DNA of 64,000 nucleotides from Enterobacter phage EC-F2: the sequence record MN508624.2. One strand, given 5' to 3'. The position numbers and the translations under genes are program-made. The notes under the pieces are model-generated. The model was not told the origin of the DNA. It was given only the letters and a program-made list of their open reading frames with translations, and did no database searches. Below, piece after piece: positions 1 through 64,000 of this stretch. Numbering within the stretch: position 1 is the first letter of the stretch; every line of letters begins with the position of its first letter.

Positions 1-23
1 TCTTTAGCAAAAAGTGCTATTTG

Positions 24-227
24 TTAAACCCGTTTCCCTTGATACCATTTCGGGAAAATAACCCGGTCAATAAAAGTTCTCCCCAAGTTGAAACTATCAC
101 CGAACAGGAGAACACCAAACAAAGGGTCGTGCTTGATATCGTTTTTCCCGACAGTCTTCATTTTCCCTTCGTGGATCACGGTGTCACCCACCGTGATATC
201 CTTGATGCTTACTTTTACATGATGCAT
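24..227 (-). CDS. hypothetical small protein (67 aa)
   Basis: ORF in same orientation as the early gene block; overlaps the stop of the upstream gene; no recognisable motif. Confidence 0.3.
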   Translation of the reverse strand: MHHVKVSIKDITVGDTVIHEGKMKTVGKNDIKHDPLFGVLLFGDSFNLGRTFIDRVIFPKWYQGKRV

Positions 228-377
228 ACAATCACCTCTGCGAGTTTAGCAGGTTTTGCTTCTGGTCTAACTTTCAACGCATCATTCAGATTCTTTTCAA
301 CCATTGCTACCGCGTCGTTTTCGTTGAAACCGTTCTTAACCAGGACTTTAACTACTTTGGCTTCTAAGTTTTTCATG
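215..377 (-). CDS. hypothetical small protein (54 aa, MKNLEAKVVKVL...). The annotated ORF extends to 499, but the ATG at 377 sits right after the conserved leader/SD.
   Basis: ATG preceded by AAGGAAC SD-like sequence and the conserved ACACACATCGAAACGAAACAGACAAAAGGAAC leader; a sigma70-like promoter lies upstream. Confidence 0.4.
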
Positions 378-413
378 ATGCGTTCCTTTTGTCTGTTTCG
401 TTTCGATGTGTGT

Positions 414-443
414 AATATACTGCATATCGAAATTTGGGTCAAT
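414..443 (-). promoter_or_regulatory. sigma70-like early promoter. Read on the minus strand: TTGACC -17 nt- TATATT. Followed by the conserved leader cassette.
   Basis: Reverse complement of 414-443 gives TTGACCcaaatttcgatatgcagTATATT; the conserved leader follows immediately. Confidence 0.5.
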
Positions 444-450
444 ACCCAAA

Positions 451-936
451 TCAAAGAAAATCGTATTTTTCTTTTAATTTTTCGTAATACGTATCCCATG
501 CGGCTTCGTCGTTGATGATCTCAGTACCGAACCGATAAGCACGTTTGCGCAGTTCGAAACGTTCACGGATACGCTCAACATTGATTTTCACTGATTCCGG
601 CGTTGGTTGCCAGTCCGCGCACAAATGACGATGAAACAGGGAGTTTGACAACGGACTAAGATCGAAATCTTCGTATGCACCGTCCATGTATTCTTTACCG
701 TTACGCGCAAGGTATTCAGCACGTAATGCAGCATGACGATCGCGAAGGTATCCCAGCTTATTGTAAAAGAAGGTTACGTGTCCGGTTCCCAGCGTATACA
801 CAGCAGGGATTTTTGACAGGTTGATTTTTGCCTTACCTGATAAAACGGCATTGGGAATGCGAGGGAGTTCGCGCAGTTCTGCGATCAGGTGTTCGTTCAG
901 CAGAAGAGAAGGATCGATTGTGTTAATACGTGTCAT
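451..936 (-). CDS. denV: endonuclease V (pyrimidine dimer DNA glycosylase), DenV homolog
   Basis: Internal start MTRINTIDPSLLLNEHLIAELRELPRIP...GTGHVTFFYNKL matches the T4 DenV N-terminus (MTRINLTLV...LMAEYRELPRV...GAGHVTFFYDKL, as I recall it). AAGGAGG RBS upstream of the ATG at 936. Confidence 0.75.
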   Translation of the reverse strand: MTRINTIDPSLLLNEHLIAELRELPRIPNAVLSGKAKINLSKIPAVYTLGTGHVTFFYNKLGYLRDRHAALRAEYLARNGKEYMDGAYEDFDLSPLSNSLFHRHLCADWQPTPESVKINVERIRERFELRKRAYRFGTEIINDEAAWDTYYEKLKEKYDFL

Positions 937-964
937 AGTTGCCTCCTTTTGGTATGTGCGCAAT

Positions 965-996
965 ATACAAAAAAGCCTCTTGCAATGCAAGAGGCT
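965..996 (-). terminator. rho-independent terminator (hairpin agcctcttgcaatgcaagaggct plus a T-run on the minus strand)
   Basis: GC-rich perfect hairpin followed by TTTTTT in the minus-strand reading, downstream of the 1004..1309 gene. Confidence 0.5.
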
Positions 997-1003
997 ATTA
1001 AAA

Positions 1004-1309
1004 TTATTTTGCCAGTGGTATAAGCATCTTTCGCATACCGCCGTTTTGTGTCGCATCATACACGCGTTTAGCTTCAATAAGGGAAAGTTCGATATGGTAT
1101 GATTTCCCTTTCCCGTCAAAATCAAACGTTACTGTGCCGCTTGCTACGCTTACATGAGTAAAGATGAACTCACCAGCGAAATGCTTTCGAAACGCTTTGT
1201 CATGATCTAGGAACCATTCAAACGCTTCTCCGTGCTGGTACAGTCTGACGATAATCATTGAAACTATGACGAAAATCAGAACTGCTGCGACGATCGTAAG
1301 TTCTTTCAT
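1004..1309 (-). CDS. hypothetical membrane-anchored protein
   Basis: N-terminal hydrophobic helix LTIVAAVLIFVIVSMIIV; the ATG overlaps the stop of the upstream ORF (ATGA). Confidence 0.45.
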   Translation of the reverse strand: MKELTIVAAVLIFVIVSMIIVRLYQHGEAFEWFLDHDKAFRKHFAGEFIFTHVSVASGTVTFDFDGKGKSYHIELSLIEAKRVYDATQNGGMRKMLIPLAK

Positions 1310-1518
1310 CACTTACCCCTGTTTACAGATTGACGGTGCAGCACACGGTTAACGCGTGGCGCTTGATACGGTTTCATTTTGTACGGTGTTGGATCAGAGT
1401 ATTCGATCCGGTTCGGCATTGCGTACAGTTCAACGCGTGGTTGAATCCAGCGGATTGAGTCGATTAACCCTTGAGTTAACGCACGACCGAAACCTACACC
1501 AACTAAACATAAACGCAT
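1309..1518 (-). CDS. hypothetical protein (69 aa)
   Basis: ORF in operon orientation; stop overlaps the downstream start. Confidence 0.35.
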   Translation of the reverse strand: MRLCLVGVGFGRALTQGLIDSIRWIQPRVELYAMPNRIEYSDPTPYKMKPYQAPRVNRVLHRQSVNRGK

Positions 1519-1527
1519 AATATCCCC

Positions 1528-1671
1528 TTACTGTGCCAGAATGTGAAGCCATTCACCTAACCACACGATCGCCTGATAAGACAACCACACCGCACCGGAT
1601 ACACACGCAATCACACCAATGATCGCAAATCCGATTAAAATGTTCAAACCTTCTTTCAAATCACCAAACAT
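1528..1671 (-). CDS. small hydrophobic protein (about 47 aa; not in the ORF table)
   Basis: Minus-strand ATG at 1669-1671 preceded by GAGGA; translation MFGDLKEGLNILIGFAIIGVIACVSGAVWLSYQAIVWLGEWLHILAQ contains one TM helix. Confidence 0.3.
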   Translation of the reverse strand: MFGDLKEGLNILIGFAIIGVIACVSGAVWLSYQAIVWLGEWLHILAQ

Positions 1672-1704
1672 GTTTCATCCTCTTTTGTTTCAGTCCCTAC
1701 AAAA

Positions 1705-1740
1705 TAACAAAGCCCCTGCACGAATGCAAGGGCTTTTTAT
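1705..1740. terminator. bidirectional rho-independent terminator (agcccctgcacgaatgcaagggct)
   Basis: Hairpin flanked by an A-run on one side and a T-run on the other; lies after the stop of the LysM gene. Confidence 0.5.
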
Positions 1741-2021
1741 CATAATTCGACTAACTGAGGCAATTTCAGAACCATCCCCGGAAGGATATAGCTTGCATTA
1801 CTAACGGTTTTACGGTTCAACTTAGCGATAGACTGCCAGCGCTCACCACAACCGTATAATTTTTCAGCGATTGAATACATGCTATCGCCAGGCTGAACAA
1901 CATATTCATCGTATTCGACTTTAACGAACGCGGGGTTCATGAGAATGTCAAACATCTGCGCTTTTGCTTCGTTCAGTGTTTTTGCATGTACAGTTTTACC
2001 CACAAATGATAATTTAATCAT
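1740..2021 (-). CDS. LysM-domain protein
   Basis: YVVQPGDSMYSIAEKLYGCGERWQSIAKLN fits the LysM consensus. Confidence 0.55.
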   Translation of the reverse strand: MIKLSFVGKTVHAKTLNEAKAQMFDILMNPAFVKVEYDEYVVQPGDSMYSIAEKLYGCGERWQSIAKLNRKTVSNASYILPGMVLKLPQLVEL

Positions 2022-2689
2022 CTTTTCCTCGGCAGACTCAATGGATCGGTTTCTTCTTCACTTGGGGGTTCTTCCAGCCCCAGCGCATATCTCAATGAAT
2101 AGACTATCATCAAAACATCTTTCGCGCAATCGTGAATTGAATTATGCATCACAAAACCATCAAGTAACCCTTTCCGAAGAGGACAGGTCGAAGCATCACG
2201 CGTTAACAGGCGGTTTTCGATACATGTACGCACATCGCGACTATTCCAGAACACGGTCGGCATATCTTCGAAGATGTCGATCTTACCAACCATCTTACGC
2301 ACGATATCAACCAGGATACCGCGATCGAATTCAGGGCCGCGAACGTAATCGAGTGATTGCCAACGGCTCACACCGTCCGCTTTCAGGTCTTCGAAGAATT
2401 GTCTGTGTCCTGCATACAGTTCCAAATCCTCCGGCGACGGTTTCAGGATTGTGCGGGCTTCTTCGCTTTGTTGTTTCCACCAGGCGATTGTTCCCTGATC
2501 GGCAATACGATCGGGCTGATTACGCAAATCGAATTTGTATTTGCGTCCCCTTGCAACCAGTTCCGCGAACGTTGGCGGGTTGTGTGGATCATCAACAAAC
2601 GGAACGTATGAGAGTTCGATCACCTTCCCGTTCGGGGAAGGACCAACCGTTTCATAATCCCATACGTAATCTACGGGTAAATGACTCAT
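2018..2689 (-). CDS. dexA: DnaQ-like 3'-5' exonuclease, probable exonuclease A
   Basis: Exo I motif VWDYETVG and Exo III motif HNSIHDCAKD; position downstream of dda as in T4; 223 aa versus T4 DexA 227 aa. Confidence 0.6.
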   Translation of the reverse strand: MSHLPVDYVWDYETVGPSPNGKVIELSYVPFVDDPHNPPTFAELVARGRKYKFDLRNQPDRIADQGTIAWWKQQSEEARTILKPSPEDLELYAGHRQFFEDLKADGVSRWQSLDYVRGPEFDRGILVDIVRKMVGKIDIFEDMPTVFWNSRDVRTCIENRLLTRDASTCPLRKGLLDGFVMHNSIHDCAKDVLMIVYSLRYALGLEEPPSEEETDPLSLPRKR

Positions 2690-2997
2690 GAACTTCTCCG
2701 CTTGTACTCTTCCATGAAGTATGCCAGCGTAAGCGCAACTTCTGGGTTGATGTCGAATGTTCGGATCTCTTCGCTAGCCATTGACATCATTCCGAACTGA
2801 CGCAAACCGCAATGATAGATCGCTTTTTCCAGGCGGCTTGCATTTTCAACAGCTTCCATGAATTCATAGAGCAAATCAATATCAATATTCACCGGAAGGT
2901 CTGTGCGTGGAGTTTTGAAAATCAGGTCTGCAATTGCTTCCGCGTGGAGGCGTGGGATCTGGATAGATACATCTTTTTTCATGATATTAGTGTCCAT
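2686..2997 (-). CDS. hypothetical protein (103 aa)
   Basis: ORF with overlapping start and stop, in operon orientation. Confidence 0.4.
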   Translation of the reverse strand: MDTNIMKKDVSIQIPRLHAEAIADLIFKTPRTDLPVNIDIDLLYEFMEAVENASRLEKAIYHCGLRQFGMMSMASEEIRTFDINPEVALTLAYFMEEYKRRSS

Positions 2998-3293
2998 ATG
3001 TCTTTATCTTCACGAATGTTTCGTGCCATTCTAAGGATCAGCACGATAACGCCATATTCATCATAAGTCAGTTCAACTTCTTTTGCAATAGGAGACCATG
3101 AATAACTTGGCCCGTTCGGAGAATAAAGAACATCGTTAGACTTTTCAATGAAGCGCAAACGGTGAATAACTTCTTGCGGATCTGCTGCGCTATACATCCC
3201 GAACACATTGACCGCATGTGGATCTTTTTCTCGAATTTTATCGAGTGCTTCAAGAATTCGGGGAATGTCTTTTACAAGGATAGTCAATTTCAT
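2979..3293 (-). CDS. hypothetical protein (104 aa)
   Basis: ORF in operon orientation downstream of dda. Confidence 0.4.
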   Translation of the reverse strand: MKLTILVKDIPRILEALDKIREKDPHAVNVFGMYSAADPQEVIHRLRFIEKSNDVLYSPNGPSYSWSPIAKEVELTYDEYGVIVLILRMARNIREDKDIWTLIS

Positions 3294-3302
3294 AATAACC
3301 TC

Positions 3303-3322
3303 AAAAGGGGCAAAGCCCCTTA
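3303..3322 (-). terminator. rho-independent terminator (ggggcaaagcccc)
   Basis: Hairpin plus T-run on the minus strand, immediately after the dda stop. Confidence 0.4.
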
Positions 3323-4651
3323 TACATAATCAACGGTGTAACGTGCGCGGGTTACGCCCACATAGATTAACTGCTTACACAGATCGTAATCTGCGAACGC
3401 ATACGCATCGCGCGTGTACATATACGCATGGTCATACGTGCTCCCCTGTGATTTGTGATACGTGCAAACCGGAAGAGGCTTAACATCCTGGAACTTGTTT
3501 TTAATCGCCCAGAACGAATGCCACGGGGCTTTATAGCCTGTTTGCTGCTTGATGCGCTTATAAGTGCTCGCAACGTAGGCCAGATAGTTACCCAGACGGT
3601 CTTTCATCACCGGATCAACAACAACCTGAATCTGTGCTTCGGTTTCCTCTTCGAGCGATACCGTTTTCAGAAGATAGAATTCAAGTTCGATCTTCTCGTC
3701 GCACTTCTCCGCCTTGATAACTTCCCGACGCGGGATGATTTCTAAGACTCGGATTTTTTCGTTGTTGTTATAAACAATCTCGGTGAAGATCTGCCCGTTC
3801 AACCGCATTTCCTGAACTAACGGTTCCTGCATCACGATCACTTCATCGAGAATGAAAGGTTCTGTTGTTTTGTACAGGTGTTTACGGATCGTTGCGTTCA
3901 GCTTGTCCACGTTGTCGTTAGTGTAAGCGAACATGCGGTTCTCGATCAAGTCATCCGGCGTTTTGACACGGCGGAAATACTGACGGAGGAAGTCAACAGC
4001 GTTAGCATGTTGGAACACACCCAGATCACCGACAGACATCGGTTTCAGCATCTTACCATCACGTACAGCCCGTGAAACCTGAATAATCGGGTTCCCTTCT
4101 GCCTGACGCATGATTTTATCCATACGGATAACATCAAAGATTTCTTCATCAAAGAACGGGGAGAGTTCAACACGTCCATCGGCGTTTACCGGACGGATCT
4201 GATCTTTATCACCCAGTCCCAGAATAACAGCGTTGCTTGGAATACTGCGCCGGATGATTCGGAACAGATCCATATCAACCATCGAGACTTCTTCAACAAC
4301 GAACACGCGACAGGTAGACAGATCAGGCGCTTTCTTGCCTTTCTGCTGTTCGAACACACGCAGTTCTTCGTTTGTCACAGGGCTAATCTTCAATGCAGAA
4401 TGAATCGTTGTTGCGTCCATTCCGGTAGCCGCTGCTAACACGTTTTTAGCCTGGTGTGTTGGGGCAGTTAACCAAATACCGCTAATCCCCAACCCTTTCA
4501 GAGTGTTAAAGACAAACTTAACCAGTGTTGTTTTACCAACACCAGGGCCACCCGTAATAGTTGTATGAATGGCGTTCTGGATGTTGTGGATCACGCGATC
4601 ATGCGCGGACTTCTGATCGTCACTCAGATCATCAAATGTTAACTCGCTCAT
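3320..4651 (-). CDS. dda: Dda-type SF1 DNA helicase
   Basis: Walker A GGPGVGKTT near the N-terminus; 443 aa versus T4 Dda 439 aa; synteny with dexA. Confidence 0.85.
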   Translation of the reverse strand: MSELTFDDLSDDQKSAHDRVIHNIQNAIHTTITGGPGVGKTTLVKFVFNTLKGLGISGIWLTAPTHQAKNVLAAATGMDATTIHSALKISPVTNEELRVFEQQKGKKAPDLSTCRVFVVEEVSMVDMDLFRIIRRSIPSNAVILGLGDKDQIRPVNADGRVELSPFFDEEIFDVIRMDKIMRQAEGNPIIQVSRAVRDGKMLKPMSVGDLGVFQHANAVDFLRQYFRRVKTPDDLIENRMFAYTNDNVDKLNATIRKHLYKTTEPFILDEVIVMQEPLVQEMRLNGQIFTEIVYNNNEKIRVLEIIPRREVIKAEKCDEKIELEFYLLKTVSLEEETEAQIQVVVDPVMKDRLGNYLAYVASTYKRIKQQTGYKAPWHSFWAIKNKFQDVKPLPVCTYHKSQGSTYDHAYMYTRDAYAFADYDLCKQLIYVGVTRARYTVDYV

Positions 4652-4935
4652 AATTTGAGTAATACCCCTTGAATTTTCGAATTCTCAATAAACCAACGCA
4701 TCTCTTTTTTCTGTTCTTCGGTTGCTGGTAGTTGCTCGGTTTTGCGGAAGAAACTGAAACGCGGTTCGTCCGGCGTGTAGTTCAGTTTGGTTTCGTAGCA
4801 CTTGCGGATAAAATCTAATTTATCTTTTGCAAGTTGCGGTGATGCAAACAGTTCCGGCGTTTTCCCGTTTTCAACGTGTGGAATAGTAAAGCCGTCTTTG
4901 TCTTTCGTAACAATGATATAGTATTTGTCAATCAT
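4648..4935 (-). CDS. hypothetical protein (95 aa)
   Basis: ORF with ATGA-type overlaps. Confidence 0.4.
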   Translation of the reverse strand: MIDKYYIIVTKDKDGFTIPHVENGKTPELFASPQLAKDKLDFIRKCYETKLNYTPDEPRFSFFRKTEQLPATEEQKKEMRWFIENSKIQGVLLKL

Positions 4936-5114
4936 TTTCGCCCCTCATAGATGACGTAGAAAAAACCTATAACCCATAGCAATGATATTACTATCAAAGC
5001 GGCTTTTCTGTCAACACCGTTAACGTGGAAAACGCACCATCCGAAGAGATACGTTATCACCGCGCAAACGATATAAGACAAAGCAAATACGGCATGTAGC
5101 GCGGTGAGTTCCAT
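4932..5114 (-). CDS. small membrane protein (60 aa)
   Basis: Two predicted TM helices (ALSYIVCAVITYLFGW, LIVISLLWVIGFFYVIY). Confidence 0.4.
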   Translation of the reverse strand: MELTALHAVFALSYIVCAVITYLFGWCVFHVNGVDRKAALIVISLLWVIGFFYVIYEGRK

Positions 5115-5647
5115 TAGTAGTTGTTAGCCCAACGACGCAGGTTTTCCGCCTGTTTCAGAGCATACAGCTTGTAGATGGTTTCCGCATCCAGTCCCAGCGC
5201 GAGGAACTTACACATGAAGAAGTGCCACTGGTCAATCAGTTCAAACAGGATTTCCAGTTTGTCTTCTTCTTTCATTTCTGCGAATACCTGATTACGCAGT
5301 TCCTGGTGATTTGCTTTCCACGGTTTCCATACACCGGAAGCCGCTTTTGCACCGCGAGACATACCACCCAGAGCGGTGTAAAGTTCGCGGGTTTCGTCTG
5401 CGATCGCATCATCTTGCAGTTTCAGCCAGTCCAGAATATCACCGCACGTTTTCAGGTTATCAGGGCGCGGAACCCATGAAAGGGTATCGGACAGGCTTTG
5501 CTGTGCGTGGTTTTGCAGATCCAGCATTGATTGCAGCGGGTCGCCGTTACGTGCCAGAATCTTTTGATATTCATTATCTACGAATTCCAGATCGGCAGGG
5601 TTAACCAGGTGCGCACAGCTATTAAACACAGGAGTTTTATCAGTCAT
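5114..5647 (-). CDS. 56: MazG-like dNTP pyrophosphatase, gp56 (dCTPase/dUTPase)-like
   Basis: N-terminus ...FNSCAHLVNP resembles T4 gp56 MAHFNECAHLIEG (from memory); all-alpha composition with an E..TRE motif; 177 aa versus T4 171 aa. Confidence 0.5.
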   Translation of the reverse strand: MTDKTPVFNSCAHLVNPADLEFVDNEYQKILARNGDPLQSMLDLQNHAQQSLSDTLSWVPRPDNLKTCGDILDWLKLQDDAIADETRELYTALGGMSRGAKAASGVWKPWKANHQELRNQVFAEMKEEDKLEILFELIDQWHFFMCKFLALGLDAETIYKLYALKQAENLRRWANNY

Positions 5648-5654
5648 ATCAATC

Positions 5655-6680
5655 TCATTTTTTCGGTGATTTGTTCCACGACTTAAACCGAAGTTTTGCC
5701 GTGAGTCCAGAAACAGTATTATCTTTCAAATACTGCATGATTTCAAGTTTAGTTGCGCCGTCAGTTTTTATCATTTCGTTGATATCTTTTGACGGCCACG
5801 GGCATTTGTCCCACAACACAACCTTTTCGCCAGCCTCAATCAATTTTAAAAGGCGGTGAGTAGTATCAGGGTGTCTCGCTTCATTGTCAAGAACCCAGAC
5901 ACGCATATTTTTATACGGAACATCGGACAGCGCCATTTGTCCGCCCGTAATCGCACCAGCATTATCTACAAACAGGCTATCCAGCGGCCCTTCAAGCAGG
6001 TAGACAGGTTTCAACGGATCGATGGTATCTTGACCATACACTTTCGTTGAGTGTTCACATGCTTTGATTGTCATGTATTTTGCGTTGGCATTGTCACGTA
6101 AGGCACGTCCCTGGAATGACTCGATTTTACCCTTTTCATCAAAGATAGGGATCACCAAACGTGGTTCATCCTTCGGTAAAGGGTATGCGTCCGCATTCAC
6201 AGAATTAACCAGGTGTTGCCATTGACGCGTAAACCAGAGGCGATCATATTTGTCTTTAGGTATGTGACGACCTGCAACATACTTAACGATAGGGTGATTT
6301 TCTGGCAACGTGTCCAGACGTTCGCAGAACTGCAATTCAGGAATATATTTCTTTTCTTCCTTCGGCGGTTCTTCGTGCGTCTGTTTTAAATCTTTACGAT
6401 CCTTGAAAGATTCCATCAAATACGCCGTGTAATCATCCGGGTAATAATCTTTCAGAAACACAGAAAACGGCTTGCTGTAGTTGCAGTTAAAACAACCACA
6501 CATCATGTGTGTGCCTCGTTTTGATGGAAAGATCCAAAAACGTTTTTTGTGCTTATCCTTCATGGAGTCGCCACAAATCGGACAACGGGAATGGATACTG
6601 AATTCCCCACCCCGTCGAACGATTTCGCTTTGTGGTAATGATCCCATGATACGAGTTGCGAACTCTATATCAAGATACAT
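5655..6680 (-). CDS. 61: DNA primase gp61
   Basis: N-terminal zinc-binding motif CPICGDS...CGCFNCNY and central TOPRIM-like region; 341 aa versus T4 342 aa; downstream of gp41 as in T4. Confidence 0.85.
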   Translation of the reverse strand: MYLDIEFATRIMGSLPQSEIVRRGGEFSIHSRCPICGDSMKDKHKKRFWIFPSKRGTHMMCGCFNCNYSKPFSVFLKDYYPDDYTAYLMESFKDRKDLKQTHEEPPKEEKKYIPELQFCERLDTLPENHPIVKYVAGRHIPKDKYDRLWFTRQWQHLVNSVNADAYPLPKDEPRLVIPIFDEKGKIESFQGRALRDNANAKYMTIKACEHSTKVYGQDTIDPLKPVYLLEGPLDSLFVDNAGAITGGQMALSDVPYKNMRVWVLDNEARHPDTTHRLLKLIEAGEKVVLWDKCPWPSKDINEMIKTDGATKLEIMQYLKDNTVSGLTAKLRFKSWNKSPKK

Positions 6681-6688
6681 GTTTACCT

Positions 6689-6910
6689 CTATCGGCTAAC
6701 TTCTTTCTCTGTGCCGTCTAAAGTGATTTTCCATTCATAGAATATCTTATAAAACGGATAAGGTCTAGGAATATCAACACCCGATGATGTTTTTCTTTCG
6801 TTCGTGTACACGATCGCTGTGTCGCTCATGTACTTGATACGGATAGGAAACCAGGTGTAATTGTTCGCAGTAACCCAGATCCGATAATTCAATGGCGGTA
6901 ATGGTTTCAT
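6689..6910 (-). CDS. hypothetical protein (73 aa)
   Basis: ORF in operon orientation. Confidence 0.35.
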   Translation of the reverse strand: MKPLPPLNYRIWVTANNYTWFPIRIKYMSDTAIVYTNERKTSSGVDIPRPYPFYKIFYEWKITLDGTEKEVSR

Positions 6911-7398
6911 TCTTCACTCTTCATGATTTTACGTTTGCGTTTATGCGGACGTGTAGAACCCAGAACCTTCGGCCCTTTGTTCGTGATCGCGCCTGTAGTC
7001 ACACCCGAAGCAATATTATCCACACTTCCGCCTGAATCACCTGCAACCATTTCTTCGTTGAGTCTTTCGCGAAGTTCTGGGAGGTTCATCATGATTTCTT
7101 CGTGCTCTTGCTCGGTCAGGTTCCAGCGGTTCCGTAACGAGTCATACGCGCTCGTAAGGTTCATGAACCCAGACATATAAGGAACCGCGTTTAAACGGCG
7201 CTTAATGTGTCTCACAGAGCGATGGAATGGGGAATATGCTTCCAGTTCTTCCTTCGTCTTCGGGTTCTTGATTACTTCCCCTTGACCGTCGATGATACCC
7301 AGCTTGTAAGCCGTCCATTCAGTCCAGGGCTTTTTCAGTAGGCGAATCATTCGCACACTGTAGGTCAAATCCATGTTTTTGATTAATTGATCGCTCAT
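6907..7398 (-). CDS. hypothetical protein with a highly basic C-terminus (PHKRKRKIMK)
   Basis: 163-aa ORF directly downstream of the MTase gene; the Lys/Arg-rich tail suggests nucleic-acid binding. Confidence 0.4.
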   Translation of the reverse strand: MSDQLIKNMDLTYSVRMIRLLKKPWTEWTAYKLGIIDGQGEVIKNPKTKEELEAYSPFHRSVRHIKRRLNAVPYMSGFMNLTSAYDSLRNRWNLTEQEHEEIMMNLPELRERLNEEMVAGDSGGSVDNIASGVTTGAITNKGPKVLGSTRPHKRKRKIMKSEE

Positions 7399-7403
7399 AT
7401 TCT

Positions 7404-8189
7404 TTACTCTATTGTGAAAGTGAAAAGGTTTTGCGCGGGTTCTGGCTCCGGTTCGGGGAATTCCATACAGACAACTTCACACATCGGTTTCACGCCTTTC
7501 CATTCTTCCAGATAATATCCGGTATCAATGCCGCAACCTGGTTGCATTTCAAGGCCAGTTTCATCAAGAAACTTTTTGCATTTCGATGTTGTCGTTGATT
7601 CGTCCTGTTGGAAATAACGCCGTCCAGAGTAACGGAAATTCGCGGACATCTGCGGGAGAATGAACGTACCCGCACGGGCAATCTGTGAAGCACGTTCAAT
7701 CACTTTATATTCAAATTCCGCGCCCGTATACTTACCCTTAAAATCGGATGTCTTTATCTTGCCGAAAGGCGGATTGCTGATCGCCATATCAAACATAGTA
7801 TCAAACTCCGTCGTTAACGCGTCTGCGTTAATCCAGGTCGCTTCCGGTACGATACGCTTACCCAACTTATAGTATGTATGGTTTAACTCCACACAGACGA
7901 TTTCACGCGGTTTGGCGTACATCATCATATGAAGCATCGCGAAGGATAGCCCACCGATACCCGCGCACAGGTCAACAACGCTTCCACTGGTACAAGCATC
8001 AATGGTGAAATCGCGAGCAAGTCCGATCGGGGTAAAGAATGCACCCAGTTCAGAGTTATTCGTAAATGCACCTTCATGGAAGTTTTCGATAATGAATAAT
8101 TTTTCGTCGTAGGTTAGCGCCTTGTCAGACTCCACCAGATCCATTATCTTGTTGTGTTGTTTGGTTTCCGCTTTCGTTAACTTCGCCAT
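7404..8189 (-). CDS. N6-adenine DNA methyltransferase (motif I before motif IV, gamma-like order)
   Basis: Motif I VVDLCAGIGGLSF (FxGxG) followed about 65 aa later by motif IV NPPFGK; 261 aa. Confidence 0.75.
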   Translation of the reverse strand: MAKLTKAETKQHNKIMDLVESDKALTYDEKLFIIENFHEGAFTNNSELGAFFTPIGLARDFTIDACTSGSVVDLCAGIGGLSFAMLHMMMYAKPREIVCVELNHTYYKLGKRIVPEATWINADALTTEFDTMFDMAISNPPFGKIKTSDFKGKYTGAEFEYKVIERASQIARAGTFILPQMSANFRYSGRRYFQQDESTTTSKCKKFLDETGLEMQPGCGIDTGYYLEEWKGVKPMCEVVCMEFPEPEPEPAQNLFTFTIE

Positions 8190-8511
8190 TGACCTTTTCC
8201 GGTAATAAGAACAGAGGGGTAGATTCTACCACATCAAAGCCCCAGTCATCAACAATATTGCTTTCCCAGTCGCGGGTTTCCCACGGGCTGCAAATCCACT
8301 TATACACCCCAGCAGGATCTTCAACCTGTTCAGGCATACCCAGCATTTCCGCATTGATACCTTCGTCCAGATAGCCAGGATGAATATTAGGCCAGCGCAT
8401 GATATCAACGTAGCCTTTATCATCAACTGATACGATCCATTCGGAACGATACGGACTATCGAACTTCGGTTCTTCTTCGTCTGGAAGTATCATATCTAAT
8501 AAATCACTCAT
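8125..8511 (-). CDS. hypothetical acidic protein (128 aa)
   Basis: ORF whose 3' end overlaps the MTase start by about 60 nt in another frame. Confidence 0.35.
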   Translation of the reverse strand: MSDLLDMILPDEEEPKFDSPYRSEWIVSVDDKGYVDIMRWPNIHPGYLDEGINAEMLGMPEQVEDPAGVYKWICSPWETRDWESNIVDDWGFDVVESTPLFLLPEKVNGEVNESGNQTTQQDNGSGGV

Positions 8512-8738
8512 TTCACTAAACCTTCTTTAACGCCCTCTTTCATGGCTTTCAGAACACCGATAAAAGCGTCTTTGCCACCGATAGCGCCGATGATAAGCAT
8601 CAGGACACCAACACAACCCGCTAAACCGATTCTGAACAGGTTCCATGCAAACGGGATAGCCAGAAGCACTAACCACGGGAACGGAAATCCCATAAGTGCG
8701 TTTAGAACCAGTAAGATAAAAGCGATTGCAAGTTTCAT
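8508..8738 (-). CDS. small membrane protein (start trimmed to the internal ATG with AAGGAGG RBS)
   Basis: Two TM helices; RBS caaacaaaggaggacatcATG. Confidence 0.4.
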   Translation of the reverse strand: MKLAIAFILLVLNALMGFPFPWLVLLAIPFAWNLFRIGLAGCVGVLMLIIGAIGGKDAFIGVLKAMKEGVKEGLVK

Positions 8739-8803
8739 GATGTCCTCCTTTGTTTGTTTAGAATAAGGTATCACCTTTCGAGAAGGATTGCAATACCTAC
8801 AGA

Positions 8804-8829
8804 TACAAAAAAGCCCCTTTCGGGGCTTA
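8804..8829 (-). terminator. rho-independent terminator (aagcccctttcggggctt)
   Basis: Perfect hairpin plus T-run on the minus strand after the 8833 gene. Confidence 0.5.
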
Positions 8830-8832
8830 ATT

Positions 8833-9087
8833 TTATGCTTTGTTGATTAGATACCGAAGAACGTTTTTGGCCTGAACTTCGTTACAGCAGAGTTTGAATT
8901 CTGGGTCGATTGGGAGGAAGCCCCAGAGGAAATCAACGCTACCTTCAACATCTGCTTTCCCACTTTTCAGCATTTCAACCAGCAAACCTCTGTTTACTAC
9001 GCTGTTCACTACTGCATCGAAATAACCCGCGCTGAAATCCAGTTCTGGGTTCATCACTTCGTCGTATGGGTTGTTCAGTAAGTTCAT
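8833..9087 (-). CDS. hypothetical protein (84 aa)
   Basis: ORF in operon orientation. Confidence 0.4.
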   Translation of the reverse strand: MNLLNNPYDEVMNPELDFSAGYFDAVVNSVVNRGLLVEMLKSGKADVEGSVDFLWGFLPIDPEFKLCCNEVQAKNVLRYLINKA

Positions 9088-9168
9088 TTGGTATCTCCTT
9101 TAATCCGTTTCGTTGTCTACGGGAGTCATATTATCACAATCATAACTCCCGTCAACCCCTAATCAGGA

Positions 9169-9378
9169 TTATTTTGCGTTTTTTGCAATCCAGAGAGTCA
9201 GTTTAGGGAATACATTTGCCATTGCCACCACAAACAGCACCCAGAAAGCCAGCTTAATCACACCGATCACGATCAGAGGTGCAAACACAAGCCACCAGGA
9301 AGCATTTGCCATAACCCCGATTGCTGCCAGTTTCAGAGACAGGAGGATCAGGAACACAATAACGAGAATCTTTTTCAT
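9169..9378 (-). CDS. small membrane protein (69 aa)
   Basis: Two TM helices. Confidence 0.4.
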   Translation of the reverse strand: MKKILVIVFLILLSLKLAAIGVMANASWWLVFAPLIVIGVIKLAFWVLFVVAMANVFPKLTLWIAKNAK

Positions 9379-9411
9379 TTCACTATACCTTTGGAGGGGG
9401 CCGAAGCCCCG

Positions 9412-10851
9412 TTAAAATTGAATGTCTGTGCTGTTTGCTACTTCGGCTAACTTACTGCTTCGGTTAGTTTCAGCTTGTTTTACCATAGCACCTTGTGCTT
9501 CTTCAAGCGTTTTCGGCATCTGACGACCTTTATAATCAGATTTGAACCCGATATCGCTGTTGTCGGTATCCATCCAGCGTTGATTACCCTTACGCACTTC
9601 GAGTTTGAAGTGGTTAAAGTGGTTCTTATCGCCGTAACGGGATTTGATCTGCTTGAACAACTGCAAGCCCTGATCAGCTAACTCGTCGGTCTCAATCACA
9701 GCTAACATAAAGTCAGCGGTTGCTGGAAGACCAGCAGATTCGGCAACGTCGCCCATACTGATATCAGAAGCATCCCACGCGGCGCGGGTAGTTTGCGCAC
9801 CAGTCCACATTACGGTATTCGTTTCAACAGCCAAACCGCGAAGTTCTTCGGCAATCGCTTTAACCAGGATGTATGTATTTTCCGCCCCGCGTACACGGGT
9901 AGAAGCACAGATCCCCAGGTAGTCAACAATAATCACATCAGGCACGAAGTTTTTCTTCAATTTAAGCTCTTTAATCAGCGCTTTGAAGTGGTTCGCGTTC
10001 GCCCCTGCTGTTGGGTATTGCTTAACGATTAAACGTCCGACCTTCGACTGTTTGAGGCGTTCCATACGGTTCTTATAGTCCGCATAGGTAATGTTCCCGT
10101 TGTCGATATCGTCAAGTGACACATCAAGCAGGTTAGCGTCAATACGTTTAGAACAAACGTGTTCAGCCATTTCCATACTGATATACAGGACGTTTTTACC
10201 TGATTGCAGGTAATCAGCAGCGAGAGAACAAAGCCCCAAAGATTTACCAACGTTAACACCAGCCATTAAGATGTTCAATGTTCCACGTTCTGCGCCGCCT
10301 TTGGTAATGGCGTTCAGGATCGGGATATTGAAAGCAATCTTCATCGCTTTGGACTGGTAAAGCATCCAGCGTTTTTCATAGTCTTCGAAGTAATCATGAC
10401 CGACCGAACTATCGAAGCTAATCGCTAACGCTTCCGCCATGATGTCAGGGATTGCCCCAACGTCAGGGATTTTGTTGTTGCGTTCTCCAGCAGGTTTTTC
10501 AGCATTCGCCTGGATCTCAATTGCACGGGACAGAGCGCGATACATTGCCTTGTCACGACAATAGGTTTCCGTTTCTTTCATCAACCAGTCCAGATCTTCC
10601 GGCGCATTTTTCATGCTGCGGATCATCTTTTTGGTGTCTTCGTAGACTACATCACTCAGGCTCTTTTTGTCCAGAGCTACTTCTAAAGCAGTTTGTGAAG
10701 GAATGCTGTTGAATTCCTGTACGTGCTTATCCATCAAATCAAAGAGAACTTGCGCATTCCCTTCGAAATATTCACGGCGTAAATGGGGCCACGCCTGAAC
10801 AAAATACGTACCATTAAAAACCAGATTTGAAAATATTGTTTCGACGATCAT
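9412..10851 (-). CDS. 41: DnaB-like replicative DNA helicase gp41
   Basis: Walker A GVNVGKS and RecA-like core; 479 aa versus T4 gp41 475 aa; synteny uvsX-41-61. Confidence 0.9.
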   Translation of the reverse strand: MIVETIFSNLVFNGTYFVQAWPHLRREYFEGNAQVLFDLMDKHVQEFNSIPSQTALEVALDKKSLSDVVYEDTKKMIRSMKNAPEDLDWLMKETETYCRDKAMYRALSRAIEIQANAEKPAGERNNKIPDVGAIPDIMAEALAISFDSSVGHDYFEDYEKRWMLYQSKAMKIAFNIPILNAITKGGAERGTLNILMAGVNVGKSLGLCSLAADYLQSGKNVLYISMEMAEHVCSKRIDANLLDVSLDDIDNGNITYADYKNRMERLKQSKVGRLIVKQYPTAGANANHFKALIKELKLKKNFVPDVIIVDYLGICASTRVRGAENTYILVKAIAEELRGLAVETNTVMWTGAQTTRAAWDASDISMGDVAESAGLPATADFMLAVIETDELADQGLQLFKQIKSRYGDKNHFNHFKLEVRKGNQRWMDTDNSDIGFKSDYKGRQMPKTLEEAQGAMVKQAETNRSSKLAEVANSTDIQF

Positions 10852-10860
10852 TGTTACCTC

Positions 10861-11166
10861 TTAAACCAGATTTGCGAACATCTGAAAGAAATTATACAGC
10901 TTTACTTTCAACGCCGCCCATAAGGTCTTTTCAGGCTTTGGGAGATTAGGCTTGATCTGCGCGTAGATTGCATCGTGAACCAGCGGAATCAGTTTTTCTT
11001 TATCTTCGTCCGGCGTACTGAATTCGACTTTCAAGCCGTTATCCCAATACACTTTATGGATGTACACTAAGTGTGCAACATCGTTTTCATCGTTGATCAA
11101 CAGTTCTTGAATAACGTCCTGCATTGCTTCATCAAGAATGTTCTTTGTTTTTTGTTCAATGTCCAT
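10861..11166 (-). CDS. hypothetical protein (101 aa), occupying the position of T4 gene 40
   Basis: ORF between uvsX and 41. Confidence 0.4.
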   Translation of the reverse strand: MDIEQKTKNILDEAMQDVIQELLINDENDVAHLVYIHKVYWDNGLKVEFSTPDEDKEKLIPLVHDAIYAQIKPNLPKPEKTLWAALKVKLYNFFQMFANLV

Positions 11167-11173
11167 GATTCAC

Positions 11174-11197
11174 CTATTAAAAGGGGGCAAAGCCCCC
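11174..11197 (-). terminator. rho-independent terminator (gggggcaaagccccc)
   Basis: Hairpin plus T-run on the minus strand after the uvsX stop. Confidence 0.45.
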
Positions 11198-11206
11198 AGT
11201 TGTTTA

Positions 11207-12355
11207 TTACTCTTCTGACATATCCACATCATCAGGGATATCGTCATCCAAATCAAATTTATTTGACGGTTCTACTTCATCGTCAGAATAAAGATCTTCG
11301 AGTGCTGCCCCGTCAGTGATCTCTTTGTCAGGAATACGGTATTTTTCCTGAATCGCATCAAGGAATGGCTGGTGAGTGAACAGAGGTTTCCAGAACTCAA
11401 TAGAGTTGGTTTCCGTTTCACGCCATTTCTTATCTTCAACTTCGAGTTCGCCAGTCTCGGTATTCAGGAAAGCACGGTTGCGCCAGCCTTTCGTTACGGT
11501 CTGAACGAAGTTCATTTCCATAGCCAGATCCAGAAGACCAGAGAACATACTGATACCGCCCTCATAGGTAACATGAAGCGGGAATTTGGATTTCTCTTTC
11601 ACGAAGCGAGATTTCTCGATGTTCATGATGAAGTCATAACCGACAACTTCCGTACCTTCTTTCACCTGCTGTTTGCCCAGGATGATCGCGGTATCTGCGG
11701 AATACATCAGACCAGTACCACCGGAAATGACTTTCTTACTGTACATTTCTTGTGTGTCGTATGTGTGACAGATACACACCATTGGAATATCCAGATCCGC
11801 CAGGTAAGGCGTAACCATACGGAACATACCTTTAAGTGCTTTAGCGCGGGTCATGTCCTGTTTGTCGTTGTCAGACAGGGCATCAGCCAGTTCTTTTTTA
11901 CTCGCGGTGTTGCCTACAGAGTCCACAAAAATGATCACTTTGTCGCCGCGTTCCAGCGCGTTAAGCTGGCTCACAACGTCATTTCGAAGTTGCTCAACTG
12001 TCGTGATACGAGTATACACCACACGATCGGGGTCAACGCCCATTGATTTCAGGTAAGACTTAGTTACGCCTTTCTCTGAATCATAGAACAGACACACAGC
12101 ATCCTCATTCGCTTTGAGGTACGCCGCAACCGTCACCAGCCCCAGATTCGATTTAAAGTGTTTTGACGGGCCAGCAAACAGAGTTAAGCCGGAAGTCAGA
12201 CCACCATCGAAAGCGCCGGACAGCGCCAGGTTCAGGATCGGTACACGGGTTCGAGTTTTGGTGATGTTATTGAAAACATCGCTTTCAGACAGAATTGACG
12301 CAGATTGACTATTCGAGTTTTTGATCAGTTTTTTCAGGAGTGCTTTATTAGACAT
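11207..12355 (-). CDS. uvsX: UvsX RecA-like recombinase
   Basis: LFAGPSKHFKSNLGL...DAVCLFYDSE...VIIFVDSVGN closely parallels T4 UvsX (ILAGPSKSFKSNFGL...DAVCLFYDSE); 382 aa. Confidence 0.9.
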   Translation of the reverse strand: MSNKALLKKLIKNSNSQSASILSESDVFNNITKTRTRVPILNLALSGAFDGGLTSGLTLFAGPSKHFKSNLGLVTVAAYLKANEDAVCLFYDSEKGVTKSYLKSMGVDPDRVVYTRITTVEQLRNDVVSQLNALERGDKVIIFVDSVGNTASKKELADALSDNDKQDMTRAKALKGMFRMVTPYLADLDIPMVCICHTYDTQEMYSKKVISGGTGLMYSADTAIILGKQQVKEGTEVVGYDFIMNIEKSRFVKEKSKFPLHVTYEGGISMFSGLLDLAMEMNFVQTVTKGWRNRAFLNTETGELEVEDKKWRETETNSIEFWKPLFTHQPFLDAIQEKYRIPDKEITDGAALEDLYSDDEVEPSNKFDLDDDIPDDVDMSEE

Positions 12356-12399
12356 TTATTTTTCCGGTTTATATACACGCATAATATATTCCTCACAAA

Positions 12400-12430
12400 T
12401 TTATATAAATGGGGCATTTCTGCCCCGTCA
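12400..12430 (-). terminator. terminator hairpin (ggggcatttctgcccc) after the gp43 stop, with an adjacent TATAAAT late-promoter-like box for uvsX
   Basis: Hairpin at 12411-12426; the minus-strand reading gives tTATATAAATt immediately downstream. Confidence 0.4.
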
Positions 12431-12434
12431 GGTC

Positions 12435-15140
12435 TTACCAGTCATCACCGAACAGAGTGTTCAGGGATGCGCGTTTTTCGTAATCAATTTTACATGCTTC
12501 CGTGATGTTTTGCAACGGGCTAACCACATGTTTTTCAAATAATCCGCCATAGTCTACCCACTTCAAAATATCTTCTTCGATCTCAGTTGGTAAACGCGTA
12601 CCGGATTGCCATGCGATGCAATCAGCTTGCCACGGGTTTTTATCTCGCAACGGCAGAACCATCACCTTTTCACCTTCCATGATCGGGGTGATTCCTTGAA
12701 TACCCTTCGTATGGCGGTTAAAGAACAGAACGCCTTTGATGTGGTTTGGTGTCCCTTTGATTGGGAAGCCAGCACCATCATTATATTTTGAGATATTGTT
12801 AGCAGATGATACACCAGCTATTTCTCGGTAGTCAAGCGCCTTATACTCTTCTTCAAATACTTTGAAGTGTTCGTGTAAGGATTCTTCACCTTCTTGCAGG
12901 ATGCGACGGATCGCTTCTTTCAAGAACTTTTTAACCGCTGTCGGTGTACTGCTTCGCTGGGTTTCCATTCCCATGATCTTTAATTTAGGCTTCTCGTAGC
13001 GGGTTCCTTCGGAGTCCCATACGTTAGCCGCATATCGTTTCTTAGCCGTCCAGAAACTACCCAGACCTTTCGATCCTAGAGGTGGTCCAGAAATGATTTC
13101 GCGATCCATAAACATCAGATGTTCGACGTTGTTCATGTACTCACACAGTTCGCGGTAGCCCTTATCAATGATAGGTTCCATGCGTTCTTTACTGAACTTA
13201 TCCAGGAAGTCAACCCAATGGTTGTTATCCCTGAACTTACTTTCACCGCCGACTTTCGCGATCACGTTATCCATACAAACATAAATGGAGTCGGTGTCAC
13301 AGTAGCGCACGTATGCGTAATCCGTGGTGTTGCACAGTTCGTTAAGGTATTCGTTAACCTTACGTTCAATCCACTGAATAGCCAACTGACCGAACATGGT
13401 GATCGCGCTTGCGTTTCGAATATCGAAGTACCGGAAGTGTTCATTACCCAACGCACCATAAAGGGAGTTGATTGAAATCTTACGGTTAAGCTGTGCGGTG
13501 TTTGCTTGTGCGATCTTCTTCTCACAAACTTTCTTCACGGCTTTAAGCATTTGCTTAGACAGCGTTTTCAGTACAGCTTTTGATTCATCACTGAAATCTT
13601 CGTAGAACTCGAAATCAGGGTTGATCATTTGATTGTGCGCGTCCGTCAGGTGTTCAAGTTCGTGCTTAATCAGTTCGAGATTTCGCTCACCCGCCATCAT
13701 TCGTTTTTTCCACGTCTTACGCTGATCAAATACTTTCTTGATCTCGACCGGAATCACGCCTTTAACATCGCGTCGGAACATCCACCCGTTAGGAGAGCAG
13801 CTAAATTCATCGCTAGGGCGCGGCGCAGTCTTATTGATGTATTCGTGCATCGGACGCACTGCAAAGCTGTTAGCGATTGTCTCAGGGCTTATATTCACCT
13901 GTCGGATGATAGATGGATACAGACTGGTTAAGTCGAACGATACAATGTATTTGTACGGAGCGACAACCGGATCTTTAACGTATGCACCATCATACTGCGT
14001 TTTCGTGTGGCGTTTATTTTCTGGGATTACTTTCTTCTCTTCACGCAGAGAGTTGTAAATGATCGCGTCCCACGTTTTAAGCGGAGACATAACCCCAGGG
14101 AAGTTTATTTTCGCATAGTACGCTACAGACAGAACCAGTTCGATAAAGTTGCGTTTCCCGTCGATATCCAACACGCGGATAACGTCAACGATGTTATACG
14201 TGATGTATTTCTGGTGATCCGCTTGACGCAGTTCAGACAGTGAACCTTCGTAATCAACTTTGTTTTTGCCTGTTTCGAACTCAGCGATTGCGCCCAGAGC
14301 GTAAGACGGTTGCGGGGTGAAACTGAATTTCTTATAGAGATCCATTCCATCCATTTGAGAAACGCCGTAAATCTCGTATCCCAGTTGTTCATTCCCATAA
14401 TGGTCGGTTGTTGTCTTCGCAGTCACTTTCCCGAACGGGCTGAAATGACGAACAACGTTTTGCCCGAAGATGTTCAGGTAACGGGTGATGATATACGCGA
14501 TATCGAATTTGTTCGAGTTCCAGCCCGTAACAATAACAGGTGTCCGCTCTTTCCAGTCTTTGATATAAGCAGACATCAGCGACTTTTCGGTCTGGAATGA
14601 ACGGTAAACAATTTTCTTCAAATCTTCTTCGCTGATCTCTTTTTCGGTATCAACTTTCGACGCTACCCACTCGTCTAACCCGCCCTCGACCAGATCATAC
14701 ACAAAGAATTTATCTTCAACGCTGTCATAGTGGGTGATTGCGTCGATAGCGTATTTTGCTTCGCGTGGATCAGGGAATTCAGGCGCGGTAACTTCGATAT
14801 CAAGTGAAGCAATACGGATCTTGTCGCGATCGTAGTTGATTTCCTTTCTGTAAGAATCGGAGATATACGCCAGCCTGAAATCATCCATGCCTAGCGCTTC
14901 CATACCTACATCTTTCATTCGCTGCATCCAGTTTTTCGCTTCCTTGATGCTGTCGAAGTTCTTTTTGATGCAGGTCTTGCCGTAAATGTCGCGATACGGC
15001 GAGTCTACACCCGCCATAGCGTGTTGAAACATTGTAGGCGCATATTTTGTTTTGCGAACCTGTTCGCGTCCCTCAGAGTCAATGAAGCGCTCGTAGATGT
15101 GATCGCCCATTTGCTCAACGGATAGATAAAATTCATTCAT
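12435..15140 (-). CDS. 43: DNA polymerase gp43 (family B, with 3'-5' exonuclease domain)
   Basis: Collinear with T4 gp43 over its whole length (e.g. YGDTDS motif at ...YCDTDSIYVC, KKRYA); 901 aa versus T4 898 aa. Confidence 0.95.
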   Translation of the reverse strand: MNEFYLSVEQMGDHIYERFIDSEGREQVRKTKYAPTMFQHAMAGVDSPYRDIYGKTCIKKNFDSIKEAKNWMQRMKDVGMEALGMDDFRLAYISDSYRKEINYDRDKIRIASLDIEVTAPEFPDPREAKYAIDAITHYDSVEDKFFVYDLVEGGLDEWVASKVDTEKEISEEDLKKIVYRSFQTEKSLMSAYIKDWKERTPVIVTGWNSNKFDIAYIITRYLNIFGQNVVRHFSPFGKVTAKTTTDHYGNEQLGYEIYGVSQMDGMDLYKKFSFTPQPSYALGAIAEFETGKNKVDYEGSLSELRQADHQKYITYNIVDVIRVLDIDGKRNFIELVLSVAYYAKINFPGVMSPLKTWDAIIYNSLREEKKVIPENKRHTKTQYDGAYVKDPVVAPYKYIVSFDLTSLYPSIIRQVNISPETIANSFAVRPMHEYINKTAPRPSDEFSCSPNGWMFRRDVKGVIPVEIKKVFDQRKTWKKRMMAGERNLELIKHELEHLTDAHNQMINPDFEFYEDFSDESKAVLKTLSKQMLKAVKKVCEKKIAQANTAQLNRKISINSLYGALGNEHFRYFDIRNASAITMFGQLAIQWIERKVNEYLNELCNTTDYAYVRYCDTDSIYVCMDNVIAKVGGESKFRDNNHWVDFLDKFSKERMEPIIDKGYRELCEYMNNVEHLMFMDREIISGPPLGSKGLGSFWTAKKRYAANVWDSEGTRYEKPKLKIMGMETQRSSTPTAVKKFLKEAIRRILQEGEESLHEHFKVFEEEYKALDYREIAGVSSANNISKYNDGAGFPIKGTPNHIKGVLFFNRHTKGIQGITPIMEGEKVMVLPLRDKNPWQADCIAWQSGTRLPTEIEEDILKWVDYGGLFEKHVVSPLQNITEACKIDYEKRASLNTLFGDDW

Positions 15141-15450
15141 TACGGTTTTCTTTCTCCGTGTTTAATCGTGACAGGAATGATACCCCAGCCAGCTTGATCA
15201 GATCAAGTGAACGTTGCGCTAATTTGTGATAGCGTTGGGTGTCTGGTCGATTTAGGTTTTCAACCAGTGCGGTATATTCTTCCATGATACGGGTATAGAA
15301 TTTAGGGAAATGATCCCGCGCATATGCGTAGGTGCGCAGGTCAGAGAGATTGCAAGTAAGAGACAGTTTGATGTCTTCGCTATGCAGACGGTTGATCAGA
15401 TGATCGCCTGATTCGATAGCTTTGATGATTTCTTCAATACGAATTTTCAT
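15133..15450 (-). CDS. hypothetical protein (105 aa)
   Basis: ORF between regA and 43. Confidence 0.4.
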   Translation of the reverse strand: MKIRIEEIIKAIESGDHLINRLHSEDIKLSLTCNLSDLRTYAYARDHFPKFYTRIMEEYTALVENLNRPDTQRYHKLAQRSLDLIKLAGVSFLSRLNTEKENRNE

Positions 15451-15482
15451 AATTTAGTCCTCACAAGTGGTATGTAACCAAT

Positions 15483-15514
15483 ATAACAAAGCCCCTGCAT
15501 TTCTGCAAGGGCTT
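15483..15514 (-). terminator. rho-independent terminator (agcccctgcatttctgcaagggct)
   Basis: Long perfect hairpin after the regA stop. Confidence 0.45.
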
Positions 15515-15518
15515 TTGA

Positions 15519-15887
15519 TTAATGACCGATACGGTACTTGTATTTCAAAGTCCATTCAGCTTTTTGTGCGTGAGTCAATACACGGAAGTTATTCTCTTCG
15601 GAGAATTTCAGATCCGGCGTAAGGATGGAAACCATACCCCACTCTTCCAGAAGTCGCGCAATGTTATTGCGGCGCAGTTCGTCATCTTCGGTCATGTCAA
15701 CCTGGCGACCGTCCAGCTTCAACAGTTCTTTGAAGTGTACGATAAAATAACGCCCTTGTTTCTGTAGGATGTGGCAAGACTGCCACAGCATTTTCTTTTT
15801 GTTATTTGCGATCCCGATACGGGTCAGCGTTTCGCGAATTTTCAGGAAACTGTCATCGCTGGACAGTTTAATTTCGAGCATGTTCAT
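15519..15887 (-). CDS. regA: translational repressor RegA
   Basis: 122 aa, exactly the T4 RegA length; ...ETLTRIGIANNKKKMLWQSCHILQKQGRYFIVHFKE... is near-collinear with T4 RegA. Confidence 0.85.
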   Translation of the reverse strand: MNMLEIKLSSDDSFLKIRETLTRIGIANNKKKMLWQSCHILQKQGRYFIVHFKELLKLDGRQVDMTEDDELRRNNIARLLEEWGMVSILTPDLKFSEENNFRVLTHAQKAEWTLKYKYRIGH

Positions 15888-15890
15888 ACA

Positions 15891-16463
15891 TCACCATTTC
15901 TTTATTAGTTGTTCAACCTTTTTCTGGTCGGTTTTATTTTTCACAACATCAGCCAACACAGATAAAGCAACTTTCATATTTTTCCGCTTCCACTCGTCCA
16001 GTTTTTCAAGCTGTTTGAGTTCTTCGTAATATTCCATTGCTATACGTGTATTTACACCGTATCGTTTTTGGAGAACATGAAGGATAACTTTCATTTCGTT
16101 ATCTTCGGTGAGTTTAGCCCACGCCCCGAACCGCTTACCTTTGCGCACCGTATGCAGGTAATAATCAAAGTGCGCCTGGTCTGGTAAACCGGAACCGATC
16201 ATATTCATCGTGTATGCAGGTATCAGCGTTTCGATATGCTGGCTCATTGCATTGTCGATGAAAAACTTATCGTATGAATCAAGGGAAGAGATCCGCAATG
16301 GTGTCTTCCCGTTGTTCAGTTCTTCGAGTACCATAAACAAGGTGTTTTCCTTGTCTTTGGTGTACTCTTTCAAAAGTTCTTCGATCTTGTCCCAGTCTTT
16401 AGAACGCCAGGCCGCTTCATGTTCGTTCAGTTCTTCTTCATCGAGAAAAGCAGCCAGTGACAT
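15891..16463 (-). CDS. 62: clamp-loader small subunit gp62
   Basis: 190 aa versus T4 187 aa; position between regA and 44. Confidence 0.7.
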   Translation of the reverse strand: MSLAAFLDEEELNEHEAAWRSKDWDKIEELLKEYTKDKENTLFMVLEELNNGKTPLRISSLDSYDKFFIDNAMSQHIETLIPAYTMNMIGSGLPDQAHFDYYLHTVRKGKRFGAWAKLTEDNEMKVILHVLQKRYGVNTRIAMEYYEELKQLEKLDEWKRKNMKVALSVLADVVKNKTDQKKVEQLIKKW

Positions 16464-16464
16464 T

Positions 16465-17463
16465 TTAAGCCTCCCACGCGAGGGTAAGCATTAAGCCCAT
16501 GAACAGGTATTGCAGGTGAATCTCTTTGTTCACTGCCAGCCCGTACTGTGCGTTGTTTTCGCCTACTGCCTGAATGAGTGCAACCTTAGATTCGTTGGTG
16601 ACGATCGGGTATACCGCATCCAGAAGTTTAGCCAGGAAAGTTTCATACTCAGGCGCGTACTTGATTGCTTCGGCTCGCAGTGCTTTGAAGTTCTTCGCTT
16701 TAAGCCCCTCAATCACTGGTGTGATGTCCGAACCAACAATCTCAGACAGAATACCAGCATCAATTTTGCCACGCTTAGAATAGAACCCAAGAGCTTTAAC
16801 GATGGATCGCGCGTCTGGGTAGTGCTTCTTAACGAATCCGGCGATCACCTGCTGGTCATATTCGATTTTCTCGATTTCGAGGATACCGAAACAACGTTTG
16901 ATCATTTGCTTCATCAGTTCAACGCGTTCTTCCTTCGACGGGGAACCGAACTTGACTACCGGACAGCGGGAGATCAGCGCAGGGTGAATCCCGTTGATGT
17001 TGTTCGCGGTGATGATAACAGTAACGTTCTTGCTGTACGCTTCGATAAAGCTACGCATGTGCTTCTGTGCTTCTGCCATGCCAGGGCGATCGAATTCGTC
17101 AATCAGAATGATTTTACCGCCTTTCTTCTGCGTCATAGAGGACGCGTAACGATCCAGTTCGTTACGGATGAAGTTCACACCACAATCGGAACCGTTGACA
17201 AACATCACTTCCGCATCAACTTCGTTAGCCAGAACCAGCGCCAGCGTTGTTTTACCCGTACCTGGGGAATCAGAAACCAGAGTCATGTTGTCGATGCGTC
17301 CAGACTTGATGAAGCCGCGCATCGTCGCTTTATCAGCAGCAGGGAGAATGCATTCATCGATCGTCGTCGGGCGATAGCGCTGATCCCATGCGAATTCTTC
17401 GGGAGACTGGGAGATTTTGCCGTATTTGGTTTCGATTAACTGTACGTTTTCACTAAGTTCCAT
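16465..17463 (-). CDS. 44: clamp-loader large subunit gp44 (AAA+)
   Basis: Walker A SPGTGKTT and AAA+ organisation; 332 aa versus T4 319 aa; synteny. Confidence 0.9.
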   Translation of the reverse strand: MELSENVQLIETKYGKISQSPEEFAWDQRYRPTTIDECILPAADKATMRGFIKSGRIDNMTLVSDSPGTGKTTLALVLANEVDAEVMFVNGSDCGVNFIRNELDRYASSMTQKKGGKIILIDEFDRPGMAEAQKHMRSFIEAYSKNVTVIITANNINGIHPALISRCPVVKFGSPSKEERVELMKQMIKRCFGILEIEKIEYDQQVIAGFVKKHYPDARSIVKALGFYSKRGKIDAGILSEIVGSDITPVIEGLKAKNFKALRAEAIKYAPEYETFLAKLLDAVYPIVTNESKVALIQAVGENNAQYGLAVNKEIHLQYLFMGLMLTLAWEA

Positions 17464-17483
17464 AATATTACCTTCAATTGATT

Positions 17484-17508
17484 ATCAAAAAGGGGCTTAA
17501 CGCCCCTT
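17484..17508 (-). terminator. rho-independent terminator (aggggcttaacgcccct) between 45 and 44
   Basis: Hairpin plus T-run on the minus strand after the gp45 stop. Confidence 0.5.
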
Positions 17509-17527
17509 GTGTACTGCTTTGTTTATC

Positions 17528-18199
17528 TTACTTGAACTGGCTGGTTGCTTCAAGTACCACTACATACGCAACGCCGTTTTCGGACGAGAATTTCGCAGCG
17601 CCGCGAGAAGAGATTTCAACTTTGTAATCGCTGTTGATGAACTGCATGTTGTCAATCTTCATATCGAAATTGAACATGTTATCACCTTCGTAATCGCCCA
17701 CTTCTACCGAGAAGGTTGACTGGCTTTCTTTACTTTTCGCGGTGATTACCAGCTTGCCGTTGATTGGCTCAACAGACAGGTCGGTCAGTTTCATCATGCG
17801 TGACGCTTTGATCAGTTTTTCGAAATCGTTCGCGCTAATCTGGAAAATCAGATCCGCAACTGGCATTTCCAGACGCTTCTTAGGCTGTACGATTGTGGTT
17901 GGATCGCTTGAACGCTCAACGATTTTCATTTTCTCACCACGAATGACGATTTCGCCAGTGGACAGATCGTGAGTTACTTCGGCATCAGTGCCTACAACGT
18001 TCAGCATGTTCAGGAATGAGTTCAGATCGTAGATACCTACATCTTCGTCAATTACGTCAGAAATCGTTGCTTCTGCGTAAACTACGCTGTTGATGGATTT
18101 CGTCATAATGAACGAACCCTTTTTCAGCATTACAGACGGGTTGATCTGGGAGAAGTTTTTCAGGATATCGATCGTTTGTTTAGAGAATTTCATATTCAA
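17528..18199 (-). CDS. 45: sliding clamp gp45
   Basis: MKFSKQTIDILKNFSQINPSVMLKKGSFIMTKSINSVVYAEATIS... is collinear with T4 gp45 (MKLSKDTTALLKNFATINSGIMLKSGQFIMTRAVNGTTYAEANIS); 223 aa. Confidence 0.9.
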   Translation of the reverse strand: MNMKFSKQTIDILKNFSQINPSVMLKKGSFIMTKSINSVVYAEATISDVIDEDVGIYDLNSFLNMLNVVGTDAEVTHDLSTGEIVIRGEKMKIVERSSDPTTIVQPKKRLEMPVADLIFQISANDFEKLIKASRMMKLTDLSVEPINGKLVITAKSKESQSTFSVEVGDYEGDNMFNFDMKIDNMQFINSDYKVEISSRGAAKFSSENGVAYVVVLEATSQFK

Positions 18200-18213
18200 C
18201 CTATAGTTTTCAA

Positions 18214-18498
18214 TTAGGCAAAAGTGCCGTTAATCAGGGATTCTACAACGCGATCCGCCGCATTGTCAAGGAATTCTTTGCTTTTGGACTCGTTGATTTT
18301 CGTACCCGCTTCGCGAGCGTCGTGAATCAGTCCGGTATGTACTGCGCTTACTGCTTCGTCGATCCGTTTGTAATGCTCAAAGCGTTCAGCTTGAGGCATC
18401 GCACGGAAAATCTCTTTGATGTTTTCCGGCACTTTACCTACCCAGGATTTGCGAACGTTGTTCAGATGCGCTACATATACGTTTTGTTCTAAATTCAT
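18214..18498 (-). CDS. hypothetical protein (94 aa); position of T4 rpbA/45.2
   Basis: ORF between gp32 and gp45. Confidence 0.4.
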   Translation of the reverse strand: MNLEQNVYVAHLNNVRKSWVGKVPENIKEIFRAMPQAERFEHYKRIDEAVSAVHTGLIHDAREAGTKINESKSKEFLDNAADRVVESLINGTFA

Positions 18499-18514
18499 AT
18501 CTACCTCAAACTTT

Positions 18515-18537
18515 CAAATTGGGGGCTTTCGCCCCCG
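18515..18537 (-). terminator. terminator hairpin (gggggctttcgccccc) after the gp32 stop
   Basis: Perfect GC hairpin; the downstream U-run is weak. Confidence 0.4.
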
Positions 18538-18543
18538 TAAGCA

Positions 18544-19527
18544 TTACAGATCCAGCAGTTTATCCAGGTCGTCATCACCGGAACCACCTTCCAGGTCAAA
18601 CGGAGGGGTGTTGTCATCTTCCGGTACGCTTCCGCCTACGTTCAGTTGACTTACGCCACCAGATTCTTTAGCACCTTTGGACTGGTTGCCATTATCGAAG
18701 TTTTTCAGTTCGTTGTCAAATGAGTTCAGTTCTGAATCCAGATCCGCACCAGCGCTTGCGCCAGCACCCATTGCAGCACCACCGAATACTTTGGTGAACT
18801 TCGCGGTCAGTTCCGCAGTTGGTTTGAACTGGTCTGGAGCAGTGATTGGACGCAGATCGCTCATACCTTCGAAGATTTCTTTCTGACGCGCTTCGTCTTC
18901 GATGCCTTTGATTGGGACAGGAACACCAAATTTGCTGTCGTCGTAGTTAGGCCAGTCACCTACTTTCTTCGCGGTCAGGGTGAAGTTAGCACCACCAAAC
19001 GGACAAGTTACAGCGATACCTGGTTCATCCAGATCAGGGTTGCCAGCGATAGCAGCGGTGATCTTATCCATGATTTTCTTGCCGAAACGGAACTTAAACA
19101 CTTTACCTTCGTTTTCCGGCGCTTTCGGATCTTTAACGACCAGAATGTTAGCCCAGAAGGATTGTTTACGCCCAATCATACCCAGCAGTTTATCAGCTTC
19201 GCCGCCTTTATTGGCTTTGGCTTTTTCGAACAGATCGTTGTCAGAGATATACTGACATACAGGACAACCATCATAATCGCCGTGGGTAGACGGACAGTTT
19301 TCAATGAACCACTGATTGTTCTTTTTGAACGAGTGATTCACCAGGCGAACAAACGCCAGTTCGTCATCAGAGCGGTTAGGCAGGAAGCGAATAGTCGCAG
19401 AACCGTTTTTCTGTGCATCCAGAGTGAGTTTCCACTCTTTTTCATCTTTCTGGAAGCCGGAGGAACCTTTCAGAGCGGCGACTTGTTCTTGCAGTTTGGT
19501 TGGATCTTGACGTTTAAAGAATGACAT
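18544..19527 (-). CDS. 32: ssDNA-binding protein gp32
   Basis: ...WKLTLDAQKNGSATIRFLPNRSDDELAFVRLVNHSFKKNNQWFIENC... parallels T4 gp32 ([20 protein letters not shown]...ILVNHGFKKNGKWYIE); Zn-binding Cys/His cluster; acidic C-terminal tail. Confidence 0.9.
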   Translation of the reverse strand: MSFFKRQDPTKLQEQVAALKGSSGFQKDEKEWKLTLDAQKNGSATIRFLPNRSDDELAFVRLVNHSFKKNNQWFIENCPSTHGDYDGCPVCQYISDNDLFEKAKANKGGEADKLLGMIGRKQSFWANILVVKDPKAPENEGKVFKFRFGKKIMDKITAAIAGNPDLDEPGIAVTCPFGGANFTLTAKKVGDWPNYDDSKFGVPVPIKGIEDEARQKEIFEGMSDLRPITAPDQFKPTAELTAKFTKVFGGAAMGAGASAGADLDSELNSFDNELKNFDNGNQSKGAKESGGVSQLNVGGSVPEDDNTPPFDLEGGSGDDDLDKLLDL

Positions 19528-19530
19528 ATG

Positions 19531-20196
19531 TTATTTCTCGTTTAAGTTAATTAAAGTTTGTTTCATTAAGTTTCGGTATTTTACGATTTCTTCGTTACTG
19601 ATTTCAACTAATTTTCTGTATGCGTTTAGTTTTTTACTAAATTCATTCCAGACGAAATCCGTTGCGATTTCATCGTGTTTATTTATGATGTCTAAAAACG
19701 AGTCGAGGATCAAGAATGATTCATAAGAAATCACCCCAGACTGTACGAGTTTGCTGATATACGAGGTTGATGATTTGACGCTATACTGAAACACCGTTGA
19801 GAGGGGAATACCTTTCATGCGGGAAAATTCATACAGGTTTTTTACATCGTCCACGAAAATATTATCAATTCGCCTCAACTTGCCTATGTATTGACGATAA
19901 AACACGATCGTATCTTCGTCTACATCCCCGACCCAGAAGTCGGGGTTAGCTACCATGTTGGAGAGAAGTATAAGATATATTTCTTTGAATGTAAACCTTT
20001 CGGCTAACTTTTTGAAAAAATACTTATCTCTTCTCTTTTCGAACGCTTTTTCAGTGATCTTTATTTCCCATTTGTACTTGATCGCGTCATACTTCCCAGC
20101 AAAGTGATTTTTCATCACCAGATACAGTTTGTATACCGCAATCGGTTTCAAACGGGAATTAGCGTCTGAACTGTCAAACGGGGTTTTAAATTTCAC
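19531..20196 (-). CDS. 59: helicase loader gp59
   Basis: AVYKLYLVMKNHFAGKYDAIKYKWEIK...RRDKYFFKKL is collinear with T4 gp59 (SVYKLYLMIKQHMNGKYDVIKYNWCMR...RRDKYFFQKL); 221 aa versus 217 aa. Confidence 0.85.
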   Translation of the reverse strand: MKFKTPFDSSDANSRLKPIAVYKLYLVMKNHFAGKYDAIKYKWEIKITEKAFEKRRDKYFFKKLAERFTFKEIYLILLSNMVANPDFWVGDVDEDTIVFYRQYIGKLRRIDNIFVDDVKNLYEFSRMKGIPLSTVFQYSVKSSTSYISKLVQSGVISYESFLILDSFLDIINKHDEIATDFVWNEFSKKLNAYRKLVEISNEEIVKYRNLMKQTLINLNEK

Positions 20197-20444
20197 ATGA
20201 AATCATCCAGTGTTTGCGTCGTCGCGTGGTCTTTAGCCACAGAAGGACGCAGCAGATTGTTTTTAATGGCTTCGTCGCTAATCTTGTCGATGATCGCTTT
20301 CGGTACTGTTTTGGACAGCATAGCATAATCAATGCTGTTTTCGTCCATCCATTGTAACGTAGCTTCCATGTAGGTTGCCCCCTCAGAGGCAACCAGATTT
20401 TCGATATACAAGCCGACTTCGGTTTTGTTTCCGATTTCGCTCAT
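20193..20444 (-). CDS. 33: late transcription co-activator gp33-like (tentative)
   Basis: 83-aa acidic protein in the T4 gene 33 position (59-33-dsbA-rnh). Confidence 0.45.
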   Translation of the reverse strand: MSEIGNKTEVGLYIENLVASEGATYMEATLQWMDENSIDYAMLSKTVPKAIIDKISDEAIKNNLLRPSVAKDHATTQTLDDFM

Positions 20445-20445
20445 A

Positions 20446-20709
20446 TTACGCCTTATCGATCACATCGTACAGTTCGATAAGTTCGTTGTTCTGTTCTTCG
20501 AACGCGGTACGTGCCTGTTCGTGATACAGTTTGAACAGCTTGCCGAAGGTTTTACCGTCGATACCATAATCCGTTTTCGCTTTGGATTTGATGTCTTTGA
20601 AAGAACCCTGGAAGTGTTCGATCTGGGTTTTCACGTTCGACGCTTCTTTGATCAGTTCTTTAACCGCTTTAGCGATGTCTGGGTTTTCTTGCAGTAATTC
20701 TACACTCAT
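20446..20709 (-). CDS. dsbA: dsDNA-binding protein DsbA-like (tentative)
   Basis: 87 aa versus T4 DsbA 89 aa; synteny. Confidence 0.45.
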   Translation of the reverse strand: MSVELLQENPDIAKAVKELIKEASNVKTQIEHFQGSFKDIKSKAKTDYGIDGKTFGKLFKLYHEQARTAFEEQNNELIELYDVIDKA

Positions 20710-20718
20710 TTTGTTACC

Positions 20719-21654
20719 TCAAAAGTCACTTAGTTTTTCATACATACGGGTAAGTTTGCATTCCATGAAGTATTTCTCCATTTTTGCTTTGTTCCCGATT
20801 TTTGGAGCATTGTACGCTTCTTCGATTGCCGTTGCAACATCTTTCGGAATAAAATCAAAGTCGCGAAGTTCTTCGTTTTCTCTGTAGCGGATCGCCCACT
20901 CTTCGGGCATACCCACGGTCGGATCGTCCGCTTCCAGCCAGGCTTCGAGTTCAGCAGCCCTGATTTGTGGGGCGCGTTCTCCTTCAACCTTCGTAACAAT
21001 ATAGTCATTTCGCATTTTAATGCAAGCGATACTATCTTTTTTATCGCCCTTGATGATCTTCATGCGCAAATCGTTACGAGGTGAACCATATTTCGGTGTA
21101 ACCCATTTCTTTTGGGTTGGCGACCACTGACGCACACCCTGATATTTTTGAAGGGCTGCAAAGTCACCATCAGCAGAAACGATCAGGACACGTTTACCTT
21201 CGGATACCGCTTTACGCGTCACCACACCGATCACGTCATCGGCTTCTGCGAAGTCAACACGGATACCTTTGTACGGTAAATTAGCACGGATTTCATCGTA
21301 TGTCGGGTGAAGGAAACCATTCAGGCGATCCCAGTCCCAATCCGATGCTTCTTGTTCCATTTTTCGTTTCTTTTTGTAGTACCAGGCTTTACTTCTGCGC
21401 CAATACTTGTTATCATCAAAGGCTAGAACAATTTCAGGGTACTCGCCTTTGAATTTAACCACATTGTGACGAATGGTGTCAAGCACTATGTGACGAACAA
21501 TTTGTTGGTTGATGTCATTCTGGTCTTTCGGCTTGAAGTTGTTCATCAACGTTGCTACCGAAAGGTTTGAAATATCTATACACATCACATCAACAGGATC
21601 ATCGTCATTGCTCATTAAGCTGTTCAGGTTGAACATACTTGCAAATGAAGACAT
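20719..21654 (-). CDS. rnh: RNase H / FEN-type 5'-3' exonuclease
   Basis: VIGVVTRKAVSEGKRVLIVSADGDFAALQKYQGVRQWSP parallels T4 RNase H (HIAVLVKKFSLEGHKILIISSDGDFTQLHKYPNVKQWSP). The table ORF begins at a GTG; an ATG with a GAGG RBS at 21654 is preferred. Confidence 0.85.
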   Translation of the reverse strand: MSSFASMFNLNSLMSNDDDPVDVMCIDISNLSVATLMNNFKPKDQNDINQQIVRHIVLDTIRHNVVKFKGEYPEIVLAFDDNKYWRRSKAWYYKKKRKMEQEASDWDWDRLNGFLHPTYDEIRANLPYKGIRVDFAEADDVIGVVTRKAVSEGKRVLIVSADGDFAALQKYQGVRQWSPTQKKWVTPKYGSPRNDLRMKIIKGDKKDSIACIKMRNDYIVTKVEGERAPQIRAAELEAWLEADDPTVGMPEEWAIRYRENEELRDFDFIPKDVATAIEEAYNAPKIGNKAKMEKYFMECKLTRMYEKLSDF

Positions 21655-21732
21655 TTCAATACCTCGTTGTTGTTGAATGAAACTGATTATAGTGATCACT
21701 TTTTCAAAGTCAATAGATCATTTCAAAAATCT

Positions 21733-21889
21733 GAGCGAAGCGAAGGACACGAACGTAGTGAGTGTCTATGTACTGAATGTACGTTTTAATATTTTTATAT
21801 TTTATATATAGAGAAAACAGTACATTTCCGTATACTTTTTAACCAGTTTTAACTATCCGTTTCGCTTCGCTCACGGAAGCGCTTCGCGC
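21733..21889. repeat. 13-bp perfect inverted repeat tgagcgaagcgaa / ttcgcttcgctca separated by about 115 bp of AT-rich DNA, plus an adjacent 10-bp palindrome gaagcgcttc
   Basis: Read directly: 21733-21745 and 21861-21873 are exact reverse complements; gaagcgcttc lies at 21877-21886; located in the divergent rnh/55 intergenic region. Confidence 0.6.
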
Positions 21890-21923
21890 TGATTTTATTA
21901 AATAATATAGATTGGAAGTAGGT

Positions 21924-21952
21924 TTGAAACACCTGATTCAATCGGCTATAAT
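21924..21952 (+). promoter_or_regulatory. consensus sigma70 promoter (TTGAAA -17- TATAAT) for gene 55
   Basis: TTGAAAcacctgattcaatcggcTATAAT about 25 nt upstream of GGAG...ATG of gp55. Confidence 0.6.
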
Positions 21953-21977
21953 GAATGTATTCAATTTGGAGAATATA

Positions 21978-22493
21978 ATGACTACAAAGATTTATGCAGA
22001 TAATGATAAGCTGTATCCAGTTATGTGTAAGTGGAAACAGCAAATCCGTGAAACTGGTGATCGTAAGATGCCGGATGAACTCGGTATTGCGATTATGAAT
22101 ATTGCTCACGGTTTGGCACGTCGATACAACTTCAACCGTTATTCCGAAGACTGGAAAATGGATATGATCGATGATGGAATTTCAGCAACGATTTCCGGCC
22201 TTCATAACTTTGACGAAACCAAATATACAAACGTCTACGGTTACATCAACAAGGCTTGCTGGCAAGCGTTTGTAACTCGTATTCTCTACGAGAAGAAAGA
22301 GAACGCGAAGAAATACAAATACTTCCTGGAACATGTCTATGACAGCGATGATACTGATATGACCACGATAGCCGATGAAACTTTCATTCAGGATATCCAT
22401 GACAAACTTAATCAGTATGAAGAGTCCGCGAAAAAACCAAAAGATAAAATCGAGGTTGTGGACGAATCGCCAACATTGGAAATGTTTCTATGA
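21978..22493 (+). CDS. 55: late-transcription sigma factor gp55
   Basis: GLARRYNFNRYSEDWKMDMIDDGISATISGLHNFDETKYTNVYGYINKACWQAFVTRI and YFLEHVYDSDDTDMTTIADETFIQDIHDKLNQYEES are near-collinear with T4 gp55; start placed at the ATG with a GGAG RBS. Confidence 0.9.
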   Translation: MTTKIYADNDKLYPVMCKWKQQIRETGDRKMPDELGIAIMNIAHGLARRYNFNRYSEDWKMDMIDDGISATISGLHNFDETKYTNVYGYINKACWQAFVTRILYEKKENAKKYKYFLEHVYDSDDTDMTTIADETFIQDIHDKLNQYEESAKKPKDKIEVVDESPTLEMFL

Positions 22494-22717
22494 AAATTAA
22501 AATTGACCTGAACAAAATTTTAGCAGATGCTAACGACGAAATTGATCTGCTTCCTTACCTTGTGAAATTAGAGTTGCAGAGCTTAGGGATTCCGATTATC
22601 ATCGACCCTACAGATGTACGAGATCCAGACTTCCAGATAACAGAAGGTCGTCTGGACTATGTAATAAACGCCGAAACAATGATCATGGAGATCACTTACT
22701 ATGAACGTGCAGCATGA
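22490..22717 (+). CDS. hypothetical protein (75 aa)
   Basis: ORF with overlapping start and stop, between 55 and 47. Confidence 0.4.
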   Translation: MKIKIDLNKILADANDEIDLLPYLVKLELQSLGIPIIIDPTDVRDPDFQITEGRLDYVINAETMIMEITYYERAA

Positions 22718-23045
22718 AGTAATCGACGAAGTACACCAAAAATCAGCGCTGGATCTTCGTGAAGAAGAACTGGAATCCATCAAGGGTACACGCATTGAAC
22801 AGGAAGCCCTACGCAAAGCGCAAAAGTTCATGCGGAAGAACAAAGCGGAATGGAAGCGACTGCATAAACACGCAGAGAACGCACTCTTCGAAGGTAACAA
22901 AGAGCAGTACGTATACGCGATCAAAAAGATGCGTGATATGCTCAAGCAACCATACAACGATGAACTGATTGAAACGATGTGGATCACTTCGAACCAGCAG
23001 TTGAAAGACCTGTTCATCATGGCTTCTGAAAAATACGGCAAATAA
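22701..23045 (+). CDS. hypothetical coiled-coil protein (114 aa)
   Basis: ORF in the position where T4 carries alpha-gt; no glycosyltransferase motifs. Confidence 0.4.
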   Translation: MNVQHEVIDEVHQKSALDLREEELESIKGTRIEQEALRKAQKFMRKNKAEWKRLHKHAENALFEGNKEQYVYAIKKMRDMLKQPYNDELIETMWITSNQQLKDLFIMASEKYGK

Positions 23046-23066
23046 ACCCCTTCGGGGGTTTTGAGG
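23044..23066 (+). terminator. rho-independent terminator (aaccccttcgggggtt)
   Basis: Hairpin plus TTTTG immediately before the gp47 start. Confidence 0.5.
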
Positions 23067-23071
23067 TTTAT

Positions 23072-24091
23072 ATGAACTATGTTTTAATTGGGGATACCCA
23101 TGCCGGACTTCGCCAGGATAACCCCTGGAACGAAGAAAACCTGTATGCGGTATTCAAACAGATCGTAGAGTATTGCAAAGAACACGGGATCACGCGCGGC
23201 TTCCATGCTGGCGACTTCTTCGACGTTCGAAAAGCAACCACACAAACGACAATGAATTTTGTTCGTGAAAAGCTGGTTCCTCTTCTGATTGAGGCGGGGA
23301 TCACTCTGGATGTTCTTGTCGGCAACCACGATTGCCAATTTAAGGACAAAATACGCCCCAACGCGCCACGCGAGATACTAAGTCAATACGAATGCTTTAA
23401 TGTCATCGACGAACCGACCACGGTTGATTTAGGTGGCGGAAATTCGATTGACCTGATCCCGTGGATTTGTCAGGAAAACAGCCAGCGTATTTTTGACTAC
23501 ATCAAACAATCGAAAGCTAACTTTTGTTTGGGACACTTCGAACTGTCTGGTTACTATTTCTACAAGAACAGCAAAGCCGATCATGGGATGGAACCTGATT
23601 TCTTGAAGAAGTACGATCGCGTTTACTCTGGACACTATCACCACGCTAACGAAGGTGACAACGTGTTTTACATCGGTACGCCTCTGACTATGAGCGCTAA
23701 CGACGAAGACGAAACACGCGGTTTCTATGTGTTCACGGGCAAGCCTGAATTGACTTTCATCGCTAACCCTGTGTGTCACCATCGCCGGATCATGTATCCA
23801 GCACAGAAAGATGTTGATCTTGAACAGTTCCGTAACTGTGCGGTGCGTCTGATTGTCAGTGAAATTGATCAGGGGCTTGCAAAGTTCCAAACCAAAATTG
23901 AAGAAATTGCCTATGAAATCAATATCATAGACAAAGTTCAAACTGATTCGGATGTCGATACCGACTTTGAAATCAAAACCGTTCGTGGCCTTATCACTGA
24001 GTATATCGCCAACATGCAGATCACCGACGATGAAAAAGAGGAAGTGAATAAGCTGATCAGCGAACTATACGCGGAGGTGTCAAGTGCATAG
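23072..24091 (+). CDS. 47: recombination endonuclease subunit gp47 (Mre11-like)
   Basis: GDTHAG...HAGDFFD...GNHD phosphoesterase motifs; 339 aa, the same as T4 gp47; extensive collinearity (ANFCLGHFELSGYYFYK versus ASFCVGHWELNGFYFYK). Confidence 0.9.
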   Translation: MNYVLIGDTHAGLRQDNPWNEENLYAVFKQIVEYCKEHGITRGFHAGDFFDVRKATTQTTMNFVREKLVPLLIEAGITLDVLVGNHDCQFKDKIRPNAPREILSQYECFNVIDEPTTVDLGGGNSIDLIPWICQENSQRIFDYIKQSKANFCLGHFELSGYYFYKNSKADHGMEPDFLKKYDRVYSGHYHHANEGDNVFYIGTPLTMSANDEDETRGFYVFTGKPELTFIANPVCHHRRIMYPAQKDVDLEQFRNCAVRLIVSEIDQGLAKFQTKIEEIAYEINIIDKVQTDSDVDTDFEIKTVRGLITEYIANMQITDDEKEEVNKLISELYAEVSSA

Positions 24092-24374
24092 CCGTTATGA
24101 TGAATATTTCGGGGCGAATCCCCGATATTCTCACCTGTTGCGTATGTTGGGAATGAAACACATCATTTCCACATCCGACGAAGCAGGGGAAACCAGCGCA
24201 GTTTGTTTGACCATCATGAAGGGTGCATGGCATTCATCACGAACATGGTCAATATTCATGCTTGATACACTGGACGACGATACTCTATCATATAGTATTG
24301 ATTCATCAGTTGTTCAAATGATCACTGAATTATGTGAACGGATTTTAAATGAAACTAAACTTCAAAAAAATTAA
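24084..24374 (+). CDS. hypothetical protein (96 aa), 46.1-like position
   Basis: ORF between 47 and 46. Confidence 0.4.
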   Translation: MHSRYDEYFGANPRYSHLLRMLGMKHIISTSDEAGETSAVCLTIMKGAWHSSRTWSIFMLDTLDDDTLSYSIDSSVVQMITELCERILNETKLQKN

Positions 24375-26052
24375 GTATCAAAATATTCTGTCGGTCGGGA
24401 ACACCCCGATCGAACTGGAATTTGATACGGCAAAGAAAACCCTGATCACGGGGAAAAACGGTGGCGGTAAATCGACACTGATCGAGGCTTTAACCTATGC
24501 CCTGTTCGGTAAGTCATTCCGCGATCTAAAAGTCGGGCAGTTGGTGAACAGCGTCAACAAAAAGAAATGCCTGGTTGAACTGGAAATCGAATACGGGAAA
24601 GACTCGTACAAAGTTGTGCGCGGACAAAAGCCGAAGGTGTTCGAGATCTGGAAGAACGGCGAGAAGTTGCCGGAAGACTCCGCAGCAGGTGATTATCAGG
24701 CACAGCTTGAATCTATGCTGAACATCAACCTTGTGGGCTTCAAACAGGTTATCGTTCTGGGTACAGCGGGTTACACCCCATTCATGGAACTGAAAACCCC
24801 CGAACGCCGGAAACTGGTTGAAGATTTGCTGTCTCTGTCCGTCATCAGTGAAATGGACAAGTTAAACAAGTCATACATTCGCGGTGTTAATCAGCAGTTG
24901 GATACACTCTCAATGCAGGGTAATCACATCCAGCAGCAGATCGCAACACACCAGCGCTTCATTGACGAACAGCGATCGAAAGCAAACCAGAACAACGCCC
25001 GATACAAAGAGATCTACGATAGCCACGTAGAAACCGCAAAGAACATCAAAGCACAGCTTATGCAGTTGCAAGCGGAGATTGCGGAATCGGTGATCACTGG
25101 AGAAGACCGGACGGAAGATATCAACAAACTCCGTGACGGTTATTCGCGGCTCTCAATGACTGTAGAGCAGTTTAAAAAGCTGGAGGTGATGTATCAGAAA
25201 GGCGGTGAGTGTCCGGCCTGTAAGCAAGCGATTAAACCCACTCCTGAGCGTATGGCGGAGATCGCAGAGAACATCAAAGCGGGTACACAGCGTTTAACCC
25301 TGATCAAAACCAAACAGGACGAGTTACAAGGGATCATGAATGACTTGCTGCAACAGCAACGCGCACTCAATGCCCTGAAAACCAAATATGAAGCCCTGAA
25401 AGGTACTCTGCAAAACGAAGTTGCCAACGCTAAACGCGCACAGGCGATCATGGAACAGGCAAGCGCGGAAGTAGTCATTGATGAAGAACCCGTGAAGCAG
25501 TTGCAACAGCAGGAAGCAGAACTGAACGAAAAACGACAAGGCTACGTCAAGGAAAAATATATTCGTGGTATTGTTACGGATATGTTGAAAGATTCCGGCG
25601 TTAAAGCGAGTATCGTTAAGCGTTATATTCCGTACTTCAACAAACAGATAGCATATTATCTGGATCTGTTGGGTGCTGATTATCAGTTTACTTTAGATGA
25701 CGAGTTCAACGAATCGATCAAATCACTGGGGCGCGATGATTTCAGTTATGCGTCATTCAGTCAAGGCGAACGCGCTCGCATCAACTTGTCTATTCTGTTC
25801 ACATGGCGTGACGTGACAAGTAAAGTATCAGGCGTGGATCTGTCTCTGCTGGTACTTGATGAAGTGTTTGATGGGCCGCTTGATAAAGAGGGTTCATTCG
25901 CGATTAAATCCCTGCTGGATTCTGTAGATGGTAACGTTATTGTAATCAGTCACCAGGATCTTGATCCGCAGGACTTCGACCGCCACATCATCATGTCTAA
26001 GGTTGGGCGGTTCACAAAACCATCAATCAAAGATATGGCGATCTCATGTTAG
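24349..26052 (+). CDS. 46: recombination endonuclease subunit gp46 (Rad50/SbcC-like ATPase)
   Basis: Walker A GKNGGGKST; long coiled-coil centre with a CPAC zinc hook; signature and D-loop (LLVLDEVFDG) at the C-terminus; 567 aa versus T4 560 aa. Confidence 0.9.
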   Translation: MKLNFKKIKYQNILSVGNTPIELEFDTAKKTLITGKNGGGKSTLIEALTYALFGKSFRDLKVGQLVNSVNKKKCLVELEIEYGKDSYKVVRGQKPKVFEIWKNGEKLPEDSAAGDYQAQLESMLNINLVGFKQVIVLGTAGYTPFMELKTPERRKLVEDLLSLSVISEMDKLNKSYIRGVNQQLDTLSMQGNHIQQQIATHQRFIDEQRSKANQNNARYKEIYDSHVETAKNIKAQLMQLQAEIAESVITGEDRTEDINKLRDGYSRLSMTVEQFKKLEVMYQKGGECPACKQAIKPTPERMAEIAENIKAGTQRLTLIKTKQDELQGIMNDLLQQQRALNALKTKYEALKGTLQNEVANAKRAQAIMEQASAEVVIDEEPVKQLQQQEAELNEKRQGYVKEKYIRGIVTDMLKDSGVKASIVKRYIPYFNKQIAYYLDLLGADYQFTLDDEFNESIKSLGRDDFSYASFSQGERARINLSILFTWRDVTSKVSGVDLSLLVLDEVFDGPLDKEGSFAIKSLLDSVDGNVIVISHQDLDPQDFDRHIIMSKVGRFTKPSIKDMAISC

Positions 26053-26237
26053 AACGTGAATTTGATTTAAAGACCTCTCCCGAAGTGGAGAGGTTTTATC
26101 TCCATAATGAACTATTGGAAGAAAAACATGTAGTTACAATGGCAGATGTTGAGGAAGCATTCAAAGACAACCCCATTGAATTGACCCGCATCAAGAATAA
26201 TAAATCTTCGGTGTGGTTCCTCGAAAAAATCTATTGA
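26046..26237 (+). CDS. hypothetical protein (63 aa)
   Basis: Short ORF overlapping the gp46 stop. Confidence 0.3.
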   Translation: MLEREFDLKTSPEVERFYLHNELLEEKHVVTMADVEEAFKDNPIELTRIKNNKSSVWFLEKIY

Positions 26238-26261
26238 CAGTAAAACATAAATACCTTAAAG

Positions 26262-26295
26262 TCGCCCGTGTACTGAGTTGCACGGGTTTTTATTT
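26262..26295 (+). terminator. hairpin cccgtgtactgagttgcacggg plus T-run (terminator or attenuator) preceded by TTGACA...TAAAGT
   Basis: Perfect 8-bp stem followed by TTTTTATTTT; a sigma70-like -35/-10 pair lies 30 nt upstream. Confidence 0.5.
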
Positions 26296-26308
26296 TGAGG
26301 AACGGAAA

Positions 26309-28009
26309 ATGATTAACGAACAAATGTCACACAGCGAAGCATTGAAGATTTTAGGCGCTACTGGCGACGAATCTAAAGCTGAACTGTCAAAACTCTTTAA
26401 ACGTGCTTCTCTGCGCAATCACCCCGATCGTGGTGGTAGCACTGAACTCATGCAGAAAATCAACCAGGCGTATGACGTTGTAACCAAAACAAACAGCGCT
26501 GGTAAAACTTTCAGTGATGTTCGCGCAGAACACGCAGCAAACAAAAAAGCATGGGAAGAAAAATTTGCGGCGTATTTCGTGGTTGCGAAAAACTATTTCA
26601 GCACGAAATTCAACGCGCAAGAATTTGCGGAATATTTCACGAAATTCACCGGACAACCAACAACCTATACCCAGACAATCAGCGAAGTTCGCGGTCATAC
26701 TGTTCACGCAACCTATCGTTTCACTTCTGGTGATGCGTTCTTTGACTTCTCTTTCTCTTGTCAACCGCCTAACGGTCAAGGTTTAGCAGCGCCGGACGCG
26801 TCCGCACTGGGTAGCGTATCAGTTAATACTCTGGTTCTGGTTGGTACGAAGAAACACAAAATGGCAAGCCGTGATTACCAATGGGGCAAGAACCCAGACA
26901 AAATCACGCCGGAAAGCCTGTTCCCTACTAAGAAACTGGAATCCATCTTTAGCCCGACTAAGAAGGATCTCAAGTTCAAACGCGCGGACTACATGACATC
27001 CTTTGCCCGTATCCTGGGTGCGAAGGTTAGCGGTAACGATGTTATTGTTGATGTTGGACACTATAAAGTTCACTTCTACCGTCACGTATTCATGCGTAAA
27101 GGCGCGTATGTGTTCCAGTATGTTGTTGACCCAACGGTGAACAAATTCAAACCTGCTGAACGTCTGAAAGGTACTATGCTGGAAGATGAAGACGGTGCAT
27201 GTCTGGATATGATCATCGACACTTTCAAAGAAATGCAGAAAGTGAAACCAGACGCAAGCGGCATCGCAGCGGTAATCGACAGGATGAACGCAGAGTTTGC
27301 AGCGGGGCATCGTTCAGCATCTTTTGTTAAACGTACCGCACAGCAAGCAGCAGCGCCGGAACCAGAACAGAAACCGAAACGCACCGTTAACCGCATCAAT
27401 AAAGATGACTATTTCAACGCACTGAAACAGGCGGGGGCAACATTCCGCAGTAACTACGGTGAGTTTGATAACGGCGCGGGTTTGACTTTCCACTTCAAAC
27501 GCGAGATCAGCAACCGTAAAGGTTTCTGGAGTTTCAGCAGCTTTGATTTCATGCACTCCGGTCAGAAACATGTTGAATGGTTGAAAGATATCGACATTGA
27601 CGAGGATAGCAAAGGCGCAAGTATCGGTTTGCTGGTTGATACCCTGAAACAACTTCGTGGTGTTGCTGACTGGTACACAGCCCGTAAGATCCTGGAAGGT
27701 ATGCGTGATAACTTCAAGGCTGGTAAATTCTCAGCACCTCATGTGAAGAAAGAAGCCGAACAGAAACGCACTGAAACGCAAGCTAAGGACGAGTTAGGCG
27801 CACAGCCTACGAAACCACAGGCAGCGAAGAAAGAAGCCCCGGCGGTTGATAAGGCGCATCAGGCACAGATGGATCGTGAGAAGTCACAGATGAATGCAAC
27901 CATTCGTTCTATGCTCTCTGCCCTGGTTAAAGCCGGACGCAAAGACACGCCGGAAGAAATTAAAAAAGCAGTTGATGAAGCAATCGCTCTTTGGCGCTTG
28001 AAATACTAA
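26309..28009 (+). CDS. J-domain (DnaJ-like) protein with a large uncharacterised C-terminal region
   Basis: N-terminal J-domain with the HPD motif (LRNHPDRGGSTELMQKINQAYDVV); start set at the ATG with a GAGG RBS after the hairpin; about 566 aa. Confidence 0.7.
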   Translation: MINEQMSHSEALKILGATGDESKAELSKLFKRASLRNHPDRGGSTELMQKINQAYDVVTKTNSAGKTFSDVRAEHAANKKAWEEKFAAYFVVAKNYFSTKFNAQEFAEYFTKFTGQPTTYTQTISEVRGHTVHATYRFTSGDAFFDFSFSCQPPNGQGLAAPDASALGSVSVNTLVLVGTKKHKMASRDYQWGKNPDKITPESLFPTKKLESIFSPTKKDLKFKRADYMTSFARILGAKVSGNDVIVDVGHYKVHFYRHVFMRKGAYVFQYVVDPTVNKFKPAERLKGTMLEDEDGACLDMIIDTFKEMQKVKPDASGIAAVIDRMNAEFAAGHRSASFVKRTAQQAAAPEPEQKPKRTVNRINKDDYFNALKQAGATFRSNYGEFDNGAGLTFHFKREISNRKGFWSFSSFDFMHSGQKHVEWLKDIDIDEDSKGASIGLLVDTLKQLRGVADWYTARKILEGMRDNFKAGKFSAPHVKKEAEQKRTETQAKDELGAQPTKPQAAKKEAPAVDKAHQAQMDREKSQMNATIRSMLSALVKAGRKDTPEEIKKAVDEAIALWRLKY

Positions 28010-28024
28010 ATCACTGTGTTATAC

Positions 28025-28055
28025 TGGGAACTGTTGAAAAGCAGTTCCCTTTTTT
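28025..28055 (+). terminator. rho-independent terminator (gggaactgttgaaaagcagttccc)
   Basis: Perfect hairpin plus TTTTTT right after the J-domain gene. Confidence 0.55.
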
Positions 28056-28069
28056 ATGAGGAAAATACT

Positions 28070-28402
28070 ATGAGTTGTCCAACATGGGCGCACTTTGAAA
28101 ACCTGAAAGAAGGTACGCAAAAACGCGTGTTTATCAATCTGGGATGGTTCGCACCTACAGATTTTGACATTGCTGAAATTCTGGTTAATGCCAGTAAAGA
28201 GATCAGCTATACTTACGAATGGGACTGTGTGAGAATGCCAGTTCTACCAGGGCAGTTTATTGATCGCGAGAAGTTCGAAGCAATGCGGATCGCCGTCGAA
28301 GGTATCAATTCGCTGTATCCCCCAAGTCTGGGTATGCATTACCGCCAGCGTTTTACCTTGAAAAAAGCATGGACTAAAGATAAAGAATGGGTGAAAGTAT
28401 GA
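28070..28402 (+). CDS. hypothetical protein (about 110 aa)
   Basis: ATG with a GAGGA RBS downstream of the terminator. Confidence 0.4.
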   Translation: MSCPTWAHFENLKEGTQKRVFINLGWFAPTDFDIAEILVNASKEISYTYEWDCVRMPVLPGQFIDREKFEAMRIAVEGINSLYPPSLGMHYRQRFTLKKAWTKDKEWVKV

Positions 28403-28626
28403 TTATTCAGGTATCGGTTCAGGGCAATACCCTGACAGTAACAAATTCCATTATGACCGCTATGGCTGCATGTCGTGATCATGTGATGTCAAACCCTCCG
28501 GTAACGGAAATTCTGGAAATTGATGTATGGGAAGACGGTGTGATCGAAGAATCCTTTGGTTTCACTCCGTTAGAGGAAGATTTACGTAAAATGGAACAAT
28601 GGTTATGGCAAACTGTACCCCAATGA
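28387..28626 (+). CDS. hypothetical protein (79 aa)
   Basis: Overlapping ORF in an operon. Confidence 0.35.
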   Translation: MGESMIIQVSVQGNTLTVTNSIMTAMAACRDHVMSNPPVTEILEIDVWEDGVIEESFGFTPLEEDLRKMEQWLWQTVPQ

Positions 28627-28880
28627 AACTACCAAAACACACAACCCTGTTAACCCGCGAAAAACTTCATTCGGTTGAATGGAGTCCGTTAGATGTGATG
28701 GTTTTCGATCTGGAATCCAAAATCATTAACGCTCATGTTAACGGATTGAATATCTTTTCTGTTGAATTTGAAAAGATTCGCGGGTACAATGAAGCCTGTA
28801 AAGACAAATTGCGCGTCATGGTTGAAGCTATGGGCTACATCGTGACTATTGAAGACAACAAAATGTGGATCGCGCTATGA
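28623..28880 (+). CDS. hypothetical protein (about 85 aa)
   Basis: ATGA overlap with the previous ORF; stop overlaps the frd start. Confidence 0.35.
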   Translation: MKLPKHTTLLTREKLHSVEWSPLDVMVFDLESKIINAHVNGLNIFSVEFEKIRGYNEACKDKLRVMVEAMGYIVTIEDNKMWIAL

Positions 28881-29458
28881 GCAAAGTAAAAGCAGTTTTC
28901 GCCGTTGGTCATGATATGTACGAAATGGACTATGCTTTCGGTTATGAACAGGGTTTACCGTGGGGACACTGCAAAGAGGATTTACAGAACTTCAAAGCAG
29001 AAACCGCAGATAGCGTCCTGATCATGGGTGCGAACACTTTTACTTCTCTTCCTGGTAAATTGCCAGGACGAATTCACTGCGTTCTGTCTGGTTCTGGTAG
29101 TTTCCTCAAAACCAAAAAAGGCGATGTTGCTGATTACGTCATCCACGGCGGCGGGTTGTCTGCTGCAATCGACGTGATGAAAGCAACGCATCCAGATCGT
29201 GATGTGTGTCTCATTGGCGGTAAGGGGTTGCTTCTGGAAGCAATCAATAATACACTGGTTGATGAAGTGGTTGTGACGCACATTTACGGACATCACACTT
29301 TCAATGCGCCAGCTTTTAAACGTGATGTTTCATTCACGGTTCCTGAATTCTGTGAAGCGGTTCTGAAATATGAACTGACTGATTTCAAAATTCAGCAGAT
29401 CGAGTCAAACGAACGCGTCAGAAAAATTATCGTCGATCGACATACGAAAAAGGCATAA
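28877..29458 (+). CDS. frd: dihydrofolate reductase
   Basis: GLPWGHCKEDLQNFKAETADSVLIMGANTFTSLPGKLPGRIHCVL parallels T4 Frd ([45 protein letters not shown]). Confidence 0.85.
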   Translation: MSKVKAVFAVGHDMYEMDYAFGYEQGLPWGHCKEDLQNFKAETADSVLIMGANTFTSLPGKLPGRIHCVLSGSGSFLKTKKGDVADYVIHGGGLSAAIDVMKATHPDRDVCLIGGKGLLLEAINNTLVDEVVVTHIYGHHTFNAPAFKRDVSFTVPEFCEAVLKYELTDFKIQQIESNERVRKIIVDRHTKKA

Positions 29459-29459
29459 A

Positions 29460-30314
29460 ATGAAACAATATCTTGATATCGTCAACACCGTTCTAACACA
29501 CGGTACTGAATCAACCGATCGTACTGGTGTTGGTACACTGCGCATCTTCGGGATGCAAGCACGTTGGAACCTCGCAGAAGGTTTCCCAGCGACTACCAGC
29601 AAACAGCTATTCTTCAAACCGTGTAAGCATGAATTACAGTGGTTCCTGTCCGGTTCTACCAACGTGGAAACATTGCGTAAAATGACGTGGGGTGAAGATA
29701 GCGATAAGCGGACAATCTGGGACGATAACTACGAAAATCAGGCTAAAGCACTGGGATATACTCATGGTTATCTGGGGCCGATCTACGGGCATCAATGGCG
29801 CTCGTTCGGTGAGGAAGGTTCTTTTTATGGTGTTGACCAGATTGCAAAAATCATCGAACAACTGAAAACCACACCAGACGATCGCGGGATCATCGTTTCT
29901 GCCTGGAACCCGATGGATCTGGATGATATGGCTTTGCGTCCGTGTCACTGTTTCTTCCAGTTCGTCGTAATCAACGGCAAACTGTCTCTACAGTGGTATC
30001 AGCGTTCAGTTGATGTCTTCTTAGGGTTGCCGTTCAATATCGCCTCCTACGCTCTCCTGACGCATATTATCGCTGATATTTGCGGGTATGAAGTGGGCGA
30101 TCTGGTTTGGACTGGCGGTGATGTCCATATCTACAAAAACGCAGTAGAACAAGCGAAAGAGTTGTTGAAGCCGGAACGCGCACCGCTTCCACTTCCGACC
30201 CTTTATATGCCGAAGGTAAATAGCTTACTTGATTTGGATCAAGAATTCTTTGACTCCATCCATTTGAAAGACTATAATCACCACGGCTCGCTAAAAGCAG
30301 CTATGGCAGTATAA
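29460..30314 (+). CDS. td: thymidylate synthase (uninterrupted)
   Basis: Canonical ThyA motifs (RTGVGT, active-site PCH in ALRPCHCFFQF, DLGPIYGHQWR); 284 aa in a continuous ORF. Confidence 0.9.
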   Translation: MKQYLDIVNTVLTHGTESTDRTGVGTLRIFGMQARWNLAEGFPATTSKQLFFKPCKHELQWFLSGSTNVETLRKMTWGEDSDKRTIWDDNYENQAKALGYTHGYLGPIYGHQWRSFGEEGSFYGVDQIAKIIEQLKTTPDDRGIIVSAWNPMDLDDMALRPCHCFFQFVVINGKLSLQWYQRSVDVFLGLPFNIASYALLTHIIADICGYEVGDLVWTGGDVHIYKNAVEQAKELLKPERAPLPLPTLYMPKVNSLLDLDQEFFDSIHLKDYNHHGSLKAAMAV

Positions 30315-30317
30315 ACA

Positions 30318-30340
30318 AAGGGGGCGAAAGCCCCTTTCTT
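30318..30340 (+). terminator. rho-independent terminator (agggggcgaaagcccct)
   Basis: Hairpin plus TTCTT after the td stop. Confidence 0.45.
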
Positions 30341-30354
30341 AACAAGGTAAGATA

Positions 30355-32601
30355 ATGAGTGATATTAAAACAGTAGTGAAGTCTTCTGGCGTAAGTCAAA
30401 CGTTCGAAAAAGAAAAACTGTTCAAAGTCCTTAATTGGGCAAGTATTGGAAGAAATATTGATGTTAACGCATTCCTTGAAAGTGTCGTTGACCTGCTTCG
30501 TGATGGTATGACTACCAAACAGATCCAGGCTGTAGCGATCAAGTATGCAGCGGATCGAATCTCCGCAAAAGAACCTGACTGGCAGTATGTAGCGGCTAAC
30601 CTCGAAATGTTCGCCCTTCGTAAAACCGTTTACGGGCAGTTTGACCCGATTCCGTTCTACGAACACATCACTAAGCTGGTTGAGGCTGGAAAATACGATA
30701 AAGAAATCCTGACAAAATGGACTCCAGCGGAGATTGATTATCTGGAATCGAAAATCAATCACGATAAAGATTTTGAATTTTCGTATGCTGGCGTTCAGCA
30801 GTTGATCGGGAAATATCTGTTGCAGGATCGCACGTCCGGCGACATCTACGAAACACCACAGTATGCATTCATGCTGATCGCGATGTGTCTGCATCAGGAC
30901 GAAAAACACGCTGATAAAATCAGTCATGTTGTTGACTTCTATAACGCGATTTCGGATCGTAAACTGTCATTACCTACGCCTATTATGGCGGGTGTGCGTA
31001 CTCCTACGCGTCAGTTCTCCAGTTGTGTTGTAATCGAATCGGGTGATTCTCTGGGTTCTCTGAACGCTGTTACGTCCGCGATCGTGAAGTATATCTCCCA
31101 ACGTGCGGGTATCGGTGTCAACGCCGGACATATTCGCGCTATGGGTTCAAAAATCCGTGGTGGTGAAGCAGTACATACAGGCGTTATCCCGTTCTGGAAA
31201 CACATTCAGACGGCGGTTAAATCCTGTTCCCAGGGCGGTGTTCGTGGTGGTGCAGCAACCCTGTATTATCCGATCTGGCATCTTGAAGTTGAAAACCTGC
31301 TGGTTCTGAAAAATAACCGTGGCGTTGAAGAAAACCGTATTCGTCACCTGGATTATGGTGTACAGCTTAACGATTTGATGTATAAGCGTTTAATCAATAA
31401 CGATTACATCACTCTGTTCAGCCCTGACGTTGCAAACGATCGCCTGTATGACGCGTTCTATCAAGCGGATCAGACTGAGTTTGAAGAACTGTATACCAGT
31501 CTTGAAAAAGACCCAACGGTACGCAAGAAACGCATCAAAGCGGTAGATCTGTTCCAGTTGCTTGTTCAGGAACGCGCACAGACCGGACGCAACTACATTT
31601 TCAACAGTCATCACGTAAACCAGCAGGGTAGTTTCTCTGTTCCGGTTCGTATGTCGAACCTGTGCTGTGAAATCGCGATCCCAACTTCACCGCTGGATGA
31701 CGATGATAAACTGGCTGGCGAAATTGGACTGTGTACGCTTATGGCGATCGTTCTCGATAATGCCGATATAAGCGAATTCCCAGCCCTTACACGCATCGCA
31801 GTACGCGCACTGGATAACTTGCTTGATTACCAGAACTACCCTGTTGCAGCGGCTCTGAAAGCCAAACAGCGTCGTTCTCTGGGTGTTGGTATTACCAACT
31901 ATGCATCATGGCTGGCAAGCAACTATTGCGACTACTCCGAAGCATATGCCGGAAACGTTCATGAGTTGATGGAAGCGTTTCAATTTAACCTGCTGGTTGC
32001 CTCTATGGAACTCGCACAGGAACGCGGTGCATGTGGACTGTTCCACGAAACGAAATATGCACAAGGGCTGTTGCCTATTGACTGGTACTGCAAAAACGTT
32101 GATGAACTGGCATCACCTGTGTATAACTGCGATTGGGAATGGTTACGCGGTGAAATCAAAAAACATGGCTTGCGTAACTCAACGCTTTCTGCTTTAATGC
32201 CTTGTGAAAGTAGCTCGCAGGTAAGTAACTCAACCAACGGGATTGAACCCCCACGCGGCCCTGTGAGTGTGAAATCTTCGAAAGAAGGTTCATTCAATCA
32301 GGTAGTACCAAACCAGAATAATCAGATTGACTTCTATGATTATCTCTGGACAATGGCAAAACGTGGAAACAAAGGTTATCTGTCTCATGTAGCGGTTATG
32401 CAGAAGTTTGTTGATCAGGCTATCTCTGCAAACACAAACTATGATCCGGCTAACTTCCCAGATGGTAAAGTGAAATCTGAAATCATCCTTGAAGATCTGC
32501 TGTATGCAAACTATTTCGGCATCAAAACGCTGTACTACCACAACACCCGCGACGGTGCAGGTGAGGAAGAAGCGGAAGATTGCGAAGGTTGCAAAATTTG
32601 A
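30355..32601 (+). CDS. nrdA: aerobic ribonucleotide reductase large subunit
   Basis: ATP-cone N-terminus, active-site region ...SNLCCEIA..., C-terminal CEGC; 748 aa versus T4 NrdA 754 aa. Confidence 0.9.
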   Translation: MSDIKTVVKSSGVSQTFEKEKLFKVLNWASIGRNIDVNAFLESVVDLLRDGMTTKQIQAVAIKYAADRISAKEPDWQYVAANLEMFALRKTVYGQFDPIPFYEHITKLVEAGKYDKEILTKWTPAEIDYLESKINHDKDFEFSYAGVQQLIGKYLLQDRTSGDIYETPQYAFMLIAMCLHQDEKHADKISHVVDFYNAISDRKLSLPTPIMAGVRTPTRQFSSCVVIESGDSLGSLNAVTSAIVKYISQRAGIGVNAGHIRAMGSKIRGGEAVHTGVIPFWKHIQTAVKSCSQGGVRGGAATLYYPIWHLEVENLLVLKNNRGVEENRIRHLDYGVQLNDLMYKRLINNDYITLFSPDVANDRLYDAFYQADQTEFEELYTSLEKDPTVRKKRIKAVDLFQLLVQERAQTGRNYIFNSHHVNQQGSFSVPVRMSNLCCEIAIPTSPLDDDDKLAGEIGLCTLMAIVLDNADISEFPALTRIAVRALDNLLDYQNYPVAAALKAKQRRSLGVGITNYASWLASNYCDYSEAYAGNVHELMEAFQFNLLVASMELAQERGACGLFHETKYAQGLLPIDWYCKNVDELASPVYNCDWEWLRGEIKKHGLRNSTLSALMPCESSSQVSNSTNGIEPPRGPVSVKSSKEGSFNQVVPNQNNQIDFYDYLWTMAKRGNKGYLSHVAVMQKFVDQAISANTNYDPANFPDGKVKSEIILEDLLYANYFGIKTLYYHNTRDGAGEEEAEDCEGCKI

Positions 32602-32606
32602 TTCAA

Positions 32607-32627
32607 TGCCCCTTCGGGGGCTTTTTA
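32607..32627 (+). terminator. rho-independent terminator (gccccttcgggggc)
   Basis: Hairpin plus TTTTT between nrdA and nrdB. Confidence 0.5.
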
Positions 32628-32639
32628 TAAGGTAAATCC

Positions 32640-33815
32640 ATGTTAACTGTAATGAACACAAACCCAGATCACAAACACTTAGAACAGCCTATGTTCTTTG
32701 GTGAGGATACGGGCGTAGCACGATACGAAGAACAGAAACACCGTGTATTCGAAACCCTGACTGAAAAACAACTGTCATTCTTCTGGCGACCGGAAGAAGT
32801 GGATCTGTCTATCGACCGTATGCAGTACGCGAAAATGCCGGAACACGAAAAAATCATTTTCGATTCAAACCTGCAATATCAAACCCTGCTGGATACCATT
32901 CAGGGGCGCGGCCCGAACCTGGCGTTCCTCCCTATCGCTTCCGATGTCTCAATGGAAACGTGGATCGAAACATGGGCGTTCAGTGAAACAATCCATAGCC
33001 GCAGTTACACGCACATTCAGCGCAACCTACACATCGACCCGTCGAAAGAGTTCGATAAGATTCTGCGCAACGAAGCGATCATGAAACGTTCTGCTTCCAT
33101 GACAAAATACTACGATGATCTGATCGCAGAATGTCATGAACTGAAAAATATTGTACTCAAGCTGGAACTGTTTACCTCTCACGGATACCCAGACGAATCG
33201 ATCGCAGAGTACGAGAAGAAACGCAAAGAGCAAATGCGTAAATGCAAGGTTGCTCTATACCTGTGTATGCACGCTGTCAACGCTCTGGAAGCGATCCGCT
33301 TCTACGTGTCGTTTACCTTCACGTTCAACTTTGCCGAACAAGGCAAGATGGAAGGTAACGCGAAGATCATGCGTCTGATTGCCCGTGATGAAGCACTTCA
33401 CCAGAAAGGCACTCAAAGCAAGATCCGACTCTGGCAGATGGGTAAAGATGACCCAGAAATGGCGGAAATCGCTTACCAGTACGAAGAGGAAGCGACAAAG
33501 ATTTTCCTGGAAGTATACGAACAGGAAAAAGAATGGGCTGAACACCTGTTCTCTATCGGTGATGTAGACGGCGTATCCCTGAAAAGTACGATCGCCTATA
33601 TTGAACACCTGACGGATCAGCGTATGCGCGCGGTTGGCTTGCAGTCTCCATTTAAACCAACGCCGAACCCGTATCCATGGATGAACAAATGGTTGAAGTC
33701 TGACAACGTACAGGTAGCCCCGCAAGAGGTTGAAGTAAGTTCTTACCTGGTTGGCAACCTCAACACTGAGATCAGCGACGAAGCCTATGCAAAATGGCGA
33801 CAAAAATACGCTTGA
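32640..33815 (+). CDS. nrdB: ribonucleotide reductase small subunit (uninterrupted)
   Basis: Di-iron ligands (...ETIHSRSY..., ...RDEALH...) and the tyrosyl radical site; 391 aa versus T4 388 aa. Confidence 0.9.
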   Translation: MLTVMNTNPDHKHLEQPMFFGEDTGVARYEEQKHRVFETLTEKQLSFFWRPEEVDLSIDRMQYAKMPEHEKIIFDSNLQYQTLLDTIQGRGPNLAFLPIASDVSMETWIETWAFSETIHSRSYTHIQRNLHIDPSKEFDKILRNEAIMKRSASMTKYYDDLIAECHELKNIVLKLELFTSHGYPDESIAEYEKKRKEQMRKCKVALYLCMHAVNALEAIRFYVSFTFTFNFAEQGKMEGNAKIMRLIARDEALHQKGTQSKIRLWQMGKDDPEMAEIAYQYEEEATKIFLEVYEQEKEWAEHLFSIGDVDGVSLKSTIAYIEHLTDQRMRAVGLQSPFKPTPNPYPWMNKWLKSDNVQVAPQEVEVSSYLVGNLNTEISDEAYAKWRQKYA

Positions 33816-34098
33816 TTGTCGCGTCGTAAACAAGTATAAAAGTGATTGGGATGTCGATATTCAAAGAGGTACGAAGTTCGGCAATCCCTTTTACAAGGGA
33901 ACACGGGGTGAAAACATTCTTAACTTCATCCCGTATTTCCAAAACTTGATTCGAACTGGCGTGATCACAATCGACGAACTGAAAGAACTGGACGGGAAGC
34001 GGTTAGGCTGTAGTTGCAAACCCTTACCGTGTCACGGTGATTATATTGCTCACTGCGTCAATGTGTTGACCGGAAAGGTGAATAAGTTGGATATATAA
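33787..34098 (+). CDS. DUF4326-like small protein (conserved GTKFGNPF ... CxC ... CHGD)
   Basis: Motifs RGTKFGNPF and CSCKPLPCHGD; overlaps the 3' end of nrdB by about 29 nt; start uncertain (the table ORF begins at a TTG at 33751). Confidence 0.4.
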   Translation: MQNGDKNTLDCRVVNKYKSDWDVDIQRGTKFGNPFYKGTRGENILNFIPYFQNLIRTGVITIDELKELDGKRLGCSCKPLPCHGDYIAHCVNVLTGKVNKLDI

Positions 34099-34517
34099 TG
34101 GACGATGTAACGTTTGGTGTAATATTTCCTTTGCGTCTGGGTTCAGACAAAAGGATAGATCGGAGTTTTGTTAAATGTGGCGAATTCCGGCATTGTGTGT
34201 ATTTTATTGAAATCGACGGTCGGATAGTGTATGTTGGAAAATGTCGTGATTTGTGGAAGCGGTTAGACACATACCGCAATTCGAAATACTGGCGGGAAGC
34301 AAACCCCAGTAACATTTTGAAAACCGCACGTCTGGAAATGGCAATCAAAAAACGTAAGCGTGTAAATCTTATCGTGACAACACACGATGAAGAAACATAT
34401 CATGATTTTGAAATAAACATGATCCGAAAAATCAATCCTGAATGGAACAAACAGCACTATGACAAATCTAACCAAAAATCAGAAAACCTTATTCAACCAG
34501 TTGATGAAACTGTGTAA
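34098..34517 (+). CDS. denA: endonuclease II (GIY-YIG family)
   Basis: CVYFIEIDGRIVYVGKCRDLWKRLDTYR and KINPEWNKQHYDK parallel T4 DenA (VIYAIAINDELVYIGKTKNLRKRINYYR ... LFNPPWNIQHKK); 139 aa versus 136 aa; position after nrdB as in T4. Confidence 0.7.
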   Translation: MDDVTFGVIFPLRLGSDKRIDRSFVKCGEFRHCVYFIEIDGRIVYVGKCRDLWKRLDTYRNSKYWREANPSNILKTARLEMAIKKRKRVNLIVTTHDEETYHDFEINMIRKINPEWNKQHYDKSNQKSENLIQPVDETV

Positions 34518-35616
34518 CGAAAGCGAATGCTTCTACTTCATTGATCAAAAAACTGTGATGCAAACCAATGTTCGCATCTTTAACTATCGCATGGCGAGCT
34601 ATTCCGACTGGTTAAAACCTGGTGCGCTGGAATGTCGCGGCATCATGTTTGTAATGGATGGGGATACCCCCGTAAAACTCGCCAGTCGCCCTATGGAGAA
34701 GTTTTTCAACTATGCTGAGGTAAAGGCATGGGAAGCACTGAAAGCCTCTCCTGTGACGATTGGTGAAACCGTAGTGGATGTGATGATTAAGGAAGATGGT
34801 TCCCTGATCTCCACCTTCTGTGATTCCGGCTATCTGGGTGTTAAGTCTAAAGCATCCGTTCAATCTGAACAGGCTATGGACGCTATGAGCGTGATCCAGA
34901 CTAACCGCGCATTGTTCGATCGCCTGACCGAACTGGTTAACGATGGTTTCACAGTCAACATGGAATACGTCGCACCGACAAACCGTATTGTAATTGGCTA
35001 TCAGGAACCAGCAGTGGTGATCCTGAACATCCGTAATAACGACACGGGCGAATATGTCGATTATCAGGATATCTTCGCAGATGGTGTATTACGTCCGTTC
35101 CTGGTTGAGCGCGAGAAAATCGAAATCACCGATCTGGATGCGTTCATTACCGAAGCCTACACGAAAGAAGGTTTCGAGGGTTACGTGATCAAAACTGATA
35201 AAGGTTTTGTAAAAGCGAAAACCAACTGGTATGTAAACCTTCACCGCACGAAGGATAGCATCAACAATAACAAAGATCTGTTTTTAAATATTGTTGAAAA
35301 TACCGTCGATGACCTGAAACAAATGTTCCTCGATGATATGTACGCACTCAAGAAAATTGACGCATTCGAAACGTTATTCCTTGATAGTCTGAATCGTCTG
35401 ACTGCAAAAGCATTCCAGGCAATCGAAGACACGAAAGGCAAATCACGCAAAGACTACGCGATCGCCCTGAGCGCAGACTTAACCCCTGACGGTCGTATCA
35501 TCTTCGGGCCTATGATGCGTTATTTCGATGATACCGATAAGCAAAAGCTGGTCGATAACATCGTTGCATTAATGGCGAAGAACTACGAACAGTTTATACC
35601 GGAAGAATATAAATGA
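34459..35616 (+). CDS. rnlA: RNA ligase 1 (T4 gene 63 type)
   Basis: [39 protein letters not shown]...KEDGSLIS is collinear with T4 Rnl1 ([39 protein letters not shown]...KEDGSLVS); catalytic lysine motif KEDG. Confidence 0.85.
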   Translation: [385 protein letters not shown]

Positions 35617-35939
35617 CATTACCAGCCTTTCCAAAGTTAACTTCTTTGGTGTGGCCTGTGCTTGTTGCCCTGTCTTTGGCAGGGCTTTTGTACATGACAA
35701 TCACGCTAAAGAGCGAAAACGATCAATTGGCTAAAGATATCAAAGAGTTACAGGCTGATATCAAAAAAGTCAAAGAGACAAACAACACCAATACGGTGAT
35801 CTATGTCGAACAAAAAGGTAAGGATCAGCAGTTGGTCAAGGATGCCGGACGTAAAGATCTGCTGTTCAAGAAACCAGGACTGATCGAAATCAAGATCAAC
35901 AAGTCCTTCGAAGAGTATATGGCGGAGTACGACAAATGA
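35613..35939 (+). CDS. i-spanin (pseT.3-like)
   Basis: N-terminal TM helix (LVWPVLVALSLAGLLYMTI) followed by a coiled-coil periplasmic domain; immediately precedes a lipoprotein gene and pseT, as in T4. Confidence 0.6.
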   Translation: MTLPAFPKLTSLVWPVLVALSLAGLLYMTITLKSENDQLAKDIKELQADIKKVKETNNTNTVIYVEQKGKDQQLVKDAGRKDLLFKKPGLIEIKINKSFEEYMAEYDK

Positions 35940-36253
35940 AAATTGCAACGTTAGCCCTTGTTCTGGGCGTTCTGTTGGTCGGGTGTGCTGAGAAGCCCCC
36001 AGAAAAGATTTTGCCTACGCTCCCCGCTAAGGTGAATCCGGTGAATGTGAAATGGAAAGTGGTTGCAGAAGTCCGAGAGATTGACGGTAAAAAATACCTT
36101 GTCATGCCTTATGACGGAAACCCATACGTTGCCCTTTCATATCCCGATTCGTTAATCTTCCGTAGTTGGATGAATGACGTTAAGCGTCAGAAAGACCAGA
36201 CGGATAACATTCTGTGTACCGTGGGATACCCTGAGAAATGCAAGTCAAAATAA
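35936..36253 (+). CDS. o-spanin outer-membrane lipoprotein (pseT.2-like)
   Basis: Signal peptide with lipobox LLVGC; ATGA start overlap with the i-spanin gene. Confidence 0.65.
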   Translation: MKIATLALVLGVLLVGCAEKPPEKILPTLPAKVNPVNVKWKVVAEVREIDGKKYLVMPYDGNPYVALSYPDSLIFRSWMNDVKRQKDQTDNILCTVGYPEKCKSK

Positions 36254-36405
36254 TTGATACATTCTTTGATGACTTGACGGTCGGAAAGGTGTATGATGCT
36301 GTAGAATCCAAAAATGAACTATTGATTGATAGCGATTGGGGGATTGCAGTCAATCTGCATACCGAAGCCAATCAGGAACTAATTGAATATGAGATCTTGA
36401 AATGA
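36238..36405 (+). CDS. small hypothetical protein (55 aa; not in the ORF table)
   Basis: ATG at 36238 in another frame overlapping the o-spanin 3' end; stop overlaps the pseT ATG (ATGA). Confidence 0.25.
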   Translation: MQVKIIDTFFDDLTVGKVYDAVESKNELLIDSDWGIAVNLHTEANQELIEYEILK

Positions 36406-37289
36406 ATCTGTTTATTACTGTAGGCGTACCAGGTAGCGGGAAAACTACATGGGCGAAAGAAAAAGCTCGTCAACTGGGGAACACGCTGACTGTTTCCCGT
36501 GACGATATCCGCAAAACCCTTTACTGTGCTGGCGGTGATCTCACTGGCTATCGCTTCACCGAAGAGAAAGAACTGTTTGTTTGCCGTGTGCAAGAAGATA
36601 CAGTTCGTAATGCCCTGGCGAGTGGAAAGAACGTTATCGTTCACAATACCCATTTACACCAAAAAGATCATGATGCGTGGCGAGCAATTGCGAAAGAGTT
36701 CGATGCTGATTTCCATATTGAATGGATTGATTCCGATATTGTAGAACTCCTGAAACGAAACCATAAACGCGGTGTGAATGCTCTGCCTGTTTCCCGTGTC
36801 TGGGCGATGTTCGAACAGTACCGTAAACTCCGTGGCTGGGTTCCGGCTATGAGCTATGCAGATCCGACGAAACCAAAATGCGTTATCTTCGACGTTGACG
36901 GGACTCTAACCAAAGTCGGACAACGTAGCCCGTATGATTTCACGAAAGTAATCAACGATCCGGCTAACCCTCCTGTGCAAGAACTGTTCAGGATGTATAA
37001 GGCCGCTGGCTATGCCTGTGTTGTCGTATCGGGGCGTGAGGGTACTGCGCAGTGCGCACATGATACCGCTGCAAGCCTGATCGGATATGGTGTTGACCTG
37101 AGCGATGGTATCTACATGCGAGAAGAAGGTGATCATCGTCACGATATTCACGTAAAAGAGCAAATACTTGTTGAAAAGATTCTCGATAAGTATTATCCTG
37201 TTCTTGCAGTGGACGACAGGGATACACCAGTCGGGATGTGGCGAATGAACGGTATCCCGTGTTTCCAGGTTGATTACGGCGACTTCTAA
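36402..37289 (+). CDS. pseT: polynucleotide 5'-kinase/3'-phosphatase
   Basis: Kinase P-loop GVPGSGKTT...RDD and HAD phosphatase motif VIFDVDGTL; collinear with T4 Pnk; 295 aa versus 301 aa. Confidence 0.85.
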   Translation: MNLFITVGVPGSGKTTWAKEKARQLGNTLTVSRDDIRKTLYCAGGDLTGYRFTEEKELFVCRVQEDTVRNALASGKNVIVHNTHLHQKDHDAWRAIAKEFDADFHIEWIDSDIVELLKRNHKRGVNALPVSRVWAMFEQYRKLRGWVPAMSYADPTKPKCVIFDVDGTLTKVGQRSPYDFTKVINDPANPPVQELFRMYKAAGYACVVVSGREGTAQCAHDTAASLIGYGVDLSDGIYMREEGDHRHDIHVKEQILVEKILDKYYPVLAVDDRDTPVGMWRMNGIPCFQVDYGDF

Positions 37290-37296
37290 AAAACAG

Positions 37297-37332
37297 TTGA
37301 CAGTGAGTGCGGGTGTGATAAGATACCCGCAC
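37297..37332 (+). promoter_or_regulatory. sigma70-like promoter TTGACA -16- TAAGAT with an overlapping inverted repeat gtgcgggt/acccgcac
   Basis: TTGACAgtgagtgcgggtgtgaTAAGATacccgcac about 25 nt upstream of AAGGAG...ATG at 37350. Confidence 0.5.
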
Positions 37333-37349
37333 AAACAAAGGAGAATATT

Positions 37350-37616
37350 ATGGTTATTCGTGAAAATGAAAATGTGATGGTTGAACTGGGTGATCGTGTT
37401 AAAGTTGAGAATCCTGTTGAACTTCAACTGAAACTCAACCAGTTAGGCCAGCGCATTGCTGATAAAATTCCTGCTGGTTATACAGTGAAGATTGTCCGCG
37501 ATGGTCAGTTCTCCTTCCTTCTGGGTATTCTGAGTCAACGTAACATCGTTGAACAACAGTTCGGGATTCAGTGGAATCCGGTAACTAAATTCGTAACATG
37601 GGCGGCAGTATTATGA
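37350..37616 (+). CDS. hypothetical protein (88 aa)
   Basis: AAGGAG RBS; first gene after the promoter. Confidence 0.4.
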   Translation: MVIRENENVMVELGDRVKVENPVELQLKLNQLGQRIADKIPAGYTVKIVRDGQFSFLLGILSQRNIVEQQFGIQWNPVTKFVTWAAVL

Positions 37617-37867
37617 GTGACAAAATCAGAAAGATTCATCAGGCATGGCTCTGTACTGAACCAACGATGCTTCGTTATGGTTGTGTGTTTGGGTTGGTTG
37701 ATAATGATCCTCAACAGGACATTGCAACAAGTCCGGTTGTTGAATACGCGATTCCGGCGAACAAATCGTTTGTTGAAGTGGTGACACGTTCAGGTACTAC
37801 GTATCACATCGTCAACCCTGATAACGATTTCATCAAAGACATTCTGAAATATATGGATGACCGTTAA
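37613..37867 (+). CDS. hypothetical protein (about 84 aa)
   Basis: ATGA overlap with the previous gene; stop overlaps the cd start. Confidence 0.35.
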   Translation: MSDKIRKIHQAWLCTEPTMLRYGCVFGLVDNDPQQDIATSPVVEYAIPANKSFVEVVTRSGTTYHIVNPDNDFIKDILKYMDDR

Positions 37868-38397
37868 TGAAATTCAAAGTAATGAATATGCTGAGAGCAA
37901 TCGATCGGAGTCAACGTTCTCAATGTATTTCGAATCGTGTAGGTGCTATTATCGCGATTGGTGGTCGTGCCGTCGCGTGGGGCGAAAATAATACGGTTGA
38001 CCTTGATTGTCGTTGCAACTCATGCAACAATCATATGGTGAATGATGACGGTAAACTGAAAGCGGTTGATCGTCCTGAACATTCAGCATGGTCAAACGAT
38101 AACGAAATTCATGCAGAAATGAAAGCGCTATTGAGTGCGCACACAAGAGGTGTTATACTCAAAGACGCAGCACTTTACACAACTGCATCGCCTTGCCCTA
38201 ACTGCGCGAAACATATCGAATGGTATGTTGCTAACGGGGCGATTACATCGGTGTATTATCTCGATAAATACGATCGTGGTAATGATGAATGGATTTCACG
38301 CTTGCAGAAATATGGCTGTGTCGTGGAACAAATTAAACGGGAAGAGTTAGAATCGTTTATCGACTTTTCCAAAGTAGTGTTTAACAACAATGAGTAA
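37867..38397 (+). CDS. cd: dCMP deaminase
   Basis: Zinc-binding deaminase motifs HAEMKAL and PCPNCAKHI; position pseT-cd-31 as in T4. Confidence 0.8.
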   Translation: MKFKVMNMLRAIDRSQRSQCISNRVGAIIAIGGRAVAWGENNTVDLDCRCNSCNNHMVNDDGKLKAVDRPEHSAWSNDNEIHAEMKALLSAHTRGVILKDAALYTTASPCPNCAKHIEWYVANGAITSVYYLDKYDRGNDEWISRLQKYGCVVEQIKREELESFIDFSKVVFNNNE

Positions 38398-38746
38398 AGA
38401 AATGTCTGAACTGAAAGTAAAAGCATCCGGCGAATATGTGATCATCGAAGCTACTGCGCGTCCGCAGGGTTCCGAAATCAAATCTGAATCTGGTATCGTG
38501 GTTGGTGTACGCCAGCACGGGGAACAACCTTTTTATGGTAAAGTTGTTTCTGTAGGCGTAGACGTTCCAGCAGAAGCGGCAGAACGAATCCTGGGTAAAT
38601 ATATTCCACTGCCAAGCGCTCACATGGCGAATGTTCCTGACCCTGATCTGGTTGCGGGTTACATTTCCGAAAAAGAAGCAAAAGAGAAGGAAACAAAATA
38701 CGTTTCCGCACATTACAAAGCAATCCAGGCAATCTACGAGATCTAA
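38390..38746 (+). CDS. 31: GroES-like co-chaperonin gp31
   Basis: GEYVIIEA...SGIVVG and C-terminal HYKAIQAIYEI parallel T4 gp31 (GEYVILV...SGLIIG...HYKAIPCLYK). Confidence 0.75.
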   Translation: MSKEMSELKVKASGEYVIIEATARPQGSEIKSESGIVVGVRQHGEQPFYGKVVSVGVDVPAEAAERILGKYIPLPSAHMANVPDPDLVAGYISEKEAKEKETKYVSAHYKAIQAIYEI

Positions 38747-38748
38747 AA

Positions 38749-39000
38749 ATGGCTAAATCAATTCAAGCAATTATCGCTGATACCGTCAGCAAATCCAAAA
38801 AGCTGTTCGACAAAGGCGAAATTCTGGAAGCCCCAGCGCGTATTGACGTAATGACAGCAATGATCATTGATGCGCATCAGGGTAAACTTAAATCCCGTGC
38901 CGATGAAGTCATGGCGTACATCGTCCAGTTCGAAGACGTATGTAAGTACGCGAAAGATGTTGATCCGTTGGTTCGCGAGATCTATCGCAAACAGTTCTAA
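38749..39000 (+). CDS. rIII: rIII-like lysis-inhibition accessory protein (tentative)
   Basis: 83 aa versus T4 RIII 82 aa; synteny immediately after gene 31. Confidence 0.45.
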   Translation: MAKSIQAIIADTVSKSKKLFDKGEILEAPARIDVMTAMIIDAHQGKLKSRADEVMAYIVQFEDVCKYAKDVDPLVREIYRKQF

Positions 39001-39007
39001 AAATTCC

Positions 39008-39084
39008 GGCCCTTTAGCTTAATTGGTTAGAGCGGGTGACTCATAATCGCGCGGTTGCTGGTTCAAGTCCAGCAGGGGCCACCA
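39008..39084 (+). tRNA. tRNA-Met (anticodon CAT; could instead be Ile2 if lysidinylated)
   Basis: Cloverleaf folded by hand: acceptor GGCCCTT/AGGGGCC, D-arm GCTT-AATTGGTTA-GAGC, anticodon loop CTCATAA, T-arm GCTGG-TTCAAGT-CCAGC, encoded CCA. The anticodon stem has a G27-G43 mismatch. Confidence 0.8.
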
Positions 39085-39089
39085 AATAC

Positions 39090-39165
39090 GCAGGTGTAGT
39101 TCAATTGGTAGAATATCTGGTTTCCATCCAGATTGTTGAGGGTTCGAGTCCCTTCACCTGCTCCA
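39090..39165 (+). tRNA. tRNA-Gly (anticodon TCC)
   Basis: Acceptor GCAGGTG/CACCTGC, anticodon stem TCTGG/CCAGA with loop TTTCCAT, T-arm GAGGG-TTCGAGT-CCCTT, encoded CCA. Confidence 0.8.
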
Positions 39166-39314
39166 ATTCGGGTGCGTAGCGCAATGCCGTTAAATGGTTC
39201 GGAATATGCAACCTTATCGTATGCGATAGGCTCTGTTGGTATCCGGTAATAGGTTCCCCGGAATGCGGGGTGAAGTAAAGAAACTTCCAGCCCACAAATT
39301 TAAAAGAGAAAAAT

Positions 39315-39734
39315 ATGAAAGGTCTTCAAAAGCTGTTTGAGTTAACCCCAAAAATTCGCGAAATCGTCGCTGCATCAACTGAAAAAGAAATCAACGGTAA
39401 ATTGATGAAACTGTTTACCGAAGAAATCACTGATTTCGATAAAGAATATCGTAAAGCGTTCGATGCGTATTCTGTTGATGGTTTCTTTGCATCACCGCAG
39501 GTGAATAGCAAACACGAATATCATCGACGATTCTTTGACTGGTCGATCGTCAATATCGTTCGTCGAACTGATATCGAACCTACGAACCATCAGTTGATCT
39601 CTATAGATTCTTCTGTATTCTTTATCCAGTACCTTATCACTGGTGGATTTAAAGCAGAAGGTATCCCGTTCTGTAACGAAGCTCTGGAAGAAGAGTTCGC
39701 AGAAGCGTATAAGTATATCAAAGCAGTTCGTTAA
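39315..39734 (+). CDS. hypothetical protein (139 aa)
   Basis: ORF with a terminator downstream. Confidence 0.45.
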   Translation: MKGLQKLFELTPKIREIVAASTEKEINGKLMKLFTEEITDFDKEYRKAFDAYSVDGFFASPQVNSKHEYHRRFFDWSIVNIVRRTDIEPTNHQLISIDSSVFFIQYLITGGFKAEGIPFCNEALEEEFAEAYKYIKAVR

Positions 39735-39739
39735 TCAAC

Positions 39740-39766
39740 AGGCTATCTTCGGATAGCCTTTTTTCT
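39740..39766 (+). terminator. rho-independent terminator (aggctatcttcggatagcct)
   Basis: Perfect hairpin plus TTTTTT. Confidence 0.55.
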
Positions 39767-39776
39767 GGAGAAGCAT

Positions 39777-40346
39777 ATGCGCTTTTTGAAATACGCAAGC
39801 TGGCTTGTACTGGTTCCCCTGGATATTCTTTCGGGTGTTCTGGCTATTCTGCTGGCTCCTTTCGTGGTTCCGTTCTACAGTGACGAAACCGGACACTTAC
39901 CTAAAGGGTTCCGTTGGATGGAAACATTCGATAACCCGATCGATGGTGATGGTGGACATATCCGGCGTTGGGCTAACATCCGGTATCACTTAGGCGATCT
40001 GGGTGTGTATGCGCAACGTGTAGGCTGGTTGTGGCGTAACAAAGCGTACAACTTCGCTTATCACGTCTTAGGGCGTGAAGCACAGTCAGACTTCGCCTGG
40101 AAGGGCAACCCGAAAACAGAAGGTGGTTCCGATCCTTCGCGTCACGGTTATCTGTTGATGTGGAATGATTCGGCATGGGGGCTTTATGTCTTCAAACCGT
40201 GGCTTAAAGTCGGAAAGGTTCAGTTCTGCTTACGCGTGTATTGCGGGTGGAAACTGAAACAGGAAGTAACTGACCCTAACGGGCTGGATCGTGCAATGCT
40301 GGCGTTCCATATCAACCCGTTACGTTATTATGTCGTAGAAAGGTAA
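39777..40346 (+). CDS. hypothetical membrane protein (189 aa)
   Basis: N-terminal TM helix ([27 protein letters not shown]); Trp-rich. Confidence 0.45.
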
Positions 40347-40350
40347 TACA

Positions 40351-40713
40351 ATGAAAGCATATCAGATTTTAGAAGGTTTACACACTGGTACAATCTACCT
40401 GGAAGAAGGTAATGATGTTCGTGTGGTGGTATCCAAAACCCTCGAAATGGATTCAGTGATCGGTAAAGCTCGCGTTGCTCCATTCGCAAAACGTGAAGTT
40501 GATATTGAATTTCAACCCACTGTTAAAGTGGAAGGTGGACAACACTTAAACGTAAACGTGTTGCGTCGCGAAACTCTGGAAGATGCTGTGAAGCATCCAG
40601 AAAAATACCCACAGTTAACGATCCGTGTGTCCGGCTATGCAGTGCGTTTCAATTCACTGACTCCTGAACAACAGCGCGACGTTATCGCCCGAACCTTTAC
40701 AGAGAGTCTATAA
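40351..40713 (+). CDS. grcA: GrcA/YfiD-like autonomous glycyl-radical cofactor
   Basis: C-terminal glycyl-radical motif ...[33 protein letters not shown]; the last roughly 60 residues match my recollection of E. coli GrcA almost exactly, while the N-terminal half is divergent. Confidence 0.75.
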
Positions 40714-40994
40714 TGGCGATTGAAGACGTACAGGGCTATAAGCCCCATTCGAAAGAAAAGATCGACAAAGTAAACCGCATCAAGGCCGCAGAAGTTGCCC
40801 TGGGCGAAATCTTCAAAGAACTGGATGAAGAGTATTCAAGTGATTACGCGGTATCAGATACCGATTCATTCACTACAGAAGAACTCGATGCGATGCTTGA
40901 ACGTATCCATCAAATCCAAAAGGCGAAAGACCGACTGAAAGAAGCCTCTATGTGGGCGTGTCGCGCGGTGTTCCAGCCCGAAGAAAAGTATTAA
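40713..40994 (+). CDS. hypothetical protein (93 aa)
   Basis: ATGA-type overlap with the grcA-like gene. Confidence 0.4.
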   Translation: MAIEDVQGYKPHSKEKIDKVNRIKAAEVALGEIFKELDEEYSSDYAVSDTDSFTTEELDAMLERIHQIQKAKDRLKEASMWACRAVFQPEEKY

Positions 40995-41000
40995 AATCAA

Positions 41001-41028
41001 GCCGTTGCCGAAAGGTAGCGGCTTTTTT
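41001..41028 (+). terminator. rho-independent terminator (gccgttgccgaaaggtagcggc)
   Basis: Hairpin with a GAAA loop plus TTTTTT. Confidence 0.5.
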
Positions 41029-41044
41029 CGTTTTTATGCAAAAT

Positions 41045-41109
41045 AATGCTTGCACTGAATCGTGAGTATGGTAAAGTACACACATCGAAACGAAACTGAG
41101 GATGACATT
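41045..41109 (+). promoter_or_regulatory. MotA-box-like middle-promoter element (aATGCTTGCa ... TATGGT) plus the conserved leader cassette
   Basis: aaataATGCTTGCActgaatcgtgagTATGGTaaagtACACACATCGAAACGAAACtgaggatgacattATG. Confidence 0.4.
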
Positions 41110-41406
41110 ATGAAGAAAACTTACAACATGAAAGAACTGGTTTGCTTCAACACTCGTCGTGAAGCCCGTGCGTATGTTCTGGCTGCTGGTAAGAATACCT
41201 CTGCTGTAATCGACCTGGGTACTGATAAAGCTGTTGGCGCACGTTGGGCTGCTGTTGTGGTTATCGCTGCTCCTGTGACTCCTGTTAAAACTCTGGTTCT
41301 GGGTGCGCGTAAAGCCGAAACTCTGAAAACCAGCACTTGCGGGGCGGGTGGTGTTCATAATGTTACGGTCATTCGAAAAAGATCTTTTAATCGAGTCGGT
41401 GTATGA
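41110..41406 (+). CDS. hypothetical protein (98 aa)
   Basis: ATG immediately after the conserved leader; competing antisense ORFs ignored. Confidence 0.35.
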   Translation: MKKTYNMKELVCFNTRREARAYVLAAGKNTSAVIDLGTDKAVGARWAAVVVIAAPVTPVKTLVLGARKAETLKTSTCGAGGVHNVTVIRKRSFNRVGV

Positions 41407-41496
41407 AGGTATACGGGGAAAACAGAAAGAACAATCTCCGAAGAGATTGATGTAATCAATGAATTTCTATGTAGACCATACGTTAAGAGAGTTATT

Positions 41497-41937
41497 ATGA
41501 ATATTGGTAGTGGTGATTCATACCCATCATGCGCATTGAGCAACTTCGCCCCGCATCCGTTTACGTTTGACGGGGTAGAATGTGCATCAATGGAGGGCTT
41601 TTTACAAAGTCTGAAATTCAGCAATCCAGATATGCAAGCGCATGTGTGTACGCTGGTTGGTAAAGCCGCCAAGTTCAAAGGCAAGAAAAAGAAATGGTAT
41701 CGCGATCAGACCCTATACTGGAAGGGTATGCCGATTCACCGTGAATCAGAAGCGTATCAAATCCTGATTGAAAACGCGTACAATGCTCTTTTCCTGAATG
41801 ACGGTTTCCGCCGTGCGCTGGCTGCAACCGGAAAAAGTACCTTGACTCATTCAATGGGAAAGAATAAGATGAATGAAACTGTGCTCACTGAACGTGAGTT
41901 TGTCCGAAATTTAACCCGATTGAGAGATCTGTTATGA
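41497..41937 (+). CDS. NADAR (YbiA-like, DUF1768) domain protein
   Basis: LSNFAPHPFTFDGVECASMEGFLQSLKF matches the NADAR signature (SNF..PF..DG..Y.S.EH.FQA.KF). Confidence 0.6.
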   Translation: MNIGSGDSYPSCALSNFAPHPFTFDGVECASMEGFLQSLKFSNPDMQAHVCTLVGKAAKFKGKKKKWYRDQTLYWKGMPIHRESEAYQILIENAYNALFLNDGFRRALAATGKSTLTHSMGKNKMNETVLTEREFVRNLTRLRDLL

Positions 41938-42212
41938 TAGGTTATAAAGATTATGATGAAAGAGTAGAATGCGCGTTCCTGTTCAAAGGCGCGATCAATC
42001 CGCTGGCATTACTCCACGCGCAGGGCGCTTTGAGTTCTACCCTGATTATGGGTGTTATCTACAAAGCGGGTGTGTATTACGTTACCATCGGCGCGAACAA
42101 CATCAACGTGATCAACAGCTATGTTGAAAAATGCAAGCTGAGAGATATCGTATTCGATAAAATCGAAATGGATGTTCCGGGTTTCGACGCTGTTTATATG
42201 TACAAGGGCTGA
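41934..42212 (+). CDS. hypothetical protein (92 aa)
   Basis: Overlapping start; operon. Confidence 0.35.
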   Translation: MIGYKDYDERVECAFLFKGAINPLALLHAQGALSSTLIMGVIYKAGVYYVTIGANNINVINSYVEKCKLRDIVFDKIEMDVPGFDAVYMYKG

Positions 42213-42214
42213 TA

Positions 42215-42436
42215 ATGGGTTACGTAATTTATTTCGATTGTTCGGATCTTGATCCGTTCGTTCTGCAACAGGCAAAGAAATATCATCAAGATATCATTGG
42301 TATCAGTGTCACGAACGATGATATGTTGTGCATCGAATTTGATTATTATCGTACATTTGAGCGTGACAAATTCCTTGCGGATATTGAAGCGTTTAAAAGT
42401 ACCCTTTTCTTTGATCGTTATGAGGTTAAATCTTGA
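42215..42436 (+). CDS. hypothetical protein (73 aa)
   Basis: Operon ORF. Confidence 0.35.
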   Translation: MGYVIYFDCSDLDPFVLQQAKKYHQDIIGISVTNDDMLCIEFDYYRTFERDKFLADIEAFKSTLFFDRYEVKS

Positions 42437-43050
42437 AACCAGTTATTCTTACCGACATTGACGGGATCGCCGTAAAATGGCAGTCGGGGTTGCCGTTCTT
42501 TTTGTCTAAACACAACATGCCGACCGATATCGCGCTGGATATGGTTACGGATGAAAAGTTCCGCGATATGACCGAAATCTTCGGGTGTGATCACCAACTG
42601 GCGAAAATTCTCATGGAAGAATACAACAACAGTTCGTTTATTCGCTATCTAAGCGCGTATGACGATGCGTTGATTGTGATCAACCGCCTGAAAGCCCAAT
42701 ATGATTTCGTGGCTGTCACGGCGCTGGGAACCACTCCTACGGCAAGCCTTAACCGTATTGCGAACCTGAACACGCTGTTCCCTTCTGCATTCAAAGAAGT
42801 GATGGTTGTCGGGCATGGTGAAACCAAAGTACACCGCTACCTGGAAGCGAAAGCCAAATATGGCAATCGTCTGGTTTGCTTCGTTGATGATCTTGCGGTA
42901 AACTTAAACGAATGTCATAACGTCATCAGTCAGTTGCCGTTATTCCATATGTTGCGTGGTGAACGTGAAACCCCGTGGTCGCCTCACCAGTCAGTTAAAT
43001 CATGGTTTGAAATCGAAGAGAAATTACATGATCTTACAGATTCTAAATGA
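42433..43050 (+). CDS. HAD-superfamily phosphatase-like protein (tentative)
   Basis: N-terminal ILTDIDG fits HAD motif I (DxDG); 205 aa. Confidence 0.4.
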   Translation: MKPVILTDIDGIAVKWQSGLPFFLSKHNMPTDIALDMVTDEKFRDMTEIFGCDHQLAKILMEEYNNSSFIRYLSAYDDALIVINRLKAQYDFVAVTALGTTPTASLNRIANLNTLFPSAFKEVMVVGHGETKVHRYLEAKAKYGNRLVCFVDDLAVNLNECHNVISQLPLFHMLRGERETPWSPHQSVKSWFEIEEKLHDLTDSK

Positions 43051-44551
43051 ACTCGCTTCGACTCTGAAAATTTCAGAGAAGGAAGCGATCCTGAAACGTA
43101 ATGCAGGTAATGATCTGCTAAAAGAGATTTTCCGCATTACGTACACGAAACAGATTATGTTTCACATTAAGAAGTTTCCGCAGGTGGACGGTAAGCCAGG
43201 CACAACCCCGCTATCGAATGCTATCGCGGATTTGATGTCTGATTTGGCAACGCGAAAATATACGGGCAATGCAGCCCGTGATCGTCTGCTGGATATCGTA
43301 TCATCGGTGAATGAGAATGATCGCGAAGTGCTTCGCCGTATCATTAACCGCGATCTGGAATGTGGTGCTGGTACAACGTTACCAAACCGCGTATGGAAGA
43401 AACTCATTCCAGAACAGCCTCAGTGCCTCGCTACGCCGTTTAGCGAAAAAGCATTAAAACGTATTCGCTTCCCTGCTTACTCGCAGCTTAAAGCCGATGG
43501 TGCGCGTTGTATGTCCGATCTGTTAGAGAATCAGATCCGCAAAGCAACCCGCGCGGGAAATGAGTATGAAGGTTTGGTGAATCTGGACAAGGATCTGAAA
43601 AAGATTCGTGAATATCTGGGTTATGATGTTGTACTTGATGGAGAACTGATTTATGTCCCTGCTGAAAAAACTGCTGTCGTTCCTTCAAACAGCGTTCCAT
43701 TTAGTCTTGCTGGGTTTATGGGCGATGACGACGATTCTGTTTCTGACCTTGTGGCAGATGTTAGGCGGGAAGCTACCGAGAACGAGACACAAGCGGAAGC
43801 GAAACGCGAAGAGGGCAACGGGATTGTAAACAAATCCCTGAAAGGCACTATCAGCGACGAAGAACAGCGCAATATCGTTTATGTTGTCTGGGATATCGTA
43901 CCGTATGAAGTGTACTATGGTGATGCTCCGAGTGTTCAACCATATTGCGATCGCTTTAGCATCCTGGAAGGTGCGCTGGCTGGCTCTGGTGTAACATCGG
44001 TTAAGCTGATCCCTTCTATCCTGGTGCAGAACTACGCGGAAGCGAAAAAGGATTACAACAATTACCGCAATGACGGTAAAGAGGGTTCAATCCTGAAAAA
44101 CGTTGATTTCAAATGGAAGGATTCACGCGTTGCGGATCAGGTGAAGTTGAAGAACAAAACACCGATCGAACTGCGAATCATTGACGTGTACGAACACACC
44201 AAAGAACCTCATAAGGTTGGCGGGTTCGTGGTTGAGGACTTATCAGGAGAAGCCAGAACAAACACAGGTTCCGGTCTGACTGATACGGATTACCGATACG
44301 ATGAAGACGGTATTAACCGCGTGTACATCCCGTTAGAAGAACGTGGTGAACTGGATCGCGAATACATTATGGCGAACAAAGATGACTATATCGGCGCTAT
44401 CGTCGAAATGGAAGTTGACGGACTCCAGAAATCGAAAACGCGTAAGAAGGGCGAACCTGAGTTCAGTTTCTTCCTGCCAATCATCAAGAAGATTCGACGC
44501 GATAAGACCGAACCGGATGACATTCACGTTATCTTCGCTGATCTGTTTTAA
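43028..44551 (+). CDS. 30: ATP-dependent DNA ligase gp30
   Basis: MILQILNELAS...FPAYSQLKADGARC (KxDG adenylation motif) and C-terminal FLPIIKKIRRDKTEPDDIHVIFADLF parallel T4 ligase; carries an acidic insertion (DDDDSVSDL...) not present in T4. Confidence 0.9.
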   Translation: MILQILNELASTLKISEKEAILKRNAGNDLLKEIFRITYTKQIMFHIKKFPQVDGKPGTTPLSNAIADLMSDLATRKYTGNAARDRLLDIVSSVNENDREVLRRIINRDLECGAGTTLPNRVWKKLIPEQPQCLATPFSEKALKRIRFPAYSQLKADGARCMSDLLENQIRKATRAGNEYEGLVNLDKDLKKIREYLGYDVVLDGELIYVPAEKTAVVPSNSVPFSLAGFMGDDDDSVSDLVADVRREATENETQAEAKREEGNGIVNKSLKGTISDEEQRNIVYVVWDIVPYEVYYGDAPSVQPYCDRFSILEGALAGSGVTSVKLIPSILVQNYAEAKKDYNNYRNDGKEGSILKNVDFKWKDSRVADQVKLKNKTPIELRIIDVYEHTKEPHKVGGFVVEDLSGEARTNTGSGLTDTDYRYDEDGINRVYIPLEERGELDREYIMANKDDYIGAIVEMEVDGLQKSKTRKKGEPEFSFFLPIIKKIRRDKTEPDDIHVIFADLF

Positions 44552-44569
44552 ATAGCACTTTTTGCTAAA

Positions 44570-44643
44570 GAAGCCCCTTGCATATGTGAGGGGCTTTTTG
44601 TATATTACACACATCGAAACGAAACAGACAAAAGGAACATCCC
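44570..44643 (+). promoter_or_regulatory. PeSL-like cassette: terminator hairpin (agccccttgcatatgtgaggggct) fused to TATATT plus the conserved leader
   Basis: aagccccttgcatatgtgaggggctttttgTATATTACACACATCGAAACGAAACAGACAAAAGGAACatcccATG. Confidence 0.55.
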
Positions 44644-44916
44644 ATGCAAATCACTAAAGAACTCGAAGGCAAAGTAATCGTTCTGGTAAATGAAGACCGT
44701 TTGGCACAACTGGGTAACGGTGGTGAAAAACTGCCAGCGGACGCACTCGAAAGCCTTTCTAAAATGCGCGTGATGCGCGTTACTGACGGTTGGGTTACTT
44801 GTCTGCCTCTGAACGACGAAGACAAAGCCGTATACGATGCACAAGCGGATTCATGGGATATCGAAGTACCTCTGGTAAACATCGAAGTTGAAGAGTGCTA
44901 CGAAATCGAAAAATAA
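44644..44916 (+). CDS. hypothetical protein (90 aa)
   Basis: ATG after the conserved leader. Confidence 0.45.
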   Translation: MQITKELEGKVIVLVNEDRLAQLGNGGEKLPADALESLSKMRVMRVTDGWVTCLPLNDEDKAVYDAQADSWDIEVPLVNIEVEECYEIEK

Positions 44917-44977
44917 TGCTTGCTTACTGGGTAATGTAGTGGTACATTACCCATATCGAAACGAAAGGAGAAACATC
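44911..44977 (+). promoter_or_regulatory. MotA-box-like element (aATGCTTGCt) plus a variant of the conserved leader
   Basis: aaataATGCTTGCTtactgggtaatgtagtggtacattacccATATCGAAACGAAAGGAGaaacatcATG. Confidence 0.4.
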
Positions 44978-45157
44978 ATGAAAATTATACACACTGCAAA
45001 TCAACTTCAAAACGGCAACTACGCTATCCACGATGCTATCGGTGCGCTGGTTGGGGTTTATCTTCATGGTATCAAACTCCTTGAAGTAAGTGGGAATACC
45101 TTTTATGGTGTTGAAAACATCGAAGCAGCGATGGAAATTATCGGTGACCTGAAATGA
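44978..45157 (+). CDS. hypothetical protein (about 59 aa)
   Basis: ATG with a GGAG RBS after the leader. Confidence 0.4.
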   Translation: MKIIHTANQLQNGNYAIHDAIGALVGVYLHGIKLLEVSGNTFYGVENIEAAMEIIGDLK

Positions 45158-45345
45158 GTAAGAAACTCGAAATATTCGAAACTATCAGCGAAGACCCGAA
45201 TCTTCGCTGGTGCTGTGCGAAAACTGGGTTTGATGCTGCATGGGGTGATACTCCAGAACAGGCGCGTAAAAACTGGGAACACCAACAATTGTTTTTTGCC
45301 TGTCGGGTTCCTACCAATTATGAGGGGAGTCAATTGTTAGCATGA
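45154..45345 (+). CDS. hypothetical protein (63 aa)
   Basis: ATGA overlap. Confidence 0.35.
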   Translation: MSKKLEIFETISEDPNLRWCCAKTGFDAAWGDTPEQARKNWEHQQLFFACRVPTNYEGSQLLA

Positions 45346-45632
45346 AAAATAAAGAATATGACCCAATAGAAGTTAAAGAGCGGTTATCGGTAGCAAGAAG
45401 ATTCCTTGAATCTATCGACCCTGATAAACTTGGAAAATGCCCTGATACGATTTGCCTTAATTGTGGGCGATCCGTAATGGTTGGAAAGTGCTGTGATAAT
45501 CAGAATATCGTTATCATGGACAGGAAAGAAGTTTCACCGGAAGTGTGGGATCAGATTCAAGAGATCATCAAAAACCCACCTGAACCGACGAAACGTTTAC
45601 GCGAACTTATGAGCAGGAAAACCACGTTATGA
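45342..45632 (+). CDS. zinc-ribbon protein (CPDTICLNCG...CCDN)
   Basis: Four-Cys cluster; operon ORF. Confidence 0.4.
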   Translation: MKNKEYDPIEVKERLSVARRFLESIDPDKLGKCPDTICLNCGRSVMVGKCCDNQNIVIMDRKEVSPEVWDQIQEIIKNPPEPTKRLRELMSRKTTL

Positions 45633-46003
45633 AAAATGAACCAAGTAAGACTGTGCGCCTTATCCGTTGGGAAGGACAAGAAATCCGTTATGAAGATCAG
45701 GATCGTGAATTCGTCCATGAAATGCTTGCGCATAATCTGGGATTCAAAAACGCCGCACTGGTGATGATGCAGCAAACCAGTGATGAAGACACCTGGCAAT
45801 GCGTCATTCTCGATCTGGACAAAAACAAGGATTACACCGAAGATGAACTGTTTGCGCTCACAGAGAACGCTACAGCGCGTCAGAAGTGCTTCATGATTGA
45901 TATGCCTCGCGAGAACTACGAGAATATCAAGAAAGCCCGTAAACAGAACAAGAACAACGTGTTCGACCTGTTCATGGGCTATCATGAAGAAACTACGGCC
46001 TAA
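45629..46003 (+). CDS. hypothetical protein (124 aa)
   Basis: Operon ORF converging on gp27. Confidence 0.4.
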   Translation: MKNEPSKTVRLIRWEGQEIRYEDQDREFVHEMLAHNLGFKNAALVMMQQTSDEDTWQCVILDLDKNKDYTEDELFALTENATARQKCFMIDMPRENYENIKKARKQNKNNVFDLFMGYHEETTA

Positions 46004-47103
46004 GCCTCACTGGTTTTGCTGGTGTCGTTAGTAGCCGCTGCCACCTGTACACATTCTAATGTTTGCAGGTGGAAATCTTTTGATACGTCGCGGATACATT
46101 CAACGATCAGATACTTCCCTGAATATTCATCCCCTAACACCTCAATCAATGCCCCCACTTTAACATCCATTCGACCCTGATTGATATCAAACCGAATACG
46201 TTTTTCATAACTGGATAACGTCCGACACTTCACAGCCTGGAACGGTTGACCCTGTTTGTCTGGGTTCTGGAAGTTGTTCTCATATACCGCGTTCCTGTTC
46301 ATGGTGATCCATGCGTTTTCAATATCGGTACTCGCAAGGATATCACTGTACAGTTTTTTATCCGTCATCGAGAAACTAAAGAAACTTGCATCCCCTAACA
46401 GGGTAGTGTTATCCTTATGGGTAATGTATTCTGCTTTAGTGAATACCAAAGCGTCACCTAAAAACGGGTTACTTACGTTGAACTTGTAAGCCTTTAACGG
46501 GGTTTGTGCGAGGATCTCCGTATTGCTTTTCATAAAGATACCGGAACCATCTTCCCACAGATAACAGAAGTCAGACGAATCTACGCTCTGCCCGTTGTCA
46601 CGGATGTAATCAAACATGGTTTCATACGTCCCGCTCAGGCAAGCCGGAGGAATACGCACGTTTGATGCGTCGATAGGCGGCGTGATCAACTTCATATCAT
46701 TATACAGTGCCGTCATGCACTCTGTAATCGTCTGTACGGCGTTGTTACTGAACGAACGGGAAAACTTACGACGAAACACCGTATGCACCGGAGAAAGGTT
46801 TAGGCGCAGTATAGAGCGGTTCATATCATCGGTTTCGACGTTTGAATACAGAACACCGTAGTAATGCTGTTCTAACGTCTGGTTATACTGGAACGACACC
46901 TGGATAATCGGTTTCTCTGTCAACTGATAAATTAACTGGTTATCGTAGATCTGCATCAACGTTTCAGAAGTACCGTTGATGATGGTCTTCTCGCTCATTG
47001 AGACAAGGGCAGGTAACAATTCAAGATAGACGTTATCAGCGAACTTTTCATATGTTGGATATAATTTAACCGACACGACGCGGTTTATAACTTTACTGGA
47101 CAT
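46000..47103 (-). CDS. 27: baseplate hub subunit gp27-like
   Basis: Patchy similarity to T4 gp27 as recalled (FCYLWEDGSGIFMK versus FVFVWQDIMGVNMM; MKLITPPIDASNVRIPP versus TLLTPAINAINAYVPD); 367 aa versus 391 aa; adjacent to the 28-29-48-54 block. Confidence 0.55.
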   Translation of the reverse strand: MSSKVINRVVSVKLYPTYEKFADNVYLELLPALVSMSEKTIINGTSETLMQIYDNQLIYQLTEKPIIQVSFQYNQTLEQHYYGVLYSNVETDDMNRSILRLNLSPVHTVFRRKFSRSFSNNAVQTITECMTALYNDMKLITPPIDASNVRIPPACLSGTYETMFDYIRDNGQSVDSSDFCYLWEDGSGIFMKSNTEILAQTPLKAYKFNVSNPFLGDALVFTKAEYITHKDNTTLLGDASFFSFSMTDKKLYSDILASTDIENAWITMNRNAVYENNFQNPDKQGQPFQAVKCRTLSSYEKRIRFDINQGRMDVKVGALIEVLGDEYSGKYLIVECIRDVSKDFHLQTLECVQVAAATNDTSKTSEA

Positions 47104-47165
47104 TAGACATCCTCCCTTTATATTCTATTTACTAAATAGTAAATATCGGGATACTTGAGGCGATC

Positions 47166-47744
47166 ATGAAAGAGAAGAAAAACACACTTGATAAATTTAT
47201 GGTTACGCGTTTAAACATCAAGAACAGCAAAAATAAAGTAGTCACGTTGCCTACTGGTGAACAGGTTACGATCCCCCGTCTGGGCTATCGTCATTTCACC
47301 CAGATTAAAGCAATGAAAGACCCAATGCAGTTGCTTGAGTATATCATCAAAGAGATTCAACCGCGCGAATTAACCGCAGCAGAAACCGAATTCCTTTTGA
47401 TTCACCTGCATTATCATAATGACGATAAGGCAATGGCGATACTGAAAGAGATCGGTATTAATCTGGATGATATGAAAATCAGCGAAGCTAAGTATGAACA
47501 TACTTTTGATAACCTTCGATTGGTATTCAACAAACCGACCCTAATGCTGGATGATCTGGCATTACTGCTTAAAGAAGCGTATGACAACGGAAAGCAGATC
47601 GAACTGACGGACGAAAACCGTATTCAATTAATTAACTGCCTGTATCGTTATGAATATGACGATGTAAAACGTGGCGTACTCCAGGAAGTCTATATTGTGC
47701 ATGAGGGGAAAACCATTAAAGGGCTTAACATCATCGGTGAATGA
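47166..47744 (+). CDS. baseplate hub protein, gp28-like (tentative)
   Basis: 192 aa versus T4 gp28 177 aa; position immediately upstream of the gp29-like gene. Confidence 0.35.
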   Translation: MKEKKNTLDKFMVTRLNIKNSKNKVVTLPTGEQVTIPRLGYRHFTQIKAMKDPMQLLEYIIKEIQPRELTAAETEFLLIHLHYHNDDKAMAILKEIGINLDDMKISEAKYEHTFDNLRLVFNKPTLMLDDLALLLKEAYDNGKQIELTDENRIQLINCLYRYEYDDVKRGVLQEVYIVHEGKTIKGLNIIGE

Positions 47745-49495
47745 TAATGGCTAGCAATCCATATTTTAACGAAGAACAACGTCGCCGGATGCAAAATCCA
47801 CCAAAACCACAGGCGCAACCAACTGTTCGGAAGATCCAGGCAACGTTAGATAAAGATTCGATGCGCGAGTTAAAGGATATCAATGATAACACCCTTGAAA
47901 CCGCGCTGAATACTCTGGACATCAAAGACAGTGTGAAATCCTTTGAGGATCGTTTCAAAGAGAAATTCGCTGGCTTCCAAGAACAATACGAACAGGATCA
48001 GCAACCACTTGCTGAACAGTTGCCCGATTTTGTTGGTCCATCGCGTCCACCATCACTGACAGACAACAGCACGAACAGTGTTGATAACTCCGTCAGTGTA
48101 TCGAACCAACACAACCCTTTCAGCAAGATCGAAACATACACCGGAACGATTGCGGAAGCAATCACCAAGTTCCTCGAACTCGCTGAGAAGAAACCGGAAC
48201 CGCCACCTGAACCTGAACCAGTACCGGAAGAGGAACCGGAGGTCGATCGGGACAACAAGAAGATCCGTGATAAGGATAAAGACGAGAAGAAATTCAGTAA
48301 GAAAGTATTGGCCTTACTGGGTTCAATCAAGGATAATACATCCGGTCTTCTGGCTCGCTTTATCGGGTATTCTCTCGAAGCGATAGCGAAGTTTGCCAAG
48401 TGGACTTTGATTATCGGTAGTATCGTGTTTGCTATTGAAGTTTTAGGTAAAGTCATCGCTTCATGGTTTAATGATTTGCTTAATGATGGAGAAGCATCCA
48501 AAAAGTTGTTTGGATCATATTTCAACAATATAAAAGCGTTAGCGAAAAGTATAGATGACGGATTAGATAAATTAGGTGATAAAGATGCAACATTAGCAGA
48601 AAAATTAAAAGCTCTGTTAGTAGAACCGTTTAAGATTCTGGGCAATACCATTAAAACCGCAATCACGGAAGGTATCGGTAATCTAATCTATGCTCTGGGC
48701 GAATATACCGGATCAGAAACGATTACTAACGCCGGACGCGGAATGAAAGTATCAGCACTGCGCGACAAACAAAAATACGGTCTTGACATTGATCCCGATG
48801 ACCTGATTCTGCTGAAACAACAGGAGATCCAGGATCAGAATGATAAAGTGGTTGAGGCACGTTCTAAGGTTGTCGAACAGGTTAAGGCTACTCAAGGTAC
48901 ATTCTCATATGGTTTCGGGCAACAGACGGACGCACAGAAAGCGCTATCTAAGCAATTGGAACAGATGCGCGATCGTGTGGCTATTGAAGAAAAGATCACC
49001 GAAGAGAAGAAGAAAGAACTGAAAGCATTGCAGGAAAACCCCAAACTGTTACAGGCTGAGGTTGATAAAGAGAATGCCGCTAACCGTAAGCGCGTGAACG
49101 AAACCAAACAGACCGAAACCGAGCAAGCGAAAGCGAAACCTAAAGCGGATAGTGAATTTGATCAGGGCGATGAAATTCTGAACAAAGACAATCTGACGGG
49201 CAACGATAAAAAGGTAATGGAAAAACTCATAGAATCGCTTGAAGAGAAAAACAATTCGAACAAGCTGAATGAGGACGACAAAGACCGCTATCGTGATATG
49301 ATCTCCCGCTGGCAGGAAAAGATCACCGCAGTACCGGAAACGAGTGCAAGTATTGACAAGCAACCGGAAGCAGCGAAAGCCCCTGTTCAGCCTACAACGC
49401 CTAACAGTGTTCAGGTCAATAACAAAACAGTAAACAACACGGTTCAGCATTCAGTACAACGAACTGACCGTAAACCATTGATTGCATTAGCTTAA
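47741..49495 (+). CDS. 29: baseplate hub / tail-length tape-measure protein gp29-like
   Basis: 584 aa versus T4 gp29 590 aa; Pro/Glu-rich linker plus a hydrophobic helix; upstream of 48 and 54. Confidence 0.5.
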   Translation: MIMASNPYFNEEQRRRMQNPPKPQAQPTVRKIQATLDKDSMRELKDINDNTLETALNTLDIKDSVKSFEDRFKEKFAGFQEQYEQDQQPLAEQLPDFVGPSRPPSLTDNSTNSVDNSVSVSNQHNPFSKIETYTGTIAEAITKFLELAEKKPEPPPEPEPVPEEEPEVDRDNKKIRDKDKDEKKFSKKVLALLGSIKDNTSGLLARFIGYSLEAIAKFAKWTLIIGSIVFAIEVLGKVIASWFNDLLNDGEASKKLFGSYFNNIKALAKSIDDGLDKLGDKDATLAEKLKALLVEPFKILGNTIKTAITEGIGNLIYALGEYTGSETITNAGRGMKVSALRDKQKYGLDIDPDDLILLKQQEIQDQNDKVVEARSKVVEQVKATQGTFSYGFGQQTDAQKALSKQLEQMRDRVAIEEKITEEKKKELKALQENPKLLQAEVDKENAANRKRVNETKQTETEQAKAKPKADSEFDQGDEILNKDNLTGNDKKVMEKLIESLEEKNNSNKLNEDDKDRYRDMISRWQEKITAVPETSASIDKQPEAAKAPVQPTTPNSVQVNNKTVNNTVQHSVQRTDRKPLIALA

Positions 49496-49506
49496 AGGAA
49501 ATTTAA

Positions 49507-50601
49507 ATGAAAATTACAGTATTGCAAGACACTGTACAATCATTTGCAGAAATCAAAAATGCTGGCATCCCCTCTGGGGGTGCTGCAACAACTAAAAACG
49601 CGTTGACTCAACCGATCGTAACAGCGGAATTTCCTTCCCAACGTGCAGCAGGTATTGATAACGCTTATAATGCATCAAGCCTGTATAATAACGGCTTGCT
49701 GTTCACTGCATATGAATTCACGGGCGGACTTGCGCCAGGTAGCAAAGACAACTACCGCTCATTACGTCAGGCAGCACAGAATGCGCAACAGATCCTGAGC
49801 GCGAATACAGGCAACGTTCGATATAAACAAGTTTTGAATAGCCGTACTATTGGTACGCTCAACCCCATTTGTCAAATACTTTTACCGCGAAGCCTGAACG
49901 ATAACGAGGTTAACAGCCACCGTTACCAAGATGCAACCGATAGTATTGTTGCTAAAGGACCGTCAAGAGTTGTGTCTAACGTTATCTGGGGCGCTATTGA
50001 GTCTGCTAGTGGTGGTATTTTGGCAGACCGTAGAGAAGCAGTTGATGTTGGTACGAAAGCAGCGTTTCAAGGCTCTGATAAGCGCACAAAGATGTATTAC
50101 AATACATTCGTTATCGAAAGTCGTTATGACCTGTTGGAACTTATTAAAATCTATTATCTGTTCACGGTGCTGGGTTATGGTACGACATCAGGAGGAACTG
50201 CCGCCGAAATAGCAGAATTAGCTAAACAAACAATTAATACATCATCAACAGCAGGGGCAAAACTTATTAATAATGCAATTGCAGGAAATGGCCCTACACC
50301 TACTGTATCTAATGGTTCGATTATAAGCGATCAGGCGGTGGATTTTGTTACTAATATAGAAGTTATTAAATCGCCTCCAGTGTGGTTTATTCGTGACTTC
50401 CAGACAGGTGACAGTTTGCGGTTCCCTCATTCCACGTTCGGGCCAGCAGGTATTACCAGCGTTCGTTTCGGGCGTACAATGGACAACATTGTAAATACGT
50501 TAAGAGAATCACCGAACACCCCGATCGCAGTTGAAATCGAAATTCAGTTTATGGAACTGATCGATATGCGTCAGGATTCGATTTTTGATACGCAGTATTA
50601 A
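49507..50601 (+). CDS. 48: baseplate tail-tube cap gp48-like
   Basis: 364 aa, identical in length to T4 gp48; position between 29 and 54. Confidence 0.55.
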   Translation: MKITVLQDTVQSFAEIKNAGIPSGGAATTKNALTQPIVTAEFPSQRAAGIDNAYNASSLYNNGLLFTAYEFTGGLAPGSKDNYRSLRQAAQNAQQILSANTGNVRYKQVLNSRTIGTLNPICQILLPRSLNDNEVNSHRYQDATDSIVAKGPSRVVSNVIWGAIESASGGILADRREAVDVGTKAAFQGSDKRTKMYYNTFVIESRYDLLELIKIYYLFTVLGYGTTSGGTAAEIAELAKQTINTSSTAGAKLINNAIAGNGPTPTVSNGSIISDQAVDFVTNIEVIKSPPVWFIRDFQTGDSLRFPHSTFGPAGITSVRFGRTMDNIVNTLRESPNTPIAVEIEIQFMELIDMRQDSIFDTQY

Positions 50602-50610
50602 GGGGGAACA

Positions 50611-51474
50611 ATGTTCTATAGCGTAGATGAATTTTTGTCAGGAATGGCAAACCGAGACTTCCAGCGAAGCAACCTGTTTAGTGTTGTATTCGCAACCAGT
50701 CCAGCATCACGCATTCTCGACAGCACGATCGGGAGTATCCGCGATACTTTAATTGATGGTACTATGAGTTCCATTAACGCGAATAACCCGAACGAGTTCA
50801 TGAACGCTATTACAGGGGGCGTAAGCAAGCTATTCAGCTATACGGTTGATAAAGCTATTATGTCCCTGAACAAAACAGGTTTCAGTAAAATCATGGGGGC
50901 GTTAAGCCCTCGTTTAATTACTTCCCTGTTTGGTGATAGTGTTTACGGACAGATGCTAACAGAATTCCGTGACAAAATGATGTACAATATGGGGTTGAGC
51001 ATCGTTGGTGTTCAGTTGCCTGGTAAAACACTGGGTTATGAATACGTGTATAATGGCGGTGTACCCCAGATCCGATTCACCCGACCGGAGAATGGTGAAT
51101 TATCGCTAACGTTCCGTGTGGATTCAGAAGCGCGTAACCTGAAAGTATTCAACGAATGGTTATCAGCTATTCGTGATGATGTCTCAGGCCAGTTCGCATT
51201 CATTGATGAAGTATCAAGCGCGATCCAGGTAAACTTGCACAATCGCGATGGTGTCCCGCACAGCACGTATGTATTCCAGAAGTGTTTGCCTGTTAAAGTC
51301 AGCAACCCAGAACTGAGTTATGAAAGCAATAACGAAATCTGGACATTCACTGTTGACTTTGCATATAAAACAGGCTGGCTTGTTGAAGCAGATAAAGAAG
51401 GTTGGGACGGATTCAAACAATCACTTATCGAAGGTGCAGCAATTGCCGTTCGTGGTGTGGTTACAGGACAATAA
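50611..51474 (+). CDS. 54: baseplate tail-tube initiator gp54
   Basis: NRDFQRSNLFSVVFATSPAS...VQLPGKTLGYEY...LSYESNNEIWTFTVDFAYK is collinear with T4 gp54 (NADFQRNNMFSCVFATTPST...VKMPENRLSYETDW...LSYDGDNQITTFDVTFAYR). Confidence 0.8.
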   Translation: MFYSVDEFLSGMANRDFQRSNLFSVVFATSPASRILDSTIGSIRDTLIDGTMSSINANNPNEFMNAITGGVSKLFSYTVDKAIMSLNKTGFSKIMGALSPRLITSLFGDSVYGQMLTEFRDKMMYNMGLSIVGVQLPGKTLGYEYVYNGGVPQIRFTRPENGELSLTFRVDSEARNLKVFNEWLSAIRDDVSGQFAFIDEVSSAIQVNLHNRDGVPHSTYVFQKCLPVKVSNPELSYESNNEIWTFTVDFAYKTGWLVEADKEGWDGFKQSLIEGAAIAVRGVVTGQ

Positions 51475-51493
51475 GGGGCGAAAGCCCCTTTTG
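51474..51493 (+). terminator. rho-independent terminator (aggggcgaaagcccct)
   Basis: Hairpin plus TTTTG after gp54. Confidence 0.45.
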
Positions 51494-51501
51494 AGGTTAA
51501 A

Positions 51502-52245
51502 ATGATTGATATAATCCGCGTAAAACTCCCTGGTGGAGTGAAGCGATTCCCTATGTTTACCGTGCGCGATCAGTTGAGTTTCTTACTCACAAGCGCGGAC
51601 ATGGAAGGGAAGACGCTCACAGAACAGCAAGAAATGCTGGATGAAATTTTAGATATTCTGTATCCGGGTTATTCCCGCACCGAACAGGAAAACATTTTCA
51701 CTAAGGTGTATTGTGTATCGTTCGGTAAGAACGCAATCAAGATCCGAATCAAAGGCAGCAGCGGACAATCAGAAGCATTCATGCATGTAACTGATTACGT
51801 TTTGCAAAATGAATATGCCCTTGATGACTCGCTTACTCTGGGATTCAAATTCCCGAAACATCGTAACAACAGTGAACAATTATTCCTTGAATGTATCCAG
51901 TATGTCAAGCAGGACGGCGAAAGATACGAATGGAATGCATTAGACGAGGATACAAAGAACGCGATCCTGGATCTGGTGTCTATTGAAGATATGGAAAATA
52001 TCGTTAAACTGTTACGCAAGTCCTGTCATGTTACCGTGCGTGATATTGAGTTCAGCGACTTATTGACACTGTACAAAATCCTGTTCAACAAATCAGAACT
52101 GAATGAGTTCTTCAAAACCAACTATTTGTTAAATAAGAATACCGTACAGATTGAACCTATAATGAATGGAAGCCCGATGGAACGTTCAATTTACGTTGCA
52201 CTGCTGGCGGAAGACTTGAAACGAAAAGAGAATGCAAATGCGTAA
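51502..52245 (+). CDS. baseplate hub assembly protein, gp51-like (tentative)
   Basis: 247 aa versus T4 gp51 249 aa; position before gp26-like/gp25. Confidence 0.35.
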   Translation: MIDIIRVKLPGGVKRFPMFTVRDQLSFLLTSADMEGKTLTEQQEMLDEILDILYPGYSRTEQENIFTKVYCVSFGKNAIKIRIKGSSGQSEAFMHVTDYVLQNEYALDDSLTLGFKFPKHRNNSEQLFLECIQYVKQDGERYEWNALDEDTKNAILDLVSIEDMENIVKLLRKSCHVTVRDIEFSDLLTLYKILFNKSELNEFFKTNYLLNKNTVQIEPIMNGSPMERSIYVALLAEDLKRKENANA

Positions 52246-52795
52246 ACATACACCCCGACATATCCCAAAATATAATGTGACTTATCGCCCGTTAACCATT
52301 GGCGATCTTGATGACACGGATAACTTCATTATTGAAGGTGATGTGTTCAAGCATCAGCGCGATTATGTTTACATTATGGCTCTGTTCGACAGTATCAACA
52401 AAGAGACTGTAGATCTCCAAATCAAATGCCCTGAATGCGGGGAACTGATTAAGTTTGTGCTCAATCGTCATCATATCATGGTGGATGAATACGAAGAAAA
52501 GCTGTACGGCAATGAGATCAAGATTTCAGTCGAACCACACCGCACCGGAAAGGAAGAGTTACCCGAACTGATTAAGTTTGTAGTCATCGACGGTGAACAA
52601 ATCTTATGGGATGACTGTAAAGAGTCAGAGAAAGAAGCCGTTCTGGATAGTATCGACTATCCGGTCTTTAAATCAATAAATAGCGCTCTGGATAAGCCAG
52701 CAATCGTTGCAAACATTCCGGTAAGGTGTTCGTGTGGCTACGAGCATATCGTTGCACTGAGAGGCTTAGAGGCGTTTCTAAAGGTGGTTGGATAA
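52232..52795 (+). CDS. baseplate hub protein, gp26-like (tentative), with two CxxC pairs
   Basis: CPECG...CSCG zinc-ribbon-like pairs; 187 aa; precedes gp25. Confidence 0.35.
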   Translation: MQMRKHTPRHIPKYNVTYRPLTIGDLDDTDNFIIEGDVFKHQRDYVYIMALFDSINKETVDLQIKCPECGELIKFVLNRHHIMVDEYEEKLYGNEIKISVEPHRTGKEELPELIKFVVIDGEQILWDDCKESEKEAVLDSIDYPVFKSINSALDKPAIVANIPVRCSCGYEHIVALRGLEAFLKVVG

Positions 52796-53189
52796 AATGG
52801 GTGTTAACCTTCGCTTACTGTATAGCGATATCGATCCCAACTTAACAAAAGACTGGAACAATGACGTAGCCGCCTCGAAAGGGGCGGCAGCGGTAAAGAA
52901 TAGTCTGATCGGTATCGTAACAACACAAAAAGGCACACGGCCTTTCGATAGCAACTTTGGTTGTGAGATCGGGGAACAGATTTTCGAGAACATGAACCCG
53001 CTAACAGCGGAAGCAGTAAGGACTTCGATTGTCTCCGCGATCCGTGCATACGAACCCCGTGTTTACAATCTGGATGTTGAAGTGATTCCGCAGTATGACG
53101 AAAACGCAATCACCGTGACGATTTACTACAGCATCATTGATGAACCGGAAGAAGTAGAAAGAATCAAACTCCAGCTATCATCCTCATAA
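52788..53189 (+). CDS. 25: baseplate wedge protein gp25
   Basis: LLYSDIDPNLTKDWNNDVAASKG...IKNSLIGIVTTQKGTRPFDSNFGCEIGEQIFENMNPLTAEAV...IKLQLSSS is collinear with T4 gp25; 133 aa versus 132 aa. Confidence 0.85.
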   Translation: MDKMGVNLRLLYSDIDPNLTKDWNNDVAASKGAAAVKNSLIGIVTTQKGTRPFDSNFGCEIGEQIFENMNPLTAEAVRTSIVSAIRAYEPRVYNLDVEVIPQYDENAITVTIYYSIIDEPEEVERIKLQLSSS

Positions 53190-53216
53190 CAAAAAGCCCC
53201 GAAAGGGGCTTTTCTT
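53190..53216. terminator. bidirectional terminator (agccccgaaaggggct) between convergent gp25 and the minus-strand block
   Basis: Hairpin flanked by AAAAA on one side and TTTCTT on the other. Confidence 0.5.
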
Positions 53217-53712
53217 ATTCCATCACGATCCAGCCCATTAGCTGTTGATATCGCAATTCGAACGGGGTGATGAAAGAGCGGTTATTGATAACCTTCGTTC
53301 CGTTGTAGGACTTAATCACTTCCTCACCACGAAGCACATATTCGTATACTTCGTCCATCGTATCATAACGCACTTCTTCGACTTCGAAGCAGAAGTTGGA
53401 ATATTCAATCATCCCGATCTTGTTCGCGTAACGACGTTCGATACAGCCCTGTTTTTCAATCTGAGTGATCGCAGTATCAATGAACTGCGCAAGTGCTTGC
53501 ATGAAATTACCACATTCGACTTCACGGCCTCCGCTTGAGATAGCCAGGTAAACGCGGCTCAATCCATCATTGCCGATGTAACCGATACAGTCACCGCCAA
53601 TATAGACAGACCAGACTTTACCCATCGGCCCCATACCCATACGATTCTCACTACCAGAAACACCTTTCAGTAACAGTGCCATGATACCGCCGCGAACGTA
53701 ATTAATTTTCAT
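53215..53712 (-). CDS. hypothetical protein (165 aa, Gly-rich N-terminus)
   Basis: ORF convergent with gp25; no recognisable motif. Confidence 0.4.
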   Translation of the reverse strand: MKINYVRGGIMALLLKGVSGSENRMGMGPMGKVWSVYIGGDCIGYIGNDGLSRVYLAISSGGREVECGNFMQALAQFIDTAITQIEKQGCIERRYANKIGMIEYSNFCFEVEEVRYDTMDEVYEYVLRGEEVIKSYNGTKVINNRSFITPFELRYQQLMGWIVME

Positions 53713-53722
53713 GATAAGCCCC

Positions 53723-53953
53723 TTATTTTTTCAGGTTGATTAACCAAGATGGTTGGGTTTCTAAACTAACCGCTTTCCAAGCATATGCAACACTATAACC
53801 GGAATACGTCTGACATACAACAGCATTTTCATTTAAATATTTCACTTTGTGATCTGCCTCTTGTTCATCCAGGGCAGCACACACGATATTCTTTTCATAC
53901 ACTCCGCCGTTTGGCTGGATAATGGTTTCTTCAATCAGATAAACGCTGTTCAT
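53723..53953 (-). CDS. hypothetical protein (76 aa)
   Basis: Operon ORF. Confidence 0.35.
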   Translation of the reverse strand: MNSVYLIEETIIQPNGGVYEKNIVCAALDEQEADHKVKYLNENAVVCQTYSGYSVAYAWKAVSLETQPSWLINLKK

Positions 53954-54168
53954 GCTAATTCCTTCTCGATTGCTTCGATGATGTGGAGAACGTAACCGTT
54001 CAGTTCTTTTGCTTTATCAGCGGCTTCAACCATACCATAACGAGGAACTTCTAAAACGTTCGCACCTTCGAGCAGGTTGCTTTCGATGTCTACGATTACA
54101 TAGCTCTCACCGATTGCCGCGCCTTTTCTCCAGTCTTTTACGAACTTCATCATTTTAGCTTTCATGTT
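53950..54168 (-). CDS. hypothetical protein (about 72 aa, start at MKAKMMKF...)
   Basis: ATG preceded by the conserved leader (minus strand). Confidence 0.4.
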   Translation of the reverse strand, partial: NMKAKMMKFVKDWRKGAAIGESYVIVDIESNLLEGANVLEVPRYGMVEAADKAKELNGYVLHIIEAIEKELA

Positions 54169-54243
54169 CTCGTTCCTTTTGGCTGTTCCGTTTCGATATG
54201 TGTAATATAACAAAGCCCTCACGCGAACGCAAGGGCTTTTTTG
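54169..54243 (-). promoter_or_regulatory. PeSL-like cassette on the minus strand: terminator hairpin (agccctcacgcgaacgcaagggct) followed by TTATATT and the conserved leader
   Basis: Reverse complement reads aaaaaagcccttgcgttcgcgtgagggctttgTTATATTACACATATCGAAACGGAACAGCCAAAAGGAACgagaacATG. Confidence 0.55.
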
Positions 54244-54245
54244 GA

Positions 54246-54899
54246 TTAACTGAATTTATTATAGAGAGTAAAATTAATCCCTATAGAATTCAGTGCTTTA
54301 CATGTTGCATCAAGATCTGTTGGTTCGATTTCGATGATGTATTTCAACGCTGTGTTTACTGGAATGGTTTCTGGTTCTTCGAAAGATGCCAGGGTTGGTG
54401 CTTTCACCGTTTCTGGTTCAGCAAGCACGGTTTTCTTTACGTCAAACGCTTCTTTGAACTTGTTGATTCTTTTTAGCAGGTCATCAATCAATTCGATGTT
54501 AGCTCCGTCGAATTGTCTGGTTTGTTCCAGCATACTCGTAATCTTTCCGTATGTAGTGCGTCTGGTTTGTTCCGTGTAATTCCCGACTTCATAACGGTCG
54601 ATCCGGTCGATGATTGCCCGAATGTGTCCAAGATTAGCGCGATCGAAATACGCAATCAGCTTAGATTTTCTGAACACGAACATATATGGAGCATTACCGA
54701 CAATGTAATGAGTTGCCGTTAGACCAAAACTAGGATCGATCAGAATTTTAACCGTGTTGAAATACGGGATTAAATTTATTTCACGTTCAGGTAAACGGAA
54801 AACTTCATCTTTAAAGTTCTTCCCAATCCGGTCGATCTCTTCCAGAGTTTTACCCATCATCGACGAAATTATTTCAATTTTTTTAGATACATAAGCCAT
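54246..54899 (-). CDS. hypothetical protein (217 aa)
   Basis: ORF ending at the terminator. Confidence 0.45.
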   Translation of the reverse strand: MAYVSKKIEIISSMMGKTLEEIDRIGKNFKDEVFRLPEREINLIPYFNTVKILIDPSFGLTATHYIVGNAPYMFVFRKSKLIAYFDRANLGHIRAIIDRIDRYEVGNYTEQTRRTTYGKITSMLEQTRQFDGANIELIDDLLKRINKFKEAFDVKKTVLAEPETVKAPTLASFEEPETIPVNTALKYIIEIEPTDLDATCKALNSIGINFTLYNKFS

Positions 54900-54917
54900 T
54901 TTTCAATTCTCATTTAA

Positions 54918-55208
54918 TTAATGCATAAAAGATTTGACGTACTTCACGATTTCTTCACGACACATATCGACCGGAGTATCCTCAGCAATAGCAGCATGAC
55001 AGAAGATTTCACCATCCAGCCAGAACGATAGCATGTACTGAATATCCCGACCTTCGTTTTCTTTCTGGTGTTTCTTGATGCGATCAAATGCATCATCCAT
55101 GCTTTCGGTAGCTGTAAGCATTTCAGATTCACCCGCTACAGCAGCCATTTCCCCAGCTTCATCACTGAATTCGCTTTCCAGTTCTTCCCAGTATACTATC
55201 GTTATCAT
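54918..55208 (-). CDS. hypothetical acidic protein (96 aa)
   Basis: Operon ORF. Confidence 0.4.
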   Translation of the reverse strand: MITIVYWEELESEFSDEAGEMAAVAGESEMLTATESMDDAFDRIKKHQKENEGRDIQYMLSFWLDGEIFCHAAIAEDTPVDMCREEIVKYVKSFMH

Positions 55209-55212
55209 GGAT

Positions 55213-55349
55213 TACCCCAAACAGATTTTACATTTACAGAGAGGACATTCCGCCTCTTTAACGCGCAAGCGCTTTGTTGCTGTTCGCTTCGCTGTGTTGT
55301 GATCATACACATGCAAACAGCGATAACAGATCACCAATCGTTTAGCCGT
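55213..55349 (-). CDS. possible small zinc-ribbon protein (about 45 aa; not in the ORF table)
   Basis: Minus-strand ATG overlapping the stop of the upstream gene (tATGACGGCTAA); translation MTAKRLVICYRCLHVYDHNTAKRTATKRLRVKEAECPLCKCKICLG has CxxC...CxxCxC. Confidence 0.25.
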
Positions 55350-55809
55350 CATAACCACCACCGCAACGAACATCACCTTCAATGAACAGTTCGCGGTTAT
55401 CTCTCAGGAGATTGTATTTCTTTTCGAGTTCCGGCCCGAATGCGTCCGCGTCGTCATACCAGTCATAGTCATAACTTCCGGTTTCATCGTCGTATTCCGG
55501 TTCGTCGCCGCGCTCATTGAAGTGAACGATTTTAACATCATCCAGATTCAGTTCTTTCAGCTTGTCCCAGATGCGGGTTATTTCGACGCTATTACATCCG
55601 AACGCTTCCAGTGTGATTGTGCCGTCATCGTGTATTTGAGGTAAATCCCAGCGAGGACGAGTATCATCAAACATATCCATCAGAGATTCAACGTTTGACT
55701 CACCGTAAATCTTTGCAACTTCCTGTTCTTTACCAGGGCGGACAAGTCCGACCCCGATGATAAAACTACTGCTTGAGCTATTGCTAACGAACCCAGAACG
55801 AATCTTCAT
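55342..55809 (-). CDS. hypothetical protein, paralog B of the MKIRSGFVSNSSSSSF family (155 aa)
   Basis: N-terminal 17 residues identical to the ORF at 59247-59759; acidic Asp/Tyr/Trp-rich C-terminal half. Confidence 0.5.
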   Translation of the reverse strand: MKIRSGFVSNSSSSSFIIGVGLVRPGKEQEVAKIYGESNVESLMDMFDDTRPRWDLPQIHDDGTITLEAFGCNSVEITRIWDKLKELNLDDVKIVHFNERGDEPEYDDETGSYDYDWYDDADAFGPELEKKYNLLRDNRELFIEGDVRCGGGYDG

Positions 55810-55997
55810 CGTCTTGCCTCATATTTCGCGTTCTCCGCGATTTTCTCATGATACAGGTTGTATGACAACACCAGCGGGATACAAGCTACTATAAGCCCGA
55901 TGATAGCCAGTTGATATTCGCGTTTATCGAACGCCATGAATGTAATCGTAGCGCCCAGAATAAACACACCTAACGCAATGATGAAGAATAATGTCAT
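55806..55997 (-). CDS. small membrane protein (63 aa)
   Basis: Two TM helices; overlapping start and stop. Confidence 0.4.
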   Translation of the reverse strand: MTLFFIIALGVFILGATITFMAFDKREYQLAIIGLIVACIPLVLSYNLYHEKIAENAKYEARR

Positions 55998-56620
55998 TTT
56001 GGCAGGGTATCCATTTCACGAGATTTTGCTTTCAGGATGTCAATCACAGTAGTCATCGCCTGTTCTACATCACCATCATAGTGAATCAGGAATGTTTTGT
56101 GAAGTCCCATGATCAGACGATTGATGATATAAGCCATTTCTGACGGCAACAGTTTACCATTCTGGCGATCGTACTTTCCAAACAAGCGGTAGAGTTCTGC
56201 GCTGTTGCCTGGCTTCTCAATGCTGAAATTATGCATCCCAGACAGAATACCATCCAGATACAGAACAGTTTTGTTATCACTGCGCAGGTGTCCGCCGACC
56301 TTGTAGTAGTTGCTGAATACATACGGTTTTTCGCGGATATCTTCGATATCGAAATCACCATGATCTTCGATGTTGCCAACATGGGCGAAGAAATGATGAT
56401 CTTCCAGTTCGAGAAGGATTGCACCCTTTTTGTATGGGAATCCGACTAAATCGATCTGCCAGCCATTTTCACCGACAAAGACATCATCGACAACCACGAA
56501 ATCCGGCAGCATAGGCGCGTATGCGTGGTTCTTTTCGTTGTTTTCACGATAGGCTTGTGGTTCGGACAGATACAGGATATCGCCTTTTACAACTTCACCC
56601 CAGAATACGTTACGTGACAT
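55994..56620 (-). CDS. hypothetical protein (about 208 aa; start trimmed to the ATG with a GAGG RBS)
   Basis: RBS gaggaaaataatATG immediately downstream of the terminator after the vWA gene. Confidence 0.45.
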   Translation of the reverse strand: MSRNVFWGEVVKGDILYLSEPQAYRENNEKNHAYAPMLPDFVVVDDVFVGENGWQIDLVGFPYKKGAILLELEDHHFFAHVGNIEDHGDFDIEDIREKPYVFSNYYKVGGHLRSDNKTVLYLDGILSGMHNFSIEKPGNSAELYRLFGKYDRQNGKLLPSEMAYIINRLIMGLHKTFLIHYDGDVEQAMTTVIDILKAKSREMDTLPK

Positions 56621-56635
56621 ATTATTTTCCTCAAT

Positions 56636-56661
56636 ATGCCCCCTTTCGGGGGCGGTCATTG
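56636..56661 (-). terminator. terminator hairpin (gcccccgaaagggggc) after the vWA gene
   Basis: Perfect GC hairpin followed by an AU-rich stretch on the minus strand. Confidence 0.4.
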
Positions 56662-58908
56662 TTAGATTTTGACTTCTTTTTCTTCCAGGACGATTTCACA
56701 TTCGAATGATGTGGTTTCCCAGACTTTCCAGAAATCGGATGGAATATTATCTTCTTTCGGAAGAATATCTTTTGCAGCGATAGAAACTTTGGTTTCTTCG
56801 AAGTCCAGATCCGCGAACCATGCATGGGCTACTACAACACCGTACATTACGCGACTTAAACGGGCATTCAGTTTACGGACTTCCTGAATCGTTGCCTTTG
56901 TCTGCTTATCAAGATACTCGACTACCTGATCTTTGTCAAGCGCATCCAGTTCAGATTTCACCTGATCATAAGCCCACAGGATAATCAGGTCGCCGTTGTT
57001 CAGTTTCTTCTTACCTTCTTCACGCTTCGCGACGGTAGCCGCTACAGCAGGAAGGGAGGAAACACCCTTGATTTTCACGTTCAGTTCTTTCGACATGTAA
57101 ACATCAGTCGATTCTGTGCGCTCAACCTTCGGAGAGAACCCGTAATCACGAATACCCTGTTCAGACAGCCATTCACCCGCAGCCTCACCAAAGCGCTGTT
57201 TCAGCCCTTCTGCGTTGCGCAGTCCGATCGCGTTGTCACGGAAGAACTTCATAACCTTCTGACGGCCTTTCAGGATTTCCAGACGCACGTTATCAGTCAC
57301 GAACTCTTTACCGCTTAACCCGCGAGTCATGCCACGGTTAACCAGAGGCAGAGAGGTAAAGTCTACCAGAACAGACATACGATCATCACCGATTTTTTCG
57401 AGCGGCTTGATAGTCAGGCCAGAAGCACGAAGGTTTTTCAGTGTCGGAATATCGGTTTCCAGCGGCAGAACTTTAACGTTCACGATACCATCTTTAACGA
57501 TGGTGAAGTTACGCACCTGCTTAGTTTCGACTTTTTCCGGCAGACCGAATTCTTTCTGTTTGCTTTCTGGGATAGTCACATACCCTTCCAGATCCGTGTT
57601 GATGGAAATGTTCGGACGGGAACTGTTACCCACCAGATGTTTAACCGATACTTTGGTTGTGGTTTGGGTAAATTTCGGTGTCCAGACTTCATGCGCTACC
57701 ATTTGCGCCGCCAGTGCTTTACGTTCTTCTGGGGTTGCAGCGTTTGCGATCTGTTCGGTCAGTTGATCCAGTGTATCATCTTCTTTCTGTACCGTCTGAC
57801 GGCCTGTGCGGTTGTACGCCCAGTGCTCAGAAGACAGGTCGATCACTGTGTCAGTTTGTGCCAGCAGTTCGAGCGCATCAACCAGAGTGAACGCGTTTTC
57901 GTCTGGAACCATGTTGTAATCAATACCATCAACGAAACGCTGTGATGGATCTACAACAGCCTGTGCAATCAGGTCTTTCGCGTTGGAGTAGTCCTGTTTG
58001 GTAAAGCAGTTGTCATACGCCTTGATCAGACGGACATCACCCAGCTTTTGAAGCACTTTCCATGCCAGATCAGGGTTCATTGTGTGCAGTGCATGATAAA
58101 GCACGACATACAGAACTTGCTGTTCGCTGGCGATGTTCGGATCGAAACCGTCAACATCGTTGATCGCGTTTTCACCCAGCGCCCAGATGTTTTTGATGTG
58201 TTCTGGAACCAGCACAACACCGTTTGCAGCGTTCAGGACATACACGCGCCCTTCGTCCAGGTAGATCGCGTGGGTAGCATCAGCAACTTTGACTTCGATA
58301 CGTGCGGAAGTCTGCGCGGTGATGATTTCGTTAAATGCTGGTTCGTATGCGTCGAAACCTTCAACGAATTTGTGCAATGCGTTGGTTGCTTCTGCCATTT
58401 TTTCCAGCAGAGGACGGTTTACATAATAACCGTATTCCAGGAACGCGATACTGTTGAAAGTCAGTGGCAGAACCGCACACGCTTTCAGAATATCATCGGT
58501 ACGCCAGCAGTTATCATAACCATCGGTCAGGAAGATCAGGCTGTTCAGGTTGCCGTTTTCGGATTGCAGATCGGTAGCGATTTCCGCAGCCAGATTCAAC
58601 GGCTCAACAAAGCCAGTACAACCCGTAGGTTTCAGGTAACGGTCGATAGCCGCGCAGATGTTAGACAGGTCAGAGACATTGCTAACCTTCTCACCACGGA
58701 ACACCGTGCCGTAATCGCCTTTGCTGGAGAAGTACAGGATCGAAACGGTGTCATCCTGTTTAACCAGACTCGCCAGGTTTGCTTTCAGGTGTTTACGGAT
58801 CTTAGGCAGTTCGTTGTACATTGAACCGGATACGTCACACACGAAAACGTGGTTTGTCGGGGTTGGCTTCGATACAGCGTTTTTGAATTCGATATTTGTG
58901 ATTGACAT
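56662..58908 (-). CDS. large vWA (von Willebrand factor A) domain protein (748 aa)
   Basis: N-terminal MIDAS motif HVFVCDVSGSM (DxSxS) with a following vWA-like alpha/beta region; the remaining roughly 550 aa have no recognisable motif. Confidence 0.65.
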   Translation of the reverse strand: MSITNIEFKNAVSKPTPTNHVFVCDVSGSMYNELPKIRKHLKANLASLVKQDDTVSILYFSSKGDYGTVFRGEKVSNVSDLSNICAAIDRYLKPTGCTGFVEPLNLAAEIATDLQSENGNLNSLIFLTDGYDNCWRTDDILKACAVLPLTFNSIAFLEYGYYVNRPLLEKMAEATNALHKFVEGFDAYEPAFNEIITAQTSARIEVKVADATHAIYLDEGRVYVLNAANGVVLVPEHIKNIWALGENAINDVDGFDPNIASEQQVLYVVLYHALHTMNPDLAWKVLQKLGDVRLIKAYDNCFTKQDYSNAKDLIAQAVVDPSQRFVDGIDYNMVPDENAFTLVDALELLAQTDTVIDLSSEHWAYNRTGRQTVQKEDDTLDQLTEQIANAATPEERKALAAQMVAHEVWTPKFTQTTTKVSVKHLVGNSSRPNISINTDLEGYVTIPESKQKEFGLPEKVETKQVRNFTIVKDGIVNVKVLPLETDIPTLKNLRASGLTIKPLEKIGDDRMSVLVDFTSLPLVNRGMTRGLSGKEFVTDNVRLEILKGRQKVMKFFRDNAIGLRNAEGLKQRFGEAAGEWLSEQGIRDYGFSPKVERTESTDVYMSKELNVKIKGVSSLPAVAATVAKREEGKKKLNNGDLIILWAYDQVKSELDALDKDQVVEYLDKQTKATIQEVRKLNARLSRVMYGVVVAHAWFADLDFEETKVSIAAKDILPKEDNIPSDFWKVWETTSFECEIVLEEKEVKI

Positions 58909-59247
58909 TTAAATTTTCTCGTATTTGAATTTTTCTAAAATTTCGTTAACTTTATTGCTTACTGCTTCGACTGTACGATCACACCCGAACTTACGCGCCA
59001 GGAGTTCAACGTATTCATCCATCGTAGTGAGTTTGGATTCAGCAACGTCAAACGCAAGCGCATACATTACCGGATTCCATACCCGAACGATTTGGAGAGT
59101 ATACTCGTTCAGTTCAAATCGTTCAAGATATTTTCGCAAAGAAAATACATCAAACGGTGCGGGACGATCCTGGCTAAAGGGGATCGACTCCCCTAATGCA
59201 TAGCGAGGCATAACAACACAAACTTCTGTTTTCAGTTTATTATCCAT
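58909..59247 (-). CDS. hypothetical protein (112 aa)
   Basis: Operon ORF between paralog A and the vWA gene. Confidence 0.4.
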   Translation of the reverse strand: MDNKLKTEVCVVMPRYALGESIPFSQDRPAPFDVFSLRKYLERFELNEYTLQIVRVWNPVMYALAFDVAESKLTTMDEYVELLARKFGCDRTVEAVSNKVNEILEKFKYEKI

Positions 59248-59759
59248 CAGTGATGACTCTTTGATGTGTGTTCAAGGTTGCGGAAGATGTTTCCATGTTC
59301 CAGTTGAGTTCCGATCGGGCCGCATTCATCGGAGTACGTGAATTCATAGATAAACACGCCGTCCTGATTGCCGAACTTCGTGTTGTACTCTTCGTACAAC
59401 CACATTTTGATCAGAGCGTCTTTCTCTTCTGTTTCCAGATCGTACCAGTCTCGCCCGTCATACGCAAGCGCGATTTGAGGGTTTGAACGGTAGCGGGTTT
59501 CCGCGTTTTCTTCGGTTTCCCAGTCATAGCGCTTATCGTCGTAGAACGATTCAAAGCTATTACCCAGATGACCGCCTAAGTCACGATGAACGTGACTGAC
59601 CACTTCTTCCGCTGTCAACGGCGGATCGTAGTAACCACAATCAGGGACGCAATCGCCCATCATTTCGCGCAGGTTGTCGATATTAGTCGGATCTTTCGGG
59701 AACCGGACGATGAAACTACTTGATGAACTGTTGCTCACAAAACCAGAACGGATTTTCAT
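59247..59759 (-). CDS. hypothetical protein, paralog A of the MKIRSGFVSNSSSSSF family (170 aa)
   Basis: N-terminus identical to the ORF at 55342-55809; DNA about 70 percent identical over the first roughly 50 nt. Confidence 0.5.
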   Translation of the reverse strand: MKIRSGFVSNSSSSSFIVRFPKDPTNIDNLREMMGDCVPDCGYYDPPLTAEEVVSHVHRDLGGHLGNSFESFYDDKRYDWETEENAETRYRSNPQIALAYDGRDWYDLETEEKDALIKMWLYEEYNTKFGNQDGVFIYEFTYSDECGPIGTQLEHGNIFRNLEHTSKSHH

Positions 59760-59989
59760 TTTACATCCTCAAATTGTAAGTTTTCTTTGGTTGCGTTCGC
59801 AATGGCTTTTTCGTTGTTCAGTGTTACTATGCGCAGACGTTCGCCAGTAAAGCCGTCGCATTCAGTGATACTCACCCAGTCAAAAGGTTTAGCCATTTCA
59901 ATCGCACGTTCCAGCGATACGGTAGAACCGACTAAATCACTAAATGTATAGTAATCTTCGCTTAAACTTTCAACAGTATAAATTTTCAT
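59756..59989 (-). CDS. hypothetical protein (77 aa)
   Basis: Operon ORF. Confidence 0.35.
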   Translation of the reverse strand: MKIYTVESLSEDYYTFSDLVGSTVSLERAIEMAKPFDWVSITECDGFTGERLRIVTLNNEKAIANATKENLQFEDVK

Positions 59990-60228
59990 GATACTTTACC
60001 CTTTGTTTCGGATTTCAGGACGATGTTACTGTAAGGATCTTTTGCTACCAGTTCCCACAGGTCGCCAGGATGTTCCCCGCTACGGTAGACGGATGAACGG
60101 ATGATTTCGTTAAACTTGCTCAGGGCTTCGTCGATGTCGTCATACCCGCGTTTGAGGGGCTTACGATTGCAACGAATGAAGAACATTTCGTTGGTATTCT
60201 CCCCGCGTTCGGCGTTTTTATTTTTCAT
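59986..60228 (-). CDS. hypothetical protein (80 aa)
   Basis: Operon ORF. Confidence 0.35.
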   Translation of the reverse strand: MKNKNAERGENTNEMFFIRCNRKPLKRGYDDIDEALSKFNEIIRSSVYRSGEHPGDLWELVAKDPYSNIVLKSETKGKVS

Positions 60229-60497
60229 TCGAGCACCATTTTACCAATAACTTCTTCATAGGTCACAGGGTTCGGTTCATAACCGTTAGCGCCTATTGTA
60301 TCGCCTACTCTGTTCCCCACCAATACAGCAACCGCAACTTTCTTACCGTCTTTCCATGCGATGAATTCGAGATCATCGGCAACATACGGGAAGGTTTCGT
60401 GATTGTTCACTGCGTCGATACAGTCCAGAATGGTATCGGATGCGCAGATCAGATTACCAGGCTCACAATCAACAAGACATTCAACAGTATAGATCAT
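60225..60497 (-). CDS. hypothetical protein (90 aa)
   Basis: Operon ORF. Confidence 0.35.
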   Translation of the reverse strand: MIYTVECLVDCEPGNLICASDTILDCIDAVNNHETFPYVADDLEFIAWKDGKKVAVAVLVGNRVGDTIGANGYEPNPVTYEEVIGKMVLE

Positions 60498-60511
60498 AAT
60501 AACTTCCTCAC

Positions 60512-60536
60512 GAAAAAAGCCCCTTTCGGGGCTTGA
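60512..60536 (-). terminator. rho-independent terminator (aagcccctttcggggctt)
   Basis: Perfect hairpin plus TTTTTT on the minus strand. Confidence 0.5.
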
Positions 60537-60540
60537 TTAA

Positions 60541-60819
60541 TCAGTGTCCGAACACACCACGGATAGACTCTGCGAAAGCGTACAGTTCAGGGTTTTTCGC
60601 TTTCACTGTTTCGATTTGTTCCAGGATGTAATCTGGTTTGTATTTCGCACCGAACCAGCAGTAAGAGAAAGAACGATCCCACATGAACACGTTGTAGTAT
60701 TCACCGTTACGCACTTCAACCATCACGTAACCTGGATTAGAACCCAGCGGGTAATCTTTCAGGAGATTGAATTTCGCACCAGCGCCAGTACATCCGTTAA
60801 ACAGGTCATTAAAAGTCAT
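60541..60819 (-). CDS. hypothetical protein (92 aa)
   Basis: ATG preceded by a variant of the conserved leader (GAAACGAAACTGAAAAGGAAC). Confidence 0.45.
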   Translation of the reverse strand: MTFNDLFNGCTGAGAKFNLLKDYPLGSNPGYVMVEVRNGEYYNVFMWDRSFSYCWFGAKYKPDYILEQIETVKAKNPELYAFAESIRGVFGH

Positions 60820-60860
60820 GGTATGTTCCTTTTCAGTTTCGTTTCAACAAGGCCAATATA

Positions 60861-61076
60861 TTACACTTCGTTAAACCATGCAAGATATTTCTTCTCTTGT
60901 CTGTTCAAAACGTCATAACAAGAGGCGACACAAACGGTTTCCCACACAACTTCATCGTAAGCATTCACGAAGCGAATGATCAGAGTTTTGCCATTAGTCA
61001 TCAAAGCCGGAGTGAACCCAAGTTCTTTAACCGCTTTTACTTTCTTCTGGAATAACGCTTTAGTCATGTTAGCCAT
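60861..61076 (-). CDS. hypothetical protein (about 71 aa, MANMTKALFQKK...)
   Basis: ATG with an AAGGAGG RBS (ccgaaacaaaggaggcacaaaATG). Confidence 0.4.
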   Translation of the reverse strand: MANMTKALFQKKVKAVKELGFTPALMTNGKTLIIRFVNAYDEVVWETVCVASCYDVLNRQEKKYLAWFNEV

Positions 61077-61116
61077 TTTGTGCCTCCTTTGTTTCGGTAA
61101 AGCTAAGGTATCACTA

Positions 61117-62037
61117 TCAATCAGACAGTGCAAGCACTTTTTTAATTTGTTTTGCAATTGCTTCGATCACCGGAACCGAAACAGAGTTCCCTGCCTGTTT
61201 ATATGCTTGCTTCTTGCTTGTCGGGATCTGGAATGAATCTGGGAAGCCCTGCAAGCGGAAACATTCACGCGGGGTTAATCGTCGTGGGTTCTTCCCGTCC
61301 TGTAACACCAGACATTGAACACCGTCCTTGAAGTATTGGGCTGTTATCGTCCCAGTACACACAGAATCGCTTGTGACGGCCTGATAACCGAAACCCTTAC
61401 CGTTTGCCTTATTTCGTTCCTTACGCTCTCTAAAGCCTTTCCATGCGTTATCTGAGAGGGTGAATGAATCATCAGCATCTTCGAGGATGTCGCCTACGCG
61501 TGTAGGTGTACGCGGGGGAACAGGAAATGAAAAGAATACATCATCCAGGAAGCAGACAATAAACACGCGTTCCCGTCTTTGGGGTAGTCCGAAATCCTTT
61601 GTGTTCAGGCGTTGATAGAATACGTTATATCCTTCGGCCTCCAGAAGCCCGTAAATCGTTTTAAACGTCTTCCCCTTGTCATGGGTTAGCAGTTCAGGCA
61701 CGTTCTCAAAGAACAACACACGGGGCTTTTTAGCGCGTATAATGCGGAGGATTTCGAAGAACACCGTACCGCGTACATCATCAAAGCCCAGTTTCAATCC
61801 GGCTTTACTGAACGCCTGACACGGGAACCCCGCGAGCAGGATATCATGATCAGGTACTTTGTTTTCATCAATGGCGAATAGATCACCCTGTAGGTTATCA
61901 TCGCCCCAGTTTTCGATATATGTTTGCTGTGCGAACTTGTCGATTTCAGACGTTAAAAGGCATTCGACACCGCCGAACGCCTTATCAAATCCTAATCGAA
62001 CCCCGCCCACACCAGCGCAGAGGTCAATTATTTTCAT
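61117..62037 (-). CDS. C5-cytosine DNA methyltransferase (Dcm-class, short, 306 aa)
   Basis: Motif I IDLCAGVGG, motif IV GFPCQAFS, motif VI ENV, motif X-like QAGNSVSVPV. Confidence 0.8.
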   Translation of the reverse strand: MKIIDLCAGVGGVRLGFDKAFGGVECLLTSEIDKFAQQTYIENWGDDNLQGDLFAIDENKVPDHDILLAGFPCQAFSKAGLKLGFDDVRGTVFFEILRIIRAKKPRVLFFENVPELLTHDKGKTFKTIYGLLEAEGYNVFYQRLNTKDFGLPQRRERVFIVCFLDDVFFSFPVPPRTPTRVGDILEDADDSFTLSDNAWKGFRERKERNKANGKGFGYQAVTSDSVCTGTITAQYFKDGVQCLVLQDGKNPRRLTPRECFRLQGFPDSFQIPTSKKQAYKQAGNSVSVPVIEAIAKQIKKVLALSD

Positions 62038-62303
62038 ACGTCAAAATCAATCTCGTCGATTTTGTATGAGTTTTCGTCAATGTCCGCCCATAGGGTTACA
62101 TTAACGTGTTTGCTATCTTCGTACAACTGGCGACCATCAATCCCGCCCGTGTAATTACTTTCGGTACGTTCAGTAACTTCCAGTCGGAGGCTATCGCGCA
62201 TGATCTGAACAACAGCCTGTTCCAGTGTAACTGCGTCTGGGTTTTTGGTATCGCCCAGTACAACATCTTTAACGTTCAAAATAATATCAGTCATTAGTGC
62301 CAC
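62034..62303 (-). CDS. hypothetical protein (89 aa)
   Basis: Operon ORF; stop overlaps the MTase start. Confidence 0.35.
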   Translation of the reverse strand: MALMTDIILNVKDVVLGDTKNPDAVTLEQAVVQIMRDSLRLEVTERTESNYTGGIDGRQLYEDSKHVNVTLWADIDENSYKIDEIDFDV

Positions 62304-62536
62304 TCCGTTTTAATACCATGTCGGTATGCGTCAATCCCCAGCGGGGTAATCAGCAACCATGCTTTCGAATTATCGTGATAGCCCGTTACCCTTCGAGCGT
62401 AACCTTTTTGAATCAGGGCATCACGCCCTGATTTGCTGGGTACGTCATCGAAATCTAAGTCTAGCACCTTAGTTGCATATCCGTAAAGTTTATACAGAAC
62501 ATCAATTTCAGCGCCGGACAATTTAGGATACATCAT
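62294..62536 (-). CDS. hypothetical protein (80 aa), possibly wHTH-like
   Basis: Operon ORF; helix-rich basic segment ALIQKGYARRV. Confidence 0.3.
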   Translation of the reverse strand: MMYPKLSGAEIDVLYKLYGYATKVLDLDFDDVPSKSGRDALIQKGYARRVTGYHDNSKAWLLITPLGIDAYRHGIKTEWH

Positions 62537-63534
62537 TTGTAATACCCCACAACATGATCGCGGTATACGCGTTCGATGAAATCGTTCCAGAATTCGCGGT
62601 CAACTTCTTTCGGATATGTTGAAATCGCTGCAAGCCGTTCGACTTCGCCCATGACTTCTTCCAGCTTTTCCTGTACGGTTGCGAACGGTACACCGCCAGC
62701 TTTAACCAGTTTCAGGAATGCGCTATCAGGCAGAGGATAAACGATATCACCATCTTTGTAAATCTGGATCAACTGCATACCACCGCGTAAAGCGTGACTT
62801 AAAGCCTTCCAGTCGATGCCGTTGTTGGCTTCTGCTTGTCGTGCGCGTTCTCCGTATTCATCCCAGAGTTTATACACAGACTTACGCATTTCATCGGCTT
62901 TGATCGTGAACTGGAATTTACGCCCCAGCACTTCATAGAAGTCCTGACAACCAGATTTCATTGTCGTGTCGGTAACGAATCGACAGAACTCGTTTGTAGG
63001 GAAACGATCCTTGATGTCAGACACTTTCACTTCACGCGTATAGCGTTTCATATCTGGTGTGAATTCCTGAATACCACCGATCGTTTCGGTTTCTTTCAGT
63101 ACATCGACAACTTCGCGCAGTGCAGCCAGTCGGGAACCCTTCACGCCATATTTCGCGGCTTGCTTACGAACATAACCGAACAAGCCAGTTAGTTCAGTGG
63201 TGTAAAAACGCCAGCGGTTAGCGCGGATATACTGCCAGATTTCAGAGTTAGCGATCAGCTTGTCATCCGAAGCGTGAAGCATATCGAGCGCTACGGTATC
63301 ACCATCACACGCAAGACTAATGAACTTAGTCAGACTATACAACTGACGGTCAACGTCGTCTACGGTGTTTTTAGAGCTTTTATCGCCTGTGCTGGTGTCA
63401 ATAGTCTTCGGGGCTTTCCCCAGGAGAATATCGCGCGGGTGCGGGAGAAAGATCCCTTTATAGTCTTTGTCGCTTGTCGGTGTGTTCAGTCCGTACAGGT
63501 GAGAACCGAACACGGTTTCCATTACAGTTTTCAA
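62533..63534 (-). CDS. Pol-beta-superfamily nucleotidyltransferase-fold protein (333 aa)
   Basis: N-terminal hG[GS]x9-13Dx[DE] pattern FGSHLYGLNTPTSDKDYKG with a later acidic strand VALDML; the remainder is helical. Confidence 0.55.
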   Translation of the reverse strand: MKTVMETVFGSHLYGLNTPTSDKDYKGIFLPHPRDILLGKAPKTIDTSTGDKSSKNTVDDVDRQLYSLTKFISLACDGDTVALDMLHASDDKLIANSEIWQYIRANRWRFYTTELTGLFGYVRKQAAKYGVKGSRLAALREVVDVLKETETIGGIQEFTPDMKRYTREVKVSDIKDRFPTNEFCRFVTDTTMKSGCQDFYEVLGRKFQFTIKADEMRKSVYKLWDEYGERARQAEANNGIDWKALSHALRGGMQLIQIYKDGDIVYPLPDSAFLKLVKAGGVPFATVQEKLEEVMGEVERLAAISTYPKEVDREFWNDFIERVYRDHVVGYYK

Positions 63535-63929
63535 AATTCAACCCCCAGGGTTTTTGCGATACCGCGCAGTTCAGCGGTAGTGATATTTGGTACACGCGTT
63601 ACATGTCCACGACCGAACGCGTCTTTGATTTTATCAGTAAGTTCGACACGGTACAAATGTTCTTTGTATTCGTCTTCGCTGTGATAACCCTGTGTATGGT
63701 TATTCCAGTCATTAGCGCTACCAGTTTTTCGATCAAGTCGCTCAACACGGAAATCTTTAATATCGGTGATATTTGGATCTTCCGACGCATACAGGTATTG
63801 ACGGGCAACCTTGATCACATACAGGGTGCGCGGTCGTGGGGTATTGTGATGACTGTATCGACGAATACCAGGATCAAACAGGGTATCACCCACTTTCACA
63901 TCAGTTAAATCTATCATTTCATTTTCCAA
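63531..63929 (-). CDS. hypothetical protein (132 aa)
   Basis: Operon ORF upstream of the NTase gene. Confidence 0.4.
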   Translation of the reverse strand: MENEMIDLTDVKVGDTLFDPGIRRYSHHNTPRPRTLYVIKVARQYLYASEDPNITDIKDFRVERLDRKTGSANDWNNHTQGYHSEDEYKEHLYRVELTDKIKDAFGRGHVTRVPNITTAELRGIAKTLGVEF

Positions 63930-64000
63930 CGTTTTGACTTTTCACAGTAGAACACCGGAAGACGTGCCAGAACTGGCTTCACTACGTCTTCCCCTGTGTT

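Follow-up and report, generated by a model that had tools for sequence, protein, structure and literature searches.

Gene content at the T4 hydroxymethylcytosine loci in a 64-kb stretch of the Enterobacter phage EC-F2 genome

Genes at the positions of the T4 hydroxymethylcytosine module

The DNA analyzed here, hereafter called the window, was a stretch of 64 kb of Enterobacter phage EC-F2 (MN508624.2), representing approximately 36% of the genome of about 178 kb; the remainder was judged from relatives. The features are collected in Table 1. In the T4 annotation, the region is ordered uvsX-segA-b-gt-42-imm-imm.1-43, whereas in the window uvsX (51-55% identical to T4 UvsX) and gene 43 were separated by a spacer of 79 bp (12356-12434) containing a single hairpin, which was followed by a TATAAAT late-promoter-like box. 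The coordinates of this gap, reported in an earlier note as lacking beta-gt and gene 42, were confirmed. The spacer was 99-100% identical in the relatives BHU20 and Margaery, and the uvsX-43 junction formed one contiguous alignment in 30 of 30 relatives among the matches listed.

Table 1. Features of the window with their positions and supporting matches
Feature	Position	Strand	Evidence
Gene 56 ortholog (all-alpha NTP pyrophosphohydrolase; T4: dCTPase-dUTPase)	5114..5647	-	48% identical to T4 gp56 over 170 aa (full length), E 1e-48; phrog_173, E 3e-34
Class-I SAM methyltransferase, not a T4 Dam ortholog	7404..8189	-	motifs DLCAGIGG, NPPF(G); phrog_3820 'DNA methyltransferase', E 6e-131
uvsX recombinase	11207..12355	-	55% identical to T4 UvsX over 336 aa, E 3e-129; UvsX/RecA-like in relatives' annotation
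Hairpin GGGGCAGAAATGCCCC (GGGGCA-GAAA-TGCCCC, 6-bp stem)	12411..12426	-	terminator-like; directly after gene 43 stop
Gene 43 DNA polymerase, intact	12435..15140	-	54% identical to T4 gp43 over 906 aa
Gene 55 late sigma factor	21912..22493	+	51% identical to T4 gp55
75-aa ORF in alpha-gt slot	22490..22717	+	phrog_1169 (function unknown), E 4e-28; Pfam: no match
114-aa T4 a-gt.4 homolog (DUF2654)	22701..23045	+	56% identical to T4 a-gt.4; PF10849, E 3e-28
Gene 47 recombination nuclease subunit	23072..24091	+	45% identical to T4 gp47
frd dihydrofolate reductase	28865..29458	+	40% identical to T4 Frd
td thymidylate synthase, intronless, dUMP type	29460..30314	+	PF00303, E 1e-94; TIGR03284, 308 bits vs cut-off 108
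denA endonuclease II homolog	34098..34517	+	32% identical to T4 DenA, E 1e-7; phrog_1111, E 8e-45
rnlA RNA ligase 1	34459..35616	+	45% identical to T4 RnlA
pseT.3 and pseT.2 spanin homologs	35613..36253	+	25% and 33% identical to T4 pseT.3 and pseT.2
pseT polynucleotide kinase	36402..37289	+	38% identical to T4 PseT
cd dCMP deaminase	37867..38397	+	31% identical to T4 Cd; PF00383
C5 cytosine DNA methyltransferase, ortholog of RB43 ORF127c and KP15 'Dcm'	61117..62037	-	PF00145, E 1.7e-92; TIGR00675, 321 bits, above curated cut-off

The other two loci of the module were likewise without their T4 genes. The region ordered 47-47.1-a-gt-mobB-a-gt.2..5-55 in the T4 annotation held two small ORFs and no glycosyltransferase, as had been claimed, and one of the two was the homolog of T4 a-gt.4, an alpha-gt neighbour kept although alpha-gt itself is missing. 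T4 alc is located within rnlA-alc-pseT.3-pseT.2-pseT.1-pseT (T4 annotation). Here, the last 4 nt of rnlA lay within the pseT.3 homolog (35613-35939), leaving no slot for alc, in agreement with the reported lack of alc between rnlA and the spanin/pseT genes. Elsewhere in the window, the genes 32-59-33-dsbA-rnh adjoined gene 45, unlike the T4 order.

Searches of the window with T4 gp42, a-gt, b-gt, alc, denB, arn and imm (tblastn and HMMER) gave no match except for a weak, expected cross-match between gp42 and td. In the complete Margaery and BHU20 genomes, which are collinear with the window, the queries for gp42, both glucosyltransferases (a-gt, b-gt), alc, denB and arn matched nothing but td (tblastn, HMMER --max); as far as relatives can show, this search beyond the window left the reading of the earlier note unrefuted. 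The glucosyltransferase queries were limited to those of T4 (a-gt and b-gt; tblastn, phmmer), as distinct from the T2/T6 beta-alpha-gt (TAGT). No second member of the thymidylate synthase family was found in the window, BHU20 or Margaery (HMMER --max).

The G+C content of the phage was approximately 45%, and its enterobacterial hosts have a higher G+C content. The window showed 96-98.4% DNA identity with EBPL, BHU20, GAP161 and Margaery (for the latter and BHU20, 96-98% along almost all of its length), the last of which is classified in its record as Pseudotevenvirus (Pseudotevenvirus margaery). Both marker genes of this genus were present in the window, namely the C5 methylase (RB43 ORF127c; PMC1524935) and the RB43-type J-domain protein (RB43 ORF057w; cf. 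PMC3486835), the latter identified by a DnaJ domain in the 598-aa ORF at 26213-28009. The pattern dCTPase+, denA+, hmC-, denB- and alc- given in the Pseudotevenvirus row of PMC12115623 Table 4, together with ndd+, was matched by the window and its relatives, the ndd match (E 8e-6) being in the relatives only, beyond the window coordinates.

Methyltransferases and restriction-site avoidance

The presence of a C5 methyltransferase at 61117-62037 was certain, as the PF00145 and TIGR00675 matches were accompanied by motifs I, IV (PCQ), VI (ENV), VIII (QRRER) and X (GNSV). The protein was 93.7% identical to that of RB43 and 85.5% identical to that of KP15, and matched M.HhaI over its full length (E 4e-63) with the standard M.HhaI architecture. 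The recognition loops of M.HhaI lie around Gln237, Arg240 and the TL motif. An M.HhaI-like GCGC specificity was rejected, as these loops were divergent in the alignment, and GCGC is unprotected, since GGCGCC (0 found, 22 expected) and GCGCGC (1 found, 31 expected) were purged. The target is probably CCWGG, which was kept (observed/expected ratio (O/E), 0.7) while CCSGG was purged (O/E, 0.10-0.13).

The ORF at 7404-8189 was a methyltransferase with an NPPF motif, but apart from the PHROG match its family matches were weak, and N6-adenine specificity on DNA is only plausible. PF02384 scored 19.8 bits against a cut-off of 20.4, the best Pfam match was a weak one to the generic MTS domain (PF05175), the NCBIfam and PDB matches were negligible, and the T4 Dam query did not match this ORF. 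Judging from its motifs, it is a putative N6-adenine DNA methyltransferase. The T4-Dam ortholog of the clade was located beyond the window (Margaery 151988-152776, 54% identical); in T4, dam adjoins gene 56. The clade had in total four methyltransferase genes of ordinary families, one of them putative as to its DNA substrate, and none of the four makes a cytosine-replacing nucleotide. The notion that methyltransferases are present instead of the hydroxymethylcytosine pathway failed, because T4 itself carries dam and the clade keeps its ortholog.

The avoidance of restriction sites was pronounced. When 6-bp palindromes with an expected count of at least 5 were considered, 15 of 49 were absent from the window, compared with 12 of 3590 non-palindromic hexamers. 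The palindromes missing from BHU20 numbered 21 of 58, including TCCGGA (82 expected), GGATCC (49 expected) and AAGCTT (44 expected), while none of 60 was absent in T4. GGWCC was also depleted (O/E, 0.04-0.12), and GATC was kept (O/E, 0.97). This palindrome avoidance indicates DNA exposed to type II restriction and argues against hypermodification of all cytosines. In KP15, a close relative without hydroxymethylcytosine genes, DpnI degraded the DNA almost totally, and GATC is therefore Dam-methylated there; the DNA resisted HindIII, NcoI, PaeI and EcoRII, with zero sites for the first three in silico, and the EcoRII resistance at 279 sites pointed to Dcm-type methylation (PMC3620542). In KP27, also a relative, several enzymes failed despite the presence of their sites (PMC3620542), a point against the reading as ordinary cytosine DNA.

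Pyrimidine-supply genes and the nature of cytosine in the phage DNA

All four genes reported as retained (gp56-like, cd, td and denA) were present, but the set was not unusual as had been thought, being the regular pattern described for T4 relatives that lack hydroxymethylcytosine (PMC2993671, PMC12115623, PMC8056088). Petrov (2010) lists 56, cd, frd, td and denA as quasi-core auxiliary-metabolism genes, with 56 and denA in nearly all T4 relatives and 42, alc and denB restricted among them (PMC2993671 Table 4), and Nikulin and Zimin (2021) discuss the gene pattern together with the C5 methylase (PMC8056088). The observation is real but ordinary, and has been published before.

The td product, 58% identical to T4 td exon 1, carried the dUMP-specifying Asn (PFNIASY) and the Cys (PCH), while gp42 has Asp at the Asn site. 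The gp56 ortholog gave no sequence match in Pfam, NCBIfam or PDB; its acidic metal-binding motifs were all conserved in an alignment of 11 phages, in which three columns split the cytosine-DNA from the modified-cytosine phages, these representing two lineages only. A strong dCTPase activity of gp56 would conflict with a dCTP-based genome. The enzyme may act mainly as a dUTPase or supplier of the dTMP precursor, leaving the dCTP pool unemptied.

What the analysis established directly was the gene content and synteny, the families of the enzymes and the avoidance of sites. We regard it as highly probable that the window derives from a Pseudotevenvirus (an RB43-type pseudo-T-even phage) with dCTP-based replication and canonical cytosine and without the T4 hydroxymethylcytosine module. 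In the proposed explanation, the RB43-type lineage would replicate with ordinary dCTP, giving canonical cytosine DNA, and would never have had the sugar-coated cytosine of T4, the whole module (gp42, glucosyltransferases, alc, denB and arn) being missing. The gp56, cd, frd, td and nrd genes would constitute a pyrimidine-supply module leading from deoxycytidine and deoxyuridine nucleotides to dTMP. Protection may be provided by two devices, the genome-wide elimination of palindromic recognition sites and orphan methyltransferases acting on the sites still common: the Dam ortholog for GATC (beyond the window), the Dcm-like C5 enzyme (probably for CCWGG) and two more. In the literature searched, no nucleoside analysis was found for this clade; canonical cytosine in the virion DNA is what we infer, and the earlier suggestion of cytosine rather than glucosylated hydroxymethylcytosine was supported by gene content, relatives and palindrome avoidance.

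As the window represents about 36% of the genome and T4-like genomes relocate genes, such as 32-59-33-dsbA-rnh beside gene 45, the genes 42, gt, alc and denB might be located beyond it; this is extremely improbable, since the collinear, 96-98% identical relatives Margaery and BHU20 have none, the published genus-level tables concur, and the palindrome purge speaks against bulk modification. Bulk modification of cytosine by an unrecognised, non-homologous pathway, with gp56 and denA acting as in T4, has a precedent in the Krischvirus SAP, for which a 2026 report described hydroxymethylcytosine and its glucosylated form by HPLC-MS without gp42 and glucosyltransferases (PMC13390438), so that gene absence is not absolute proof. 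The 48% identity to T4 gp56 with intact catalytic motifs and the many window ORFs without assigned function are compatible with such a pathway, but the extreme avoidance of type II sites, not seen in T4, would be needless if every cytosine were shielded. The near-complete degradation of KP15 DNA by DpnI and the absence of alc and denB, which make discrimination between cytosine and hydroxymethylcytosine useful, also speak against it, as do the packaging and transduction of plasmid DNA by RB43 (PMC12115623), the cleavage of the genomes of some T4 relatives without the hydroxymethylcytosine gene network by type II enzymes that fail on modified T4 DNA (Petrov 2010, PMC2993671), and the canonical cytosine of TB34, a sibling 99.96% identical to SAP (PMC13390438). 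We judged this alternative as very unlikely. Very unlikely, too, is the idea that the lineage, without any of the known hydroxymethylcytosine genes, hypermodifies its cytosines by an undiscovered pathway such as the SAP result hints at, with gp56 and DenA in their T4 roles. If true, an uncharacterised base-modification system would lie among the unannotated early genes of the window.

The C5 methylase might also seed, after replication and at its target sites, a conversion of 5-methylcytosine to 5-hydroxymethylcytosine and its glycosylated form, the further enzymes being a dioxygenase of the TET/JBP type and a glycosyltransferase. Phage hypermodification systems of this kind were reportedly described by Burke et al. 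in 2021, and the C5 methyltransferase does lie within a block of unannotated small genes (53-63 kb). Nevertheless, the tested ORFs, comprising ten neighbours of the C5 methyltransferase, ten further window ORFs lacking a functional annotation and Margaery candidate genes, showed no domain of the TET/JBP, 2OG-Fe(II) oxygenase or glycosyltransferase kind. Two neighbours and a vWA protein fell only in PHROG families of unknown function, and plain 5-methylcytosine accounts for the EcoRII resistance of KP15, making this route exceedingly doubtful. Full replacement of cytosine by 5-methylcytosine at the nucleotide level, for which phage XP12 is the model, would fit the mention of methylated cytosine in the earlier note and the presence of gp56 and cd. 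It requires, however, a dCMP methylase of the thymidylate synthase family; the one family member found in the window, BHU20 and Margaery, td, has the dUMP-type Asn, and the C5 enzyme has the M.HhaI architecture of an ordinary DNA methyltransferase. The probability of this replacement is close to nil.

Comparison with T4 and its relatives

The glucosyl-hydroxymethylcytosine system of T4 has gp42, alpha-gt, beta-gt, alc, denB, arn and imm, all of which are lacking in this phage, while the backbone of 56, cd, frd, td, nrdAB, denA, uvsX and 43 is common to both (31-60% identity), as is the Dam ortholog, located in this clade beyond the window. RB49 (Krischvirus), the classic pseudo-T-even phage with cytosine DNA, is likewise without 42, gt, alc and denB and with 56 and denA, and its gp56 is 50% identical to that of the window; unlike this phage, it lacks ndd and has another methyltransferase set. 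KP15, KP27 and Miro (Slopekvirus) belong to another genus and infect another host, with gp56 91% identical, and the missing HindIII, NcoI and PaeI sites of KP15 agree with the site purge in the window. In the Pseudotevenvirus group, 42, gt, alc and denB are likewise missing and 56, denA and ndd likewise kept. The differences from the window come down to minor indels in hyperplastic regions, such as 28062-28395 and the sequence on either side of the methylase gene, none bearing on the cytosine question. The group, comprising RB43, RB16 and Lw1 together with GAP161, PG7, Margaery and EBPL (these four at 96-98% DNA identity), shares with the window its gene order, the C5 methylase and the J-domain protein.

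Identity of the window and gene order at the hmC slots

Megablast searches with positions 11000-15400 and 40000-64000 as queries matched approximately 180 phage records. The best matches, 97-98.4% identical over the full query, were the Enterobacter phages EBPL, Entb_46 and BHU20, Cronobacter phage GAP161 and Citrobacter phage Margaery, the last of which is classified as Pseudotevenvirus (Straboviridae) in its record. The window, with a G+C content of approximately 45%, aligned nearly end to end with positions 34255-99611 of BHU20 and with approximately 10.6 kb to 76.6 kb of Margaery. It represents about one third of the genome, and the remainder was judged from these complete relatives. Two markers of the RB43 group were found in the window, namely a DnaJ-domain protein and a C5 cytosine methylase, the latter being 93.7% identical to the RB43 enzyme RB43ORF127c (PMC1524935). 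The former is likely the counterpart of RB43 ORF057w, a J-domain protein reported to bind DnaK and stabilise sigma-32 (PMC3486835). A 128-aa ORF was found to contain a 334-bp segment with no megablast counterpart in BHU20 or Margaery, which is a strain-specific replacement or insertion.

The ORFs of the window and of T4 were mapped reciprocally, with the T4 annotation (NC_000866) as the reference layout. The minus strand carried denV, dexA, dda, 56, 61, 61.1, the methyltransferase ORF, 41, 40, uvsX, 43, regA, 62, 44, 45, 32, 59, 33, dsbA and rnh in this order. The order on the plus strand was 55, orf75, a-gt.4, 47, 46, 45.2 ... frd, td, nrdA, nrdB, nrdA.1, denA, rnlA, pseT.3, pseT.2, pseT ... 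cd, 31 ... 30 ... baseplate genes ... nrdC.11. The coordinates and the T4 layout agreed with the earlier note that uvsX and gene 43 are adjacent with only a hairpin between them. The spacer of 79 bp was 99-100% identical in BHU20 and Margaery, and the junction formed a single contiguous alignment in 30/30 relatives among the matches listed. The alpha-gt slot between 55 and 47 was also confirmed to hold two small ORFs, which were a 75-aa ORF without an assigned function and a 114-aa homolog of T4 a-gt.4 (56% identical; DUF2654), so that the neighbour of alpha-gt was kept without alpha-gt itself. The reported lack of alc between rnlA and the spanin/pseT genes was borne out, as rnlA and pseT.3 overlapped by four bases and the alc slot was thus gone. 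The observation made from the sequence alone was accurate in every particular.

Several other features were seen around these genes. A TATAAAT late-promoter-like box was located 3' of the spacer hairpin. Just 5' of uvsX lay a mini-ORF of 8 codons (MRVYKPEK). It had a good ribosome-binding site (GAGG), and its stop codon overlapped the start of uvsX (TAAATG); the ribosome-binding site of uvsX itself was weak (GGA). This region was 99-100% conserved in BHU20 and Margaery, and the arrangement could allow translational coupling. Between regA and gene 43 lay a conserved 105-aa ORF (phrog_7277) that shared 8 nt with the start of gene 43; T4 has no counterpart at that position. The td and nrdB genes were uninterrupted; in T4, both are split by group I introns with homing endonucleases.

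Features located in the window and in the complete Margaery genome
Feature	Position	Strand	Basis or remark
Putative DNA methyltransferase ORF	7404-8189		SAM-binding and NPPF motifs
uvsX	11207-12355	-	T4 ORF map
Mini-ORF	12356-12392	-	just 5' of uvsX
Gene 43	12435-15140	-	T4 ORF map
Hairpin GGGGCA/GAAA/TGCCCC	uvsX-43 spacer		directly 3' of gene 43 stop codon
105-aa ORF	15133-15450	-	phrog_7277
598-aa protein with N-terminal DnaJ (J) domain	26213-28009	+	domain match
128-aa ORF	28016-28402		
334-bp segment	28062-28395	+	strain-specific
td	29460-30314		uninterrupted
nrdB	32640-33815		uninterrupted
748-aa and 221-aa proteins	55994-58908	-	conserved phage families
Segment near the C5 gene	59778-60221		missing in one or other relative
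Segment near the C5 gene	60845-61132		missing in one or other relative
C5 DNA methyltransferase	61117-62037	-	unambiguous family match
T4-Dam ortholog	Margaery 151988-152776		54% identical; PF02086
N6_N4-class enzyme	within Margaery 151143-152830, with the Dam ortholog		PF01555; adjoins the Dam ortholog

Search for hmC genes in the complete relatives

Gene 42 and the gt genes could, as the earlier note pointed out, lie outside the window; they were searched for in the complete Margaery and BHU20 genomes. Of the T4 proteins used as tblastn queries (NC_000866), alpha-gt, beta-gt, alc, denB, arn and imm matched nothing, and gp42 matched only td, with 22-23% identity. HMMER, run at maximum sensitivity and with a small gp42+td profile among the queries, detected exactly one thymidylate-synthase-family ORF per genome, which scored 308 bits against TIGR03284 (cut-off 108). 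It retained the catalytic PCH cysteine and the dUMP-specifying asparagine of PFNIASY, and by these sequence features is identified as a true thymidylate synthase. The genes for gp56 (48% identical), cd, frd and denA were present, and gp1 (30% identical) and a weak ndd homolog were found beyond the window.

An unrecognised bulk modification of cytosine was considered as the alternative. The siblings SAP and TB34 (Krischvirus) bear on it: SAP reportedly contained hmC and glucosyl-hmC despite having neither gp42 nor glucosyltransferases, a result left unexplained by its authors, and TB34, 99.96% identical to SAP, had canonical cytosine (PMC13390438), which calls for caution on every inference from the lack of gp42 to cytosine. 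On the other side, no TET/JBP dioxygenase, glycosyltransferase or deazaguanine gene was detected among the neighbours of the C5 methylase, other unannotated ORFs of the window and candidate genes of Margaery. A 7-deazaguanine-type route via a radical-SAM gene and other candidates of Margaery was rejected, as only SPASM, NadR-like, NT5C-like and Zeta-toxin domains were recognised in them. We regard such a modification as very improbable.

Restriction-site avoidance and methyltransferases

Observed counts of palindromic tetramers and hexamers and of all pentamers were compared on both strands with those expected from a maximal-order Markov model, hexamer palindromes being counted only if the expected count was at least 5. 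The testable hexamer palindromes absent were 15 of 49 in the window, 21 of 58 in BHU20 and 22 of 59 in Margaery; non-palindromic hexamers absent from the window numbered 12 of 3590. The observed/expected counts in BHU20 were 0/82 for TCCGGA, 0/49 for GGATCC, 0/44 for AAGCTT, 0/43 for CCGCGG and 0/33 for CTGCAG. Sites for HindIII, BamHI, PstI, SacII, NcoI, SphI, KpnI and BspEI are absent; those for EcoRI and EcoRV number approximately 76 and 117 per genome. The most depleted pentamers were GGWCC (O/E of 0.04-0.12) and CCSGG (0.10-0.13), and GATC (O/E of 0.97, approximately 1200 sites per genome) and CCWGG (0.7, approximately 330 sites) were kept. This loss of palindromes was the pattern expected for DNA exposed to type II restriction enzymes. 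Glucosylation of all cytosines would remove such pressure, and in T4 none of the 60 testable palindromes was in fact absent. With the hmC genes absent in the complete relatives and the palindromes purged, the main interpretation of the earlier note, that the DNA contains cytosine and not glucosyl-hmC, was sound. Where such DNA seems resistant to common six-cutters, the main cause is a lack of sites, not the modification of bases. The literature searched yielded no systematic account of palindrome avoidance for the RB43-type clade, and a partial one, on three enzymes, for Klebsiella phage KP15 (Slopekvirus).

The clade possessed four methyltransferase genes in total, two of them, one putative, in the window. 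The C5 enzyme was assigned unambiguously, as previously proposed. The ORF at 7404-8189, previously called an N6-adenine methyltransferase, is a putative DNA methyltransferase; its motifs favoured the assignment, as did its PHROG annotation as a DNA methyltransferase, but its matches to curated families were sub-threshold. It is not the T4 Dam ortholog; the true ortholog sits beyond the window. The idea that the methyltransferases were present instead of the hmC pathway did not hold: T4 also has dam, adjoining gene 56, and the clade likewise kept its Dam ortholog, so that these enzymes are no simple substitute for the pathway.

Two targets of the C5 enzyme were discarded. GCGC, suggested by the best solved relative M.HhaI (E 4e-63), was rejected because the recognition loops differed and GCGC-containing hexamers such as GGCGCC were purged. 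The enzyme also showed a 54% match to Streptococcus spyIM, for which the target is reportedly CCNGG, but CCSGG was among the most depleted pentamers. The retention of CCWGG as opposed to CCSGG led us to predict CCWGG as the target.

The C5 methylase gene was more diverged than its flanks (DNA identity of 88.5% with Margaery and 95.5% with BHU20, versus approximately 97-98%), and two nearby segments were missing in one or other relative. Its surroundings (flanks 59778-61132) are a hyperplastic spot. Positions 55994-58908 encode a 748-aa protein that begins with a von Willebrand A domain (RB43 ORF119c type) and, downstream of it, a 221-aa protein; both belong to conserved phage families without an assigned role.

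The nucleotide module and comparison with known phages

The roles of gp56, cd, td and frd as enzymes are established in T4. The phage most likely replicates with ordinary dCTP. Here gp56, cd, frd, td and nrd would serve as a coherent module for dTMP supply, in which gp56 would yield dUMP and dCMP, cd would turn the dCMP into dUMP, and dTMP would be made by td together with frd. The hosts are possibly richer in G+C than the 45% of the phage, and the module would be useful if so. Anti-restriction would consist of site avoidance and orphan methylases, with sites being lost unless they are protected by the Dam-type and Dcm-type methylases of the phage. No solved structure matching gp56 was found by sequence search. 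In an alignment of gp56 from 11 phages, the acidic motifs were intact and three columns segregated cytosine-DNA from modified-DNA phages (E6 of T4 replaced by S, A by S in 'RLA' and N by C/S in 'VLN'). These were rejected as specificity determinants, as the alignment held only two cytosine-DNA lineages and the pattern was indistinguishable from shared ancestry.

Lack of the hmC module is a textbook trait of this phage genus, which is already known, and nothing new is added to it here; in RB43/RB49-type phages, its absence, the retention of 56 and denA, and the C5 methylase have been known since 2006-2010 and were re-tabulated in 2021 and 2025. Petrov et al. (2010) restricted 42, alc and denB to T-even, JS98, RB69, CC31, Acinetobacter and some Aeromonas phages (PMC2993671, Table 4). 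In their account, gene 56 occurs in almost every T4 relative and denA is lacking only in the Acinetobacter phages and cyanophages; the genes 56, cd, frd, td and denA are counted as quasi-core for auxiliary metabolism (PMC2993671). According to Nikulin and Zimin (2021), none of the known enzymes for non-canonical bases occurs in the RB43 and RB49 groups, which retain only DenA and dCTPase-dUTPase and possess a C5 cytosine methylase (PMC8056088). A 2025 survey scored Pseudotevenvirus as positive for dCTPase, denA and ndd and negative for hmC, denB and alc (PMC12115623). The combination of 56, cd, td and denA without hmC genes, which the earlier note regarded as unusual, is thus the norm according to the literature (PMC2993671, PMC8056088, PMC12115623). 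The puzzle it raised had already been posed by Nikulin and Zimin, who flagged the substrate of gp56 in a cytosine-DNA phage and the sparing of the phage genome by DenA (PMC8056088). Generalized transduction, by packaging of host or plasmid DNA, is possible in this group and bears on therapeutic use, and RB43 transduces plasmids (PMC12115623); the DNA of the group is also amenable to CRISPR and restriction-based engineering.

An experimental parallel was KP15, whose gp56 and C5 methylase were 91% and 85.5% identical to those of the window and which lacks hmC genes (PMC3620542). KP15 DNA was almost wholly degraded by DpnI, indicating Dam methylation, and was resistant to HindIII, NcoI, PaeI and EcoRII (PMC3620542). 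The sites of the first three enzymes were absent in silico, and the resistance to EcoRII at 279 predicted sites indicated Dcm-type methylation (PMC3620542), in line with the CCWGG preference predicted here for the C5 enzyme.

Follow-up and report, generated by a model that had tools for sequence, protein, structure and literature searches.

Repeated promoter–leader cassettes, probably of the PeSL type, precede small genes in a Pseudotevenvirus and share modules with other phage families

The DNA analysed here (the window, 64,000 nucleotides of Enterobacter phage EC-F2, MN508624.2) derives from a T4-like phage placed in Pseudotevenvirus (species gap161) and harbors a family of promoter/5'UTR repeats that are probably portable early-expression cassettes of the PeSL (promoter-early stem-loop) type. 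Judged from sequence comparison, the probability of this assignment, taken jointly with the explanation of expression, gene shuffling and transcript start developed below, is about three in four. The copy at 44570 directly follows the DNA ligase gene and opens a series of small ORFs. Cronobacter phage JC03, also a Pseudotevenvirus, is the closest relative (99% identity over 4 kb), and 177 phage records match.

The repeat family is real. A pattern search of the kind proposed in the earlier note, using the core CGAAACGAAAC with at most one mismatch, found 12 matches in the window, which is above the random expectation of 2.5, and none of 100 shuffles reached 12. Six of the matches have common flanks with similarity over 60–80 nt, and the other six are intragenic, lack common flanks and look like chance. 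A six-copy profile (nhmmer) recovered its own copies with E-values of 5e-20 to 6e-13 and the next match at 3e-3, and a covariance model scored the six copies at 52.7–71.2 bits against 14.9 for the next best in the window, bearing out the claim that the repeat occurs at six or more places on both strands. In JC03, the model found 11 strong and 3 weaker copies, located at 14.5–15.5, 27, 53, 104–110, 130, 137, 146 and 150 kb among small hypothetical ORFs; all 14 have the same orientation as the genes and end at annotated start codons, and no JC03 copy lies inside the late structural block (58–100 kb). The six window copies and the 14 JC03 matches all directly precede start codons of unrelated small ORFs. 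Moreover, blastp revealed no mutual relatedness among the six downstream proteins, indicating a regulatory repeat rather than a gene duplication, and an origin by gene duplication was ruled out on this ground. It is hardly conceivable that the repeats arose by chance or are what is left of duplicated genes, because what speaks for it is only the six single-mismatch matches inside genes, against the gap between 53–71 and 15 bits, the count that no shuffle equalled and the unrelated proteins downstream.

Some details of the first description needed adjustment. The start codons given at 41110, 44644, 44978 and 60819(-) were correct, but that given at 377 has its A at 376 and that given at 54168 has its A at 54165. 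The apparent protein similarity FCLFRFDVCNI had rightly been called an artefact of the DNA repeat, being its antisense translation at + 387 and - 44633. A generic sigma-70 scan was uninformative (30 sites versus 34 expected) and missed the cassettes because their -35 is TTGCnT. The 46-nt cassette had no match among 5,426 E. coli genomes, and at Rfam gathering thresholds the window matches were two tRNAs only, the cassette itself having no family; these two tRNA genes lie at window 39008–39081 and 39090–39162 (+), where JC03 annotates tRNA-Met and tRNA-Gly.

The six window copies share one plan (Table 1), in which a -35 (TTGACC, TTGCAT, TTGCGT, TTGCTT or TTGCAC) is followed after a spacer of 16–17 nt by a -10 (TATATT, TACATT or TAAAGT, often with TGg before it), then by exactly 8 nt (ACACAYAT-like, in six of six copies), by CGAAACGAAAC, and by a short A-rich stretch with AAGGA or GGAG as the Shine-Dalgarno sequence ahead of the ATG. 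From this layout, transcription likely starts at the A of the CAT ending the 8 nt, 7 nt after the -10. An AT-rich tract upstream of the -35 was seen by inspection in the 70-nt flanks and was weakest at the 60886 copy. A hairpin covers the promoter in only three of the six strong copies, over the -35 at 44568–44599 and 54239–54212 and over the -10 at 44929–44952, and two copies have no nearby hairpin. Direct reading confirmed the reported fusion of the leader to a GC hairpin and TATATT (44568–44606 and 54239–54204), and the TTGACC reported 17 nt upstream in the minus-strand copy at 363–444 was likewise found with a 17-nt spacer before its TATATT. The elements combining a hairpin with TATATT have predicted hairpin energies of -16 to -21 kcal/mol with T runs, and the hairpin at 44568–44599 is, by its predicted fold, likely the terminator of the upstream ligase transcript. 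Weaker relatives with a hairpin but without the core lie at 925–1004, 1676–1731 and 15472–15510, all on the minus strand. Hairpins with the -10 in loop or stem (GGGTA...TACCC type) were observed at window 44929–44952(+) and 9080–9149(-), at L007 14980–15010 and at L011 785–810, and correspond to the PeSL subclass with a stem-loop over the -10. The related variants noted near 8738 and 61076 are also present, at 8732–8759(-) and 61069–61134(-), both carrying TGATACCTTA...AAACAAAGGAGG.

Table 1. Cassettes, related elements and neighboring features in the window (coordinates from its first letter)
Feature	Coordinates	Strand	Parts and remarks	Model score (bits)
U-box ATAGCACTTTTTGCTAAAGA	44552..44571	+	just after the DNA-ligase stop codon; 15-mer centre about -51 from the inferred start	
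GC-rich hairpin and T run	44568..44599	+	RNA fold -21.2 kcal/mol; -35 TTGCAT 44578-44583 inside	
Promoter/leader	44601..44646	+	-10 TATATT 44601-44606; inferred start A44613 in CAT	71.2
Core CGAAACGAAAC	44615-44625	+	followed by A-rich leader with AAGGA and ATG 44644 of a 90-aa ORF	
Second cassette	44918..44991	+	270 nt downstream; TTGCTT 44920-44925; TACATT 44943-44948 inside hairpin 44929-44952 (-10.7 kcal/mol); core 44957-44967; ATG 44978; 59-aa ORF	52.7
Cassette	41050..41123	+	TTGCAC 41050-41055; 16-nt spacer; TGgTAAAGT (-10 41072-41077); core 41086-41096; ATG 41110; separate terminator-like hairpin 40999-41024, 25 nt upstream	56.1
Hairpin-less cassette	363..444	-	TTGACC 442-437; TATATT 419-414; core 405-395; ATG 376-374	65.9
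Hairpin-type cassette	54161..54239	-	hairpin 54239-54212 (-18.0 kcal/mol) containing TTGCGT 54232-54227; TATATT 54209-54204; core 54195-54185 (CGAAACGGAAC); ATG 54165-54163	54.9
Cassette without hairpin	60806..60886	-	TTGCAT 60883-60878; TATATT 60860-60855; core 60846-60836 (TGAAACGAAAC); ATG 60819; JC03 replacement junction inside core	61.6
Related hairpin and TATATT, core incomplete	925..1004	-	precedes denV-like gene; -16.4 kcal/mol	14.9
denV-like pyrimidine-dimer glycosylase ORF, 161 aa	451..936	-	Pfam Pyr_excise 3e-11; a cassette on each side	
Variant promoter	61069..61134	-	TTGCAC, 17 nt, TGaTACCTT ... CCGAAACAAAGGAGG	
Second TGATACCTTA...AAACAAAGGAGG variant copy	8732..8759	-	different -10	
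Weak relative	9080..9149	-	TTGACG...TAATAT; hairpin over -10; CGAAACGGA in leader	13.3
Second U-box/marbox-like copy	3..20	-	promoter and leader fall outside the window	
Hairpin with TTGCA -35, then TTATTTT	1676..1731	-	without core	
Hairpin with TTGCA -35, then TATATT	15472..15510	-	without core	

The aATGCTTGC of two copies had been likened to a MotA box, a suggestion that did not survive closer reading. It resolves to a TTGCnn -35 in register with that of the other copies, since it stands 16–17 nt from an extended -10, TGgTAAAGT or TGgTACATT. MotA-dependent middle promoters were defined here by an (a/t)(a/t)(a/t)TGCTTtA box 11–13 bp from TAnnnT together with a motA gene in the genome, and it is very improbable that the copies at 41050 and 44918 belong to them. 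At 41045, TGCTTGCA lies 12 nt from TATGGT, which fits the MotA geometry, but no TAnnnT lies 11–13 nt from the box at 44917, both copies align in register with the sigma-70 copies, and RB43, the type phage of the genus, has neither a motA gene nor a middle-promoter consensus (Nolan 2006). The MotA reading was rejected on spacing, register and RB43. In addition, the three ORFs adjoining the holin gene yielded no AsiA or MotA Pfam match.

Assignment to the PeSL type rests on comparison with the PeSL elements of RB49/phi1 and the PeSL/PmSL elements of T4/PST and KVP40/nt-1 (Arbiol 2010 PMC2839356; Comeau 2014 PMC4122927). Like these, the window repeats have AT-rich upstream DNA, a sigma-70-type -35/-10 with a spacer of about 17 bp (six copies), in three of the six a stem-loop in variable register (over the -35 or the -10), and a Shine-Dalgarno sequence with a start codon at the 3' end (six window copies and 14 JC03 matches); they stand before small ORFs in hyperplastic regions (JC03 matches), and indels or replacements between close relatives have junctions inside them (two of six). 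Furthermore, one RB49 PeSL-type promoter, that before ORF117c, carries the same CATCGAAACGAAAC start. The PeSL architecture put forward in the earlier note finds support in the sigma-70-type promoter/5'UTR, the terminator hairpins of some copies, the plastic regions and the junctions. The stem-loop gives a mixed picture, lying over the promoter in three of six copies and 25 nt upstream in one, and being absent at 363–444 and 60806–60886. In contrast to PeSL elements, conservation here is highest in the transcribed leader rather than in the promoter or stem-loop, TTGCnT is the -35 consensus, a stem-loop over the promoter is missing from half of the copies, and the cassette modules are common to non-T4 phage families.

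Comparison of flanking genes with those of relatives, also suggested earlier, revealed that cassettes mark recombination junctions. Over the ~54 kb compared between the window and JC03 (window 14005–24435 left out), six rearrangements were found; in two of them, both junctions lie within cassette elements, which cover ~1.5% of the window, and the other four are not at cassettes. By a rough binomial estimate for this single genome pair, four junctions would fall in elements by chance with a probability below ~1e-5. JC03 has no counterpart of window 421–953, which comprises the TTGACC promoter and the denV-like gene with its 5'UTR; in JC03 its place is taken by one chimeric cassette with the hairpin of the window element at 996 joined to the leader of the element at 447 at TGTATATT; the 925–1004 element is the left partner of this denV cassette insertion. 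The denV-like gene is absent from JC03 although that arm is otherwise ~97% identical. The second case is window 60845–61135, which is replaced in JC03; the right junction falls inside GAAAC|GAAAC, and the left one coincides with the boundary of variant promoter 61069–61134.

The gene at window 1022–1312(-) has homologues in Slopekvirus 150040 (44% identity, 6e-25) and rV5-like SSBI34 (37%, 5e-13), and a cassette follows it in the window, JC03, 150040 and SSBI34, with a different downstream gene in each. Its product (L011 104–406; L002 1173–1484) is a ~100-aa protein without a Pfam match, conserved in Pseudotevenvirus, Slopekvirus and SSBI34. Compared with window 32601–32640, 33811–34155, 35618–35638 and 41938–41942, JC03 carries extra or replaced segments (L001 8171–8683, 9854–10433, 11896–12430 and 18733–18942) with hypothetical ORFs. 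These differences comprise the nrd/denA/rnlA region and a 208-nt intergenic insert, and none is bounded by a cassette; they may be homing-endonuclease-type insertions.

BLAST with the 46-nt cassette matched 517 phage records, with 5–8 places per genome in Pseudotevenvirus, 6–7 in Slopekvirus and 12 in Yersinia phage JC221. Near-exact partial matches in unannotated intergenic DNA were found in Vequintavirinae (SSBI34, POP15, CR9, F1M1E), Drexlerviridae (Webervirus, Hanrivervirus and others) and RB49. Eleven cassettes were aligned from Pseudotevenvirus, Slopekvirus, Krischvirus, two unclassified Straboviridae, Webervirus, Hanrivervirus, Certrevirus and Vequintavirinae SSBI34. In this alignment, CATCGAAACGA, located 5 nt after the -10, is invariant in 10 cassettes, SSBI34 differing by one base, and is more conserved than the -10 hexamer, which varies as do hairpins and flanks. 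In aaroes and HZJ32, the flanks are unalignable and two perfect islands are kept, the 11-mer being identical at 11 of 11 positions. Moreover, RB49 ORF117c and gp25 of the T1-like phage aaroes (79% identity over 61 aa, E 6e-37) both stand directly behind CATAAT-N5-CATCGAAACGA, indicating that the gene moved together with its leader between a T4-like and a T1-like phage. The shared 61-aa protein is encoded at L005 1552–1737 (RB49) and L016 10977–11162 (aaroes), with 78% identity at the nucleotide level. That different families conserve the core, with its distance from the -10 unchanged, speaks for constraint and would point to host machinery rather than a phage regulator, and the stronger conservation of CATCGAAACGA than of the -10 across families hints at sequence-specific recognition. 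A literature search did not find CGAAACGAAAC, CATCGAAACGA or ATAGCACTTTTTG in a phage context.

From this anatomy, each cassette would let host sigma-70 transcription begin anew immediately before a small accessory gene, and the hairpin-bearing copies would also terminate the incoming transcript. The mRNA would begin AUCGAAACGAAAC(AGACAAAA)GGAAC, and its leader, U-poor, A/C-rich and weakly structured, would leave the Shine-Dalgarno sequence exposed. Initiation regions behind the leader were less structured (-3.2 versus -7.0 kcal/mol over 60 nt, p = 0.004) and poorer in U (13% versus 26%) in a comparison of six genes that includes two chance regex matches, which are not cassette copies. Co-oriented copies, as the comparison of genomes shows, act as short homologies for gene insertion, deletion and replacement, and whole cassettes travel with adjacent genes between phage families. 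The modules are separable, namely an optional U-box, an optional hairpin, the -10, the start/initial-transcribed block CATCGAAACGA and the Shine-Dalgarno sequence. In the strong early promoters T7 A1 and T5 N25, the initial transcribed sequence governs promoter escape, and T7 A1 also starts CATCGA. Like these promoters, the cassettes have a conserved purine-rich initial transcribed region directly after the CAT start; unlike them, the cassettes bring one and the same 11–28 nt to many promoters in several phage families.

As to why the core is conserved, the favoured reading, held tentatively and at slightly less than even odds, is that it forms the first part of the transcript, that selection acts on it for efficient initiation, promoter escape and an open 5'UTR, and that recombination keeps the copies alike; a sequence-specific host factor is the live alternative. 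An invariant 11-mer exceeds what generic leader optimisation needs, which counts against the favoured reading. According to the alternative, CATCGAAACGA(AAC) would be the site of a sequence-specific factor common to enterobacterial hosts, acting on DNA at +1 to +12 or at the RNA 5' end to control early transcripts. The invariance of the block in 10 of 11 cassettes while -10, hairpin and flanks vary, its full retention in aaroes and HZJ32, and its fixed distance to the -10 are all in keeping with such a site. It is nevertheless unlikely, as no known factor or Rfam family matches, no copies occur in E. coli genomes, pairing with MicF is no better than that of shuffles, and the aaroes block has a soft consensus, CAYCGA(A/C)AACGA, from which it often departs, fitting a preference better than an obligatory site. 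The leader–MicF sRNA pairing itself (9-nt complement AAACAGACA/UGUCUGUUU) was rejected, the fraction of shuffles at or below the observed energy being 0.05–0.7.

It is rather doubtful that the core has no function of its own and is conserved solely as a homology tract for the recombination and spread of cassettes, through gene conversion or recent horizontal transfer. One junction falling exactly in GAAAC|GAAAC, the gene and leader common to RB49 and a T1-like phage, and the position of PeSL mini-circle crossovers between -10 and ATG (Arbiol 2010 PMC2839356) would agree with this. On the other hand, Drexlerviridae genera with unalignable flanks still keep the block, the rV5-like phages have a single copy, so that intragenomic conversion cannot maintain it there, and its constant register relative to the -10 hints at involvement in transcription.

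Just upstream of the 44570 cassette lies a conserved box (ATAGCACTTTTTGCTAAA, 44552–44569), the U-box, with further copies at window 3–20(-) and in JC03; neither this box nor the presence of both modules outside T4-type phages figured in the earlier note. The 21-nt intergenic direct repeat of T1-like phages, to which the U-box corresponds, has in TLS the consensus aaATAGCACnnnTTGnTAAAA and 18 intergenic copies, and its function has been listed as an open question (PMC11447400). Window 44550–44570 (aaATAGCACtttTTGcTAAAg) fits this consensus except for the last base. As in T1-like phages, the copies are co-directional, intergenic, just after a stop codon and 79–92 nt before a start codon (92 nt to the ATG in the hairpin type, 79 nt at JC03 14957), and copies recognised by the features that define the T1-like 21-nt repeat (consensus, intergenic, co-directional, about 76 nt before the start) lie at window 44550–44570 and 3–20(-) and at JC03 14509, 14957 and 109330. 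Unlike in T1-like phages, the carrier is a T4-like myovirus; copies number 2 in the window and 5–6 in JC03 versus 18–21 per T1-like genome, and the 44552 copy stands at 29 bp, not 18 bp, from the -10, the intervening DNA holding a hairpin and a separate -35. At JC03 14957, the equivalent of window 3–20(-), the U-box stands 19 bp before TATAGT. In aaroes there are 21 U-box copies, and those in intergenic DNA have a -10-like hexamer 19±1 nt further on, then N5 and CAYCGA(A/C)AACGA.

The U-box agrees with the marbox consensus GCAHWWWWTGYYAAA at 15 of 15 positions, also fits the marbox forms gcannwwntgnnaaa and CACT-7X-AAA, and agrees with the 20-bp AYnGCACnnWnnRYYAAAYn at 13 of 14 specified positions, equal to the micF and mar marboxes. 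Perfect GCAHWWWWTGYYAAA matches number 14 in aaroes versus 0.11 expected and 2 in the window versus 0.05 expected. Read from the genome, the E. coli micF promoter is ACAGCACTGAATGTCAAAAC, 18 bp, TAGAAT, and the aaroes promoters read ATAGCACTTTTTGTTAAAAC with the -10 following after 18 bp, the same spacing and forward orientation as at the micF marbox. As in class II marbox promoters such as micF, where the box is centred at about -41, the aaroes box overlaps the -35 in forward orientation relative to inferred starts; the window U-box, centred at about -51 and accompanied by a -35 of its own, lies one helical turn further upstream. Activation by a forward marbox at -52 has been demonstrated (PMC6900184). 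Unlike chromosomal marboxes, the phage box is far less degenerate.

It is quite possible, if a little short of an even chance, that the U-box is a genuine marbox, in which case host MarA/SoxS/Rob (in Klebsiella and Enterobacter, RamA) would be recruited to the host RNA polymerase at promoters that virulent enterobacterial phages of at least two families build on the micF class II plan, with CATCGAAACGA as another host-directed module of this portable promoter. The 21-nt repeat that would be read in this way precedes most T1-like transcription units. A phage-encoded MarA-like activator was considered and rejected, as tblastn with E. coli MarA gave no match in aaroes, the window or the JC03 parts searched, and aaroes gp79 is Cro/YdaS-like, not AraC-like. 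A literature search found no link of marboxes to phage promoters.

Several further observations concern this box. Identical copies of the 24-mer TAAATAGCACTTTTTGCTAAAGAA occur in ~67 E. coli genomes and 34 small plasmids (from Klebsiella, Salmonella, Citrobacter and Enterobacter), for example at L017 2501–2524 (E. coli ATCC 8739, in an island by intZ) and L018 443–466 (a 4.9-kb MobQ/Rep Klebsiella plasmid), the plasmid copies being located at or immediately before the rep start. No -10 was found at 18 or 29 bp from TAAATAGCACTTTTTGCTAAAGAA in the E. coli islands and MobQ plasmids, and its role there may therefore differ. At window 44549–44569, stop codon and U-box read TAA-ATAG...GCTAAA, which by inspection gives stops in all three frames, so that any ORF fused upstream would terminate; in aaroes, gp17 and gp24 have the TAG of the U-box as their stop codon. 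Outside the window, near hoc, one more perfect marbox-like box was observed at L008 11860–11874(-) (JC03 61860–61874), directly behind one CDS and ~60 nt ahead of the following start codon.

The marbox reading would offer a concrete answer to the question on the function of the 21-nt repeat that the 2024 paper on TLS left open. If true, it would tie phage early expression to host regulators of stress and antibiotic resistance, which would matter for combinations of phage with antibiotics or salicylate-like inducers. The leader appears to be a compact, widely reused expression signal and a possible synthetic-biology part. PeSL cassettes were proposed as an engine of gene shuffling in T4-type phages, and the present locus extends them to Pseudotevenvirus with clean junction evidence. 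Moreover, modules of the cassette, sometimes with adjacent genes, are common to T1-like and rV5-like phages, and regulatory cassettes may thus serve as exchange points across phage families.

Follow-up and report, generated by a model that had tools for sequence, protein, structure and literature searches.

A short N-terminal tag on unrelated small phage proteins, found at a vWA gene locus of Enterobacter phage EC-F2, is genomically coupled to a radical-SAM/SPASM enzyme family

Comparative sequence analysis shows that a very large and unannotated group of small phage proteins, which combine one N-terminal tag with many unrelated bodies, is genomically coupled to a single family of radical-SAM/SPASM enzymes. 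This coupling appears to be undescribed and is directly testable. Two members of the tag family are encoded in the window, i.e. the whole stretch of 64,000 nucleotides of phage EC-F2 (MN508624.2) that was analysed. They are located at both ends of a block of six tightly packed minus-strand ORFs (55342-59759), all found at the positions given in an initial annotation of this DNA, with gene boundaries that overlap or abut. The features of the locus are:

60517-60534, minus strand: terminator-like hairpin, lying upstream of the run of genes to which the cassette belongs
59709-59759, minus strand: tag, codons 1-17 of the A-type protein, same peptide as at 55759-55809
59247-59759, minus strand: tag-family protein, A-type, 170 aa, with N-terminal tag MKIRSGFVSNSSSSSF
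58909-59247, minus strand: 112-aa protein (phrog_7677, E 3e-60)
58822-58836, minus strand: MIDAS motif D25-V-S-G-S29, conservation followed in 46 homologues
56662-58908, minus strand: 748-aa vWA protein, MIDAS vWA domain at the N-terminus
56639-56654, minus strand: GC hairpin GCCCCCGAAAGGGGGC, intergenic, from the vWA stop to the ribosome-binding site of the next gene
55994-56620, minus strand: 208-aa protein, ATG at 56620; the whole ORF has 221 aa (55994-56659)
55806-55997, minus strand: 63-aa protein with two hydrophobic segments (phrog_7160, E 1e-38)
55759-55809, minus strand: tag, codons 1-17 of the 155-aa protein, same peptide as at 59709-59759
55342-55809, minus strand: tag-family protein, second type, 155 aa, tag identical to that of the A-type, ends GGGYDG
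54212-54239, minus strand: terminator-like hairpin, downstream of the cassette

The 170-aa and 155-aa proteins are identical over their first 17 residues, MKIRSGFVSNSSSSSFI, an identity that cannot arise by chance. The two tag-coding DNA copies differ at 11 of 51 bases (78% identical). Every change is synonymous, one of them being an AGC/TCA switch between serine codon families, which indicates that the identity of the tag is old and has been upheld by selection on the peptide. Past residue 17, BLASTP of the flanking proteins against each other yielded nothing significant, and when the body profiles of the two subfamilies were aligned with hhalign the probability was 0.1 %. Judged by these alignments, the flanking genes are not duplicates but two different members of one tag family. 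They had been annotated initially as paralogs with acidic Tyr/Asp/Trp-rich tails. The shared N-terminus is real and conserved in ~174 phage genomes, whereas the bodies have no detectable kinship; the acidic stretches do exist, but they are internal rather than tails and cannot be aligned with each other. The A-type protein has a helical variable middle followed by a conserved C-terminal YSDxxG...LEHGNIFRN...SHH motif. The match of the 155-aa protein to phrog_7397 is limited to the tag (residues 1-20), and Gly-rich endings like its GGGYDG occur in other tag-family clusters.

Recent mobilisation or recombination of the vWA cassette had also been suggested, its ends being taken for one duplicated gene. 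The identical N-termini at both ends of the block and its position in a variable region of the genomes of T4-like phages are in line with such a model, but the purely synonymous divergence of the tag DNA and the unrelated bodies of the end genes argue against it. Direct or inverted DNA repeats flanking the block were not found. Within the RB43/Karam/Slopek clade the block keeps its synteny and is conserved by vertical descent, with its gene order kept at 84-99% identity across 176 records. In other phages, namely Ackermannviridae, Rhizobium phages and three metagenomic lineages, the vWA gene occurs without these flanks. The mobile-module model is thereby largely refuted and retains a very small probability. 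The locus would rather be a run of translationally coupled accessory genes that the T4-like phages of the RB43/Karam/Slopek clade have inherited vertically.

The tag consensus is M-K-x-R-x-G-F-V-S-N-S-S-S-S-S-F, 16 residues that are always found at the extreme N-terminus. Homologues recognised by full-length similarity, down to 29% identity, all keep R4, G6, F7-S14 and F16. Every tag Ser position makes use of both serine codon families, and F7-[V/I]8-[S/T]9 is present in all tag members. Disorder is predicted for tag residues 1-10, as expected of an enzyme-accessible tail. A profile search yielded 9,766 tag-family representatives (50% identity clustering, E<=1e-3). Scanning IMG/VR with the tag pattern revealed at least 120 stretches with up to 6 tag copies per stretch, and a scan of GTDB genomes revealed 92 stretches. 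Tag genes often occur in tandem arrays, the largest with 13 copies on one contig. Of 229 unique complete members on viral contigs, the 214 with at least 60 aa were clustered by BLAST, and their bodies form 85 clusters or more. None of 104 tag-family representatives matches a Pfam family, and no NCBIfam family covers tag proteins. In bacterial operons the same tag is found as a single-copy gene with the enzyme adjoining. Next to the tag and enzyme genes of bacterial isolates lie an Avs-like protease-STAND gene and an MBL-fold gene, joined in one case by SIR2-HerA.

By far the commonest neighbour of tag genes is a radical-SAM protein of ~345 aa, present at 45 loci, compared to 8 loci for the runner-up non-tag neighbour cluster. 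Of the 120 viral tag-scan loci listed, 44 carry the enzyme, as do 45 of the 92 prokaryotic loci of the independent GTDB set. The enzyme gene and the tag gene closest to it are separated by a median of 479 bp and lie on the same strand in 40/40 pairs. Enzyme homologues of any kind occur in 193 of 50,697 phage records, a background rate from which an enrichment near tag genes of more than 100-fold follows. Isolated phages harbour 170 full-length enzyme homologues, compared to 174 phages with an A-type protein in the same genera, and the per-genus counts of both match closely; isolate phages outside the RB43/Karam/Slopek clade yielded no full-length enzyme homologue. In the phage clade of EC-F2 the enzyme gene is located ~20 kb from the cassette, outside the window (in GAP161 at 90206-91375, with the cassette at 65672-70669), and no tag genes were found within 9 kb of it in this clade. 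About half of the tag loci have no enzyme inside the short stretch covered, and none was found within 16 kb of the 13-gene array (L004).

Both the radical-SAM core (PF04055) and the SPASM domain (PF13186) are matched in the enzyme family, and the conserved cysteines are present (A4). Bacterial enzymes score 31.6-38.7 against the SPASM model TIGR04085 (cut-off 27); the GAP161 enzyme remains just under this cut-off (24.5), and its close homologues carry precomputed PF13186 matches. The nearest named relatives, among the matches listed, are the peptide maturases WgkB, MftC, GeoRSP and SkfB, with scores that are all far under the equivalog cut-offs. Inspection of the consensus did not reveal an RRE (peptide-recognition) domain in the short N-terminal region of the enzyme.

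In the best reading of these data the flanking proteins would be substrates of the radical-SAM enzyme, or its docking partners. The best explanation of the locus, which is considered moderately probable, is that of a vertical accessory run in which the enzyme modifies the tag, and the 170-aa and 155-aa proteins would be enzyme-matured effectors with different bodies, involved in phage-host conflict. Most likely, a single radical-SAM enzyme would recognise the flexible tag and modify it through radical chemistry. Candidate reactions are an aromatic-to-C-beta cross-link on F7-V8-S9, epimerisation of Ser/Asn, and oxidation of Ser to formylglycine. The link between enzyme and tag is genomic in all its parts, a point that counts against the substrate reading. 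SPASM and twitch enzymes also act on small molecules, as is known for BtrN, MoaA and NirJ, so that the tag proteins may not be substrates but partners. The tag might thus be a docking peptide with which interchangeable specificity or adaptor subunits bind a shared enzyme via their N-terminus and direct it to targets, or, in a variant, the tag proteins might bind the small-molecule product of the enzyme. The same genomic coupling serves the docking and substrate readings equally, and docking is also favoured by the bodies being folded, diverse domains and not peptides. However, an invariant Ser/Asn/Phe-rich terminal tail, tandem multicopy genes and a co-oriented SPASM enzyme together form the classic pattern of a maturase and its targets, reportedly set out by Haft and Basu in 2011. 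The same pattern is displayed by FxSxx systems (PMC7159879). The closest named enzymes being peptide maturases also argues against docking, which, with its variant, is regarded as rather unlikely.

In T4-type phages, the internal proteins of T4 (IPI-III, Alt) likewise combine hypervariable bodies with a conserved N-terminal peptide, in their case a shared capsid-targeting sequence, and have a role in host conflict. By this likeness, and by its constant position at the extreme N-terminus, the tag could be a sorting signal for capsid packaging or for export, its association with the radical-SAM enzyme being incidental. Residues 1-17 of either protein lack Glu, and hence an L/I-x-E prohead-protease site, and the tag is too weakly hydrophobic for a Sec signal. 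Moreover, unlike the T4 internal proteins, the tag is coupled to the enzyme, a linkage far too strong for coincidence, and it also occurs beside the enzyme in bacterial single-copy operons, which makes sorting very improbable.

With maturation of the tag as the preferred reading, several known systems can be compared. Maturation by SPASM enzymes at the protein level is known from the anaerobic sulfatase-maturating enzyme, acting on sulfatases, and from QhpD, acting on QhpC. As proposed for the tag, the target is a short motif of a folded protein and not a released peptide. The sulfatase motif (C/S-x-P-x-R), however, is unlike the tag, tag loci have no sulfatase or quinoprotein context, and the anSME model is absent among the NCBIfam matches listed for tag-linked enzymes. 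Glycyl-radical proteins have an R-V-x-G-[FYW] fingerprint and a PflA-type activase lacking SPASM. Tag proteins were rejected as candidates for this class: in the R-x-G-F of the tag the Arg is one residue nearer to the Gly, and they are partnered by a SPASM-type enzyme with peptide maturases as its listed relatives. Loci of RiPP radical-SAM/SPASM maturases resemble tag loci in having a co-oriented adjoining enzyme and several tandem genes with a common motif. Triceptide cyclophane synthases act on aromatic-X-X motifs (PMC11499958), a pattern that fits F7-V8-S9 of the tag. Whereas RiPPs have a conserved leader and a variable core, the arrangement is reversed in the tag family, the presumed modified part being conserved and a whole domain variable; the lack of a recognisable RRE domain in the consensus of the tag-linked enzyme is another difference.

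FxSxx-COOH/radical-SAM-SPASM (Fxs) modules have been described as attached to vWA- and STAND-containing 'ternary' conflict systems (Kaur, Burroughs, Iyer and Aravind 2020; PMC7159879). Fxs and tag systems share a SPASM-type radical-SAM enzyme and small, fast-diverging proteins that keep one short motif with F-x-S in it, and in both vWA and STAND proteins are associated in conflict loci. The phage motif is N-terminal, with F-x-S-x-x at residues 7-11, while the Fxs motif is C-terminal; furthermore, the tag has 16 residues and heads folded proteins of 90-300 aa, and it is carried mostly by phages, where the genes form tandem arrays. The neighbours of tag genes include no recurrent peptidase that could correspond to the zincin peptidase of Fxs, and the Fxs-family model gave no match among the NCBIfam matches listed (bacterial enzymes: best 25).

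The 748-aa protein was initially annotated as bearing a MIDAS vWA domain, and this is borne out by Pfam scores and conserved MIDAS residues. Residues 21-176 match three Pfam vWA models, each exceeding its cut-off only narrowly: PF13768 (28.7, cut-off 27), PF13519 (27.4, cut-off 27) and PF00092 (26.1, cut-off 23.8). The MIDAS is complete (D25-x-S27-x-S29, T98, D129); across 46 homologues T98 and D129 are invariant, and conservation reaches at least 90% at D25, S27 and S29. The domain has an alpha/beta Rossmann-like fold, which can be superposed on vWA domains of solved structure, and together with a beta-sandwich it makes up ~aa 1-245, followed by a helical and beta-rich region of ~500 aa. A vWA domain with an attached beta-sandwich is also found in ArnB and in the trunk-plus-sandwich modules of Sec23-Sec24, and by this analogy we infer that the phage protein may be a protein-binding scaffold. 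Compared to ArnB, Sec23-Sec24 and ITIH heavy chains, it lacks an FHA or zinc-finger partner and a secretion signal, and no structural or sequence relatives were recognised for its C-terminal ~500 residues. In the proteome of a Vi01-like phage just one peptide was detected for the 'VWA domain-containing protein' gp185 (PMC10892097), probably a homologue of the 748-aa protein. The latter, at the centre of the locus, would be cytoplasmic and non-virion, with an N-terminal vWA domain competent for metal binding at its MIDAS. Partners of the MoxR, TerY or ternary-system type, evoked in the initial annotation, are not annotated nearby: in the near-identical phage UPEC03 neither a MoxR-type AAA+ ATPase gene nor the PP2C phosphatase or Ser/Thr kinase of a TerY-P triad is annotated within 8 kb. 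The six cassette proteins have no AAA+ Pfam match, and no phosphatase or kinase Pfam matches were found among them.

The functional link between the vWA protein and the tag proteins is weak, and binding of the two tag proteins by the vWA protein is weakly supported. It has been considered that the cassette encodes one complex, in which the MIDAS binds both tag proteins (via tag or acidic stretches) and the 112-, 208- and 63-aa proteins complete the machine. This could account for the close packing of genes with overlapping or abutting boundaries and for their constant order throughout the clade; also, an unrelated 307-kb contig has a divergent vWA homologue 3 kb from two tag genes, and DUF2828/DUF7788 vWA-like genes adjoin 4 tag arrays. 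However, full-length, MIDAS-intact vWA proteins occur in ~300 Ackermannviridae and other phages in which tblastn revealed neither A-type protein nor enzyme. In Vi01 and one Rhizobium phage, the two isolated phages scanned outside the clade, no tag motif was found up to 6 kb from the vWA gene. Three metagenomic vWA contigs, those among the vWA genes lacking tag neighbours around which the enzyme profile was run, have neither tag gene nor enzyme within 10 kb. Most tag arrays lack a vWA gene, and the 112-aa, 208-aa and 63-aa genes are limited to one clade. A single complex is therefore a doubtful proposition.

More broadly, it is tentatively suggested that the coupling represents an unrecognised viral protein-maturation system, in which each genome encodes dozens of unrelated effector bodies headed by an invariant N-terminal tag, and one SPASM enzyme places a radical-derived modification on this tag. 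If true, the tag system serves as a diversifying arsenal for phages from many bacterial phyla, and perhaps for archaeal viruses, and has a single-copy counterpart built into Avs-like STAND defence loci of bacteria; in EC-F2 the vWA protein would be the scaffold where both matured effectors act.

Among the remaining genes of the block, the start of the 112-aa gene overlaps the stop of the upstream gene; this gene is confined to RB43/Karam/Slopek-like loci and its product matched no Pfam family. The hairpin at 56639-56654 lacks a T-run, which rules it out as a canonical terminator, and the hairpin at 54212-54239 may be the end of the transcription unit. The true start of the 221-aa ORF is almost certainly the ATG at 56620, giving a product of 208 aa, since a GAGG Shine-Dalgarno precedes it and phrog_7309 covers residues 14-221. 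The 208-aa gene is restricted to the T4-like clade. Both hydrophobic segments of the 63-aa protein probably span the membrane.

All six ORFs listed in the initial annotation were found on the minus strand with the boundaries it gave, among them the gene for the 748-aa vWA protein (56662-58908). The first 17 residues of the two flanking proteins (170 aa, 59247-59759; 155 aa, 55342-55809) are indeed identical. This shared N-terminus, the tag, is the most informative feature of the finding and reveals a large, apparently undescribed family of radical-SAM-linked proteins. The observation is confirmed, but its reading as duplicated flanks of a mobile or recombining cassette is not. Between the two flanking genes 11 of the 51 tag-coding bases differ, every one synonymously and including an AGC/TCA switch between both serine codon families, which indicates an ancient split in which strong selection preserved the peptide, rather than a recent duplication or a recombination joint. 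Beyond residue 17 BLASTP yielded no significant match between the two proteins, the body profiles of their subfamilies are unrelated (hhalign probability 0.1%), and no direct or inverted DNA repeats were found bordering the cassette.

The tag heads a family of small proteins in which it is invariant and the bodies are diverse. Among homologues of the 170-aa protein (A-type) found by full-length similarity, R4, G6, F7, V8, S9, N10, S11-S14 and F16 are invariant down to 29% identity; a second conserved element, C-terminal YSDxxG...LEHGNIFRN...SHH, is separated from the tag by a variable middle of 60-170 residues. Inspection of the contigs of these homologues revealed the tag on many further, unrelated bodies, and tag genes in tandem: a 188-kb phage contig carries four, and a 40.7-kb contig 13 or more in a stretch of 8 kb. 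Scanned with a degenerate DNA pattern encoding M-K-x-R-x-G-F-V-S-N-S-S-S-S-S-F, IMG/VR yielded at least 120 stretches, with up to six copies each and mostly on contigs of 30-550 kb. From GTDB species-representative genomes the pattern recovered 92 stretches, mostly MAG contigs, representing many bacterial phyla and several archaeal bins, with Acetatifactor, Veillonella and Lachnobacterium as isolates. Some tag positions were fixed by the construction of the pattern; those at which it allowed Ser, Thr, Cys, Trp or Arg are 80-100% Ser, with Thr as nearly the sole alternative and both Ser codon families used at each. The unique complete tag proteins from viral contigs (n = 229) have a median length of 131 aa, and the 214 of at least 60 aa form at least 85 body clusters. 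Body types include a CxxC zinc-ribbon-like one and several ending in Gly-rich turns such as GGYNG and GAGRNG, which the 155-aa protein of the window, ending in GGGYDG, resembles.

Matches of the A-type family profile to 1.84 billion cluster representatives (50% identity clustering)
E 1e-3: 9,766 proteins
E 1e-10: 2,087 proteins
E 1e-30: 621 proteins

With nearly ten thousand representatives, the tag ranks with the most strictly conserved short motifs of phage accessory genes. None of 104 diverse family representatives matches any Pfam family, NCBIfam has no model for the family, PHROGs holds only phrog_7397 ('unknown function'), and a literature search on the motif and on radical-SAM enzymes in a phage context found no description. 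Residues 75-146 of the 155-aa protein, an acid-rich stretch, match phrog_132 'head-tail adaptor' (E 1e-8), as do, among the 104 representatives, only its two orthologues. The match was treated as unreliable and the label is probably wrong; it is the probable origin of 'head-tail adaptor' and 'minor tail protein' as names for these genes in Klebsiella phage records PP889464 and PP889466. Unrelated bodies from many loci (L007-L220) were also seen to end in recurrent C-terminal motifs (GGYNG, GAGRNG, GTRSC, SEGGY, IGGW, SHH), and therefore the extreme C-terminus may adjoin the tag in the fold or join in the same reaction.

Tag genes are linked to the gene of one enzyme family. ORFs of at least 150 aa were clustered around the viral matches of the tag scan and two loci retrieved earlier. 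The commonest non-tag neighbour, present in 45 loci compared to 8 for the next non-tag cluster, is a ~345-aa radical-SAM enzyme (PF04055) with a C-terminal SPASM/twitch iron-sulfur domain (PF13186) and conserved cysteines; bacterial members exceed the cut-off of TIGR04085. A 339-aa neighbour in one tag array (L004; DUF8385) was ruled out as this enzyme. Where both genes are present, a median of 479 bp separates the enzyme gene from the nearest tag gene, and every one of the 40 pairs is co-oriented. Among the matches listed, the enzyme occurs in 44 of 120 tag-scan loci (37%), rising to 56% where the locus spans 12 kb or more. In the GTDB set, which is independent, it was found in 45 of 92 loci, each no longer than 8 kb. 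Any enzyme homologue at all was detected in only 193 of 50,697 isolated phage genomes. The 170 full-length homologues and the 174 A-type-bearing phages are spread over one and the same set of genera, in closely similar numbers per genus (Klebsiella, Enterobacter, Cronobacter, Citrobacter, Escherichia, Raoultella and Buttiauxella phages of the RB43/Karam/Slopek clade). The 64-kb window itself contains no radical-SAM gene. In Cronobacter phage GAP161 the relevant features are:

65672-70669, the cassette
90206-91375, GAP161_155, annotated 'putative radical SAM protein'

From this spacing, the enzyme gene in the phage of the window should lie ~20 kb past the right end of the window. No tag genes lie within 9 kb of the enzyme gene in GAP161. 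Clustering at 90% identity divides the enzyme family into at least 1,759 groups, whose members bear generic names only. Its nearest named relatives are maturases of peptides or proteins (WgkB, MftC, GeoRSP, KxxxW, SkfB), all far under the equivalog cut-offs.

In the favoured reading the enzyme would recognise the exposed tag and modify it. An adjacent co-oriented enzyme gene, multicopy targets and one shared short motif form the pattern by which radical-SAM/SPASM maturases are matched to the proteins they act on. The closest precedent is the module of an FxSxx-COOH peptide and a radical-SAM/SPASM enzyme, which accompanies vWA and STAND ternary systems (PMC7159879). Triceptide synthases introduce cross-links at aromatic-X-X motifs (PMC11499958), a pattern with which F7-V8-S9 of the tag agrees; oxidation of Ser or an epimerisation would be just as compatible. 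A reading of the tag as a glycyl-radical motif was rejected, the Arg spacing being wrong and the enzyme being of the SPASM type. The main rival to modification, likewise compatible with the data, is that the tag serves as a docking peptide and the bodies as adaptors. The link to a single enzyme family makes hundreds of 'hypothetical' phage genes a testable enzyme-substrate system, from which new radical chemistry on whole proteins could emerge.

The setting of the bacterial counterparts is one of defence or conflict. Isolates of Acetatifactor, Veillonella and Lachnobacterium, and MAGs of Sulfuricurvum, encode a single tag protein of 137-139 aa (MKIRNGFVTNSSSTSF...FNG-IGGW) in a conserved gene set with the order ~140-aa protein, tag protein, radical-SAM/SPASM enzyme, ~310-aa protein. 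A trypsin-like-protease/STAND NTPase matching Avs2 models precedes the set in three of these genera, joined in Acetatifactor and Veillonella by an MBL-fold protein matching Avs1a/LmuA models, and one Sulfuricurvum tag locus adjoins SIR2-HerA. Loci with this gene set are L161:503-7517 and also L129, L144, L158, L184, L183 and L176; the ~310-aa protein has an M1E1E6-like C-terminus. This gene set may be an undescribed defence system and, because the bacterial copies adjoin Avs-like sensors, the tag/enzyme system is probably part of the phage-host arms race.

Three Pfam vWA models match residues 21-176 of the 748-aa protein, each slightly over cut-off. In an alignment that takes in 46 full-length homologues, the most distant at 32% identity, the MIDAS residues D25, S27 and S29 are conserved in at least 90%, and T98 and D129 are invariant; for the remaining 450-500 residues no match was found by fold or sequence. 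Among isolated phages, 503 genomes encode a full-length homologue. Outside the T4-like clade they include essentially the Ackermannviridae (Vi01, CBA120-like, Dickeya, Serratia and Erwinia phages; 45-51% identity), Rhizobium Pootjesviridae (24%) and Shewanella, Vibrio, Aeromonas and Bacillus phages. In the proteome of a Vi01-like phage one peptide was found for the 'VWA domain-containing protein' gp185, probably a homologue, versus hundreds for structural proteins (PMC10892097), from which it was concluded that the vWA protein is not part of the virion. No MoxR ATPase, kinase, phosphatase or STAND gene lies near the vWA gene. Genes of nucleotide metabolism and RNA repair (Rnl1, PNKP, RtcB, Td, RNR) surround it in other lineages. 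Distant homologues lie beside RNA-repair genes in L222:5229-7275 and L223:3696-4820, with T4-type RNA ligase 1 and PNKP on one contig and RtcB on the other, which hints at a link of the family to RNA repair or anticodon-nuclease countermeasures. On a 31-kb phage contig two IS605-type OrfB/TnpB (Cas12f-like) genes are inserted directly downstream of a vWA homologue (L221:12381-16623); this contig also encodes DUF7788 and DUF2201 vWA-like proteins. A 673-aa ORF of loci L002/L003 tested negative as a vWA homologue. All that can be said of the 748-aa protein is that it is a predicted intracellular, MIDAS-dependent binding protein.

A direct functional link between the vWA protein and the tag proteins is unlikely. 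It would agree with the co-transcription-like packing and the gene order kept in the RB43/Karam/Slopek clade, with an unrelated 307-kb contig on which a divergent vWA homologue and two tag genes are 3 kb apart, and with the TROVE-like DUF2828/DUF7788 vWA proteins adjoining four tag arrays. However, A-type tag protein and enzyme were undetected by tblastn in ~300 Ackermannviridae and other phages with an intact vWA family, and neither tag nor enzyme lies within 10 kb in three further metagenomic vWA contexts. The 13-gene tag array of L004:3636-16084 (JGI 3300033075 Ga0364574_11282) stands between genes for a 510-aa DUF2828/DUF7788 (TROVE/vWA-like) protein and an 831-aa major-vault-protein-like protein (Vault_3, MVP_shoulder); in L011, L064 and L132, too, tag genes have a DUF2828-type neighbour, and in L025 and L032 an MVP-like one.

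The region is 97.5-99% identical in ~30 RB43/Karam-type T4-like phages (including Enterobacter phage HK6, GAP161 and Escherichia phage UPEC03) and 80-90% identical in ~130 Slopekvirus-type Klebsiella phages. The cassette genes are already public, as hypothetical proteins, in ~176 genomes, and PADLOC gave no significant match for the six proteins. ORF boundaries overlap or abut (59756/59759; 59247; 58908/58909; 55994-55997; 55806-55809), with a single intergenic gap, and the cassette lies in a run of ~12 small genes:

60517-60534 (-), terminator-like hairpin on one side of the run
56621-56661 (-), the single intergenic gap, with a GC hairpin and a GAGG ribosome-binding site, then ATG at 56620
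56639-56654 (-), the GC hairpin GCCCCCGAAAGGGGGC, perfect 6-bp stem and GAAA tetraloop, immediately ahead of the site where ribosomes bind for the 208-aa protein
54212-54239 (-), terminator-like hairpin on the other side of the run
gene 25 (baseplate wedge), ending at 53189, on the strand opposite to the cassette

Because GAGG precedes ATG 56620, the '221-aa' ORF almost certainly encodes 208 aa, as initially guessed and as annotated in public records. The GC hairpin is without a T-run and may be an element of mRNA stability or translational control. Upstream of the cassette lie genes for a C5 cytosine methyltransferase-like protein (306 aa, 61117-62037, minus strand), so annotated in UPEC03, and a 333-aa protein (62533-63534, minus strand) matching the RlaP family (PF10127, E 1e-10). 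RlaP is the RNA-ligase-associated Pol-beta nucleotidyltransferase; its gene is located 3.6 kb upstream of the vWA gene. The counterpart in UPEC03 is labelled 'thioredoxin', a label that is corrected here together with 'minor tail protein' and 'head-tail adaptor'. RlaP-like genes were observed near tag genes in 7 viral loci, and NAD-salvage genes recur around tag arrays (NAD synthase, NAMPT, PRPP-synthetase-like; NadM in UPEC03).
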